Of a DNA stretch of 50,109 nucleotides, positions 1 to 50,109 are shown one piece after another; within the stretch, counting starts at the first letter, position 1, and the number at the start of each line of letters is the position of its first letter. The stretch is from a virus. Its lineage: Duplodnaviria; Heunggongvirae; Uroviricota; Caudoviricetes. The DNA lies in the IMG/VR virus record IMGVR_UViG_2740892016_000006, positions 1 through 50,109 of that record. The stretch is one strand, 5' to 3'. Made by a program: the position numbers and the translations under genes. The notes below the pieces were generated by a model. It was not told where the DNA came from. It did not search any database and was given only the letters and a program-made list of their open reading frames with translations.

Positions 1-104
1 ATGCCAGCGTTAATTAATCCAGGCAATGATCAGTTTTCGGTTATAAATTTCTTGCCTCACCAGGAATGCGCGGGATATAGTTTAAAGGTTGCCGCAAAAT
101 CGGC

Positions 105-380
105 AGCCGGGCGTAGGAACCCGTGTTATCTGAAGGCGATACTACACGCGCTAGGCGTGTTTTTTTGTGTCGCAGCTTTGACTCACCTAAAATTTATGGT
201 GTGGTGGCTGATTGTATTTTTTTATTTTTTACGCCACATCATCAGAATTATGGTAGTCCAGGCGGGGCAGCTTTCGGGCTGGCCGGTATCCTTCAGAGCC
301 GGTATTCCTACCCCCGTCTGGGCTACCACCCATGAGCGTAGGAACTCCGGTGGTAGCGTTACCCGCTATCTGAAGGAGGT
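105..380 (+). promoter_or_regulatory. P4-type RNA immunity region: two direct repeats (about 111-136 and 334-378, sharing GCGTAGGAAC and TATCTGAAGG) flanking a partially complementary segment (about 283-315)
   Basis: Seen in sequence: direct repeats plus a segment whose ends (CCTTCAGA, TTCCTAC) are reverse complements of the repeat ends; the second repeat overlaps the SD of the next ORF, matching the seqA/seqB/seqC logic of P4 cI RNA immunity. Confidence 0.45.
283..315 (+). ncRNA. Candidate CI-RNA-like element (seqB analogue); boundaries approximate
   Basis: Segment complementary to both flanking direct repeats; inferred by analogy with P4, no structure computed. Confidence 0.3.
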
Positions 381-387
381 TGCCATT

Positions 388-591
388 ATGGCTACAGTCC
401 CTGCTTTATCTCACCCTGAATTTACCTTTGTCTTTCTGGCTGTCCGCCGTACAGACCGTGATGCCCGTCCACGCCCTGTGCGTGTAATCGCAGAATGCGA
501 GCATGCTGCACGCCTTAAACTTGCCACTGAATTTATCCTGAGCTTTGCTGCCCGTATCCCTGTGAAAAGAGCCGGGGAGGTGGTTGCATGA
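388..591 (+). CDS. Small protein in the kil position of the satellite left operon (68 aa)
   Basis: ATG at 388 preceded by GAAGGAGG (372-379) that is overlapped by the second immunity repeat; in frame with the long track ORF 1..591, whose upstream part is judged non-coding. Confidence 0.4.
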   Translation: MATVPALSHPEFTFVFLAVRRTDRDARPRPVRVIAECEHAARLKLATEFILSFAARIPVKRAGEVVA

Positions 592-824
592 AATCCATGA
601 ATTTTAAGCAAGGCTGCATATTGAGTGAACAGGGGGAGAGTCGTCTGTTACGGGCGGCACTGGCCAGTGAGTTTCTTGCAGAGGTCTTGTCCGTGCCCAC
701 AGTGAATGGAGCGAGAACTGTTTCAGCGGAAGGCGCTGCGGCTTTAGTGGCCTGTATTGCCGAACAACTGGATGGCGTTGTTAAGGAAACCAGCACAATT
801 AAGGGAGTGATGCGCGATGAATAA
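588..824 (+). CDS. Hypothetical satellite left-operon protein (78 aa)
   Basis: ORF with GGGGAGG SD upstream; stop overlaps next start. Confidence 0.5.
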   Translation: MKSMNFKQGCILSEQGESRLLRAALASEFLAEVLSVPTVNGARTVSAEGAAALVACIAEQLDGVVKETSTIKGVMRDE

Positions 825-1227
825 TAATCAAAATTTAAAGGCGCATGCTTTACGAACAGCAGTCTTACGCTACTACATTGCTGATGCATTCATTTCCTTA
901 ATGGTGCGTGTTCATAATGAACCTGTTTATATTGAAGATGGCGAACGAATAGAACTCTCCCACGAAAAAGTGGTGAGTAATATTATTTACCATATTGAAA
1001 TGCCGTGGGTGAATGAGTTTGGGGCTGATGCTGGTTGCATACTGGCCGCAGAGAAACTGGAAAAAATGCTTAAACCAGGCTTTATGTCAGAAAATATTCG
1101 CCTGTCAGTTTTTGGTGTCACAGAGATGCGTGAGGTTTACCGGGATATTATTTTCGGAGCACCTGATGGCGAACTACCCGAAGGTTTTGAATTTGTGAAG
1201 CCGGAAGGTCAGGAGGTGCTGCTGTGA
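817..1227 (+). CDS. Hypothetical satellite protein preceding the primase (136 aa; epsilon/orf151 position)
   Basis: ORF translationally coupled to the alpha gene (overlap at 1224-1227). Confidence 0.5.
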   Translation: MNNNQNLKAHALRTAVLRYYIADAFISLMVRVHNEPVYIEDGERIELSHEKVVSNIIYHIEMPWVNEFGADAGCILAAEKLEKMLKPGFMSENIRLSVFGVTEMREVYRDIIFGAPDGELPEGFEFVKPEGQEVLL

Positions 1228-3911
1228 AAACACCGTCTGTATCCACGATTTCCGGAGCTGCAATTGGGCGCTGGCCTTATATCCTGTCAGCATTAGGTAT
1301 TAAAGTACCGTCCGCAGGACATCATGGGGCTTGCCCTGCCTGTGGTGGAAAAGATCGTTTTCGACTGGACGATAAAGCGGGGCGAGGGACGTGGTTTTGT
1401 AATCAGTGCGGTCATGGCGATGGTCTTGATCTGGTTCGTCTGGTGACAGGAAGAAAGATAAAAGAAGTCGCCGGGATGGTATCTGAGGCGCTTGCATTAC
1501 CAGAAATACAGGAGAAGCCCGCATTGCCAGCCAGGAAAAAGGCCGCAGGAAAAGAAGCGGGCGCGGAGCGATATACCAGACTCAGACAGCAGTCCTGCAA
1601 TGGTGAGCCGGTCTATCTGACAAATAAGAGCTTACACGGGTATTCACTTCCCTTGCTGTCACAGCCTTTGAATCTGGCCGGAATAACATTTTCCACCGGT
1701 TCATTACTGCTGCCTTTGACGGATATTTCCGGGAATATTACTGGTGGCCAGCTTATCAATCCTGACGGGGATAAAAGTCTGCTGCCCGGTAGCCAGCTGT
1801 CTGGCGCATTCATTGCCCTGACCGATATACCCGCTGAAACACCTGAACAGGTGATTATCACTGAGGGTTTTGCCACGGCGCTTACCGTCAGTCTGCTGAC
1901 TGAAGGATGGATCGTGGCGGCTGTCGCTGCCACCAATTTACTGAAGGTGACGGAGCAGATCCGAAAACGCTGGCCGGAAACCCGGATCATTCTGGCCGGA
2001 GATAATGATCTGGCTGACGGCAAAGAAAACACCGGGCGTATTCAGGCAGAGAAAGCCGCCAAAGCGGTGGATGGCTGGGTAACGCTCCCTCCGGTACGCC
2101 ATAAGGCTGACTGGGATGATTATCGGCAGGAAGTGGGGAAAGAACGGGCGAGAGATGCCTTTCGTGAAGAAATGACGCTGCATGGCAAAGGGCAGACCCG
2201 TTTACCAGAAGGGTTCCGGCTGACAAAAGAATATTTGTGGTACGACAAGCTGGTTAATAAGTCTGATGGTGATACAGAGATACGTAATATCAAAATTTGC
2301 AGTCCGTTGCGGGTGACGGCAATCACCAGTGATGCTGATGGAAGTAATTACGGGCGTTTGCTGGAATGGGAAGATACCAACGGAAACAGCCGTAAATGGG
2401 CAATGCCGATGGAGATGCTGGGCGGTAGCGGGGAAGAACTGCGCCGCGTTCTGCTGGTTAACGGGCTTTCTTACATCAACATTAACGGCATGGCCAGAGC
2501 ATTCCTGATGGAATATATCTCGCTGTGTAAACCGGACAGAAAAGTAACCTGTGTGAATAAAACTGGCTGGCACGGCGGGGTTTACGTTCTCCAGGATGAA
2601 GTGATAGGGCGCGAAGCCCAGTCAGTCATCTTACAAACATCGAGTGTGCAGGGGCGTGATTTTCGTGTCAGCGGCACATCAGAGGGCTGGCGTGAAAATA
2701 TAGGCCGTTATTGCATAAAGAATGCCCGTCTTGCCTTTGCGGTGAGTCTGGCATTTGCTGCCCCCCTTCTGAAACTGGTTGGTATCGGCGGTGGAGGTTA
2801 TCACCTCAAAGGGGAATCCACAGACGGTAAAACCACGACGATGAAAGTGGCTGCATCAGTATGTGGTGGAACAGATTTCTGGCATACGTGGCGGGCGACG
2901 GGGAATGCCTTAGAAGGAACGGCGAGCCGCCGCAATGATGCCACGCTGATGCTGGATGAAATCCGGGAGGTTGACGGCAGGGAGGCGGGAAATATCGCTT
3001 ATATGCTGGCTAACGGGCAGGGCAAAGCCAGAGCCAGAACAGATGGTTCGGTAAGGGAAACCAACCGCTGGAATCTGTTGTTTCTGTCTACCGGGGAACT
3101 GTCACTGGTAGAGCATGCGGCAAGCGCCGGGGAACGTACGTATGCCGGGGTTGAGGTCAGAATGATCCAGATCCCAAGCGATTCGGGCAAGTATGGCGTG
3201 TTTGAAGAACTTCATGGCTTCAGTAGCGGGAAAACCCTGGCTGAGCATCTTGAGCAGCACGTAGCGCATTATCATGGTGCACCATTCCGCGACTGGCTGT
3301 ATTGCCTGACCGCTGATCTGCCGGAACTGACCAGTCAGGCGAAAGCCTTATTGAAAGAGTATACCCGAAGGCTGACGCCGGAAAATGCCGGGAATCAGGT
3401 TGGCCGGGCTGTTACCCGTTTTGCTCTGGTTGCGATGGCCGGGGAGCTGGCCACAAAAGCGGGCATCACAGGATGGCCGGAGGGAGAGGCCTTTCGTGCC
3501 GCTCAAAGCTGTCTGGCTGCATGGATGGCTGACCGGGGCCATACAGCTAATCAGGAAGATAAAGCGGCACTTGAACAGGTTCGGGACTTCATGACGCGTA
3601 ATCAGTTCAGTCGGTTTGCTGACTGGAATGACGACAGGAACCGGCCTGTTTCAATGATGGGATTCAGAAAAGTCGATAAAGGAGACAACGTGACAGAGCC
3701 GGTTGTGACGTTCTACGTTCTCCCGTCAGGCTGGAAGGAGATCTGTAAAGGATTTGACTCGCGTAAGGTGGCCAGGTTGTGTGTGGACGCGGGCTGGCTG
3801 AAACCCGGTGAAGATGGCCGGACGCAAAACAGCATTCGCCTGCCAGAAATAGGGCTTAAACGTGTGTACCAGTTCAATACACAGGTACTGGGAAGCGCTG
3901 AACCTGAGTGA
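1224..3911 (+). CDS. P4 alpha-type primase-helicase (895 aa)
   Basis: GTG start after AGGAGG SD; N-terminal zinc ribbon CPACGG...CNQCGH, TOPRIM-like ILAGDND, D5-type NTPase with GESTDGKTT Walker A. Confidence 0.9.
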   Translation: MKTPSVSTISGAAIGRWPYILSALGIKVPSAGHHGACPACGGKDRFRLDDKAGRGTWFCNQCGHGDGLDLVRLVTGRKIKEVAGMVSEALALPEIQEKPALPARKKAAGKEAGAERYTRLRQQSCNGEPVYLTNKSLHGYSLPLLSQPLNLAGITFSTGSLLLPLTDISGNITGGQLINPDGDKSLLPGSQLSGAFIALTDIPAETPEQVIITEGFATALTVSLLTEGWIVAAVAATNLLKVTEQIRKRWPETRIILAGDNDLADGKENTGRIQAEKAAKAVDGWVTLPPVRHKADWDDYRQEVGKERARDAFREEMTLHGKGQTRLPEGFRLTKEYLWYDKLVNKSDGDTEIRNIKICSPLRVTAITSDADGSNYGRLLEWEDTNGNSRKWAMPMEMLGGSGEELRRVLLVNGLSYININGMARAFLMEYISLCKPDRKVTCVNKTGWHGGVYVLQDEVIGREAQSVILQTSSVQGRDFRVSGTSEGWRENIGRYCIKNARLAFAVSLAFAAPLLKLVGIGGGGYHLKGESTDGKTTTMKVAASVCGGTDFWHTWRATGNALEGTASRRNDATLMLDEIREVDGREAGNIAYMLANGQGKARARTDGSVRETNRWNLLFLSTGELSLVEHAASAGERTYAGVEVRMIQIPSDSGKYGVFEELHGFSSGKTLAEHLEQHVAHYHGAPFRDWLYCLTADLPELTSQAKALLKEYTRRLTPENAGNQVGRAVTRFALVAMAGELATKAGITGWPEGEAFRAAQSCLAAWMADRGHTANQEDKAALEQVRDFMTRNQFSRFADWNDDRNRPVSMMGFRKVDKGDNVTEPVVTFYVLPSGWKEICKGFDSRKVARLCVDAGWLKPGEDGRTQNSIRLPEIGLKRVYQFNTQVLGSAEPE

Positions 3912-3929
3912 TTATCGCGTGAGTCTTAT

Positions 3930-4130
3930 TTTTATGAGGTAACACTGGTAACAGAGGTAACACCCGTTACTGATGCGGTTCTTCAGTGTTACCAGTCAAA
4001 AATACTGACTGGTAACAGAGGTAACAAAAAATGGTGTGTTACCACGCGTTACCTCTTGATTTTGCTAACTGGTAACAGATTAAATCCTTTTAAATCAATA
4101 GCGTTACACGTGTTACCAGTGTTACACGTT
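3930..4130. repeat. Iteron array (crr/ori-like): about a dozen GGTAACA / TGTTACC heptamers in both orientations
   Basis: Seen in sequence immediately downstream of the alpha gene, e.g. GAGGTAACACTGGTAACAGAGGTAACA, CTGGTAACAGAGGTAACA, GTGTTACCAGTGTTACACG. Confidence 0.6.
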
Positions 4131-4193
4131 CAGAACAAGAGGTAGGGATCCAAATCCCTTCTTCTGGCGGGCAACAGTATAGGGCACAGAACG

Positions 4194-4466
4194 ATGAAGA
4201 TGATGAGAATGTACTGCCCCACATGTCAGGCAGTAGCACGGATAGGTAAAACAAACAGGAAACACCCACAACTGTACGATGTGTACTGCTATTGCTCTAA
4301 TGTGGAGTGCGGTCACTCGTTTGTGATGAATGTTGCTTTCTCCCATTCCGTTAGTCCAAGCGCGCTGAACGGGCAGGGAAGGGTTAAAGAGCTGATTGAT
4401 GCAATTCCACCCGAGGAACGGGAAAAGGCTTTAAAGTTGCTGCTGGCTGCGCAAAAGAATGGGTAA
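4194..4466 (+). CDS. Ogr/Delta-family zinc-finger late-gene transcription activator (true start may be ATG at 4203 or 4209)
   Basis: CPTCQ-x22-CYCSNVEC arrangement matching the P2 Ogr / P4 Delta C-x2-C...C-x4-C zinc finger. Confidence 0.75.
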   Translation: MKMMRMYCPTCQAVARIGKTNRKHPQLYDVYCYCSNVECGHSFVMNVAFSHSVSPSALNGQGRVKELIDAIPPEEREKALKLLLAAQKNG

Positions 4467-5145
4467 AGTATGCGTCGGGAATGGCCGATCTGTTCCCGGA
4501 ACCTGAACACAGGATTTCAGTTTATACGGTCATAAAATTATTATTTTTCAACTGGTTATCTTCTTCATGTTTCACAAACCTTCATAAAATCACACACCTA
4601 AAATTAATTATCCATTTAATATCATAGAGTTGCGTATTCAGGCCATAGATTCGACGGACAGTAAAACTGAAAAAAAATGAATTTCTTTTCATTCTTTTCA
4701 GTTCCTGTATCGCAGTACATCTCGAGGACTGGCACGGACTGGCGGTATCGTTTGTAAAAAATCCAGGCTGAAAATTTTTAGTGATATGAAAACCGCAGGC
4801 GGGTGCGGTGTAGTGCCGTTTTGGTCTGTCGAGCGTATATTTTCCTTTTTCACGATTGCTGCATATCAAAACGAATGTGCAGATATCAGGCCGTGTCAAA
4901 CCGTGAATCGTGGAGCCTAAATGCCCAAACTACGTTTGTAGACCTAGCTAGGGGAAGGTTTCCACATATACTGCTACCTATCTTCCAGTCGCTGGTGAGG
5001 ATCAAGGTAAGCTAACTGGTGAACAAGAAAAGTACTTTCGTATCTTGCGTACTCGTTTTTTTTGATTAGTATGTACAGGTAGTAACTGGATGGTGAGAAT
5101 TCGTCATAACTTATCAAATTGCATGATGTTTATAGAGTATGAGTA

Positions 5146-6027
5146 ATGAGTCATAATAAAAAGGAATATGCTAAATTTTTCCGTCGCCCCATTTTTTCAT
5201 CCTTAGCAAAAGGTAAGGATATTTCGGATTTATTTGGGAGTTTTGATTCTTACTGCTATGAAACACTGTTTTCAAACAATGATAATAATGAACATGAGAT
5301 TTCACTAAGGGATTTATTTACATCATTATATGATTTTTTGCGTCTGAATTATAGAAATGAATATGTTTATAAGACAGCACTTGTCAATAAAATAATATTC
5401 GGTAAGCACAGCCCAAAAACAAGTTCGTCGTCCATAGAGTTACCAATTAAAAACTCTATAGTGGATGTTGCGGTGTTTAATGGTACGTCTACAGCTTACG
5501 AGATTAAGACAGAGTATGATTCACCAAAAAGGTTGATTACTCAAGCCCCTGATTATTTGGATGTTTTTGATAAAGTGTATATAGTTACACATCCAGAGTA
5601 TGCAAGTAAATATTGTGCTTTAAATCTCCCCAGAGTGGGAGTTATGGTTTTGAATAAAAAAGATCAATTGAGTGTCATTAAGGAGGCAGATTCAAATATT
5701 GATTATATTAAAAGTGACAGCTTGTTTTCAGTTCTTAGAAAGGAAGAGTTCTTAGCTATAATAGAAGATTACACTTCAACTAAAATAAATATGCCTAACG
5801 GATTGGTTTATGAATATTGTAAAGAGATATTCATGCAGATGCCATTAAACATAGCAAATAAATACTTTATCTCTGCTATGAAAAAAAGATGTAACGATAA
5901 AGTTTTTTTGGATTATATTTATTCTCTTCCAGCATGTTTACGTGTTTTAGGTTATGCAACACCATTATCAAGAAAGCAAAAAGAATTCATCATGAATTTG
6001 ATGGATGTAAAAATTAAAATTTGTTGA
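5146..6027 (+). CDS. Hypothetical protein A of AT-rich cargo operon (293 aa); possible PD-(D/E)xK-like nuclease motif
   Basis: Long ORF in visibly AT-rich DNA with Asn/Lys/Ile/Tyr-rich composition; motif IVDVAVF...AYEIKTEYD resembles the D...ExK catalytic strands of restriction-endonuclease-fold nucleases (weak). Confidence 0.7.
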   Translation: MSHNKKEYAKFFRRPIFSSLAKGKDISDLFGSFDSYCYETLFSNNDNNEHEISLRDLFTSLYDFLRLNYRNEYVYKTALVNKIIFGKHSPKTSSSSIELPIKNSIVDVAVFNGTSTAYEIKTEYDSPKRLITQAPDYLDVFDKVYIVTHPEYASKYCALNLPRVGVMVLNKKDQLSVIKEADSNIDYIKSDSLFSVLRKEEFLAIIEDYTSTKINMPNGLVYEYCKEIFMQMPLNIANKYFISAMKKRCNDKVFLDYIYSLPACLRVLGYATPLSRKQKEFIMNLMDVKIKIC

Positions 6028-6048
6028 TATCCTCAGGAGTTGTAAGTT

Positions 6049-6999
6049 ATGTATAGCCCATATTTGTATGCGAGAAGTACAGAGTTATTATGCCTTAGGG
6101 ACCTCGTTGCGAAGGGAGTTAGCCTAAATGGTCTGCTACCAATTTTAGAACCAATTAACGTCAATACGAGAAATTTATTAACATGTTTAAATGTTTGGAA
6201 TTCTGACATAATTGTTATCCTTAATCCTTATCAGGAAGATTTTTCTTCACACAATAACGTCTTAACTTTAAATCAAAATTTATCAAGTGTATTAACAAAT
6301 AAAAATAATATCATCTCTGGATATCTTATTCAGCCCAATACAACGATTAATGATATTAATAATTGGTTGAATGCTAACTTAAATAGACGAGTTGCACTTC
6401 TATATGATAATCCATCATTATCCAACTCTGATATTCAGTTGTTGGCGACAAATCAATTGATTAGTTATCATGTTGTTTTAAATAATAAAATGCTTCCTAA
6501 TCAGTGCGCTCTTCTTCCTTTGTCGAAGTTAATTATTATTAGCGATAACTTTAGAAAGTTAGCAAAAAATGCTGATTATAATGGGCCGGAACTTTTCACG
6601 CACGCACATCAATTCGTGGGACAAAATTACTTAGGATTTGGCGATTATACAATTACTGGCCAGGTACTAGATCTTGGAGGTGGTCAACCTTCTGCTGTTG
6701 CCGCACATTTGGTGTTCAAGAATTTACAAGCGAATACAGTTTGGATTCGTCATTTTGTATCAAGCAACACGCAACGAGGAAGTTCAAATGTTACTGCAAA
6801 ATTTTTAGATGTTTCAGATCAAATTACAAATCTTGTTCCCCAACATCCAACCCAGTTTGGCAGCAACATTGGTCTTAACTATTATTATTACAATAGTCAA
6901 CCAACTGTAAGGCATTTCCCTGGGTTGCCAAAAAACAAACAGTATCAAATTACTCACCATATTTGTTTCATGCTGGATTTAATAGCAGGTCGTATTTAA
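6049..6999 (+). CDS. Hypothetical protein B of AT-rich cargo operon (316 aa)
   Basis: ATG at 6049 with AGGAG 10 nt upstream, 21 nt after gene A stop; Asn/Ser/Leu-rich, no motif I recognise; 3' end overlaps the integrase 3' end (6979-6999). Confidence 0.7.
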   Translation: MYSPYLYARSTELLCLRDLVAKGVSLNGLLPILEPINVNTRNLLTCLNVWNSDIIVILNPYQEDFSSHNNVLTLNQNLSSVLTNKNNIISGYLIQPNTTINDINNWLNANLNRRVALLYDNPSLSNSDIQLLATNQLISYHVVLNNKMLPNQCALLPLSKLIIISDNFRKLAKNADYNGPELFTHAHQFVGQNYLGFGDYTITGQVLDLGGGQPSAVAAHLVFKNLQANTVWIRHFVSSNTQRGSSNVTAKFLDVSDQITNLVPQHPTQFGSNIGLNYYYYNSQPTVRHFPGLPKNKQYQITHHICFMLDLIAGRI

Positions 7000-8154
7000 T
7001 AAGCTAGCGTACCATTCCATCATTACTTGTCGATCTTTAATATATTGCGCATGATTGTAAGTACCTCGAATAGAGTTCTTATCAACATGCGCAAGCTGCA
7101 TTTCAATCCAGGCACTTTCAAACCCATGCTCATGCAAGATGGTGCTCATGGTATGCCTGAAACCGTGACCCGTTAACCGACCGTGATAACCCAGTAGTTT
7201 TATCACTTTGTTGATGCTGGCTTCGCTCATTGGTTTACTGACGTCATTCCGGCCAGGGAAAACGAGGCTGTAATTCCCTGTTATTTCTTGCAGCTTTTTC
7301 AGGATATTGATCGCCTGAGTTGATAACGGAACCAGATGGGGGCGGCGTTTCTTCATCCGTTCTTTGGGGATCTCCCATAAGGCATTATCTAAATCAAACT
7401 CAGCCCATTCCGCTGCACGTAGTTCAATTGTTCGCACGCCTGTTAGCATCAACAGCTGCGTGGCGTATTTGGTAACTAAACTGCCCTGATAGTTATCCAG
7501 AGCATTAACGAACTCGGGCAACTCGCTTTCAGTCAGGAACGGGAAGTGTTGGGTTTTAGGTTTGTTGAGTGCGATAGCTAAATCGGGTGCAAAATTATAC
7601 TTTGCTCTACCAGTGGCAACAGCATAACGAAGCACTTCACCACAGCGGCGGCGGATCTTACTGGTTTGCTCTAGCGCACCTCTTTTCTCTATTTTTTGCA
7701 GGACGGTTAGCAGTTCTAATGGTTCAATCTGCTCAATTGGGCGCTGGCCGATAAAAGGAAAAATATCCTTTTCCATACAATTGAGAACCTCTTTTGCATA
7801 ACCCTCTGACCAGGTGGCTTTTTTCGATGAGTGCCATTCTCTGGCCACAGACTCAAAGCTGTTCTCATGCGCGAACTGCAAAGCAATCTTATCTGCTTTT
7901 CTGGCTTCACTTGGGTTTATCCCGTTGGCTAACATCGAACGCGCTTCATCACGTTTGGTACGTGCCTGTGCCAACGACACATCGCCATATACGCCAAAGG
8001 AAATCATCTTAGGCTTACCTGCAAAGCGATAGCGAAAACGCCAGCCTTTACTGCCCGCTGTGTCGATCAGGAGTGATAGCCCCATACCATCGTTAAGCGT
8101 ATAGGGTTTGTCCTTCGGTTTTGCTCTTTTTATTTGGATGTCAGATAGCAGCAT
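6979..8154 (-). CDS. P4-family tyrosine integrase (about 391 aa; start taken at the second Met of the track ORF)
   Basis: N-terminal KPKDKPY...WRFRYRFAGK arm-binding motif, C-terminal HGFRH...LAHVD...RGTYNHAQY catalytic region; homologous to the IntS-like integrase at 48952-50109. Confidence 0.9.
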   Translation of the reverse strand: MLLSDIQIKRAKPKDKPYTLNDGMGLSLLIDTAGSKGWRFRYRFAGKPKMISFGVYGDVSLAQARTKRDEARSMLANGINPSEARKADKIALQFAHENSFESVAREWHSSKKATWSEGYAKEVLNCMEKDIFPFIGQRPIEQIEPLELLTVLQKIEKRGALEQTSKIRRRCGEVLRYAVATGRAKYNFAPDLAIALNKPKTQHFPFLTESELPEFVNALDNYQGSLVTKYATQLLMLTGVRTIELRAAEWAEFDLDNALWEIPKERMKKRRPHLVPLSTQAINILKKLQEITGNYSLVFPGRNDVSKPMSEASINKVIKLLGYHGRLTGHGFRHTMSTILHEHGFESAWIEMQLAHVDKNSIRGTYNHAQYIKDRQVMMEWYASLLNTTCY

Positions 8155-8314
8155 GTGTATAGAAAAAAGATCGAACTCAGTTATACACAATGTTATACGC
8201 AAAGATGTATAGATTCCATTAGAAATAATGGTACTTTGCTGGACGAGTATAAGGAGATGATATCAGTTAAAACAGTGAGTTATGGAATTAATTGAACTTA
8301 GTGAGAAGTGTTCA

Positions 8315-8329
8315 TGGTGTCCCCTGCAG
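8315..8329 (-). other. Attachment-site core: TGGTGTCCCCTGCAG, reverse complement of the 3' acceptor end of tRNA-Arg (argW) as I recall it
   Basis: Sits between the satellite integrase start (8154) and torI (8403); argW sequence is from memory and must be verified. Confidence 0.5.
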
Positions 8330-8402
8330 ACATCTACTTGAAGCGGCAGGGGATTGATTGGAATGGTGTTTTTTAGATGTGAAAAAAATTTTACCCGCTA
8401 TT

Positions 8403-8603
8403 TTACCCATTGGCGCGGCTTAAGAGCTTATTTTTGAATTCACAATGGTCACGATATAACCATCTTGCTCGTCCGTGGATAACTTTGGCTTTAGGCAGGT
8501 CGCCGGACTTAATCCGGTCATAGATGAAGGTCTTACCGAAGCCAGTATCGGCCATGATGAATTTCAAATCAACCAGGGAATCAGGCTGTAGTTCGTGTTG
8601 CAT
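8403..8603 (-). CDS. torI: TorI-type excisionase / recombination directionality factor (66 aa, AlpA-like)
   Basis: Sequence MQHELQPDSLVDLKFIMADTGFGKTFIYDRIKSGDLPKAKVIHGRARWLYRDHCEFKNKLL matches the recalled E. coli KplE1 TorI. Confidence 0.8.
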   Translation of the reverse strand: MQHELQPDSLVDLKFIMADTGFGKTFIYDRIKSGDLPKAKVIHGRARWLYRDHCEFKNKLLSRANG

Positions 8604-8645
8604 GAGTGCTATCTCCGAATAGGGAATCGAACCTGCAAATCAGGC

Positions 8646-8668
8646 AATAAAAAACCGCCATCAGGCGG
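8646..8668 (-). terminator. Rho-independent terminator on the minus strand between early-left genes and torI
   Basis: Minus strand reads AACCGCC-TGAT-GGCGG followed by TTTTTTT. Confidence 0.65.
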
Positions 8669-8900
8669 CTTGGTGTTCTTTCAGTTCTTCAATTCGAATA
8701 TTGGTTACGTCTGCATGTGCTATCTGCGCCCATAGCATCCAGTGGTCATAGCAGTCGTTGATGTTCTCTGCTTCGATAACTCTGTTGAATGGCTCTCCAT
8801 TCCATTCACCTGTGACTAGGAAGTGCATTTATCATCTCCATAAAACAAAACCCGCCGTAGCGAGTTCAGATAAAAGAAATCCCCGCGAGTGCGAGGATTG

Positions 8901-9260
8901 TTATTCATTGCCGATATTCACCTTTATCGCGAACACCTTTACCGGTTTATCGCCGAAGTGCTGATGTGTGATTGTCTTGATTTCATATCCGTCATACGGG
9001 ACGTCAATTCTGCGGCTGGAATCGTCGCGCTTCGGATATCCCTTTGTGATAATCAGGCGGTCATACTCCCGGAACATAATTCGCTTATTCCAGTAGTCAT
9101 TACACAGGCGATACTCTTCCGTTTTCTCTCCACGAATCATGGCATCGAAGTATTCACCTTTGACGGAAAGTTGCAGGTTAGCCACGGTTAACCTCCTGCG
9201 CCGTTTTGATGATTGCTGCCAGACAATTCTTGCAAGGAACAAGCAGCGCTTCCTGCTCAA
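8901..9260 (-). CDS. Hypothetical early-left protein (start uncertain, possibly internal)
   Basis: ORF in leftward operon; the N-terminal Arg-rich stretch may be non-coding. Confidence 0.4.
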   Translation of the reverse strand: MSRKRCLFLARIVWQQSSKRRRRLTVANLQLSVKGEYFDAMIRGEKTEEYRLCNDYWNKRIMFREYDRLIITKGYPKRDDSSRRIDVPYDGYEIKTITHQHFGDKPVKVFAIKVNIGNE

Positions 9261-9396
9261 TGCTCAACAGCGCGTGCTGAGCATCCTGAAACAACCAGTC
9301 TGAAAATTGTGGCGCATGTCCGCACCACGTTTCTATTTCATGCTTTGCAAGTTTAACTCCCTCTCGATAGTCATATTTGATGATGTGCTTGCTCAC
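9178..9396 (-). CDS. Hypothetical early-left protein (72 aa)
   Basis: ORF in tightly packed leftward operon. Confidence 0.4.
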   Translation of the reverse strand: MSKHIIKYDYREGVKLAKHEIETWCGHAPQFSDWLFQDAQHALLSIEQEALLVPCKNCLAAIIKTAQEVNRG

Positions 9397-9584
9397 GACT
9401 TCACCTCCTGTTGAGCAGAAACCTGATTTTTGAGTGATTCAGAAATATTCCTGCAATACCTAGAGGATTCATCGTCGAAAATGCTTTCGAAATACTCAGC
9501 AATCCAGCCGAACACAACAACCTGCTCATTGCTTGGATTTGCACTTTGATTGAAGGCGGTTATTAGTGATGCACTCATACTCAC
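9393..9584 (-). CDS. Hypothetical early-left protein (63 aa)
   Basis: ORF overlapping neighbours by 4 nt at both ends. Confidence 0.4.
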   Translation of the reverse strand: MSMSASLITAFNQSANPSNEQVVVFGWIAEYFESIFDDESSRYCRNISESLKNQVSAQQEVKS

Positions 9585-10327
9585 TTAACCTCCTGTTTTG
9601 GTGCTGCTGGAAGCGGCATCCAGTGGGTTATGATTACTTCGCGAGGATTGCAGTCGTCCTCTACTGGCTGCCACTCCGTCCATCCGTTGGTTTGATAGAC
9701 AAAGAAATAAGCAGGAATGTAGCCTGGTTCATCTCCTTCAAAATATGTTCCCCAGCAAAGATACAAGCAATTGCTATCAGGCATTCGCTCACTACAGCTT
9801 ATCCAACCATCCGGAGTTACCGGAGAGTTGCCATTTACATCGAAGTTTGGCTCTGCGTCCTGAACCAGGAGGATGTAACCATTCTTGGCAGTATCAAGTT
9901 CTAACGCCTCGGTTACGGTGCCGAAATAGCGATTACCTAAATCAGCATCACAAGTACTTACATCAATGGAAACTTCCATGCCTTCGATTAATTCTGGCAA
10001 GTTGTAAGCTTGGCTTACAGGTTCGGCTTCCAGTTCTGCAATGCGCTTTTTTGCTGTTTCCAGCTCGCCCAGCAGCGCCAAGACGGTAGCCGGATTGGCT
10101 GCAGCGATGAACTCAGCATTGGCCTGCTGTTCCATTTGGAAATCTTCATCGAAACCGCTTTCAGGATGCGCTCCTTCAATTCTGCAAATGGGAAGATATC
10201 CAACAACTTCACGATGAATTAGCGCATCATCACCATCAAATCGGCCCTCTCCATATTCGAGCGACCACACACCACACGTTGCTTTCTCTGCCTTTTCACG
10301 CAGTGCCTGATAGTCAATCTTGCTCAT
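9581..10327 (-). CDS. Ead/Ea22-like early protein with DUF551-like C-terminus
   Basis: N-terminus MSKIDYQALREKAEKAT and C-terminal ITHWMPLPAAP resemble recalled Ea22-like / DUF551 phage proteins. Confidence 0.5.
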   Translation of the reverse strand: MSKIDYQALREKAEKATCGVWSLEYGEGRFDGDDALIHREVVGYLPICRIEGAHPESGFDEDFQMEQQANAEFIAAANPATVLALLGELETAKKRIAELEAEPVSQAYNLPELIEGMEVSIDVSTCDADLGNRYFGTVTEALELDTAKNGYILLVQDAEPNFDVNGNSPVTPDGWISCSERMPDSNCLYLCWGTYFEGDEPGYIPAYFFVYQTNGWTEWQPVEDDCNPREVIITHWMPLPAAPKQEVK

Positions 10328-10328
10328 G

Positions 10329-10628
10329 TCACATCACCCTGAATCCGTTGCATTTACGTAAGAAATCGCAGATGTAGCCCTTCATTTTTTCATGCCAATC
10401 TCGATCATTCCCATTGCACCAACCATCAGGTGGAGTCCAGTTTTCTATCAGAGCAGCCATTTTCTTTGCTTTCGCCGGAGTAGCTGTTGCGGTATCGCAG
10501 TAATGACGAGTGTCAACAAACTTATCCATGCCATCGATATCAAGTACGCAAAACCATGTGTGATTCGGAATTCCTACAGGTGGTATTTGTTGCCCACGTC
10601 GGCGTTTATCAATGAGATATACACTCAC
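10329..10628 (-). CDS. Hypothetical early-left protein (99 aa)
   Basis: ORF in leftward operon. Confidence 0.45.
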   Translation of the reverse strand: MSVYLIDKRRRGQQIPPVGIPNHTWFCVLDIDGMDKFVDTRHYCDTATATPAKAKKMAALIENWTPPDGWCNGNDRDWHEKMKGYICDFLRKCNGFRVM

Positions 10629-11074
10629 TGGTTACCTCCTTTGCGAAGCTCTGCGGCGAACTCGTTAAGTGATATGTAGCAATCTCCAAATGTTGACGAA
10701 CCGCTCGACTGCATATGCTCCATAGCCATCTCCACGCCCTGCGCCCGTACTTCAGCCAGGAAAGCATCGGTGGCTGGGGTTTCAGTAACATCATCTTCCC
10801 ATTCGCTAAACTCCTCACGACAAAAGTCATTAAATTCCTTCTCAGATTGCTTAAGCGAGATATTTTCAGCAGCCATCTTCGCGCACTTGGCCTCAAGGTT
10901 ATCAATCGTGATTCCAGCAGAACTACACTCCCGCAACGCCGTTTCTAGTTTTGATTCAAGTTCACCGAACTTACGCACCAGATATTCAGCGTTTGTTTCG
11001 TTAACCTTTAAATCTCGTGGGAAGCATTTACCTTTCAGAAAACCATCCATCTCAATTAGTGAAATTTGTTTCAT
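10625..11074 (-). CDS. Hypothetical early-left protein (149 aa), acidic coiled-coil-like
   Basis: ORF in leftward operon. Confidence 0.45.
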   Translation of the reverse strand: MKQISLIEMDGFLKGKCFPRDLKVNETNAEYLVRKFGELESKLETALRECSSAGITIDNLEAKCAKMAAENISLKQSEKEFNDFCREEFSEWEDDVTETPATDAFLAEVRAQGVEMAMEHMQSSGSSTFGDCYISLNEFAAELRKGGNQ

Positions 11075-11231
11075 TTCTTCCCACTCCGCAACATCGCATT
11101 CAGATATTTGTTTTAATTCACTGATGGAAACGAGTTTCGCTTAAGTAATTCCTCTCTTGATGGCATTGGCTTTACGCGTTGGCGAATAATCATTTCTGCC
11201 GGAAGAATGCCGGGATTGTATGCAAGTCCTC

Positions 11232-11555
11232 TCATGATTTACTCTCCACGAACTGGTCAACGGCCATGCTAAGTGACACACCTAAAGTCTCGATATGCTG
11301 CTGAATATCCTGTAGCGTCCGCGCTTGAGATAACAGAATTTCACGGTTGCATAACTCTTTAACCAGATGCTCAAACTTGCTGTAATAACCGATACGGCTT
11401 AGTGTTTCTTTCCCCGCATTCTCACCTTCTTTGATAATTCCTCTTTCACTAAGAATCAGGTCGTGTTTGGTTCCGGTAATAACGTATTTTCCGAGGTCGA
11501 TGTTTAGCTTCATTGTTTTCATTGTTAATTCCTCAGTCATTACTGATAGCTCCAT
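11232..11555 (-). CDS. Hypothetical early-left protein (start taken at internal Met; track ORF extends to 11675)
   Basis: Protein-like composition begins at [10 protein letters not shown]; upstream part overlaps the next ORF in another frame. Confidence 0.4.
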
Positions 11556-11829
11556 AGCGTGAGCGGTAATTACGCAGGCGCGGGTCGATATATTCAGGGA
11601 AGTGGGTATATGTGGCTTTGCGGAATGGTCGGATTGATGTCTGGTAAATTCGCTCTCGTTCTTCTTTCTCTGCAAGCCATATACAGTGGCGAAATTCCTT
11701 TTCCTCTTTCGTTTCCTGCGGTAGCGACATTATCCGATCGTAGTTTTTTCTGAATTTATCCAGCACCTCCGATACGGAATTGCCGGAACAGCGGCGTGGG
11801 TCATCCGCACCATACAGAGGAGCTGGCAT
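11533..11829 (-). CDS. Hypothetical early-left protein (98 aa)
   Basis: ORF with balanced composition upstream of ssb. Confidence 0.4.
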   Translation of the reverse strand: MPAPLYGADDPRRCSGNSVSEVLDKFRKNYDRIMSLPQETKEEKEFRHCIWLAEKEERERIYQTSIRPFRKATYTHFPEYIDPRLRNYRSRYGAISND

Positions 11830-11852
11830 AATGGAATCCTTATGTTGCTACT

Positions 11853-12236
11853 TTAGAAGGGAATTGAATCGTCGTATTCAGGATGATTTTGATGATTGCT
11901 ACTTTGCTGCTGTTGGCTGTTTCCTGAAGTTGCAAATCCAATCTTTGCATTCAGTAATTCAAGAGTGATTGATTGACCATTTTGCCCCTGATAAACATCA
12001 ACCCTGATGTTTTCTCCGGTAATTTCTACAATGCCTCCTTCAACCAGAACGCTACGATAGTAATCCGCTTGCGCTCCCGGCTTGGCAAATACAACGGCGC
12101 TGTAGTTTGTCCATTCTTTCTTTTTTGTCTGGCGATCGTAATACTGAACGCCAGCACGGATGTTGAATCCGATATTTTCCCCGGCCTGAAACTCTCTTGC
12201 GGGCTTGTTTAGTCTTACAGTAATCGAATGTGCCAT
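11853..12236 (-). CDS. ssb: Single-stranded DNA-binding protein (start at internal Met overlapping the erf stop)
   Basis: OB-fold-like core and acidic C-terminal tip ending DDSIPF (compare SSB DDDIPF). Confidence 0.7.
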   Translation of the reverse strand: MAHSITVRLNKPAREFQAGENIGFNIRAGVQYYDRQTKKKEWTNYSAVVFAKPGAQADYYRSVLVEGGIVEITGENIRVDVYQGQNGQSITLELLNAKIGFATSGNSQQQQSSNHQNHPEYDDSIPF

Positions 12237-12841
12237 TAAGCGGCCGCCCCTTCTAATTCGTCTCGTCTGATGTTGTAAACGTCCTGCGCTTTGTGCTGCT
12301 CCGGTGTGCCTTCGAGCATCTTCCACGCTTTGGCGAACGCCTGTTTAAGCTCTTCCACGGTGTTTTTCTGCAATGCTGCGTCAGTGAATGCTTTTAGAAC
12401 CTGTTCAGGTGTAGGTGATGGTTTTGATTGCTTTGCTGCTGCGTTCTGCTGATGTTTATGCTCGTCGGTATCTGCATCTTTCGCATCATCAATGCCGAAC
12501 AAACCATTGAGGCAATACTTGCGTGCATAAGAGCTTGTAGCTCCAGTAACTTGTGCAGAATCCATTCCTTTCTTGCTTTCTTCCTCTCGTGCAAGAGCGG
12601 TTGCCGTATGACTGTTTTCGCCATCGGTAATAGTTGCCGTGGCTTTCACGTAATACCGATCACCAATCAACACAACTTCATCGCTGATTGATAAAAACAG
12701 GCCATTCAGTAACGGCTTAACGCCTTCAAGAATGTCTTCGCAGCTTCTGTATTTATATTTGCCGAATGAGTTGTACTGATTCTTTGGCGCGTTCAGATTC
12801 TCCTGAATAGCTGCCAGTCTTGCGTAAAATTCTTTGCTCAT
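12236..12841 (-). CDS. erf: Erf-family single-strand annealing recombinase
   Basis: MSKEFYARLA...NQYNSFGKYKYRSCEDILEGVKPLL matches recalled P22 Erf. Confidence 0.8.
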   Translation of the reverse strand: MSKEFYARLAAIQENLNAPKNQYNSFGKYKYRSCEDILEGVKPLLNGLFLSISDEVVLIGDRYYVKATATITDGENSHTATALAREEESKKGMDSAQVTGATSSYARKYCLNGLFGIDDAKDADTDEHKHQQNAAAKQSKPSPTPEQVLKAFTDAALQKNTVEELKQAFAKAWKMLEGTPEQHKAQDVYNIRRDELEGAAA

Positions 12842-12930
12842 ATGTTTGTTCTCAGAATGGACATGGCCCAAGGAAATAACGCTGATTTAATACTTCAGTC
12901 TTTGCCGCATTTAAAAATACGCGAACACCT

Positions 12931-13116
12931 TCACGATCTCCCTTCTGGCGATACATTAACGCCTGCTGCGTGTACATGCGTCTCTGTAACTTGCTCTCCT
13001 TCACTGTGGTTGCAAGTGACATGCATATCTCCTTCGTTACCGATTAATTCTTTCATCTGACGAATGAATTCTTCGTCTGACCAGTTATCTGTAAAACTCA
13101 TTTCCTGCGATACCAC
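12931..13116 (-). CDS. Small early-left protein (arf position)
   Basis: 61-aa ORF between kil-like and erf. Confidence 0.3.
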   Translation of the reverse strand: MVSQEMSFTDNWSDEEFIRQMKELIGNEGDMHVTCNHSEGEQVTETHVHAAGVNVSPEGRS

Positions 13117-13250
13117 GGAAGGTTGATAGCTGATTTCATCGCTTTATTTGCTTCAAGCCACATTTTTGAATCACCAATAAATCTGGCTATTACTGCTTTG
13201 TTCTGTGCAGCACGAAGCATCTGGTGATTGATGGCTATTTCATTGCGCAT
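13098..13250 (-). CDS. Kil-like small protein (50 aa; not in ORF track)
   Basis: Hand translation MRNEIAINHQMLRAAQNKAVIARFIGDSKMWLEANKAMKSAINLPWYRRK; ARFIGDxKMW resembles lambda Kil. Confidence 0.45.
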   Translation of the reverse strand: MRNEIAINHQMLRAAQNKAVIARFIGDSKMWLEANKAMKSAINLPWYRRK

Positions 13251-13366
13251 AATAAGACCTCAACTCTTTTCCATCCGTCACGTAATTTACGGGTGATTCG
13301 TTCAAGTAAAGATTCATTTAGTTGGAAGGCACCCATGCGAGCGCCTCCCGCGATTGCGTAAATCAT
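13235..13366 (-). CDS. cIII: CIII-like protein (43 aa; not in ORF track)
   Basis: Hand translation contains SLLERITRKLRDGWKR, the conserved core of lambda CIII. Confidence 0.6.
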   Translation of the reverse strand: MIYAIAGGARMGAFQLNESLLERITRKLRDGWKRVEVLLCAMK

Positions 13367-13390
13367 GGGTGGTTCCTTATGTTGGTTTTA

Positions 13391-14359
13391 TTAGTAGGTT
13401 ATTTTTGTTGCGAATACTTCGCCTTTTACGATGGCTGTTATGATATTTTTAGCAACATCTTCTGATGCGCCAACCTTGATAAGGTCAGCAAGTATTTTGT
13501 TATTTACTTCTTTCCGGTGAGCTTTATCCTTTGCTCTACGCTCTTCTTCGTCCTTGATTCTTTTTTCTTCTGCTATTCTGGCTTGCTCTTTTGCTTCAGC
13601 TTCGCGCCGGATTCGTTCAGCCTCCTCCTGTGCTTTTCGGCGTTCTGCTTCAATTGCCGCCTGCTTTTCTCTTTCAGCTCGTTCTGCTGCCTCTTTTGCT
13701 TCGCGCTGTGCTCGTTGCTCGGCTTCAATGCGTTCACGCTCTGCACGTTCCGCTGCGGCCTTAGCTTCTGCTTCTCGCCTTGCTGCTGCTTCAATTTCGG
13801 CTTTTGCCTTTGCTTCGGCTTCTGCTCTGGCTTTCTCTTCAGCTTCTCTTTTTAAGCGTTCTTCATGCTCTCGCTTTTCCTGCTCCGCTTTGAGTCTTGC
13901 CTCTTCTCTTTGGCGGTCAAATTCGCGATCCATCAAAATCGCTATTTCATGGTCAGACTCAATTTGCTTTGCGAGAGCTTCAGCTGCTGCCTTAGCTTCT
14001 TCTTCGGCTTTAATCCGCGCCTGTTCTTCCTCATAATCAGTAAGAGGCTGGCGCGCCTTGGCTTTCAGTTCATCAAGGCGATCGCGCACTGTCTTGCGGT
14101 TGGCATCAATTAGCTTTGGAATTTCCTTCAGTTCAGCAACAAGGTCTTTGCCAAGACCATCGAGATATGTTTTCGTCTGCGCAACTTTATACGCCAGAGA
14201 AGCGATCTCCTTTCTGCCCTTTGCCGTTGTGATATCAGGCACAAAGGACATAACTTCACGTTCAACCTTTTGAAGGATTTCTTCAATCTGGTCGGCAGAC
14301 TGAAATACAGTCATTGCATTTGCTTTTTCAATAACAACTAAATCTGTTACTTCACTCAT
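13391..14359 (-). CDS. Early-left protein with long E/R/K/A-rich single-alpha-helix-like central region (322 aa)
   Basis: Central segment is almost entirely EEARLKAEQEKREHEERLKREAEEKARAEAEAKAKAE-type repeats between globular termini. Confidence 0.6.
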   Translation of the reverse strand: MSEVTDLVVIEKANAMTVFQSADQIEEILQKVEREVMSFVPDITTAKGRKEIASLAYKVAQTKTYLDGLGKDLVAELKEIPKLIDANRKTVRDRLDELKAKARQPLTDYEEEQARIKAEEEAKAAAEALAKQIESDHEIAILMDREFDRQREEARLKAEQEKREHEERLKREAEEKARAEAEAKAKAEIEAAARREAEAKAAAERAERERIEAEQRAQREAKEAAERAEREKQAAIEAERRKAQEEAERIRREAEAKEQARIAEEKRIKDEEERRAKDKAHRKEVNNKILADLIKVGASEDVAKNIITAIVKGEVFATKITY

Positions 14360-14393
14360 ATATCCTCCTTCGTTGTATTCTTTAAAAACGCTC

Positions 14394-14762
14394 TCAGGCG
14401 GCTTTGATAGTCATATCATCTGAATCAAATATTCCTGATGTATCGATATCGGTAATTCTTATTCCTTCGCTACCATCCATTGGAGGCCATCCTTCCTGAC
14501 CATTTCCATCATTCCAGTCGAACTCACACACAACACCATATGCATTTAAGTCGCTTGAAATTGCTATAAGCAGAGCATGTTGCGCCAGCATGATTAATAC
14601 AGCATTTAATACAGAGCCGTGTTTATTGAGTCGGTATTCAGAGTCTGACCAGAAATTATTAATCTGGTGAAGTTTTTCCTCTGTCATTACGTCATGGTCG
14701 ATTTCAATTTCTATTGATGCTTTCCAGTCGTAATCAATGATGTATTTTTTGATGTTTGACAT
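14394..14762 (-). CDS. Hypothetical early-left protein (122 aa)
   Basis: ORF in leftward operon. Confidence 0.5.
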   Translation of the reverse strand: MSNIKKYIIDYDWKASIEIEIDHDVMTEEKLHQINNFWSDSEYRLNKHGSVLNAVLIMLAQHALLIAISSDLNAYGVVCEFDWNDGNGQEGWPPMDGSEGIRITDIDTSGIFDSDDMTIKAA

Positions 14763-14942
14763 CTATTCATATCCTCATAGATAAAAAATCGCCCTCACAC
14801 TGGAGGGCAAAGAAGATTTCCAATAATCAGAACAAGTCGGCTCCTGTTTAGTTACGAGCGACATTGCTCCGTGTATTCACTCGTTGGAATGAATACACAG
14901 TGCAATGTTTATTCTGTTGTTTATGCCAAAAATAAAGGCCGA

Positions 14943-15266
14943 CTATTCGTCCTTATCTACATTCCTGAACCAAACGCAGATCGGACCGTCTTCTGTATCG
15001 TGAATCGAACCGACAAACCATCCTTCTCCATCTGGCATGCTTGGCTCCCATCCACTGATGTTTTGATTCCCATCTTCAAAATACGCGTCAATTACCGTTT
15101 GATTGTTGTCGTTTTCCATTTCAACAATTGATGATTCAATGCCATGCTGCTTGCAGAAAGATCTGAACTCATCAGCTGAAATTACCTCTCTATCCCCAAA
15201 CAGGTTGGCGTATTCTGGGTGCGTCCAGTAGCCATCCTCGCTTCGCTCTACTACTAATGCTTCCAT
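14943..15266 (-). CDS. Hypothetical early-left acidic protein (107 aa)
   Basis: ORF in leftward operon. Confidence 0.5.
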   Translation of the reverse strand: MEALVVERSEDGYWTHPEYANLFGDREVISADEFRSFCKQHGIESSIVEMENDNNQTVIDAYFEDGNQNISGWEPSMPDGEGWFVGSIHDTEDGPICVWFRNVDKDE

Positions 15267-15399
15267 ATCTCACCTCAAATAAGTGGTTTGCTGCCTAATT
15301 TCATTTTCTGGCGACCAACACAAGTCACACCCATTTCACTGCGTGGCTTGCGGTAGTAAATACGGTTATTTATGTCATTAAAAACCAGCGTGAGCGTGG

Positions 15400-15666
15400 T
15401 TATTTTTTCTTTCCAAGAGATGGAAGACCTCCAGAATAATCTGGACCACTTGAACGATGCATTTGATACAATATTGCGTTTTTGTTGGCGTTTAGTGGCT
15501 TTGTTGCGAAAGAAATTTTTTCTCGTTTTACATCTCTTATCATCATCAACTCACGTTCTGATGCTTTTGGATGATAATCATTGATATGCTTCCATGCTGC
15601 CTTGGCGCTGAATTTTCTTCCACATAAAGGGCAATAGCATTTATATGATACTTGTTTGCTAGTCAT
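15400..15666 (-). CDS. Hypothetical small zinc-finger-like protein (88 aa)
   Basis: CPLCG...H...H pattern. Confidence 0.45.
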   Translation of the reverse strand: MTSKQVSYKCYCPLCGRKFSAKAAWKHINDYHPKASERELMMIRDVKREKISFATKPLNANKNAILYQMHRSSGPDYSGGLPSLGKKK

Positions 15667-15668
15667 TT

Positions 15669-15977
15669 CTATCTCGCCGTAATTGATTTCATTGACCTGT
15701 AACCAGCAGCATACAGTGCAACTTCAGGCAAACAAACGCTTCCGCCATTCGCATCTGTATTTGATTTACTGATGATGCCGAGTGATATTGCTTTTTCAGA
15801 AAGACTTAAACGCTTTCTCGGTTCTTCCTGAACAGCTTCCTCACTGTCTGTGCCGAAGATCGAATCGATGATGTTGCAGATGGAATCACGCTCGATAGCC
15901 AGCTTTCTGCGCCGCTCATGACGGCGAGTTTTGGCATTTCCTGCAAATGTTGATTTTCCGTACACGATTACCGTCAT
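15669..15977 (-). CDS. N-type antiterminator (P22 gp24-like arginine-rich motif)
   Basis: GNAKTRRHERRRKLAIERD matches the recalled P22 N boxB-binding peptide; start taken at internal Met. Confidence 0.65.
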   Translation of the reverse strand: MTVIVYGKSTFAGNAKTRRHERRRKLAIERDSICNIIDSIFGTDSEEAVQEEPRKRLSLSEKAISLGIISKSNTDANGGSVCLPEVALYAAGYRSMKSITAR

Positions 15978-16061
15978 GATGTTTTCCTCATGTGAAATGG
16001 CTTTGGTGGTGATGCGCCAGGTGCTGATCTTCTGGTTGCTGTCGTTGCAGCTGCAATTCAC

Positions 16062-16240
16062 ATCACCGCCAACCCCATCTCGTTTGGTATCTGTTTGCGC
16101 TTTGTCAGCGCCCCATCGAAGTTAAAGAGCCTGCCAATCTGTTCCGTTTGGCTTCCAGCTTCCTGCTGATGGCGATAATAATGAACCAATAGTTCGATAT
16201 TATCAAGAACTATTGGTACGAAAATTTTGTGATTTATTAA
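16062..16240. promoter_or_regulatory. Probable PL/OL control region upstream of N; includes inverted repeat CCAATAGTTC (16186-16195) / GAACTATTGG (16206-16215)
   Basis: Position upstream of N on the minus strand; palindrome seen in sequence. Confidence 0.35.
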
Positions 16241-16442
16241 CTCTACGAAATATGATTTTGATATATAAGGAAATTTATTTTTGTAAATGTTGCGGATGAG
16301 GGTTATGCGGCAGGGATCAGAATTTCGTGGTTTAGCAAGTTGTATCTATCAATTTTTCAATAAATACAATTGGTTATGTGTTATTAGGTGTGGGGATCGT
16401 GAGGCAAAGAAAACCCGGCGCTGAGGCCGGGTTATGTAGGCA

Positions 16443-16544
16443 TTATGCGGCTTTTTTGGTGTGTGCTGACGAGCGAGCCAGAATCTCGTTGATGAGAGCT
16501 CTCAGGGTCATTGCATCTTTGTGCAGAGTGGACATGGTTTTCAT
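16443..16544 (-). CDS. Possible small protein (33 aa) downstream of the rex-position gene
   Basis: Hand translation MKTMSTLHKDAMTLRALINEILARSSAHTKKAA with GAGGA SD upstream. Confidence 0.3.
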   Translation of the reverse strand: MKTMSTLHKDAMTLRALINEILARSSAHTKKAA

Positions 16545-16613
16545 TGCGTTTCCTCGGTTTATTTTATGGTACTAGCCTAGTTCAAATAGACTATATGAAA
16601 TCTTGATTTACTA

Positions 16614-16994
16614 TTAAGGCCATTGGGTTGGTGGAAGATCGTGGGTTTTTATCTGCGTATTTGCTTCCACACATTTATCATAGTCTAATTTCTCTACAGC
16701 AAGCAATAGTGATTCAGCATACATCAATCCTTGTTTGATGTTCATAACATTTATGCTTGCACTTGCGGCATCCATATCCTTTGCTGTCTCTACCATGTGC
16801 TCAAAGCTTTGAGCAATAGAGTCAACACCGTTTTTCATCCTTGTAAACACTAATTTTAGCTCATCAAGGCTTGGATTCGTTAGATCATACATCCCATGCA
16901 TTCCATGGGCTTCGAATAACTCTGACAACGATCTAAGGGCGAAGTTCACAGAATCAATAACTTGGTCGTACTTTTTCTTATCAAGATCATTCAT
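16614..16994 (-). CDS. Hypothetical protein in the rex/sieB position immediately downstream of cI (126 aa)
   Basis: Co-oriented with cI, 117 nt after its stop; no family recognised. Confidence 0.55.
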   Translation of the reverse strand: MNDLDKKKYDQVIDSVNFALRSLSELFEAHGMHGMYDLTNPSLDELKLVFTRMKNGVDSIAQSFEHMVETAKDMDAASASINVMNIKQGLMYAESLLLAVEKLDYDKCVEANTQIKTHDLPPTQWP

Positions 16995-17111
16995 TAAAAA
17001 TATAACCTTTTAACTAATTGATATTGCTGCATTTATATCAATATATGCATTTCACATATATCACCCAAACGTCTCTTCAGGCCACTGGCTATCAGCTATG
17101 TGACGATGAAG

Positions 17112-17819
17112 TCACGAACTTTTCAGCCACTCCCTTGCCTCGATGTCATCCAGATGGCGAGATTGCTTCAGAATACCAGCCACATACTCCACCTTTGCTA
17201 CTTGATGATAAGGCAACGTTATTGGCCTATGGTCCTGGTTGATGCTTGTAAACTGGTATTCTCCATCTCTGTCATAGCCAAGAATCTTGATCATGTTGTG
17301 TCCTTCGATGGTTCTGACAAACACCTCATCACCCGGGAAGACTTTGGTGTTAGGCTCAATGAGTACATATTCTCCTGATTTTATTCTGGGCCACATGCTG
17401 TCTCCTTTCACACGAAGACCAAAGGCATCTGGATCATCGCTATAAATTTTGAGCCACCCATCGCGCTCTTCGGTCATCTCGATGGCACCATCAACACCAA
17501 GAATTGCCTCACCAACCACGCGCACTAACCCTTTTTTTAATTTGCCAACAAATGAAAGAGTATCTTCATCATTCGCTCCATTTAACGAAGTTCCGTGCTG
17601 AAGCCAAACAACATCAACGTTTAGAAATTTCGCAAGCGCATTCATTTTTTCCTGACGCGGTAAAGACTCAGCATTAAACCATTTGCTAACGCCTTTGGAC
17701 GAAAGAGAAAGGGCACGGGCTATGGCCATCCCCCTACCATGTTCATCAAGACCAGCTTCTTTACAGGCTTGCGCTAGCCGCTGGGCGAATTCTTTGCGCA
17801 CTTTTTCATTCTGAACCAT
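17112..17819 (-). CDS. cI: CI-type prophage repressor (HTH + S24 LexA-like peptidase domain)
   Basis: N-terminal HTH, C-terminal GDSMWP autocleavage motif, divergent from cro. Confidence 0.9.
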   Translation of the reverse strand: MVQNEKVRKEFAQRLAQACKEAGLDEHGRGMAIARALSLSSKGVSKWFNAESLPRQEKMNALAKFLNVDVVWLQHGTSLNGANDEDTLSFVGKLKKGLVRVVGEAILGVDGAIEMTEERDGWLKIYSDDPDAFGLRVKGDSMWPRIKSGEYVLIEPNTKVFPGDEVFVRTIEGHNMIKILGYDRDGEYQFTSINQDHRPITLPYHQVAKVEYVAGILKQSRHLDDIEAREWLKSS

Positions 17820-17820
17820 G

Positions 17821-17890
17821 AGTACGATACTAAAGCACTTGCAAAAACTTTCAGTTCAATCATAATGCGTACTGAAAGTACGAAAAAGGA
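17821..17890. promoter_or_regulatory. OR operator / PR-PRM region between cI and cro
   Basis: Inverted repeat ACTTTCAGT (17847-17855) / ACTGAAAGT (17871-17879) and repeated AGTACGA motifs in the 78-nt divergent intergenic region. Confidence 0.5.
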
Positions 17891-17897
17891 TATTCCT

Positions 17898-18125
17898 ATG
17901 CAAAATCTTGATGAGCCGATTAAAGGTGTCGGCATCCCTGAAGTTGCGAAGGCTTGTGGAGTTAGCGAAAGGGCTGTCTATAAGTGGCTCAAAAACGGCT
18001 TCCTCCCTAAGACTGAGTTTTTTGGGAAAACTAAATACGCATCAAAAATCGAAGAGATTTCTGGTGGCAAATATCAAGCAAGCGAAATGCTTGAAATAAG
18101 CAAAAAGAACCTTCTGGCTGCATAA
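17898..18125 (+). CDS. Cro-like HTH regulator (start at second ATG with AAGGA SD)
   Basis: Small HTH protein (GIPEVAKACGVSERAVYKWL) divergent from cI. Confidence 0.6.
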   Translation: MQNLDEPIKGVGIPEVAKACGVSERAVYKWLKNGFLPKTEFFGKTKYASKIEEISGGKYQASEMLEISKKNLLAA

Positions 18126-18231
18126 GTAACACCGCTCTTTATCAATCTGCACCGCCGACAACGCGGTAACTAATTAATCACTCATCGAAAGATGAGTATT
18201 AGTGATTATTTACCTATGGAAATAGTAAGAA

Positions 18232-18528
18232 ATGGAACAAACAAGTTACAGCAAACTATCACAGCGCGACGTTGATCGCGCAGAAACAGATTTACTCATC
18301 AACCTGTCAACGCTTACCCAGCGCGGTCTGGCAAAGATGATTGGCTGTCATGAATCGAAGATAAGCAGAACGGACTGGAGATTTATTGCTTCGGTCTTGT
18401 GTGCTTTCGGAATGGCATCAGACATCAGTCCGATTAGCAGGGCTTTTAAGTATGCGCTTGATGGACTCACCAATAAAAAACGCCCGGCGGCAACCGAGCG
18501 TTCTGAACAAATCCAGATGGAATTCTGA
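18232..18528 (+). CDS. cII: CII transcriptional activator
   Basis: C-terminus TNKKRPAATERSEQIQMEF matches recalled lambda CII. Confidence 0.85.
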   Translation: MEQTSYSKLSQRDVDRAETDLLINLSTLTQRGLAKMIGCHESKISRTDWRFIASVLCAFGMASDISPISRAFKYALDGLTNKKRPAATERSEQIQMEF

Positions 18529-18708
18529 GGTCATTACTGGATCAATCCACAGGAGTAATTATGACAAAACGTCGTAAGAAATACCAGGAAAAAGAAGAGA
18601 TTCGACACCCTGATTCACCTGAGGGATTAGTGGTAGCCGTAGCAAATAACAGGGCGTTCGCAGAACGCCTTGTTGGTGTTTACAGACTAGCCAAAGCAGG
18701 AGTGAAAC

Positions 18709-19599
18709 ATGGGCGTCGTTAAGTTAGCTGATTACAGGCATAACCCTGTACAACATCAGGAGGCATCCAGTATGGGGTATGTCTCTATACACCGCCAGTT
18801 TATGGACAGCAGGCTCTATAAGGACTCTCAGGCAGTACATCTTTGGCTTCACTTAATCCTCAAGGCTAATCACGAATCTACTGTCGTCAATACGGATATC
18901 GGTCCGATAACTGTTGATCGCGGTCAGATGATAACTGGACGCCCGTCGCTGGTCAGAGAAACATTCATCCCCGACAACAAAGTTCGGAGCTTATTACGGA
19001 CTTTTGAGTCGAAAGGGATGCTTAATATTTCCTCGATGGGGAAGAAATTTAGCCTGTTTACAATCGTTAAATATGACGATTTTCAGGCAAAAAATTGTCC
19101 AACGGTTGTCCAACGGTTGTCCAACGCAAACACCAGTAATGGCGCGGCTCTCAGCGGAGATTGTCCAACGGTTGTCCAACGGTTGTCCATAAACAATAAT
19201 ATAAATAATATCTCTAATACTGACGTATTAGAGAGTGCCACAGCAGACAAAAAGTCTGACAAGAAAAAACCTTCCGTTAGCTGTCAGGATGTTGTCGATG
19301 CTTACCACGAAATCCTTCCTGAAGCGCCAAGAATCCGCGCACTGAATGACAAGCGTAAAAACCAGATCCGAACGTTCTGGCGCAAAGCCGGAGTGATAAC
19401 CCGCCAGCTTGACGGGCATGGGTTCACGATGCAGGACTGGAGAAATTATTTGAGCTACGTAGGAGAAAATTGCCGATGGATGTTCGAAGAGCGCCTAAAC
19501 CATCAACGCGGAACTGTCTGGCACAAAAAGGGATTTGATTTCCTGCTTAACGATAATACCTACCTGAAAGTTCGTGAGGGTGAACACGATGACCGATAA
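18709..19599 (+). CDS. Replication initiation protein (O / P22 gp18 analogue) containing the origin iterons
   Basis: Position after cII, iteron array inside the coding sequence, followed by helicase gene. Confidence 0.7.
   Translation: MGVVKLADYRHNPVQHQEASSMGYVSIHRQFMDSRLYKDSQAVHLWLHLILKANHESTVVNTDIGPITVDRGQMITGRPSLVRETFIPDNKVRSLLRTFESKGMLNISSMGKKFSLFTIVKYDDFQAKNCPTVVQRLSNANTSNGAALSGDCPTVVQRLSINNNINNISNTDVLESATADKKSDKKKPSVSCQDVVDAYHEILPEAPRIRALNDKRKNQIRTFWRKAGVITRQLDGHGFTMQDWRNYLSYVGENCRWMFEERLNHQRGTVWHKKGFDFLLNDNTYLKVREGEHDDR
19096..19189. repeat. Lambdoid origin iterons: two sets of three 11-bp repeats (TTGTCCAACGG) followed by an AT-rich stretch
   Basis: TGTCCAACGGTTGTCCAACGGTTGTCCAACG at 19096-19126 and again at 19162-19189, then AAACAATAATATAAATAATATC. 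Confidence 0.75.
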
Positions 19600-21025
19600 T
19601 TTTTATGCGCCGCCCCATAGCATCGAGGCAGAGCAGGCGGTGATTGGTGGATTGCTTCTGGATGATGACAGCAGTGAGCGCGTCCAGAAAGTTCTGGCGA
19701 TGCTGAAGCCTGATTCATTTTACAGCCGACCACACAAAATCCTTTTCGAAGAAATAACCAGAATGCACCGGGAGCAAAAGCCAGTAGATGGCCTGACGCT
19801 TTTCGATGAACTGGAGCGCAAATCGTTAACGGTGTCTGTTGGCGGTTTTGCTTATATCGCTGAGATCGCAAAGAACACGCCAAGCGCCGCAAACATCGTT
19901 GCCTATGCAATGCAGGTTCGCGAAACCGCAATGGAACGCTACGCCATCAACCGCATGACTGAAGCGACGGAATTGCTCTATTCCCGCAACGGAATGACTG
20001 CAACGCAGAAGTACGAAGCTATTCAGGCGATTTTCACGCAACTGACAGACCATGCAAAAACCGGATCGCGTCGCGGCCTTCGCTCATTTGGCGAGGTCAT
20101 GGAAGACTGGGTTAGCGACCTTGAGAAGCGATTTGACCCGTCAGGCGAACAACGAGGAATGAGCACAGGTATCCCATCGCTGGACAGGATGCTGTCACCG
20201 AAAGGTCTGGTGAAAGGCTCTCTGTTTGTCATTGGCGCTCGCCCTAAGATGGGGAAAACGACGCTATACAGCCAGATGGCAATCAACTGCGCAGTGCATG
20301 AGAAAAAGCCTGCTCTGATGTTCAGCCTTGAAATGCCAGGTGATCAGATACTGGAAAAACTGGTAGGACAGAAGTCAGGTGTTAACCCGAATATTTTTTA
20401 CCTTCCGGCGACAAATGACGCTGATGACGGCTATCAGGGTGATTACGATGGTGACTTCAACAGGGCGATCGAAACAGCAAATCGCTTGAGTGAAATCGAC
20501 CTGCTTTACATCGACGACACGCCGGGATTATCCCTGGCTCAAATCGTCAGCGAAAGCCGTCGAATCAAGCGAGAAAAAGGATGTGTTGGCATGATTCTGG
20601 TCGATTACCTGACACTAATGACCGCTGAGAAGGCCGATCGTAACGACCTTGCTTACGGCATGATCACCAAAGGACTGAAGAACCTTGCCAAAGAGCTTGA
20701 TTGCGTTGTTGTGCTTCTGACGCAGCTTAACCGCGCACTGGAAAGCCGAACCAATAAACGCCCATTACCAAGTGACTCACGAGATACAGGGCAGATTGAA
20801 CAGGATTGCGATTATTGGGTGGGGATCCATCGTGAAGGTGCTTTTGATGACAGTGTTCCACCTGGTGAAACCGAACTAATCCTTCGTCTCAATCGTCATG
20901 GCAATACCGGCACGGTGTATTGCATTCAGGCAAATGGCGCTATTTATGACACAGACCAACAGTCTGCTGAAATGCGCCGACGTGAACGCGAGGAACCGCA
21001 GTCCAAGAAGAAAGGAGGATTCTGA
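19574..21025 (+). CDS. DnaB-family replicative helicase (P22 gp12-like); start may be ATG at 19589
   Basis: N-terminal IEAEQAVIGGLLLD DnaB motif, Walker A GARPKMGKT, RecA-like C-terminal domain. Confidence 0.85.
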   Translation: MRVNTMTDNFYAPPHSIEAEQAVIGGLLLDDDSSERVQKVLAMLKPDSFYSRPHKILFEEITRMHREQKPVDGLTLFDELERKSLTVSVGGFAYIAEIAKNTPSAANIVAYAMQVRETAMERYAINRMTEATELLYSRNGMTATQKYEAIQAIFTQLTDHAKTGSRRGLRSFGEVMEDWVSDLEKRFDPSGEQRGMSTGIPSLDRMLSPKGLVKGSLFVIGARPKMGKTTLYSQMAINCAVHEKKPALMFSLEMPGDQILEKLVGQKSGVNPNIFYLPATNDADDGYQGDYDGDFNRAIETANRLSEIDLLYIDDTPGLSLAQIVSESRRIKREKGCVGMILVDYLTLMTAEKADRNDLAYGMITKGLKNLAKELDCVVVLLTQLNRALESRTNKRPLPSDSRDTGQIEQDCDYWVGIHREGAFDDSVPPGETELILRLNRHGNTGTVYCIQANGAIYDTDQQSAEMRRREREEPQSKKKGGF

Positions 21026-21100
21026 TGACCATCTACATCACTGAGCTAATAACAGGCCTGCTGGTAATCGCAGGCCTTTTTATTTGGGGGAGAGCGAAGT

Positions 21101-21427
21101 GTGGCTGACTGGCAAATTCCAATAATCATTCTTTCCGGAGCTTCGCTGGTTGCTGGCTTTATCCTTCTGAAAAAGCATAAAGACCGTGATCAAAAAGTCG
21201 AAGTTCTCTATGGGTATCCAGCGAACAGCACAACATGGCTGACCATTTACCACTACCGAAAATCAGGCCGCTGGGTATTCGAATGGGATGATCTGTTCGC
21301 TGAAAAGCGACCAAAGTCATGGGGAGACATCAGCGAATGCATGATGTTTGAAGAAAGAAAATTCGGCGCAACCCGAGAAGAGTTTAACGAAGCATGGGCG
21401 CGATTAAGTGAGAGAGGGTATTTGTGA
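21101..21427 (+). CDS. Hypothetical nin-region protein (108 aa), N-terminal hydrophobic segment
   Basis: ORF after helicase. Confidence 0.4.
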   Translation: MADWQIPIIILSGASLVAGFILLKKHKDRDQKVEVLYGYPANSTTWLTIYHYRKSGRWVFEWDDLFAEKRPKSWGDISECMMFEERKFGATREEFNEAWARLSERGYL

Positions 21428-21624
21428 GCAAGTACGAAAAATTAGATCAAAACATTCTTTCAATGCTGAGTGAAAGACCAACACCTGTTTTTGATATCTG
21501 GCTTAAATGGCGGAGCAATGGAATGTATATCGAAACCATCGATCGCCGTATGCAATACCTGAGAAAGAAAGGGCTTGTTGCAAATGTGCGTGGGAAGGGT
21601 TGGGTGAAAATTAACCTGTCATAA
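21424..21624 (+). CDS. Hypothetical nin-region protein (66 aa)
   Basis: ORF with 4-nt overlap to upstream gene. Confidence 0.4.
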   Translation: MSKYEKLDQNILSMLSERPTPVFDIWLKWRSNGMYIETIDRRMQYLRKKGLVANVRGKGWVKINLS

Positions 21625-21635
21625 CGGGGATTGAT

Positions 21636-21908
21636 ATGGACGAATCAAGAAAGCAGTTTGAAGAGTGGTTTAAAACCAAATATCACGTTTCAAGTGACGT
21701 GATGAAGATTATGCACATCAAGGTCGAGATTGCATGGGAGGCGTGGCAGGCATCGCGAGCAGCTATTGAAATAACCGCGCCAAAGTTTATCGACAGCAGA
21801 GAAGCATTATCCAAAGGGTTTACTGTTGATTATTCCAATGGCTTCGGTGATGCAATGGAGGCTTATGAGGAAAACATCCGCGCTGCTGGAATCAAAGTGA
21901 AGGAGTGA
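21636..21908 (+). CDS. Hypothetical nin-region protein (90 aa)
   Basis: ORF. Confidence 0.4.
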   Translation: MDESRKQFEEWFKTKYHVSSDVMKIMHIKVEIAWEAWQASRAAIEITAPKFIDSREALSKGFTVDYSNGFGDAMEAYEENIRAAGIKVKE

Positions 21909-22096
21909 GCATGAGTCGACGAAGTAGCTTTTTGGGGTTTGTAATATTCCTGTCCTGCACTGGTTACATCGTAATCTGGTCAATTTCGAACATTGACCGT
22001 GGCGGGGAATATCTCATTGTAATGTTCTTTCCTTTGTTTCTTGGGTGGTACGCCGCAAGGTTGCTGGAAGAATGGGGTTACAGGCATAAAAAATAA
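21905..22096 (+). CDS. Hypothetical small membrane protein (63 aa)
   Basis: Two hydrophobic segments. Confidence 0.35.
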   Translation: MSMSRRSSFLGFVIFLSCTGYIVIWSISNIDRGGEYLIVMFFPLFLGWYAARLLEEWGYRHKK

Positions 22097-22107
22097 AGGA
22101 GTATTCA

Positions 22108-22518
22108 GTGAAGCAAACAATCTTCCTCCGAACTAAGCAACAACAGCAAGCTGCAATAAATGCCATCCTCGCAACGCCACTCGATAAAGACAAGCCAGTC
22201 ACCATCCGCATTACTGACTACAAGCGCAACCTTGACCAGAACGCAAAATTTCACGCGATGCTGGCGGATATCGCACGTCAGGTTCAATGGTGCGATAAAT
22301 GGTTAAAACCAGAACAATGGAAGGTTTTGTTGATCAGCGGTCATGCAGTGGCTACAAAGCAGGAAGCTGATGTTTTGCCCGGCCTTGAAGGCGAATACGT
22401 CAACATTCGCGAAAGTAGCGCGCAGATGAGTGTGAAGCGTATGGCAAGTCTGATTGAGTACACGACAGCATGGGCTATTGGTCAGGGTGTCAGATTTACC
22501 GACAGGAGGTACGAATGA
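22108..22518 (+). CDS. ninB: NinB recombination protein
   Basis: Resembles recalled lambda NinB (...[22 protein letters not shown]...). Confidence 0.75.
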
Positions 22519-22691
22519 GACGACAGCGACGAAGTTTCACCGACATCATCTGTGAAAACTGCAAATACCTTCCAACGAAACGCTCCAGAAATAAACGCAA
22601 GCCAATCCCAAAAGAATCTGACGTAAAAACCTTCAACTACACGGCTCACCTGTGGGATATCCGGTGGCTAAGACATCGTGCGAGGAAATGA
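22515..22691 (+). CDS. ninE: NinE-like protein (start at internal Met overlapping ninB stop)
   Basis: [52 protein letters not shown] matches recalled lambda NinE. Confidence 0.65.
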
Positions 22692-23041
22692 CAATGGATT
22701 ATTCACAGTTAAGTGATTTTGAAATTAACAAGCGAGTATTTAAAGCGATAGTTGGGGCAAAACCATTAGGTTATCCGCACAACGCAGATGGACGGTCTGT
22801 CGGCAATGAATCAAATGGTAATTATCGATGGTACGACTACTGCAATAATCCTGAAGATGCAGAGCCGATTATCGTAGAGAACAGAATTGGCATTATTCCA
22901 GCGCCAGAAAATGGATTATGGAAGGCAGCGCATAGAAAAGTTGGCAGTGATAGTACCCCATATCATATGACTCAAGATGAAAACCCACTCCGCGCCGCCA
23001 TGATTGTCTTTCTCATGATGCAGGACGCCAATAATGCTTAG
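22691..23041 (+). CDS. Hypothetical nin-region protein (DUF2591-like?)
   Basis: ORF; start taken at MTMDYSQL. Confidence 0.45.
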   Translation, partial: TMDYSQLSDFEINKRVFKAIVGAKPLGYPHNADGRSVGNESNGNYRWYDYCNNPEDAEPIIVENRIGIIPAPENGLWKAAHRKVGSDSTPYHMTQDENPLRAAMIVFLMMQDANNA

Positions 23042-23210
23042 CCCATCCCAATCCCTCCAATACCAGAAAGAAAGCGTCGAGCGGGCTTTAACGTGCGCTA
23101 ACTGCGGTCAGAAGCTGCATGTGCTGGAAGTTCACGTGTGTGAGCACTGCTGCGCAGAACTGATGAGCGATCCGAATAGCTTAATGTACGAGGAAGAAGA
23201 CGATGAGTGA
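23034..23210 (+). CDS. ninF: NinF-like small protein (58 aa; not in ORF track)
   Basis: Hand translation MLSPSQSLQYQKESVERALTCANCGQKLHVLEVHVCEHCCAELMSDPNS... matches recalled lambda NinF. Confidence 0.6.
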   Translation: MLSPSQSLQYQKESVERALTCANCGQKLHVLEVHVCEHCCAELMSDPNSLMYEEEDDE

Positions 23211-23415
23211 TTACCTGAAATGGTATCTCTGCCACCGCTGGTTAATTAAGTATGCTGTAAAAGACTGGATGACAGCGGATGCCAACAAGCTTAAGCAAAG
23301 AAAAGACTATTACTACGCCAGAATGAAGGAAAACTACTGCTCAATTCGCACTCGCATATTTATTAAAAAAGACCTTCAGTCAATTCTTCAATTGCGAGGG
23401 AAGGTAAATGGCTAA
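23203..23415 (+). CDS. Hypothetical nin-region protein (70 aa)
   Basis: ORF. Confidence 0.4.
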   Translation: MSDYLKWYLCHRWLIKYAVKDWMTADANKLKQRKDYYYARMKENYCSIRTRIFIKKDLQSILQLRGKVNG

Positions 23416-23698
23416 CCTACGCAAAGAAGCGCGCGGCAGAGAATGCCAGGTACGTATTTACGGTGTATGCAATGGCAATCCTGAAACTACAGTTCTGGCA
23501 CATTACCGGATGGCTGGAATTTGCGGAACGGGAATGAAGCCTGACGACCTGATCGGTGCATGGGCTTGTAGCGCGTGTCACGATGAAATCGACCGACGCA
23601 CCCATAATCTCGACAACAAAGACGCCAGACTTTACCACCTCGAAGGTGTGATCAGGACGCAGGCGATACTGCTGAAGGAGGGGAAGATTAAGTCATGA
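23408..23698 (+). CDS. Cys-rich nin-region protein (DUF1364-like)
   Basis: Multiple Cys/His (CQVRIYGVCNG...CSACHDEIDRRTH) upstream of rusA. Confidence 0.5.
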   Translation: MANLRKEARGRECQVRIYGVCNGNPETTVLAHYRMAGICGTGMKPDDLIGAWACSACHDEIDRRTHNLDNKDARLYHLEGVIRTQAILLKEGKIKS

Positions 23699-24090
23699 AA
23701 AACTACCGAATAAAATTGCCGTGGCCTCCTTCAAACAACCGATATTGGCGACACTCAAGAGGGATCCACTACATCAGCGACTGGGGGAAGAGATACCGAA
23801 AAGAAGTAATCGAATTAATCCAGCAACAACAGCTAGACATCAAAATCACACCTCGCATCAGAATAACCATCCACGCAGCACCTCCCGATAACCGCAAACG
23901 AGATTTGGACAATCTGCCCAAAGCCGTTTTTGACGCACTCACCAGTGCGGGCTTCTGGCTGGATGACGGTCAGATAGACGATATGCGCATCAAGCGCTAT
24001 CAGGCGATTAAAGGTGGAATGCTTGTGTTGGTTGTGACTGAAACATGCGGGAGTTTGCCAATGATTACAGAGCTACTGGAGGCCGCATGA
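23695..24090 (+). CDS. rusA: RusA Holliday-junction resolvase
   Basis: LPWPPSNNRYWRH...RDLDNLPKAVFDALTSAGFWLDD matches RusA family. Confidence 0.85.
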   Translation: MKNYRIKLPWPPSNNRYWRHSRGIHYISDWGKRYRKEVIELIQQQQLDIKITPRIRITIHAAPPDNRKRDLDNLPKAVFDALTSAGFWLDDGQIDDMRIKRYQAIKGGMLVLVVTETCGSLPMITELLEAA

Positions 24091-24293
24091 CGTTCTCAGT
24101 AAAAACCATTCCAGACATGCTCGTTGAAGCATACGGAAACCAGACAGAAGTAGCACGCAGACTGAAATGTAGTCGCGGCACGGTAAGAAAATACGTTGAT
24201 GATAAAGACGGGAAAATGCACGCCATCGTCAACGACGTTCTCATGGTTCATCGCGGATGGAGTGAAAGAGATGCGCTATTACGAAAAAATTGA
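24087..24293 (+). CDS. ninH: NinH-like protein
   Basis: [39 protein letters not shown] matches recalled lambda NinH. Confidence 0.7.
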
Positions 24294-24936
24294 TGGCAGC
24301 AAATACCGAAATATTTGGGTAGTTGGCGACCTGCACGGTTGCTACACGAACCTGATGAAAAAACTGGAGACGATAGGATTCGACACCAAAAAAGACCTGC
24401 TTATCTCGGTTGGCGATTTGGTTGATCGCGGTACAGAGAACGTCGAATGTATGGAATTAATCACATTCCCCTGGTTCAGAGCTGTACGTGGAAACCATGA
24501 GCAAATGATGATTGATGGCTTATCAGAGCGTGGAAACGTTAATCACTGGCTGCTTAATGGCGGTGGCTGGTTCTTTAATCTCGATTACGACAAAGAAATT
24601 CTGGCTAAAGCTCTTGCCCATAAAGCAGATGAACTTCCGTTAATCATCGAACTGGTGAGCAAAGATAAAAAATACGTCATCTGCCACGCCGATTATCCCT
24701 GTGATGAATACGAGTTCGGAAAGCCAGTTGATCATCAGCAGATAATCTGGAACCGCGAACGAATCAGCAACTCACAAGACGGGATCGTGAAAGAAATCAA
24801 AGGCGCGGACACGTTCATCTTTGGTCATACGCCAGCAGTGAAACCACTTAAATTTGCCAACCAAATGTATATCGATACCGGCGCAGTGTTCTACGGAAAC
24901 CTCACATTGATTCAGGTACAGGGAGAAGGCGCATGA
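24271..24936 (+). CDS. Ser/Thr protein phosphatase (lambda NinI / PP-lambda type)
   Basis: GDLHG, GDLVDRG, GNHE calcineurin-like phosphoesterase motifs; start taken at MRYYEKIDG. Confidence 0.85.
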
Positions 24937-25556
24937 GACTCGAAAGCGTAGCTAAATTTCATTCGCCAAAAAGCCCGATGATGAGTGACTCACCACGGGC
25001 CACGGCTTCTGACTCTCTTTCCGGTACTGATGTGATGGCTGCTATGGGGATGGCGCAATCACAAGCCGGATTCGGAATGGCTGCATTCTGCGGTAAGCAT
25101 GAACTCAGCCAGAACGACAAACAAAAGGCTATCAACTATCTGATGCAATTTGCACACAAGGTATCGGGGAAATACCGTGGTGTGGCAAAGCTTGAAGGAA
25201 ATACTAAGGCAAAGGTGCTGCAAGTGCTCGCAACATTCGCTTATGCGGATTATTGCCGTAGTGCCGCGACACCGGGTGCAAGATGCAGAGATTGCCACGG
25301 TACAGGTCGTGCGGTTGATATAGCAAAAACAGAGCAGTGGGGGAGAGTTGTTGAGAAAGAGTGCGGAAGATGCAAAGGCGTCGGCTATTCAAGGATGCCA
25401 GCAAGCGCTGCATATCGCGCTGTGACGATGCTAATCCCAAACCTCACCCAACCCACATGGTCACGCACTGTTAAGCCGCTGTATGACGCTCTGGTGGCGC
25501 AATGCCACAAGGAAGAGTCAATTGCAGACAATATTTTGAATGCAGTCACACGTTAG
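24933..25556 (+). CDS. Q: Q late antiterminator (lambda Q type)
   Basis: Zinc-binding CRDCHGTGR...CGRCKGVGY and overall match to recalled lambda Q. Confidence 0.85.
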
Positions 25557-25770
25557 CAGCATGATTGCCACGGATGGCAACATATTAACGGCATGATATT
25601 GACTTTTTGAATAAAGTTGGGTAAATTTGACCCAACGATGGGTTAATTCGCTCGTTGTGGTAGTGAGATAAAAAGAGGCGGCGCTTACTACCGATTCCGC
25701 CTAGTTGGTCACTTCGACGTATCGTCTGGAACTCCAACCATCGCAGGCTGAGAGGTCTGTAAAATGCAAT

Positions 25771-25827
25771 CCCGAAACAGTTCGCAGGTAATAGTTAGAG
25801 CCTGCATAACGGTTTCGGGATTTTTTA
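25771..25827 (+). terminator. tR'-like terminator (end of 6S-type late leader RNA)
   Basis: CCCGAAAC...GGTTTCGGG hairpin followed by TTTTTTAT, as in lambda tR'. Confidence 0.7.
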
Positions 25828-26224
25828 TATCTGTGTAACAGGTAAGAGCATTCTCCCTTATGGGGCTTGGCTTAAATGCATTGAGTGCTCTTTCCGTTGT
25901 GCTGAATTAAGCGAATACCGGAAGCAGAACCGGATCACCAAATGCGTACAGGCGTCATCGCCGCCCAGCAACAGCACAACCCAAACTGAGCCGTAGCCAC
26001 TGGCTATCCTGAATTCATCAGTGATAGTTATGCTGCGGCCTTCTACACATGACCTTCGTGAAAGCGGGTGGCATGAGGTTGCGCTAACAACCTCATGCCG
26101 TTTTGCCCGTGCATATCGGTCACGAACAAATCTGATTACTAAACACAGTAGCCTGGATTTGTTCTATCAGTAATCGACCTTATTCCTAATTAAATAGAGC
26201 AAATCCCCTTATTGGGGGTAAGAC

Positions 26225-26548
26225 ATGAAGATGCCAGAAAAACATGACCTGTTAGCCGCCATTCTCGCGGCAAAGGAACAAGGCATCGGGGCAATCCTTG
26301 CGTTTGCAATGGCGTACCTTCGCGGCAGATATAATGGCGGTGCGTTTACAAAAACAGTAATCGACGCAACGATGTGCGCCATTATCGCCTGGTTCATTCG
26401 TGACCTTCTCGACTTCGCCGGACTAAGTAGCAATCTTGCTTATATAACGAGCGTGTTCATCGGCTACATCGGTACTGACTCGATTGGTTCGCTTATCAAA
26501 CGCTTCGCTGCTAAAAAAGCCGGAGTAGAAGATGGTGGAAATCAATAA
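26225..26548 (+). CDS. S: Holin (lambda S type, dual-start MKM)
   Basis: Matches recalled lambda S107 sequence. Confidence 0.9.
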
Positions 26549-27008
26549 TCAACGTAAGGCGTTCCTCGATATGCTGGCGTGGTCAGAGGGAACTGATAAC
26601 GGACGTCAGAAAACCAGAAATCATGGTTATGACGTCATTGTTGGCGGAGAGCTATTCACTGATTACTCCGATCACCCTCGCAAACTTGTCACGCTAAACC
26701 CAAAACTCAAATCAACAGCCGCCGGGCGCTACCAGCTTCTTTCCCGTTGGTGGGATGCCTATCGCAAGCAGCTTGGCATGAAAGACTTCTCTCCGAAAAG
26801 CCAGGACGCTGTTGCACTGCAGCAGATTAAGGAGCGTGGCGCTTTACCGATGATTGATCGCGGTGATATCCGTCAGGCTATCGACCGTTGCAGCAATATC
26901 TGGGCTTCACTGCCGGGCGCTGGTTACGGTCAGTTCGAGCATAAGGCTGACAGCCTGATTGCAAAATTCAAAGAAGCCGGCGGAACGGTAAGAGAGATTG
27001 AGGCATGA
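26532..27008 (+). CDS. R: Endolysin (lambda R lytic transglycosylase)
   Basis: Matches recalled lambda R. Confidence 0.9.
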
Positions 27009-27442
27009 GCAGAGTCACCGCGATTATCTCCGCTCTTGTTATCTGCATCATCGTCTGCCTGTCATGGGCTGTTAATCATTACCGTGATAACGCCATCGCC
27101 TACAAAGCCCAGCGCGATAAGGCCGCATCCACAGTCGCTGACATGCAGAAGCGTCAACGTGATGTAGCAGAACTCGACGCCAGATACACAAAGGAGCTTG
27201 CTGATGCTAACGCGACTATCGAAAGTCTCCGTGCTGATGTTTCTGCTGGGCGTAAGCGCCTGCAAGTCGCCGCCACCTGTGCAAAGTCAACGACCGGAGC
27301 CAGCAGCATGGGCGATGGAGAAAGCCCAAGACTTACAGCAGATGCTGAACTCAATTATTACCGTCTCCGAAGTGGAATCGACAGGATAACCGCGCAGGTT
27401 AACTACCTGCAGGAATACATCAGGACGCAATGCCTTCGATGA
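27005..27442 (+). CDS. Rz: Rz spanin (inner-membrane subunit)
   Basis: N-terminal TM segment plus coiled coil, lambda Rz-like N-terminus. Confidence 0.85.
27198..27389 (+). CDS. Rz1: Rz1 spanin lipoprotein embedded in Rz in +1 frame (true start may be internal)
   Basis: Lipobox LGVSAC and proline-rich KSPPPVQ segment inside Rz. Confidence 0.6.
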
Positions 27443-27786
27443 TAGCGATAATTCTACTCATCATCCTTCACATCTGGCTCTGTAGACAGGGTGATGATCA
27501 CTTCTGGAGTGAATCCAGATTAAACATCTCATTGCTGATGCTTGATATTGAGCATCTGGCGCGCGGTAAGGGGCTGCGTTGAGATAAGAGCCAGTAATTA
27601 CAAACACCAGGATTTAGCCTCGCATTCGCGGGGCTTTTTTACATCTGCAGTAAACCGCGCATCGCAGCGCGTAACAATCCCGAGTCTTTCAGAAAGCTGA
27701 GCCTGAGAATTGCCGTATATGGTGGCGACCATCTCGGGGCGGCTTTTCTGTGCGAACAGGCTCATCTTTCTAAAAGGTAAGACGCT

Positions 27787-28308
27787 ATGAATATCGTTCC
27801 ACTAAATTACAAAGGCGAACCTATCCGCTTCAATACTGATGGCTGGATTAATGCCACTGATATTGCAAAACGTTTCGGGAAGCGTCTGGATCACTGGTTG
27901 TCCAACGCTGAAACTCTCGAATACGTTAGAGCTCTGGATGAGGTTTATTCAGGTGAACCATCGAAAATTCTACATACCCGTGATTCCGGGTATGTAAAAA
28001 CAAGCAAGGCACGAAAGGACAGGGGTGGCGGAACATGGCTGCATCCAAAGTTATCAGTTGCCTTTGCAAGATGGTGCGATCCGAAATTCTCCGTATGGTG
28101 CGACCTGCACATTGATAGTCTGCTTCGCGGTGAACTGACTGAGCAGCAGAAATATGAGCAAGCATGTCGCATTCGCGATGACCGGAAATCAAAAGCCAGC
28201 AATGGGGCAAGAGAGATGGCTCGCTGGCGATGGGATAAGCCGGTTATTGAAGCAAATGTCGAGTACTGGCGCGAGCAACTGCAGTTGACTCTCGATATTG
28301 CGTGCTGA
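27787..28308 (+). CDS. KilA-N domain protein
   Basis: N-terminal YKGEPIRFNTDGWINATDIAKRFGKRLDHWL resembles KilA-N/Bro-N-type domains. Confidence 0.65.
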   Translation: MNIVPLNYKGEPIRFNTDGWINATDIAKRFGKRLDHWLSNAETLEYVRALDEVYSGEPSKILHTRDSGYVKTSKARKDRGGGTWLHPKLSVAFARWCDPKFSVWCDLHIDSLLRGELTEQQKYEQACRIRDDRKSKASNGAREMARWRWDKPVIEANVEYWREQLQLTLDIAC

Positions 28309-28665
28309 TGGCAAACGCAAAACTGCGTTATCGGAAAAATCAAAGCATTACGAGAACTGAGCAACGGCTATCCATTACAAAGCCCATCAACGGGTGGGCT
28401 TGATAATGAAACCGGAATTTATTCTAGGTAACCAGTTACGGCAGTACCACGAAGCAACCCAAGCCAGTAAGTGGGGGAAATAACACTGGCAGCCACTGAA
28501 AGATGAAACTCCAGCCTTATGGCAAAAAGATTCTTTGTGGTGGCGGACTGATGGAAAGACATCGGTTATTGCAGAGGCCATTCAATGAATGGTCTCGACA
28601 ATGGCTTATACCCTACACGGGATAACTTAACTGATATCCCTTTTAACGGATAAACGGAGCCAACA

Positions 28666-28908
28666 ATGGCAGAGATTATTCCCATGACTGAAGAACAGAA
28701 ATTCCAGTTAGAGATTTACAAGCTGGTCATGAACCAGAACGCAGCCGCAGAGGAAGCATTTCAATTCATCGGCACTGACGCGTTGAAGCTTGAGCTATTC
28801 AAAATTCACTTCCAGTCAGGCGGCGCTAATTCAGATATCACGATCCGCACATTCGAAGCGGTGCGTAAATCGAAGGAAGCGTTAGACCTGTTCACCACCG
28901 GAGCATGA
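28666..28908 (+). CDS. Hypothetical protein upstream of terminase (80 aa)
   Basis: ORF. Confidence 0.4.
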   Translation: MAEIIPMTEEQKFQLEIYKLVMNQNAAAEEAFQFIGTDALKLELFKIHFQSGGANSDITIRTFEAVRKSKEALDLFTTGA

Positions 28909-29106
28909 TGTGAGCCGCGTAATCAATTTGGGTAAGGAGAAGAAATTTCCAATTACTCAAGAGCTATACGAGCGGCTGGAAAGCGTCATCCATGATTACG
29001 ATGGCGAAATCAGTTTATGCGAGGCGATTGGCACACTCGAATTGCTGAAGCAGTCACTGATTGAAGGCGCGAAAGAGTCATCAACCTGAAATAACGATTA
29101 AGTGAG

Positions 29107-29562
29107 ATGAATATGGCGACTGGTAAGAAAATTGGTCGCCCATCAGTGTACTCACCTGAGTTGGCGGAAAAGATATGCAATTTGCTGATGGAGGGTGAAA
29201 GCCTGAGGGCGATTTGCAGACGAGATGAATTTCCTCATCTTGCGACAGTTCTTGCGTGGCTTCATCGACATGATGAGTTTCACGAGCAATACGCGCGAGC
29301 CAGAGAGATACAGGCTGAAGTAATGGCCGAAGATATCATCATGTACGCAGACTCAGCATCAGAAGAATCAGGTTCAGTGGCAAAAGCCAGGCTTCAGGTG
29401 GATGCAAGGAAGTGGTATGCGTCTAAGGTTGCTACGCGTCGATTCGGTGACAAGATTCAGCACGACCAGCGAATAACCATCAACGATATGACTGATGAAG
29501 AGATAGAGCGTCGCATTAGGGAGTTGCAGAATGCACAATCTGGATCGGGAGCAGAAACTTGA
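29107..29562 (+). CDS. Terminase small subunit
   Basis: HTH-like N-terminus, position directly upstream of and overlapping large terminase. Confidence 0.7.
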   Translation: MNMATGKKIGRPSVYSPELAEKICNLLMEGESLRAICRRDEFPHLATVLAWLHRHDEFHEQYARAREIQAEVMAEDIIMYADSASEESGSVAKARLQVDARKWYASKVATRRFGDKIQHDQRITINDMTDEEIERRIRELQNAQSGSGAET

Positions 29563-30979
29563 GTTATTACGCTTGCTGGAGGAAAAAGCACGTCGCTCGC
29601 ATCTGTACAGGTATCGCACTTATTTCGATACCAGATACGAGTGGCAAAAGAAGTTCATCTCGCTAAGTAGTAAATACTCTCAGGTTGCATTAATTGCTGC
29701 AAACCGTGTGGGAAAGACTGATACCGCCACCTATATCGACGCTATCCATGCAATAGGTGACTACCCTGATGGATGGGGTGGGTATAAGTTTGATCATGCC
29801 CCGCTAATCTGGTGTCTCGGTTACTCAGGGGAAAAGATTAGAGACCTTTTGCAAACACCGTTGCTGGGCAGAAAAACAGACGACGGCTGGGAAGGTGGTC
29901 TAATACCTGGAGATTTGATTGTTGATACAGAACCAATGACTGGTACGCCAAATGCAGTACGTTCTGCTTATATCAGGCATAAGTCAGGTCGGCTTTCGAA
30001 AATTCAGTTCTGGTCTTACTCGCAAGGTCAGCATGCACTAATGGGTGACAGTGTTGACTGGTTCCATATCGACGAAGAGCCAAAAGATGAAACTATCTAC
30101 CCGCAGGTTCTTACCCGTACAGCTACCGGAGACAAAGGTCGTGGTGGTCGTGGGATACTGACATTTACACCGGAAAACGGACGTACAGAGCTGGTTATTG
30201 GATTCATGGATAACCCCTCTGCGGCGCAAACGTGCATGAATGTTGGCTGGGATGATGCTCCACACCTTAGTGATAAGGTGAAAGAGGATTTGCTCTCATC
30301 ATTTCCTCCTCATCAACGAGACATGCGAACGAAGGGGATTCCTATGCTTGGTCATGGTCGTATTTATGACTTTAGCGAAGACACAATCACCTGTGATCCA
30401 TTCCCGATACCTCCCCACTGGATGGTGATTGATGGCATGGACTTTGGCTGGGATCACCCGCAGGCTCACATGCAATTAGTTATCGATAACGACAACGAAA
30501 CGTACTATGTGACCAGAGCATGGAAAGCGAGCCAGACATCTCCAGCAGAGGCATGGTCTTCAGTTAAGTCATGGGCATTAAAAGTACCCACAGCATGGCC
30601 GCAAGATGGATTACAAACAGAAAAAGGGTCAGGACTTCAGCAGAAGCAGTACTACCACGAAGCGGGGTTTCAGATGCTTCATGAACCAGCGCAATGGCCT
30701 GATGGTTCTAGATCAGTTGAGGCAGGCCTGTTCGAACTGTACGACCTGATGAAGCTGGGTAAATTTAAAGTATTCCGTGGACTTCGAGACTGGTTCGACG
30801 AATTTAACTATTACCATCGTGACGAGAAAGGGCGTATAGCAAAAACCCGCGATGACCTTCTTGATGCCACACGCTATGCATACATGATGCGCCGATACGC
30901 TAAGCGTTATGGCGATATTAACAAGCCAAAAGAGAAGAAAACACCAGCCCCAATCAGGCCCATCGCACGGAGAACTTAA
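29531..30979 (+). CDS. Terminase large subunit
   Basis: Size and position; ATPase then nuclease arrangement. Confidence 0.85.
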   Translation: MHNLDREQKLELLRLLEEKARRSHLYRYRTYFDTRYEWQKKFISLSSKYSQVALIAANRVGKTDTATYIDAIHAIGDYPDGWGGYKFDHAPLIWCLGYSGEKIRDLLQTPLLGRKTDDGWEGGLIPGDLIVDTEPMTGTPNAVRSAYIRHKSGRLSKIQFWSYSQGQHALMGDSVDWFHIDEEPKDETIYPQVLTRTATGDKGRGGRGILTFTPENGRTELVIGFMDNPSAAQTCMNVGWDDAPHLSDKVKEDLLSSFPPHQRDMRTKGIPMLGHGRIYDFSEDTITCDPFPIPPHWMVIDGMDFGWDHPQAHMQLVIDNDNETYYVTRAWKASQTSPAEAWSSVKSWALKVPTAWPQDGLQTEKGSGLQQKQYYHEAGFQMLHEPAQWPDGSRSVEAGLFELYDLMKLGKFKVFRGLRDWFDEFNYYHRDEKGRIAKTRDDLLDATRYAYMMRRYAKRYGDINKPKEKKTPAPIRPIARRT

Positions 30980-33145
30980 ATGGCCGACGAAAACAGACTC
31001 AATTCCATTCTGTGTAAGTTTGACGCGGACTGGATGGCGAGCGATGAAGCCAGAACCGAGGCGACAAATGACCTGTATTTTAGCCGAGTGTCGCAATGGG
31101 ATGACTGGCTATCAAACTACACCACCCTGCAATATCGCGGACAATTCGATGTTGTTCGCCCGGTGGTCAGGAAACTGGTCGCAGAGATGCGCCGTAACCC
31201 TATCGACGTTCTATTCAGACCAAAAGATGGCGCTAATCCTGATGCTGCCGATGTGTTGATGGGAATGTATCGTACTGATATGCGCCATAACACGGCAAAG
31301 ATTGCCGTTAACGTTGGCGTTCGTGAGCAGATAGAGTCTGGCGTTGGTGCATGGCGTCTGGTCACGCAGTACGAAGACAACGATCCAACAAGCAACAATC
31401 AGGTAATCCGACGCCTGCCAATCCATGAAGCCTGCTCACACGTCATATGGGACGCCAACAGCAAGCAGATGGATAAGAGCGACGCTAAGCACTGCACGGT
31501 GATTAACGCTTTGTCACGCAATGGCTGGAAAGAGTTCGCGGAGGATTACGGTATTGATCCGGACACCTTGCCATCTTTCCAGAATCCGAACGATACATGG
31601 CTGTTTCCGTGGGTATCGAATGATGTCGTCTACGTCGCTGAGTATTACGAGGTCGAAGAGAAGAAAGAGAAAGTCTTCATCTACCGCGACCCGCTGACAG
31701 GTGAGCCGGTCAGCTATTACCAGCAGGATATCAAAGACGTCATCGACGACCTGGCTAATCGTGGATTCATTAAGGTAGCAGAGCGCAAGGTGAAGCGTCG
31801 GCGTGTGTATAAGTCGATCATCACCTGCACGCAGATACTGAAAGACCGCGAGAAGATAGCCGGAGAGCATATTCCAATCGTTCCAGTGTATGGCGAATGG
31901 TCATTCGCTGGTGACAAGGAGTGCTACGAAGGAGTGGTAAGGCTGACGAAAGACGGTCAGCGCCTTCGTAACATGATTATGTCGTTCAACGCCGATATTG
32001 TTGCTCGTTCACCGAAGAAGAAACCGACCTTCTTCCCTGAGCAAATCGAAGGCTACGAATACATGTACGGTGGAAATGATGACTATCCGTACTATCTGCA
32101 GAACAGGACCGATGAAAACGGTAACGACCTGCCGATTGGTCCAATCTCCTACATGGAAAACCCTGAAGTGCCGCAAGCCAACGCTTACATGCTTGAGGCT
32201 GCCACCAACGCAGTGAAAGAGGTGGCTAGTCTTGGCGTGGATGCGCAGGCGGCAAACTCTCAGGTCGCTTTCGATACCGTCAATCAACTGAACATGCGGG
32301 CAGACCTTGAGACATACGTGTTTCAGGATAACCTGGCTACCGCAATGCGACGTGATGGCGAGATTTATGCCTCAATGGTCAACGATATTTATGACGTTCC
32401 TCGTCATGTAACGCTGACACTTGAAGATGGAAGCGAGAAAGACGTTCAACTCTATGCGCAAGTTGTCGATTACCAGTCCGGCAATGTGGTCACACTCAAC
32501 GACATTCGTGGTCGCTATGAGTGCTATACGGACGTTGGGCCATCCTTCCAGAGCATGAAGGAACAGAACCGCGCAGAGATTCAGGAGTTACTCACCAAGG
32601 TTCCGCAAGGTACTCCAGAGTTCCAGATGCTGATGCTGCAATACTTCACGCTGCTTGACGGTAAAGGCGTCGAGATGATGCGAGAGTACGCGAACAAGCA
32701 ACTGGTGATGATGGGGCTGAAGAAACCAGAAACACCTGAAGAGATGGAGATGGTACAGCAGGCACAACAACAGCCGCAGCAGCCATCAGCAGAGCAAATT
32801 CAGGCGCAGGGTATCCTTCTGCAAGGTCAGGCTGAATTGCTCAAGGCAGAGAACCAACAGGCGCAGATTCAGGTTGAAGCTGCCAAGGTTGAAGCTCAAA
32901 ACCAACTCAACGCCGCGAAGATTGCAGAAATCTTCAACAATATGGACCTCGACAAGCAGGCAGAACTGCGTGAGTACCTCAAGCTCGTAGGTCAATTCCA
33001 GCAACAGCGCAGCAAAGATGCTCGTGCTAACGCTGAGCTGCTTCTTAAAGATGCAGACCAGACTCATTCACAACGCATGGATTTCGCGAATCTTATGCGT
33101 CAAGTTCAAATCCCCTCCGGCGGAGTAGCCGAGACACCTCAATAA
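30980..33145 (+). CDS. Portal protein (P22 gp1-like, 721 aa)
   Basis: Size and position after terminase; Gln-rich C-terminal coiled coil typical of P22-like portals. Confidence 0.85.
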
Positions 33146-33158
33146 GAGAGAGTTAATC

Positions 33159-34070
33159 ATGGACCAAACCACCGACATTCAGGCTTCTGAAGAATTAACC
33201 CTGCCCGGCAATCATGCAGCGGCATCTGCTGATGGCTTAGTTGTCGATAATGCCAACGACAACGCAGGTCAGGAAGAAGGCTTCGAGATTGTCCTGAAAG
33301 ACGATGAGAAACCAAAACAAGACCCGGCAACTAATGCTGAATTTGCCCGTCGCCGCATCGAACGCAAACGCCAGCGTGAGCTTGAGCAGCAGATGGAAGC
33401 GGTTAAGCGTGGAGAGTTGCCGGAGCACCTGCGGGTGAACCCTGAGTTACCAAAACAACCAGACCCTAACGATTATCTTTCCGAAGATGCACTGGCTAAG
33501 TACGACTATGACCAGAGCCGCGCACTGGCTGCCTTCCAGCAGGCAAACAGTGAATGGCAGATCAAGGCTATGGACGCACGAAGCCAGGCTGTCGCCGAGC
33601 AGGGTCGCAAAACTCAGGAGTTCACCCAGCAATCAGCGCAATACGTCGAGGCAGCCCGTAAGCACTACGACGCAGCGGAAAAGCTCAATATCCCTGACTA
33701 TCAGGAGAAAGAGGATGCATTCATGCAACTGGTGCCGCCAGCAGTCGGTGCCGACATCATGCGCCTCTTCCCGGAGAAATCCGCCGCTCTCATGTATCAC
33801 CTTGGTGCTAATCCTGAGAAAACACGCCAGTTGCTGGCGATGGACGGGCAATCCGCGCTGATTGAACTCACTCGACTGTCAGAACGTTTAACTCTCAAGC
33901 CTCGAGCCAAGCCTGTTTCAGAAGCCCCGTTACCTGATGAACCCATTCAGGGACATGCTGTTGCTGCAAATATCTCTGCGATTGAAAAGCAGATGGAGGC
34001 GGCAGCAAACAAAGGGGATGTAGAGACGTACCGCAAGCTCAAGGCGCAACTGAATAAAGGAATTCGATAA
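33159..34070 (+). CDS. Scaffolding protein (P22 gp8-like)
   Basis: Helical, charged, between portal and coat. Confidence 0.75.
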
Positions 34071-35365
34071 TGGCATTAAATGAAGGTCAACTGGTCACGT
34101 ATGCTCTGGATGAAATCATCGAAACCGTCCAGAACCTGACGCCAATGGCGTCCAAAGTGACAAAATACACCCCTCCGGCAGAATCCATGCAGCGTTCAAG
34201 CAACACCGTATGGATGCCTGTTGAGCAGGAAGCGCCAACCCAGACTGGCTGGGATTTAACTGGCAACGCAACCGGGATTCTGGAGCTGTCCGTGAAATGC
34301 AACATGGGCGATCCGGATAACGATTTCTTCGAGCTTCGTGCAGATGACCTGCGTGATGAGCGTTCTTACCGTCGCCGCATCCAGGCATCCGCCAAAAAAC
34401 TGGCGAATAACATTGAGTCAGCGATTGCCAAACAGGCAACTGAAATGGGCTCACTTGTTGTTCACGATACCCGCGCAATTGGTCCATCTACTGGCCTGTC
34501 TGGCTGGGATTTTGTGTCTGATGCAGAGCGCCTGATGTTCTCCCGTGAGCTAAACCGCGATATGGGCATCAGTTACTTCCTGAACCCTGATGATTACCGC
34601 AAAGCAGGCCGCAACCTGGTAGATGGTGACATCTTTGGGCGCGTTCCTGAGGAAGCGTATCGCAACGGTACTATTCAGCGTCAGATTGCTGGCTTTGATG
34701 AAATTCTTCGCTCACCGAAACTTCCGGCAGTTACCAAGTCAACCGCTACTGGTGTAACTGTGTCTGGAGCGCAGAAGTTTAAGCCGCAGGCATACACCCT
34801 TGATACCGATGGTAACAAGGAGAACGTCGACAACCGTGTTGCAACGGTGACCGTATCCTCCACCACCGGATTTAAGCGCGGAGACAAAATCAGCTTCACT
34901 GGTGTGAAATTCCTGTCTCAGATGGCGAAGAACGTGCTGACTGATGATGCGACTTTCTCAATCACCCGTGTGATCGATAGTACTCACATCGAAATTACGC
35001 CGAAGCCGATTGCACTGGATGACGCGTCACTGACAAAAGAAGAGAAGGCTTACGCTAACGTAAACACCTCTCTTGCTGATACCACTCCGGTAAACGTTCT
35101 GAACGTGGCAACAACCACCGCTAACGTGTTCTGGGCTGATGACTCAATCCGCCTACTGTCTCAGCCGATCCCGGTAACCCATGAACTGTTTGCTGGCATG
35201 AAAACGTCTTCCTTCAGCATTCCTGGTATTGGTGTTAACGGCATCTTCGCAACGCAGGGTGATATCAATACTCTGTCTGGTAAGTGCCGTATTGCTGTGT
35301 GGTATTCAGCATGTGCTGTACGGCCAGAGGCAATTGGTGTTGGTCTGCCTAACCAGACCGCGTGA
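34070..35365 (+). CDS. Major capsid (coat) protein (P22 gp5-like, 431 aa)
   Basis: Size and position. Confidence 0.85.
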
Positions 35366-35409
35366 TAACCAGAGGGAGCTTCGGCTCCCTTTTTTATCTG
35401 GAGACAAGC

Positions 35410-35659
<250 letters not shown>

Positions 35660-35682
<23 letters not shown>

Positions 35683-36160
35683 TTTAGTTCTTGCGGCATT
35701 ACGTAAGCTCGGTGTGGCATCAAATGCCACGTTAACCGATGTCGAACCGCAGTCTATGGAAGACGGCGTCAACGACCTTGAAATGATGATGGCTGAATGG
35801 CTTGGCGGTGATGCGTCACCTGGTATCAACGTTGGCTACATTTTTGCTGATGCAGATGTTGCTCCGGATCCGGGCGATGAGCACGGCTTATCAAATAACG
35901 CTATAAATGCCGTCATTTTCAACCTTGCCTGCCGCATTGCTCCAGATTATGCGCTGGAAGCGTCTGCAAAACTTATAACCACTGCCAGATACGGGAAAGA
36001 GCGACTCGTCAAACTGTCTGCAATGGACAGAGCAAAAGCCGCTAAATGTAAGTCCGGTTATCCAAACCGTATGCCTGTTGGTAGCGGCAATCAGTTGGCG
36101 AAGTGGAACGGTTGGAATTACTTCCACCGGAAGGGACCTTGCGATAACGGGAGCGAATAA
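35660..36160 (+). CDS. Head completion / tail adaptor protein (P22 gp4-like)
   Basis: Size (166 aa) and position; start at MNLTTKG overlapping upstream ORF. Confidence 0.65.
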
Positions 36161-37579
36161 ATGCCGATTCAGCAACTTCCGCTTATGAAAGGTGTCGGCA
36201 AAGACTTCCGAAACGCCGACTATATCGACTATCTGCCAGTGAATATGCTGGCTACACCCAAAGAAATCCTCAACAGCAGCGGATATCTTCGCTCATTCCC
36301 GGGCATTGCCAAACACTCTGATGTAAACGGCGTATCGCGCGGCGTCGAGTACAACATGGCGCAGAATGCTGTTTATCGTGTGTGTGGCGGCAAGCTCTAC
36401 AAAGGCGAAAGCGAAGTCGGTGATGTCGCCGGAAGTGGTCGCGTATCAATGGCGCATGGTCGGACATCACAGGCGGTAGGCGTTAATGGTCAACTGGTCG
36501 AGTATCTCTATGATGGCACGGCTAAAACCGTCTCAAACTGGCCTACAGACAGCGGATTCACACAGTACGAGTTAGGTTCAGTTCGCGACATTACGCGCTT
36601 ACGTGGGCGTTATGCGTGGTCAAAAGACGGCACTGATTCATGGTTTATCACTGACCTTGAAGATGAATCGCATCCTGACCGTTACAGCGCACAATATCGT
36701 GCCGAGTCTCAGCCGGACGGCATCATCGGTATCGGAACATGGCGAGACTTCATCGTCTGCTTTGGTTCATCGACGATTGAATATTTTTCCCTGACTGGGG
36801 CAACCACCGTTGGTGCTGCTTTGTATGTCGCCCAGCCATCGTTAATGGTGCAGAAAGGCATTGCCGGAACTTACTGCAAAACGCCGTTTGCTGATTCCTA
36901 TGCGTTTATCAGCAATCCGGCAACAGGTGCGCCGTCTGTATACATCATCGGCTCCGGTCAGGTATCACCAATCGCCAGCGCGAGCATTGAGAAAATTCTC
37001 CGCTCCTACACTGCTGATGAACTGGCTGATGGTGTAATGGAATCGCTGCGATTTGATGCGCATGAGTTGCTGATTATCCATCTTCCGCGCCATGTACTGG
37101 TGTACGACGCATCTTCAAGCGCCAATGGTCCGCAATGGTGTGTACTGAAAACAGGCCTGGATGACGATGTGTACCGCGCTATCGACTTCATTTACGAAGG
37201 CAATCAGATAACGTGCGGAGATAAGCTGGAATCCGTGACCGGGAAATTGCAGTTCGACATTAGCAGCCAGTACGACAAGCAACAGGAACACCTGCTGTTT
37301 ACTCCGTTGTTCAAAGCGGATAACGCCAGGGTGTTTGACTTTGAGGTTGAATCGTCAACTGGCGTTGCGCAGTACGCCGACCGCCTTTTTCTCTCTGCAA
37401 CCACTGACGGCATCAATTACGGACGTGAGCAGATGATTGAGCAGAATGAACCGTTCGTTTACGACAAACGCGTTTTGTGGAAGCGAGTCGGGCGCATCAG
37501 GAAAAATGTTGGCTTCAAATTGCGCGTTATCACGAAGTCACCTGTCACTCTGTCTGGCTGCCAGATAAGGATTGAGTAA
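36161..37579 (+). CDS. Tail accessory protein (P22 gp10-like, 472 aa)
   Basis: Size and position. Confidence 0.75.
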
Positions 37580-38532
37580 TGGCTGATTCGAATCTCAATG
37601 AGCCAGTAATCATCCAGGCTACGCGGCTCGATACATCAGTTCTTCCACGCAATATCTTCTCGCAGTCGTATCTGCTTTACGTTATCGCACAGGGCACTGA
37701 TGTTGGTAACGTGGCTAACAAGGCCAACGAAGCAGGGAAGGGGGCTTATGATGCACAGGTGAAGAATGATGAGCAGGATGTCACCCTTGCAGACCATGAA
37801 TCCAGAATTGAAGCTGCTGAAGCAACTCTCATCAATCATGAACATAGAATTGCAGCAGCGGAAAGCACTCTTGCAGATCATGAAACAAGGATTACGGCTG
37901 CCGAAACAGAGCTGGCTGATCACGAGACGCGAATTGCTGCCAATGAATCTGAGTTAGCAAACCATGATGCGCGAATAACTCAGAATACAACCGATATCGA
38001 CGCACTTGATACCAGGCTCACAGCGGCAGAGGGAAGTATTCCGACACTACAAAACACAGTTGGTGATCACTCAACAAGAATATCTGCGCTTGAGTATGCC
38101 ACCACGCGCAAGAAATCAGAGGTTGTTTACTCAGGAGTATCGGTAACCATCCCGACAGCGCCGACCAACCTTGTTAGCCTGCTGAAAACGCTCACGCCGT
38201 CATCCGGCACGTTGGCACCATTCTTCGACACCGTTAACAACAAGATGGTTGTGTTCAACGAGAACAAAACCTTGTTCTTCAAGCTGTCGATCGTCGGGAC
38301 GTGGCCCAGCGGAACCGCAAACAGGTCAATGCAGCTAACCTTTTCCAGCTCTGTTCCTGACACACTGGTAAGCAGTCGCAACTCGGCGACAACAACCGAT
38401 AACATCCTGTTAGCTACGTTCTTCAGCGTGGATAAAGACGGCTTTCTTGCCACAAATGGCAGTGCGTTAACCATCCAGTCAAATGGGGCGGCGTTTACTG
38501 CCACAACCATCAAGATAATCGCGGAGCAGTGA
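37579..38532 (+). CDS. Tail needle protein (gp26-like trimeric coiled coil with C-terminal knob)
   Basis: HE(T/S)RI(A/T)AAE heptad repeats followed by a C-terminal domain. Confidence 0.7.
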
Positions 38533-38987
38533 TGATTCAGTTCAAACCAACGCGAAACATCGACCTGATCGAAGCAGTCGGAAATCACCCTGACATTATT
38601 GCCGGGAGCAACAACGGTGATGGATACGACTACAAGCCTGAATGCCGTTACTTTGAGGTTAACGTGCACGGTCAGTTTGGCGGCATTGTTTACTATCAGG
38701 AGATTCAGCCGCTGACATTCGATTGCCACGCCATGTACCTGCCAGAGGTTCGTGGCTTCAGCAAGGAAATCGGGCTGGCGTTCTGGCGATACATTCTGAC
38801 TAACACCACTGTTCAGTGCGTCACATCGTTCGCCGCACGCAAATTCCGCCACGGGCAGATTTACTGCGCAATGATTGGCCTTAAGCGTGTCGGAACCATC
38901 AAGAAATACTTTAAAGGCGTGGATGACGTGACTTTTTACAGCGCCACACGCGAAGAACTAATAGACTTCCTGAATCACGGGAGATAG
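38529..38987 (+). CDS. Ejection-protein-region gene (gp14 position, 152 aa)
   Basis: Position between needle and gp7-like. Confidence 0.5.
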
Positions 38988-38989
38988 CC

Positions 38990-39682
38990 ATGTTATATGC
39001 ATTTAAGCTGGGCAGAAAACTGCGCGGCGAGGAACCTTATTGCCCTGAAAAAGGCGGGAAAGGTGGTAGCTCTGATAAAAGCGCAAAGTATGCAGCAGAA
39101 GCTCAGAAGTATGCCGCAGACCTGCAAAATCAGCAGTTCAACACCATCATGAATAACCTAAAGCCGTTTACTCCTCTGGCTGATAAGTATGTCGGCAGCC
39201 TCGAGAACTTATCGTCTCTGGAAGGGCAAGGTCAGGCGCTTAACCAGTATTACAACTCTCAGCAGTACAAAGATCTTGCTGGTCAGGCTCGCTATCAGAG
39301 TCTGGCGGCAGCGGAAGCAACAGGTGGATTGGGTTCCACCGCAACCAGTAATCAGTTAGCAACAATCGCACCAACGCTTGGTCAGCAATGGCTATCTGGT
39401 CAGATGAACAACTACCAGAATCTGGCAAATATTGGTCTTGGCGCACTGCAAGGTCAGGCAAACGCCGGGCAGACATATGCCAACAACATGAGTCAGATTT
39501 CGCAGCAAAGTGCGGCTCTTGCAGCGGCAAATGCCAACAGACCATCAGCAATGCAATCTGCTATTGGCGGAGGTGCGTCTGGTGCTATTGCTGGGGCTGG
39601 ACTTGCGAAATTAATTGGTTCATCAACTCCGTGGGGGGCTGCGATCGGCGGCGGTCTTGGTCTGCTTGGCTCGTTGTTTTAA
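38990..39682 (+). CDS. Ejection protein (P22 gp7-like)
   Basis: Size (230 aa), Gln/Ala/Gly-rich, position. Confidence 0.7.
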   Translation: MLYAFKLGRKLRGEEPYCPEKGGKGGSSDKSAKYAAEAQKYAADLQNQQFNTIMNNLKPFTPLADKYVGSLENLSSLEGQGQALNQYYNSQQYKDLAGQARYQSLAAAEATGGLGSTATSNQLATIAPTLGQQWLSGQMNNYQNLANIGLGALQGQANAGQTYANNMSQISQQSAALAAANANRPSAMQSAIGGGASGAIAGAGLAKLIGSSTPWGAAIGGGLGLLGSLF

Positions 39683-39691
39683 GGGGTAATC

Positions 39692-41107
39692 ATGGCTACG
39701 TGGCAACAGGGTATTAATTCTGGTGGTTTTCTGGCTGGCATCGGTACGCAAAATGAGAATGCGCCAAAGGCAAGCGACATTAACGCAACGCTTGGTCTGA
39801 TCCGCGAAAACAATGAACTGGCTCGCTCAGGTGCAAATAACGTTGGTCTGACCGCGTTACGTGGTCTGGCTGGAGTTGCTGATATTTACAATCAGGAACA
39901 GCAACAGAAAGCTATTAGTGCGTTCAATAAGGTTCACGCTGATGCATGGGCTTCTGGTGATCCATCGGGACTATTTAAGTTTGCCCAGGAAAATCCAGCG
40001 TTTGTTGCACAGGCACAACAGGCGTTTTCTGGTCTTAATGAGCAGCAACGCAACGATATGGGCGATTTAGCCATGAGGGCTAACGTCGCTCTTTCTCAGG
40101 GACCGGAAGCCTACAGTAAATTCATTACTGACAACAAGGACAGGTTAAATCGCGTGGGGGCGAATGCTGACTGGATGATTCAGACAGGTATCCAGAATCC
40201 AGAGCAGCTATCACACATGCTGACTACTATGTCTCTCGGTGCGCTTGGACCAGAAAAGGCGTTTGCTGTTCAGGACAAGATGGCTGGTCGTGAGATTGAC
40301 CGAGGCAGACTGGCAGAGACAATCCGCAGCAATCAGGCTGGAGAAGCACTTCAGGCGAGAGGGCAAAACCTTTCCTATCAGTCAGCAATGACTGGGCACA
40401 ATATCGCAGCACAACGCTTGGCTCTGGATCAGCAAGAGTTCGGGTTTAAGATGCAGCAAGCGCAGGAAAAGGCTCAGCAGTTGATTAGCGAAGCACCTAA
40501 GCTGTCAGTAAACATGGAAAAAGGTATCGAGACGGCTGTAAACAATGCCACAGCATCATCAAACTCAGCCAATTCTATGAGTGCGCTTGCTCAACAGTTC
40601 AGAGCAGAAAAACCAACGACAGGTTTGTTCGGTAACGCACAGAACATGTTCGCAAAACTTACCGGAAGTGATACGACATTGCGTGATTTGCGCATTCGCC
40701 AAAATGCCCTTGTTAACAGTCAGGTTCTTAAATTCCTACCTCCCGGCCCAGCAACGGATAAAGACGTTGAGATCGTTCGACAGGGTGCGCCAACTGACAT
40801 GGATAACCCTGAGACGGTCGCAAGATGGCTTGATGCAATGGCAAACCTTGAGCGACGAAACGCGCAGTTTAATGAGTTTAAAGCCGAGTGGATGAGCGCG
40901 AATGGCAACCCTGGACAATCGCGTAATGGCGGTCAGATATTGGGGTTGGATGTTAAAAAAGGTGAATCATTGGGGAGTGCCGTTAAGCGGTATATGTCAA
41001 TGAATACTGACGCAGAGCCAGCACAAGATTCGACGCCTTCAGGAGAACCACGGAATCAGGTTGGATCATATACCTCAAAATCAGGCATTCAATTTACGGT
41101 GGAATGA
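39692..41107 (+). CDS. Ejection protein (P22 gp20-like)
   Basis: Size (471 aa) and position. Confidence 0.7.
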
Positions 41108-42945
41108 TGAAAGTAACTGCAAACGGTAAGACATTTACCTTCCCTGATGGTACGAGCACGGAAGATATTGGATCTGCCATTGATGAGTATTTTGCTGGAC
41201 AGTCTGTTCAGCAAAAAACAGTTAATCAGGACAATAATGCACCAACACGGGAAGAACCATCATTGATGCAACAAGCTGGCGATTGGCTCACTGGTGGTCA
41301 AAGTGCAGGGCAAATTGCAGAACAGGCTGGTCGTGGTCTGGTAAACATACCATTTGACGTATTGCAGGGTGGCGCAAGTCTGATTAATGCAATCAGTCAG
41401 GGGCTTGGTGGGCCAAAAGTATTGGATGATGTCTATCGTCCAGTAGACAGACCGACAGACCCCTACGCTCAAGCTGGAGAAACAATTGGTGGGTATTTAG
41501 TTCCAGGAGTTGGAACGGCAGGAAGCATGGCTATTGGATCACTGGCAGAGGCCGCAAATCAGAAAGGTGATTTCGCACAAAATGCAGCTAAAAATGCCGG
41601 AGTTAACCTTGCCGCTCAGGGTGTTCTTTCCGCAGCAGCAAAGGGAATAGGGCGTGGAATAACGGCTATAAAAGGTGATATTGCGCCAGAAGTGGCGAAG
41701 AAAATTGCCACATCAGAATCGATGGGCGTGACACCAATGACATCTGATGTTATCCCGCCGAAAAATGCTTTCACTCGCGGACTTACTCAGGATGCTGAGG
41801 GGGCTTTGCTCGGGACAGGCTCAAAGCGAGCGGAGCAATATGCAACGCGTAGTAAGCTGGTAAGCAATTATTTTGACCGTTTTGGTGAGTACAACCCTGA
41901 TGATGTGGTGAAATCTCTGACCACCACGTTAAGGGGACGGAAGGATGCCGCTGGCGCTGTTATCAATGACGTCACCAATAAAATGGGTAATGCCGCAGTT
42001 GATACCACAAATACCATGAATGCTCTGAATACAGCGATCGCAAGACAGGAACGGCTTGGGACGTCTGCCAATCAAAGCCTGCTTACATCCTTGCGTAACC
42101 TACGTGAAGAATTAGCAAACCCTGCAACTGATTTGGATGTTACGTTTGATCTCTTGCGTCAGCACAGAACAGCATTTAGATCCAATGTTCAGGGAGATGC
42201 TATGGTCTTCCCCAACCAGGCAAAAGCAGCTACCAATATGGTAGAGAATGCAATGTCAAAAGATCTTCGTAACGCAGTTGCAAAAAACCTCGGTGCATCA
42301 GACGCAGCAAAATACCTTAAAGCAAACTCCGATTATGCAAACGTTTATAATAAGGTGCTTAATAAAAACATTGCTAACAAGCTCAACAAGGCAAGCAGTG
42401 AAGCCAGTCCTGAACTTATAAATACCGTTGTATTAAGCAGAAAGCCATCTGACGTGAAACGAATCTGGAGCGCATTGGATGATAAAGGGAAAGATGCTAT
42501 GCGTGCAGCTTACGTCAGCAAAATAGCGGAAAAGGCCGGTGACTCTCCAGCCAAGTTCATCACTGAAGTTAATAAGCTTAAATCTCAGTCAGGCGGTGAA
42601 ATTTACAACACTATTTTTTCTGGAAAGCACATGAAAGAGCTTGATGCTCTTCATGAAGTTCTACAGCAAACAGCAAGGTCAGACACCGCAAATGTAGTAA
42701 CTCAGACGGGGCAATCACAAGCCAACAGGATAAGGACGATTGGCGCAACTGCGACTCTTGGAGTATCAATGGGGCTTGAGGCTGGCTTTGGTGCAATGAT
42801 GCGTTTGTATGAGTCCAAAGCCGCAAGGAATATGCTTCTTCGTTTGGCAAACACCAAAGCAGGAACACCAGCCTATGAAAGAGCGCTAAATAACGCTGCG
42901 AATGCCATCAGACCGCTGTTTGCTACTGAGGCAACACAGCAGTAA
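41104..42945 (+). CDS. Ejection protein (P22 gp16-like)
   Basis: Size (613 aa) and position. Confidence 0.7.
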
Positions 42946-42969
42946 CGTATGGGAAATTGGATTCAATCG

Positions 42970-43359
42970 CTAACATTTTCTTTTTACTTTTCCAACAAAA
43001 GCTTTGGTTGAATCCATATTTCCATAACCGGAAATGGTTTTTGACATTAAAACTGTTCCAGTAGGATGTATTACCCATGAGTCGATAACGCGTTGAGTTT
43101 CGCCATTCGCGCCGATTCCTATGATGGAGTTTTTAGACAATGCTTTGTAAGCCATGCCGCCTGCATCTGTCCCAGAATATGTGATGCTGGCATCTTCACC
43201 GCTTGTCTTAATGATGAATGTTCCACTAAAACCATCTTCTTCCGGATGGAAATTATTTCGTTCTGAATAGCTTATTCCGCGCATATCTCCAACGACCCAG
43301 CACTCTGCTGTAGCCCCAAAAGATATGAATAAGAACATAGCAGCAAGAAATTGCTTCAC
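42970..43359 (-). CDS. Secreted hypothetical protein (129 aa) in the sieA/moron position
   Basis: N-terminal signal peptide MKQFLAAMFLFISFGATA; opposite strand to structural genes. Confidence 0.55.
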   Translation of the reverse strand: MKQFLAAMFLFISFGATAECWVVGDMRGISYSERNNFHPEEDGFSGTFIIKTSGEDASITYSGTDAGGMAYKALSKNSIIGIGANGETQRVIDSWVIHPTGTVLMSKTISGYGNMDSTKAFVGKVKRKC

Positions 43360-43727
43360 ACCAACCTCCTTAGTTTTGAGCAGAATACCAGATGATACTG
43401 TATTGGTGGAGTGGTGTGTGAAAACGTGTCAACGACAAACCATCCACAACTTGGACGAATGATTTAGCAAAAAGTGCTATTTTGGGTGTTTAGTGTCATA
43501 GAAAAGTGAATAGCTCACTTTTCAACATTGCATGAAACTTGCAGGAAATGTGACATTACCTTATAGGTAACTTCGGCGAAAATGCAGTAAATGTGAAACG
43601 TAATGATTTAAACGTGTCGAGAAAGTGGTTGTAAGTTAGCCTCTGAAGGATTGATGACAGCTTTGTTATGGTATTAAATGCAACTTGACACAGTTGTATA
43701 CATAGCTGCGGCTATCAAGATGGAGGT

Positions 43728-44177
43728 ATGTTTATGCTCACTTGTTTTGATGTCGCCGACTACTTCTTGGCGCATTGCGATGAAGAAAGTGGCGACATTA
43801 TCTCTAACCTAAAAATTCAGAAGTTGACGTATTATGCCCAAGGGTTTTCTCTGGTTCTTCTGGGTAAGCCGCTATTTAATGAGAAAATTGAAGCCTGGAT
43901 GCATGGGCCAGTAGTTCCTGAATTGTATCGTAAATATAGGGACTGTGGTAACGGAGCTTTACCTGCGCCAGAAAACTTTGACGCTAAAAAATTCAGTGAA
44001 GATGAAATTGAATTGCTGGATGAGGTGTATAAAGTTTATGGTCAGTTTTCTGCCTGGAAACTGCGCAATATGACTCACGAAGAGCAGCCATGGAAAGATG
44101 CTTACATTGAGGGTGCGGTTAGCCAAGAAATCACACTTGATTCTATGAAAGGTTTTTTCAAAACGTTAATTAACTGA
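43728..44177 (+). CDS. Panacea-domain (DUF4065, SocA/GepA-like) protein, putative antitoxin
   Basis: N-terminal DVADYFLAHC...NLKIQKLTYYAQG matches the recalled DUF4065 signature. Confidence 0.6.
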   Translation: MFMLTCFDVADYFLAHCDEESGDIISNLKIQKLTYYAQGFSLVLLGKPLFNEKIEAWMHGPVVPELYRKYRDCGNGALPAPENFDAKKFSEDEIELLDEVYKVYGQFSAWKLRNMTHEEQPWKDAYIEGAVSQEITLDSMKGFFKTLIN

Positions 44178-44182
44178 CGTGT

Positions 44183-44605
44183 ATGTCTAGAGTTAAGGGA
44201 AGAATAAAACAGAGGGATAAAGAGAGCTCTGCTACTGTTGGCCTCTCTATCCATCACGAATCTCATGATGTAGACAAAAGTCCGCCTGTATTTTCTCTTA
44301 GATACCTACAAAAGGGGTATTGCCTAGATTGCTGCCAAAAGCATGAAAAGGCAGCATTTGCAGATAGGCTGTTCAGGTTAAGTCAGATGTCATGGGATGA
44401 GATACGAAAATCTGATAAACACGGGCTTGGGACGGAAAAAATTGCCAGAAACGCGATAAAGGCTCCGATTCCTAAGCATGTTACTCAAGATGTGGATTTC
44501 ATTGCGTTCAGATTTTGCTCTAAGGCACCTATGGTTGGTTATAAGATAGGAGCCACTTTTTATGTCTTATGGCTCGACAGGGAGTTCAAGCTATACAAGC
44601 ACTAA
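44183..44605 (+). CDS. Hypothetical partner of the Panacea-domain gene (140 aa), candidate toxin/effector
   Basis: Starts 6 nt after the Panacea gene stop; followed by strong terminator; no family recognised. Confidence 0.55.
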   Translation: MSRVKGRIKQRDKESSATVGLSIHHESHDVDKSPPVFSLRYLQKGYCLDCCQKHEKAAFADRLFRLSQMSWDEIRKSDKHGLGTEKIARNAIKAPIPKHVTQDVDFIAFRFCSKAPMVGYKIGATFYVLWLDREFKLYKH

Positions 44606-44610
44606 TAAAA

Positions 44611-44632
44611 CCCACCGTCAGGTGGGTTTTTT
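44611..44632. terminator. Bidirectional rho-independent terminator between the Panacea operon and mnt
   Basis: CCCACC-GTCA-GGTGGG hairpin with flanking T-tract. Confidence 0.8.
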
Positions 44633-44872
44633 ATCTTCTCCGTACATGCTGCTGAGAGTCTTAAGAAGAGCCTCCCTAAATTTTTCAGATTCTTGTTGAG
44701 CAAAACCTTCTATCGATCTTGGTGATTTTTCTTCATCAATAGCGGCTTGCAAGATCATAACTATTTCTGAATTTAATGAACGACCGTTTCTCGATGCCCT
44801 TATGGTCAAGTCGCGCTTGAGGCTATCTGGCATTCTTACGCTATATGGGGCTATGTCTCTAACCTTCGTCAT
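44618..44872 (-). CDS. mnt: Mnt-type ribbon-helix-helix repressor
   Basis: RHH motif SVRMPDSLKRDLTIRASRNGRSLNSEIV and Mnt-like C-terminus. Confidence 0.7.
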   Translation of the reverse strand: MTKVRDIAPYSVRMPDSLKRDLTIRASRNGRSLNSEIVMILQAAIDEEKSPRSIEGFAQQESEKFREALLKTLSSMYGEDKKPT

Positions 44873-44981
44873 ACTTACACCGTGATAATCACATTGATAT
44901 CACAGTGTATTCAAAAAAATTTTGACTTGATATATTCACGGTGATATGTTTGTGATTCACAATAACTCACATGGTGACAAT

Positions 44982-45134
44982 ATGGAAAAAGAAGTTAGCA
45001 GAATTTTGGTGAGAATGCCTCAGTCGCTAAAAGATGCGATTACAGGAAAGGCCAAAGAAGAATGCCGGTCGTTTAACTCGGAAGTGATTAAGCGCCTGAT
45101 GGACAGCCTGAAGAGAGAGGGGATAACTGTATGA
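44982..45134 (+). CDS. arc: Arc-type ribbon-helix-helix repressor
   Basis: LVRMPQSLKDAI...ECRSFNSEVIKRLMDSLKREG resembles recalled P22 Arc. Confidence 0.7.
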   Translation: MEKEVSRILVRMPQSLKDAITGKAKEECRSFNSEVIKRLMDSLKREGITV

Positions 45135-45334
45135 GTAAAGAATGTTGTTTCTGCGGCATTAGCGAATCAGACGCTGATCAAACATACATTTACTCTAAAG
45201 AAACAGGTCGGATGCTGTGTAGTGACTGCGTGTTGGACATCATAAGATACAAGCATCTTGGATGTTCTGCCAGCATTAGCAATATAGGTGAAGTATATGA
45301 AGGGAAAGATATAACTGATAGAGCAGAAAGTTGA
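45131..45334 (+). CDS. Small Cys-rich (zinc-ribbon-like) protein inserted between arc and ant (67 aa)
   Basis: CCFCG...CSDC pattern; overlaps arc stop. Confidence 0.4.
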   Translation: MSKECCFCGISESDADQTYIYSKETGRMLCSDCVLDIIRYKHLGCSASISNIGEVYEGKDITDRAES

Positions 45335-45396
45335 AGCCCCAACTGCGGTAACAGTCAGGACTTCGATATCAACAAATCGGATTAGGAAATATTGAC

Positions 45397-46275
45397 ATGA
45401 AAAGTATAGCAAAGGCACAAAACGATTTCACCATCTTCAAATTCGGCGACAGTGAAATCCGCGTCATCAACAAATGCGGTGAGCCGTGGTTTGTAGCAAA
45501 AGATGTTTGTGATGCTTTAACCCTGACTAACTCACGCAAGGCGCTTACTGCACTTGATGACGATGAAAAGGGAGTAACTTTAAGTTACACCCTTGGTGGT
45601 GAGCAGAATCTAAGCATTGTTAGCGAATCAGGTATGTATACATTGGTTCTGCGCTGCCGCGATGCTGTCAATAAAGGTTCGGTCCCGCACAAATTCCGCA
45701 AGTGGGTAACAGCAGAAGTTCTACCTTCAATTCGCAAACATGGCGAGTATGTGAAAGGCAAGAAAACCACTGTTGAGGAAAGAACGCCGCTACGCGATGC
45801 AGTAAACATGCTGGTAGGAAAGAAAGGACTTCGCTATGACGATGCATACAATATGGTTCATCAGCGTTTTGGTATTGACAGCATTGATGAACTTTCAATT
45901 GAACAAATCCCGCTGGCCGTAGAGTACATCCACAGGGTAGTGCTTGAAGGTGAGTTCATTGGCAAACAAGAGAAGAAAACCAACGAGCTTTCTGCAAAAG
46001 AAGCAAACAGTCTTGTATGGTTATGGGATTATGCCAACCGCTCACAGGCATTGTTCCGCGAACTGTATCCGGCATTAAAACAAATTCAATCGAACTATTC
46101 CGGCAGATGTCATGACTGCGGTTATGAGTTCTCCCGTATTATCGATATAGCGAGAGACGTTTTAATCAATCACACACGAGATGTTGATATCAATGAGCCA
46201 GACGGACCAACGAATCTTTCCGCATGGATGAGACTTAAGAATAAAGAATTACCTCCTTCAGTACATAACTACTGA
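45397..46275 (+). CDS. ant: Antirepressor Ant (Bro-N domain)
   Basis: N-terminal [28 protein letters not shown] Bro-N motif; position after arc. Confidence 0.8.
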
Positions 46276-46294
46276 CAGATAACCAACGCAACGA

Positions 46295-46318
46295 CCCAGC
46301 TTCGGCTGGGTTTTTTTT
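46295..46318 (+). terminator. Rho-independent terminator after ant
   Basis: CCCAGC-TTCG-GCTGGG followed by TTTTTTTT. Confidence 0.8.
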
Positions 46319-46376
46319 ATGCCCAAAATTCACCGTAGCTACGCTGCGGCGATTCCTTGTATCTGGAGCAAATTAA

Positions 46377-48758
46377 ATGACAGATTCAATAAATGCCAAT
46401 GTTGTAGTGAGTATGCCTTCGCAACTCTTCACTATGGCGCGTTCTTTTAAAGCGGTTGCCAATGGCAAAATTTATATCGGTAAAATTGACACTGACCCGG
46501 TAAACCCTGAAAACCAGATTCAGGTTTATGTGGAGAACGAAGATGGCTCTCATGTTCCTGTTTCGCAACCAATCATCATTAACGCTGCTGGATATCCGGT
46601 ATATAACGGACAGATTGCCAAATTCGTTACCGTGCAAGGCCATTCTATGGCTGTATATGATGCTTACGGTGCTCAGCAGTTCTATTTTCCTAATGTACTG
46701 AAGTATGATCCTGATCAGCTGCGGAACCAATTAGAAGACATTGATGGCGCTAAGAAGTATCCTGAGTTGCAAATGGCTCGATGGAGAGATAATGGTGATG
46801 TTCGTGGATTTGGTGCTGTTGAAGGTGGTGTTGTATTATGTGATGAATCGTTTAAAGACGCAGAAAGAACTGGTATCGATGTATATGTTCCAGAGGGAAG
46901 GTGGCGATTATCAACTCCTATGATCTTGGGTCAGAAGGGAAAATATTATGGTCCAGGATTACTTATTTTTGATAATGCAGAGTGGTGGAGGAGAGGAGGC
47001 TCATCAGGTTCTGAATCTATAAATGAGCGTTATACATTGTTCTATAATTATAATGATAAAGGAGATGTGACATTAACTTATGACGGGATACCACAGAGTT
47101 TTACCTGGGTTGATGACAGGACAATAGAAGCTCCTGGTAGCTCAGTTAATGTAAGTGTCAGAATTAATATTGCCAATGGTTATCTGAAACTTGGGCCAGT
47201 GGCTGAATTTATTCGATCTTACAATCTTTGTGCCAATGGTGGTGGTGGTGAAAAACTAACCCCGGAGTTACCAGATCCAACAACAGCGCCAAAGGGTTAC
47301 GATAATACAGCATTTGGCCCGCGAGCGTTACAGGATCTGACCGATGGTGTTAACAATACTGCCATTGGGTCAAAATCATTGATGAGTAATATTTCAGGAA
47401 ATAATAATACCGGAGTTGGCTTCCTGACTTTGTATCGATGTACTGGAACAGGAAACACTGCTGTAGGTTCTGTTGCTGGCGAGTGGCTAACAACCGGGAG
47501 CTATAACTCATTCTTCGGACTTGGTGCAGGAGAAAAAGTTAAGGGCGGTAGATATAACGTTGGAGTTGGCTTTGAGGCCATGGCTGAGGCTCCAGATACT
47601 ATTTATACAGTTGCAGTAGGATATCGGGCGAATGGAAATCCTGGAGATTACTCACAGTCTAATAGTGTATACGTAGGCTCTTTTGCCGGAGACTTCTCTA
47701 TTGGTTCAAATAACACCATGGTTGGCTACAGAGCGGGAAACTGTCTTGGTGCTGCGGAGGCAGCAGGTACAGGGACTGGGCATGATAATGTTGGCATTGG
47801 AATGTTCGCAATGCGCAAGAATCTTGCAGGGAATGAAAGCGTTGTTATTGGTGCTGGAGCGGCAACCGAGTCAACAATTACAGATAATGTTGTTGTAATT
47901 GGTTATGGTGCATGCGGTGAAACTCAAACGCTAGGTTCATTTACCGTTTCTATTGGTCACATGGCACTTATAGCAGCAACGGGTGATAATAATGTTGCGG
48001 TTGGACAGCAGGCATTAAAAGGAACAACATCGGGAAGCAGTAACGTTGCAATTGGGTCTGGCTCTCTTGTCACAAATACAACCGGCGCATTAAACACGGC
48101 TATTGGACATAATTCAGGTAGATTAACTCAATCAGGGGAAAGCACATCATCACTTACCAACACAACAACTGTTGGCAATGATGCAAGGGTGTCTGGAAGT
48201 AATCAGGTGCAGCTTGGCAATTCTTCCACAACGACATATGTATATGGAACTGTGCAAAACAGATCTGATGCGCGTGATAAAACAGATATCCGAGATACTT
48301 TGCTGGGGATTGAATTTATCCTTGGACTTCGCCCTGTCGATGGTCGCTGGGATATGCGTGATGATTATATTGATGTTATTGAAAAAACAAGAATTGTACC
48401 AAAAAAAGTAGAACGAGATGTTGATGGAATTACTATATCAGCTATTGAGAATGTCGAAGAAAAATATCTTGAAGTAGTGCAGAAAACTCCTGACGGCAGT
48501 AAAAAACGTCAACGATACCATCACTGGTTTATTGCACAGGACGTATTGAAACTGTGTGAGAAATTAGGTGTTGAGTTCGGTGGGCTACAGCATCACTTGA
48601 AAAATGGTGGGGATGATGTTTACTCACTTGGTTACGATGAATTCATCCCACCTATTGTTAAATCAATTCAGCAATGCTGGGAGAGAATTGATAATATAGA
48701 AAGACGTATCGAAGAACTAGAGATGACATTAAAAAAGAATAACTTAAATAAAATATGA
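46377..48758 (+). CDS. Tailspike/tail fibre: P22-type N-terminal head-binding domain, Gly-rich repeat central region, C-terminal intramolecular-chaperone-like domain
   Basis: N-terminus [12 protein letters not shown]...[22 protein letters not shown] matches P22 tailspike head-binding domain; C-terminal [11 protein letters not shown] (Ser630/Lys634) resembles S74 autoproteolytic chaperone motif. Confidence 0.85.
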
Positions 48759-48951
48759 TATTCAACATAAAACAATATGAAATCTGCGTCGAAAAGGCGC
48801 AGATTGTTAATTAATATGGTTATGTATGATTTTTCGATGTAATTAACTAAGAGAATAATGTTGTCATGATGTTGGTGAGAAAAAACTCTGGCACACAAAG
48901 CTTTGCACTGGATTGCAAGGCTTTGTGATATTCGATAGTTGTTAAGGCGGG

Positions 48952-50109
48952 TCACTCCACCTTTTCATCAAGCCAATCCGCCCACCACTGCATCATTTCT
49001 CTGCGCTTATCGAGATACTGAGCATGGTTGTAAATCCCGCGCACAGATCCGACGTTGGCATGTGCCAGTTGCACTTCAATAGCATCAGCAGGCCATTCGT
49101 GCTCGTTCATAATCGTGCTGAATTCATGCCTGAATCCGTGACCGCTTTCCAGACCCTCATAGCCGATTTGTTTGATCACAAGCAGTACCGCGTTCTCGCA
49201 GATTGGCTTCTTCTTATCGTTGCGCCCGGCAAAAACAAACTCTGATACTGGTTTGGTGATTGAGCTTAGCGTAGTGAGAAGTTCAACCACCTGGTCTGAC
49301 ATAGGAACCACATGAATTTTGCGTCCCTTCATTACACTGGCGTCGATGGTGATAATCCTGTTTTCAAAATCGACGTTCTTCCATAGCATGGAGCGAAGCT
49401 CTTTCGTTCTTAGGGCTGTGTAGCGCAAAACTTTAGTCGCAATGAGCGATACGATACTTCCTGAAAATGTTGCCAGTGCTTTATTGAATGCCGGGATCTG
49501 GTCTGCAGGAAGAAACGGGAAGTTTTTCTTGCGGTATCCCTTCATGGCGTCAGCAAGGTCAGGTGCCGGGTTATATTTAGCCCTACCAGTGACAATAGCG
49601 TAACGGAAAACCTCGCCGCATCTTCTGCGGGCTTTATTTGCTCGCTCCATTGCACCGCGATCTTCAAATCTGCGGATTACTTCCAGCAGTTGCATCGGCT
49701 CAATCTCCTGAATTTCAAGGCCGCCGATGATAGGTAAAATGTCGTCATCAAACATTTTTGCAAGTTCAGTCGCATACCCTACTGACCATACTTGCTTCTT
49801 GTGCTCGTACCATTCCTTGTAAATCGCACTAAAGGAATTGTTGTTAGACGAAGCCTTTTTCGCCTTTACCGGATCGATGCCAACCGAGATGTCTTTCCTC
49901 GCAGTCCATGCCTTATCCCTTGCCTCCTGCAAAGTCATTAGCGGATATTTTCCTACGGTCAGGATTTTCTCCTTACCGTCAATCTTGTAGCGAAGCTGCC
50001 ATACCTTTTTCCCGGATACAGGGACATAAAGGTACAGGCCATTACCATCGAGAAGGCGGTATGGTTTTTCTTTCGGCTTTGCTGCTTCAATCTGCTTAAC
50101 AGTGAGCAT
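48952..50109 (-). CDS. intS: P4-family tyrosine integrase, IntS (KplE1/CPS-53) type; start codon at 50107-50109
   Basis: MLTVKQIEAAKPKEKPYRLLDGNGLYLYVPVSGKKVWQLRYKIDGK... matches recalled E. coli IntS; catalytic HGFRH...LAH...RGIYNHAQY. Confidence 0.9.
   Translation of the reverse strand: MLTVKQIEAAKPKEKPYRLLDGNGLYLYVPVSGKKVWQLRYKIDGKEKILTVGKYPLMTLQEARDKAWTARKDISVGIDPVKAKKASSNNNSFSAIYKEWYEHKKQVWSVGYATELAKMFDDDILPIIGGLEIQEIEPMQLLEVIRRFEDRGAMERANKARRRCGEVFRYAIVTGRAKYNPAPDLADAMKGYRKKNFPFLPADQIPAFNKALATFSGSIVSLIATKVLRYTALRTKELRSMLWKNVDFENRIITIDASVMKGRKIHVVPMSDQVVELLTTLSSITKPVSEFVFAGRNDKKKPICENAVLLVIKQIGYEGLESGHGFRHEFSTIMNEHEWPADAIEVQLAHANVGSVRGIYNHAQYLDKRREMMQWWADWLDEKVE

Follow-up and report, generated by a model that had tools for sequence, protein, structure and literature searches.

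Fine-grained mosaicism of the nin, late-control and lysis genes in a P22-like prophage of Escherichia coli

Introduction

That lambdoid phages are modular mosaics has stood in textbooks since the late 1970s. The question raised by the locus described here is how large the exchanged pieces are. A sequence-only reading of a 50,109-nucleotide stretch of DNA (the window) had described positions 22108-27442 as an essentially lambda-like nin/Q/lysis block set in a genome whose replication, morphogenesis, ejection and immI regions are P22-like. Our analysis showed that the mosaicism is real, but also that it is finer-grained than first described and already known. A lambda-type late-control and lysis block does lie within a genome with P22-type virion genes, but the interval as a whole is not a single lambda-type block. 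Nor did we find uniform similarity to one reference phage: among 50,697 phage records, the highest coverage of the interval by any one of them is 71%.

Results

The genome that carries the interval is a podovirus prophage, P22-like and belonging to the HK620/IME10/Sf6 group (Lederbergvirus), and it occupies the argW site of E. coli. Its att core (attL, 8315-8329) is the tRNA-Arg 3' end and matches the HK620 attP core, and the integrase gene (48952-50109) falls within a stretch that is 96% identical to HK620 at the nucleotide level; the integrase stands at the right-hand end because the HK620-type attP sits between int and xis. The prophage part of the window runs from 8330 to 50109. Its morphogenesis and ejection genes are collinear with those of P22 (gene order 2, 1, 8, 5, 4, 10, 26, 14, 7, 20, 16, 9), and by tblastn the virion and ejection proteins show 43-94% amino-acid identity to P22 overall, a second figure, for morphogenesis and ejection, being 54-94% (portal 78%, scaffold 85%, coat 73%, gp10 92%, gp14 91%, gp7 94%, gp16 75%). 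The tailspike carries the P22 head-binding domain PF09008, and the immI region contains Arc-fold Mnt and Arc, a Bro-N/P22_AR_C antirepressor and a sar RNA (Table 1). Both the collinear virion genes and the immI region are those of Lederbergvirus, so that the earlier description of these two parts as P22-like holds. The nearest records for the virion half of the window are likewise Lederbergvirus members. When the window from 6900 on is halved, 52% is the highest coverage that any phage record reaches in either half. Outside the interval, the P22 likeness is limited to the virion, ejection and immI genes; HK620/Sf6 type or other affinities are seen in the replication genes, the integrase/attP layout, the small terminase, the knob of the tail needle and the body of the tailspike.

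The replication module had also been read as P22-like, and here only the architecture agrees, namely an initiator gene bearing iterons and a DnaB-type helicase. The initiator is 23% identical to P22 gp18 over 146 amino acids of its C-terminal half (E = 0.002), and the helicase is 31% identical to gp12. The initiator shares 66% amino-acid identity with HK620 O, and its 3' end together with the helicase gene is 98% identical to HK620 at the nucleotide level. The module is thus of HK620 type and not of P22 type.

Table 1. Features of the nin, late-control and lysis interval and two features of the P22-like genome around it.
Feature	Coordinates	Strand	Basis and remarks
Iterons TTGTCCAACGG, within the initiator gene	~19094-19190		3+3 copies
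ninB, Orf-family recombination mediator, HK620/HK630 allele	22108..22518	+	Pfam NinB 4e-54
ninE, shared lambdoid allele slightly nearer P22	22515..22691	+	Pfam NinE 4e-43
ninX (DUF2591)	22688..23041	+	Pfam Phage_P22_NinX 3e-18; 50% aa to P22 NinX
ninF	23034..23210	+	Pfam NinF
orf70, 70-aa ORF	23203..23415	+	phrog_3973 6e-52
ybcO-like putative nuclease	23408..23698	+	Pfam YbcO 2e-44
rusA Holliday-junction resolvase, at the position of lambda/P22 ninG	23695..24090	+	Pfam RusA 6e-19
Lambda-collinear block: ninH, ninI, Q, pR'/qut, 6S/tR', orf-64 region, S, R, first ~100 nt of Rz	24079..27100	+	Alignment to lambda
ninH, lambda allele	24087..24293	+	Pfam Phage_NinH 2e-44
ninI Ser/Thr phosphatase (lambda PP)	24271..24936	+	Pfam Metallophos 6e-17; 96% aa to lambda NinI
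Q late antiterminator	24933..25556	+	Pfam Antiterm PF03589 1.5e-57
pR' late promoter TTGACT-17-TAAATT with overlapping qut region, directly downstream of Q	25599..25627	+	Promoter scan
tR' intrinsic terminator, long lambda-type hairpin (25768-25822) and U-tract, ends 6S RNA	25768..25830	+	Alignment, fold
S holin/antiholin, Met1-Lys2-Met3 dual start	26225..26548	+	Pfam Phage_holin_3_1 (PF05106)
R endolysin, lambda transglycosylase type	26532..27008	+	97% aa to lambda R; phrog_90 endolysin 1e-62
Rz i-spanin, hybrid	27005..27442	+	Four-way alignment; first ~46 nt lambda-like, P22 allele from about 27120 on
Rz crossover zone, lambda-type to P22-type	27050..27120	+	Lambda and P22 nearly identical here
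Rz1 o-spanin lipoprotein, nested in Rz, P22 allele	27204..27389	+	phrog_3198 Rz-like spanin 8e-29
sar RNA	45329-45395	-	RF00262, 65.7 bits

Comparison in 100-nt bins with lambda, P22, HK630, IME10, JEP4 and ST64T divides the interval into about eight adjoining segments with different nearest relatives: ninB (HK620/HK630), ninE, a variant ninX, ninF, orf70, ybcO-rusA, a 3-kb lambda-type ninH-ninI-Q-pR'-tR'-S-R segment, and finally the P22-type 3' end of Rz with Rz1. The genes and the terminator named in the sequence-only reading (NinB/E/F/H, the NinI phosphatase, Q, tR', S/R/Rz/Rz1) are all where it had placed them, with Pfam matches including NinB, NinE, NinF, NinH, Metallophos, Antiterm, holin S and Rz. 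Their lambda character is another matter: within the interval, lambda type is confined to the part that begins with ninH and reaches into the 5' end of Rz.

The nin genes that precede this part do not follow lambda. NinB is 38% identical in amino acids to lambda NinB and equally so to P22 NinB, and the gene is the allele of HK630 (97.8% nt) and HK620 (95.7% nt). NinE and NinF, also described as lambda-like, are shared alleles slightly closer to P22 (97% versus 90% and 96% versus 87% amino-acid identity, respectively), which leaves ninH and ninI as the only nin genes of lambda type. Four genes between 22688 and 24090 (ninX, orf70, ybcO and rusA) had been overlooked. The first belongs to a P22 family and has no match in lambda; it is P22-like at both ends but carries a rarer variant in the middle (~22738-22976), a 44-mer of which has exact matches in just four IMG/VR contigs. 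For orf70, tblastn gave no match in lambda or P22, and none was found in these two phages for rusA. The stretch 23407-24935, which includes the ybcO-like gene and rusA, is 97% identical to phage JEP4 at the nucleotide level, and 23403-24252 is about 89% identical to ST64T. Together, orf70 and the ybcO-rusA cassette stand in for ninG, a combination present in neither lambda nor P22. Measured against the gene content of lambda (ninB-C-D-E-F-G-H-I), the prophage lacks ninC, ninD and ninG, and its region has neither the content nor the alleles of a lambda nin region throughout.

The same holds at the other end. Rz and Rz1 had been read as lambda-like, but both are nearer to P22 (88% to P22 gp15 versus 59% to lambda Rz, and 95% versus 45% for Rz1, in amino acids). 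In the alignment, Rz follows lambda before column ~50 and P22 after ~130, including the 21-nt deletion of P22 relative to lambda.

These comparisons bear directly on the idea that all of 22108-27442 is one lambda-type module moved into a P22-type genome. Lambda does cover 65% of the interval versus just 11% of the prophage (8330-50109), and amino-acid identities to lambda are 100% for NinH, 96% for NinI, 99% for Q, 99% for S and 97% for R. However, the divergence of NinB, the missing ninC, ninD and ninG, the four genes foreign to lambda and the P22-type spanins make a single module very improbable, and the per-segment comparison led us to reject it.

The lambda-type segment itself, 24079-27100, aligns collinearly with lambda 43032-46057 at 96.3% nucleotide identity (3026 columns, 8 gaps). 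ninH is 98.6% identical to lambda at the nucleotide level, compared with 72% amino-acid identity between NinH and its P22 counterpart, and ninI has no P22 match. Q belongs to the lambda Q family; since the P22 Q (gp23) and S (gp13) are already 97% and 90% identical in amino acids to those of the prophage, the contrast between lambda and P22 is weak for these two proteins. Similarly, the pR'/qut region is near-identical to both phages, with three substitutions relative to lambda, two of them (spacer positions) shared with P22. The tR' hairpin had been called lambda-like and is so: its columns show zero mismatches to lambda, and the P22 region is different and shorter. Its fold (-26.9 kcal/mol, z = -4.97) is that of a strong intrinsic terminator, ending a 6S transcript of ~194 nt. 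Further downstream, the translation of S begins MKMPEK, as in a class I holin with a dual-start antiholin (Met-Lys-Met). R, for which the P22 genome has no match, retains the WSEG motif of a transglycosylase-type endolysin, containing the catalytic residue of lambda, Glu19.

A collinear match extending into the non-coding pR'/6S/tR' DNA might suggest that the 3-kb block was taken recently and directly from lambda itself. The block nevertheless differs from lambda by 103 mismatches and a replaced patch at about 25850-25890, while IME10, HK446, HK544, mEp234 and Sf101 match it equally well or better (about 97%) and IME10 has the hybrid Rz junction in common. Lambda is not its nearest relative, IME10 being closer at about 97.4%, and a direct transfer of this kind is hardly credible.

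Discussion

We consider it very probable, on the strength of the alignments, that the interval is the nin/late-control/lysis part of the prophage, and that, as in all lambdoid phages, it is a patchwork of interchangeable cassettes, taken from the gene pool that lambdoid phages of enterobacteria share. Most junctions lie at gene boundaries or in short conserved stretches, such as the ribosome-binding site and start codon of ninH (GGAGGCCGCATGAC, in the rusA/ninH alignment) and the conserved start of Rz. Junctions in such positions would fit a history in which lambdoid phages or prophages sharing a host exchanged DNA by homologous or homeologous recombination and selection then retained the functional products. 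At 23205, the junction flanking orf70, no shared homology was detected across the breakpoint among the six reference phages, so for this junction illegitimate recombination followed by selection is an equally possible origin.

Across 64 IMG/VR contig stretches, the breakpoints fall repeatedly near the same coordinates, in clusters around 22500-22521, 22688-22737, 23205, 23699, 24079, 24920-24935, 25641-25656 and 27120. Because they recur in many relatives, the junctions at the ninH ribosome-binding site and start and at the Rz 5' end could tentatively be seen as specific sites of exchange that allow modules to be swapped, as opposed to mere survivors of random recombination, although we think this rather unlikely. 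No locus among these 64 stretches shares more than 72% of the interval, and none of 5,426 complete E. coli genomes covers more than 70% of a 9-kb query (20000-29000). This precise set of cassettes (HK620-type ninB, rare ninX middle, orf70, ybcO-rusA, lambda-type ninH to R, P22-type Rz/Rz1) was found in none of the searched records. E. coli genomes often hold several lambdoid prophages with near-identical Q/lysis regions (median of 2 matching places per genome), but an assembly chimera of two co-resident prophages can be practically dismissed, the junctions recurring in independently sequenced isolates (rusA/ninH in JEP4, the Rz hybrid in IME10) and, for ninF/orf70, in at least 60 IMG/VR contigs, with every reading frame intact and the usual ATGA overlaps.

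By its near-identity to lambda, Q is predicted to load at qut in pR' and to let RNA polymerase pass tR' into a single late operon, which would run from the lambda-type S and R through the P22-type Rz/Rz1 to the P22-type virion genes. Since such a Q cassette would act on its own promoter and terminator whatever lies downstream, it could be swapped freely between virion types. The exchange unit is often a single gene or less, and labels such as lambda-type or P22-type therefore cannot be assigned by eye to multi-gene intervals. The result carries little weight beyond correct annotation; in practice it yields a clean map of the segments, the right boundaries for the prophage and a replication module corrected to HK620 type.

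Comparison with known phages

Lambda, in its nin-Q-SRRz region (NC_001416, 40644-46427), shares with the prophage the collinear ninH, ninI, Q, pR', qut, 6S RNA/tR', S and R, including the dual start of S and the transglycosylase R. It has ninC, ninD and ninG but lacks ninX, orf70, ybcO and rusA, and its ninB, Rz and Rz1 alleles differ; its bor gene is missing from the prophage and everything beyond the shared block is different. P22 (NC_002371) has in common with the prophage the virion and ejection genes, immI with sar RNA, ninE, ninX, ninF, Q, the Rz/Rz1 allele and orf80/orf59c. It differs in having a T4-type lysozyme (gp19) where the prophage has lambda R, in carrying ninG, ninY and ninZ in place of ybcO-rusA, in lacking ninI, in its short pR'-tR' region, and in its replication proteins, small terminase, integrase/attP, tailspike body and needle knob.

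HK620 (NC_002730) is the type E. coli P22-like phage and covers 33% of the prophage portion of the window. It has in common with the prophage the attP core, the order int-attP-xis, the region around the integrase, the O 3' end and P helicase gene, the ninB allele, a ybcO-like gene (HkbD) and, following the lysis genes, a KilA-N gene; its record annotates its own Q, S and R as lambda-like and places HkbD and rus at corresponding positions. Unlike the prophage, it lacks ninX and ninI, has roi and other rus and ninH alleles, differs in the pR'-S intergenic region and in Rz, and has a coat/portal region that is Sf6/APSE-like, not P22-like, at the nucleotide level.

IME10 (NC_019501), a Lederbergvirus of E. 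coli, is the best single match to the virion half of the window, although it covers just about 46% of each window half from 6900 onward. It differs at 25853-25974 and is without the ninB allele, ninX middle, orf70 and ybcO-rusA of the prophage, but it is P22-like and has the same ninH-ninI-Q-pR'-S-R block (97.4% nt identity over 24079-25852, 96.9% over 25975-27435), followed by the same lambda/P22 hybrid Rz. Published accounts of the P22-like phages Sf101 (PMC4159516) and L (PMC8022706) describe nin and lysis regions with the same mosaic make-up, and mosaicism of the corresponding gene block is documented in HK620, Sf6, Sf101, IME10 and phage L. As the lambda-type block is already present in the E. 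coli P22-like phages IME10, JEP4 and Sf101, the arrangement was probably inherited within this group rather than freshly acquired from lambda.

Extent of the lambda-type block

Judged by sequence comparison, this P22-like E. coli prophage (HK620/IME10/Sf6 group) is a real mosaic. A previous sequence-only reading is partly confirmed in what it observed and partly supported in how it interpreted this, having misplaced the module boundaries and misassigned several alleles. That reading had described the nin, Q and lysis genes between 22108 and 27442 (ninB to Rz, here called the interval) as essentially lambda-like. All the genes that it named are present. When the pairwise comparison that it suggested was run with blastn and tblastn, taking lambda (NC_001416) and P22 (NC_002371) as references, the amino-acid identities upheld a lambda type for NinH, NinI, Q, S and R and contradicted it for NinB, NinE, NinF, Rz and Rz1; the non-coding region with pR' and tR' also agrees with lambda. 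The lambda-type block is confined to 24079-27100, which is collinear with lambda 43032-46057 (96.3% nucleotide identity over 3026 aligned columns, with 8 gaps), and does not include the remainder of the interval. The enrichment of lambda sequence in the interval is nonetheless real, since lambda covers 65% of it as against 11% of the window's prophage portion.

Even within the block, lambda-type versus P22-type is hardly a contrast for Q and S, because the P22 proteins gp23 and gp13 are 97% and 90% identical to them, respectively. Against lambda, neither the long 6S region nor the tR' hairpin has any mismatch; the corresponding P22 region is much shorter. The sole non-collinear spot in the block is a replaced patch of about 40 nt at 25850-25890, with a net length difference of 8 nt, lying beyond tR' in the orf-64 region of lambda; IME10 (NC_019501) likewise diverges from the window here, at 25853-25974. 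An Rfam scan at the gathering threshold gave no match within the interval.

Upstream of the block, the middle of ninX is a rare variant, an exact 44-mer from which has four matches in IMG/VR and none in a one-genome-per-species collection. A 70-aa ORF (orf70), ybcO and rusA follow, the ybcO-rusA pair being 97% identical to JEP4 and about 89% identical to ST64T. Downstream, the allele switch lies within Rz: its first 46 nt or so are lambda-like and lead into a stretch in which lambda and P22 hardly differ from each other, and from about 27120 on the gene is P22-like, including the 21-nt deletion of P22 relative to lambda.

Both flanks hold further small genes. Between the helicase gene and ninB (21101-22096) lie four small ORFs (108, 66, 90 and 63 aa), all without a match in lambda or P22; the PHROGs to which three of them are assigned have no known function, and the fourth falls into no family. 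Between Rz and the packaging genes (27430-28308) we found a 50-aa ORF (phrog_11822) and a 173-aa KilA-N domain protein; HK620 (NC_002730) also has a KilA-N gene (hkbK) at this position, whereas P22 has rha.

Features of the prophage and of the adjacent satellite (percentages are amino-acid identities unless marked nt)
Feature	Position in window	Strand	Relationship or remark
Satellite isrK and C4 antisense RNAs	88-333		
Satellite DUF927 primase	1224-3911		
Satellite Icd-like protein, ogr/Delta-like gene, sce7726, sce7725	within 1-8329		
Satellite tyrosine integrase	6979-8202		
xis	8403-8603	minus	phrog_66
Replication initiator	18709-19599		
NinB			38% to lambda and to P22 alike; HK630/HK620 allele (96-98% nt)
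NinE			97% to P22, 90% to lambda
ninX	22688-23041		P22-family gene, missing in lambda
NinF			96% to P22, 87% to lambda
orf70, ybcO, rusA	23203-24090		At the ninG position of lambda and P22; in neither reference
NinH			100% to lambda
NinI			96% to lambda; absent from P22
Q			99% to lambda
pR'	25599-25627		
tR' hairpin	25768-25822		Fold -26.9 kcal/mol, z = -4.97
S			99% to lambda
R			97% to lambda; no match in P22 genome
Rz			88% to P22, 59% to lambda
Rz1			95% to P22, 45% to lambda
Tail needle	37579-38532		317 aa
Tailspike	46377-48758		793 aa
Prophage integrase	48952-50109	minus	Lies in sequence with 96% nt identity to HK620

Replication, virion and immunity modules

The replication, morphogenesis, ejection and immI modules had been called P22-like. 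This holds for the morphogenesis and ejection genes, which keep the P22 gene order at 54-94% amino-acid identity, and for immI, with its Mnt and Arc folds, antirepressor and sar RNA (65.7 bits). Other modules depart from the P22 type: the small terminase is of the Sf6 type, and the tail needle carries an Sf6-type knob that P22 gp26 does not have. With P22 the tailspike has only the N-terminal head-binding domain in common; its receptor-binding body is accordingly of a different type. At the sieA position of P22, between ejection gene 16 and immI (43728-44605), the gene for a SocA/Panacea-domain protein (PF13274, 2e-24) is followed by that for a 140-aa protein with weak matches only (MAG6450 family, 2e-5; C-terminus of PADLOC NsnC, 2e-7). 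The two are a possible toxin-antitoxin pair of the Panacea type or a possible defence pair.

For replication, the likeness to P22 is one of architecture only, namely an initiator gene containing iterons (TTGTCCAACGG, 3+3 copies, at about 19094-19190) followed by a DnaB-type helicase gene. At the level of sequence, lambda O gives no match to the initiator, and P22 gp18 is 23% identical to it over the C-terminal half of the initiator (E = 0.002); the helicase shares 31% identity with P22 gp12. With HK620 O the initiator shares 66% identity, and the 3' end of its gene together with the helicase gene is 98% identical to HK620 in nucleotide sequence. The initiator gene is in turn a mosaic. Some 125 residues at the C-terminus of its product hardly differ from HK620 O, identity falls to roughly half in the N-terminal DNA-binding part, and the switch point is the iteron cluster. 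This arrangement suggests a change of origin specificity with conservation of the helicase-contact domain.

Prophage boundaries and the adjacent satellite

The first 8329 nt of the window match a segment of the E. coli Z247 chromosome, and about 420 other complete genomes, at 100% identity; they contain a P4-like satellite in tandem with the prophage at the same argW att site. The satellite terminus lies 15 nt into the 3' end of tRNA-Arg, beside yfdC. The integrase within this segment belongs to the satellite and not to the prophage; it shares 45% amino-acid identity with the prophage integrase. The annotated attP core of HK620 coincides with window 8314-8329, and lambdoid prophage sequence runs from 8330 onward. 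According to its record, HK620 has attP between int and a TorI-like excisionase gene, an order that makes the integrated prophage begin with xis and end with the integrase gene. The integrase start codon forms the very end of the window, which therefore includes neither attR nor the intact tRNA-Arg. We also observed a low-GC (31-34%) pair of sce7726- and sce7725-family genes at 5146-6999, between the ogr-like gene and the satellite integrase, the usual site of accessory or defence cargo in such satellites; the sce7726 protein matches the PADLOC model 'cll' (1e-18).

Origin of the mosaic

Uniform similarity to one reference phage was looked for and not found: no single record in the phage collection spans the interval (best, 71%) or the prophage. 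For window 6900-28400 and 28400-50109 taken separately, the coverage is at most 52% (best values 52% and 46%). The closest records belong to P22-like phages of E. coli and Shigella and to other lambdoid phages (IME10, phiv205-1, HK633, Sf6, Kapi1 and others). None of 5,426 complete E. coli genomes covers at least 80% of window 20000-29000, and among 64 IMG/VR contig stretches sharing the ninX variant or the ninF/orf70 junction no locus has more than 72% of the interval. Their alignments to the interval end at recurring positions, which cluster at about 22500-22521, 22688-22737, 23205, 23699, 24079, 24920-24935, 25641-25656 and 27120.

An assembly chimera was rejected as an explanation, as was direct transfer from lambda. 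The block is no recent acquisition from lambda: the P22-like E. coli phage IME10 has this block at about 97.4% identity with the same hybrid Rz, and JEP4 has the same rusA/ninH junction. The interval most likely represents the ordinary modular mosaicism of lambdoid phages. Segment boundaries fall mostly at gene boundaries or within short conserved stretches. The block starts at the conserved GGAGGCCGCATGAC, which spans the ribosome-binding site and start codon of ninH and is common to lambda, P22 and JEP4 despite their different upstream genes (ninG, ninY and rusA, respectively), and its other end lies in the conserved 5' part of Rz. Cassettes may have been swapped by homologous or homeologous recombination in such linkers between lambdoid phages or prophages sharing a host; an alternative route would be illegitimate recombination, with selection then keeping those products whose gene order is intact. 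Given its near-identity to lambda, Q would modify RNA polymerase at qut in pR' and permit read-through of tR' into a single late operon, passing from lambda-type S and R through P22-type Rz/Rz1 to P22-type virion genes. Because it would act on its own promoter and terminator whatever lies downstream, this control cassette could combine freely with any virion module.

Nothing here is unrecorded except the way in which these cassettes are combined, an expected outcome for lambdoid prophages. The genome of Sf101 is highly mosaic, with ninE/F/G/H/I genes common to siphoviral lambdoid phages such as HK544 and mEp234 (PMC4159516). The nin region of phage L is tightly packed, with ATGA overlaps, and mosaic, with rusA and divergent ninB and ninX alleles, and its holin/endolysin genes assort independently of Rz/Rz1 (PMC8022706). 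In the HK620 record, Q, S and R are annotated as similar to lambda, and HkbD (ybcO-like) and rus are present. All the features of the interval fit these three descriptions, and the phenomenon is already known.
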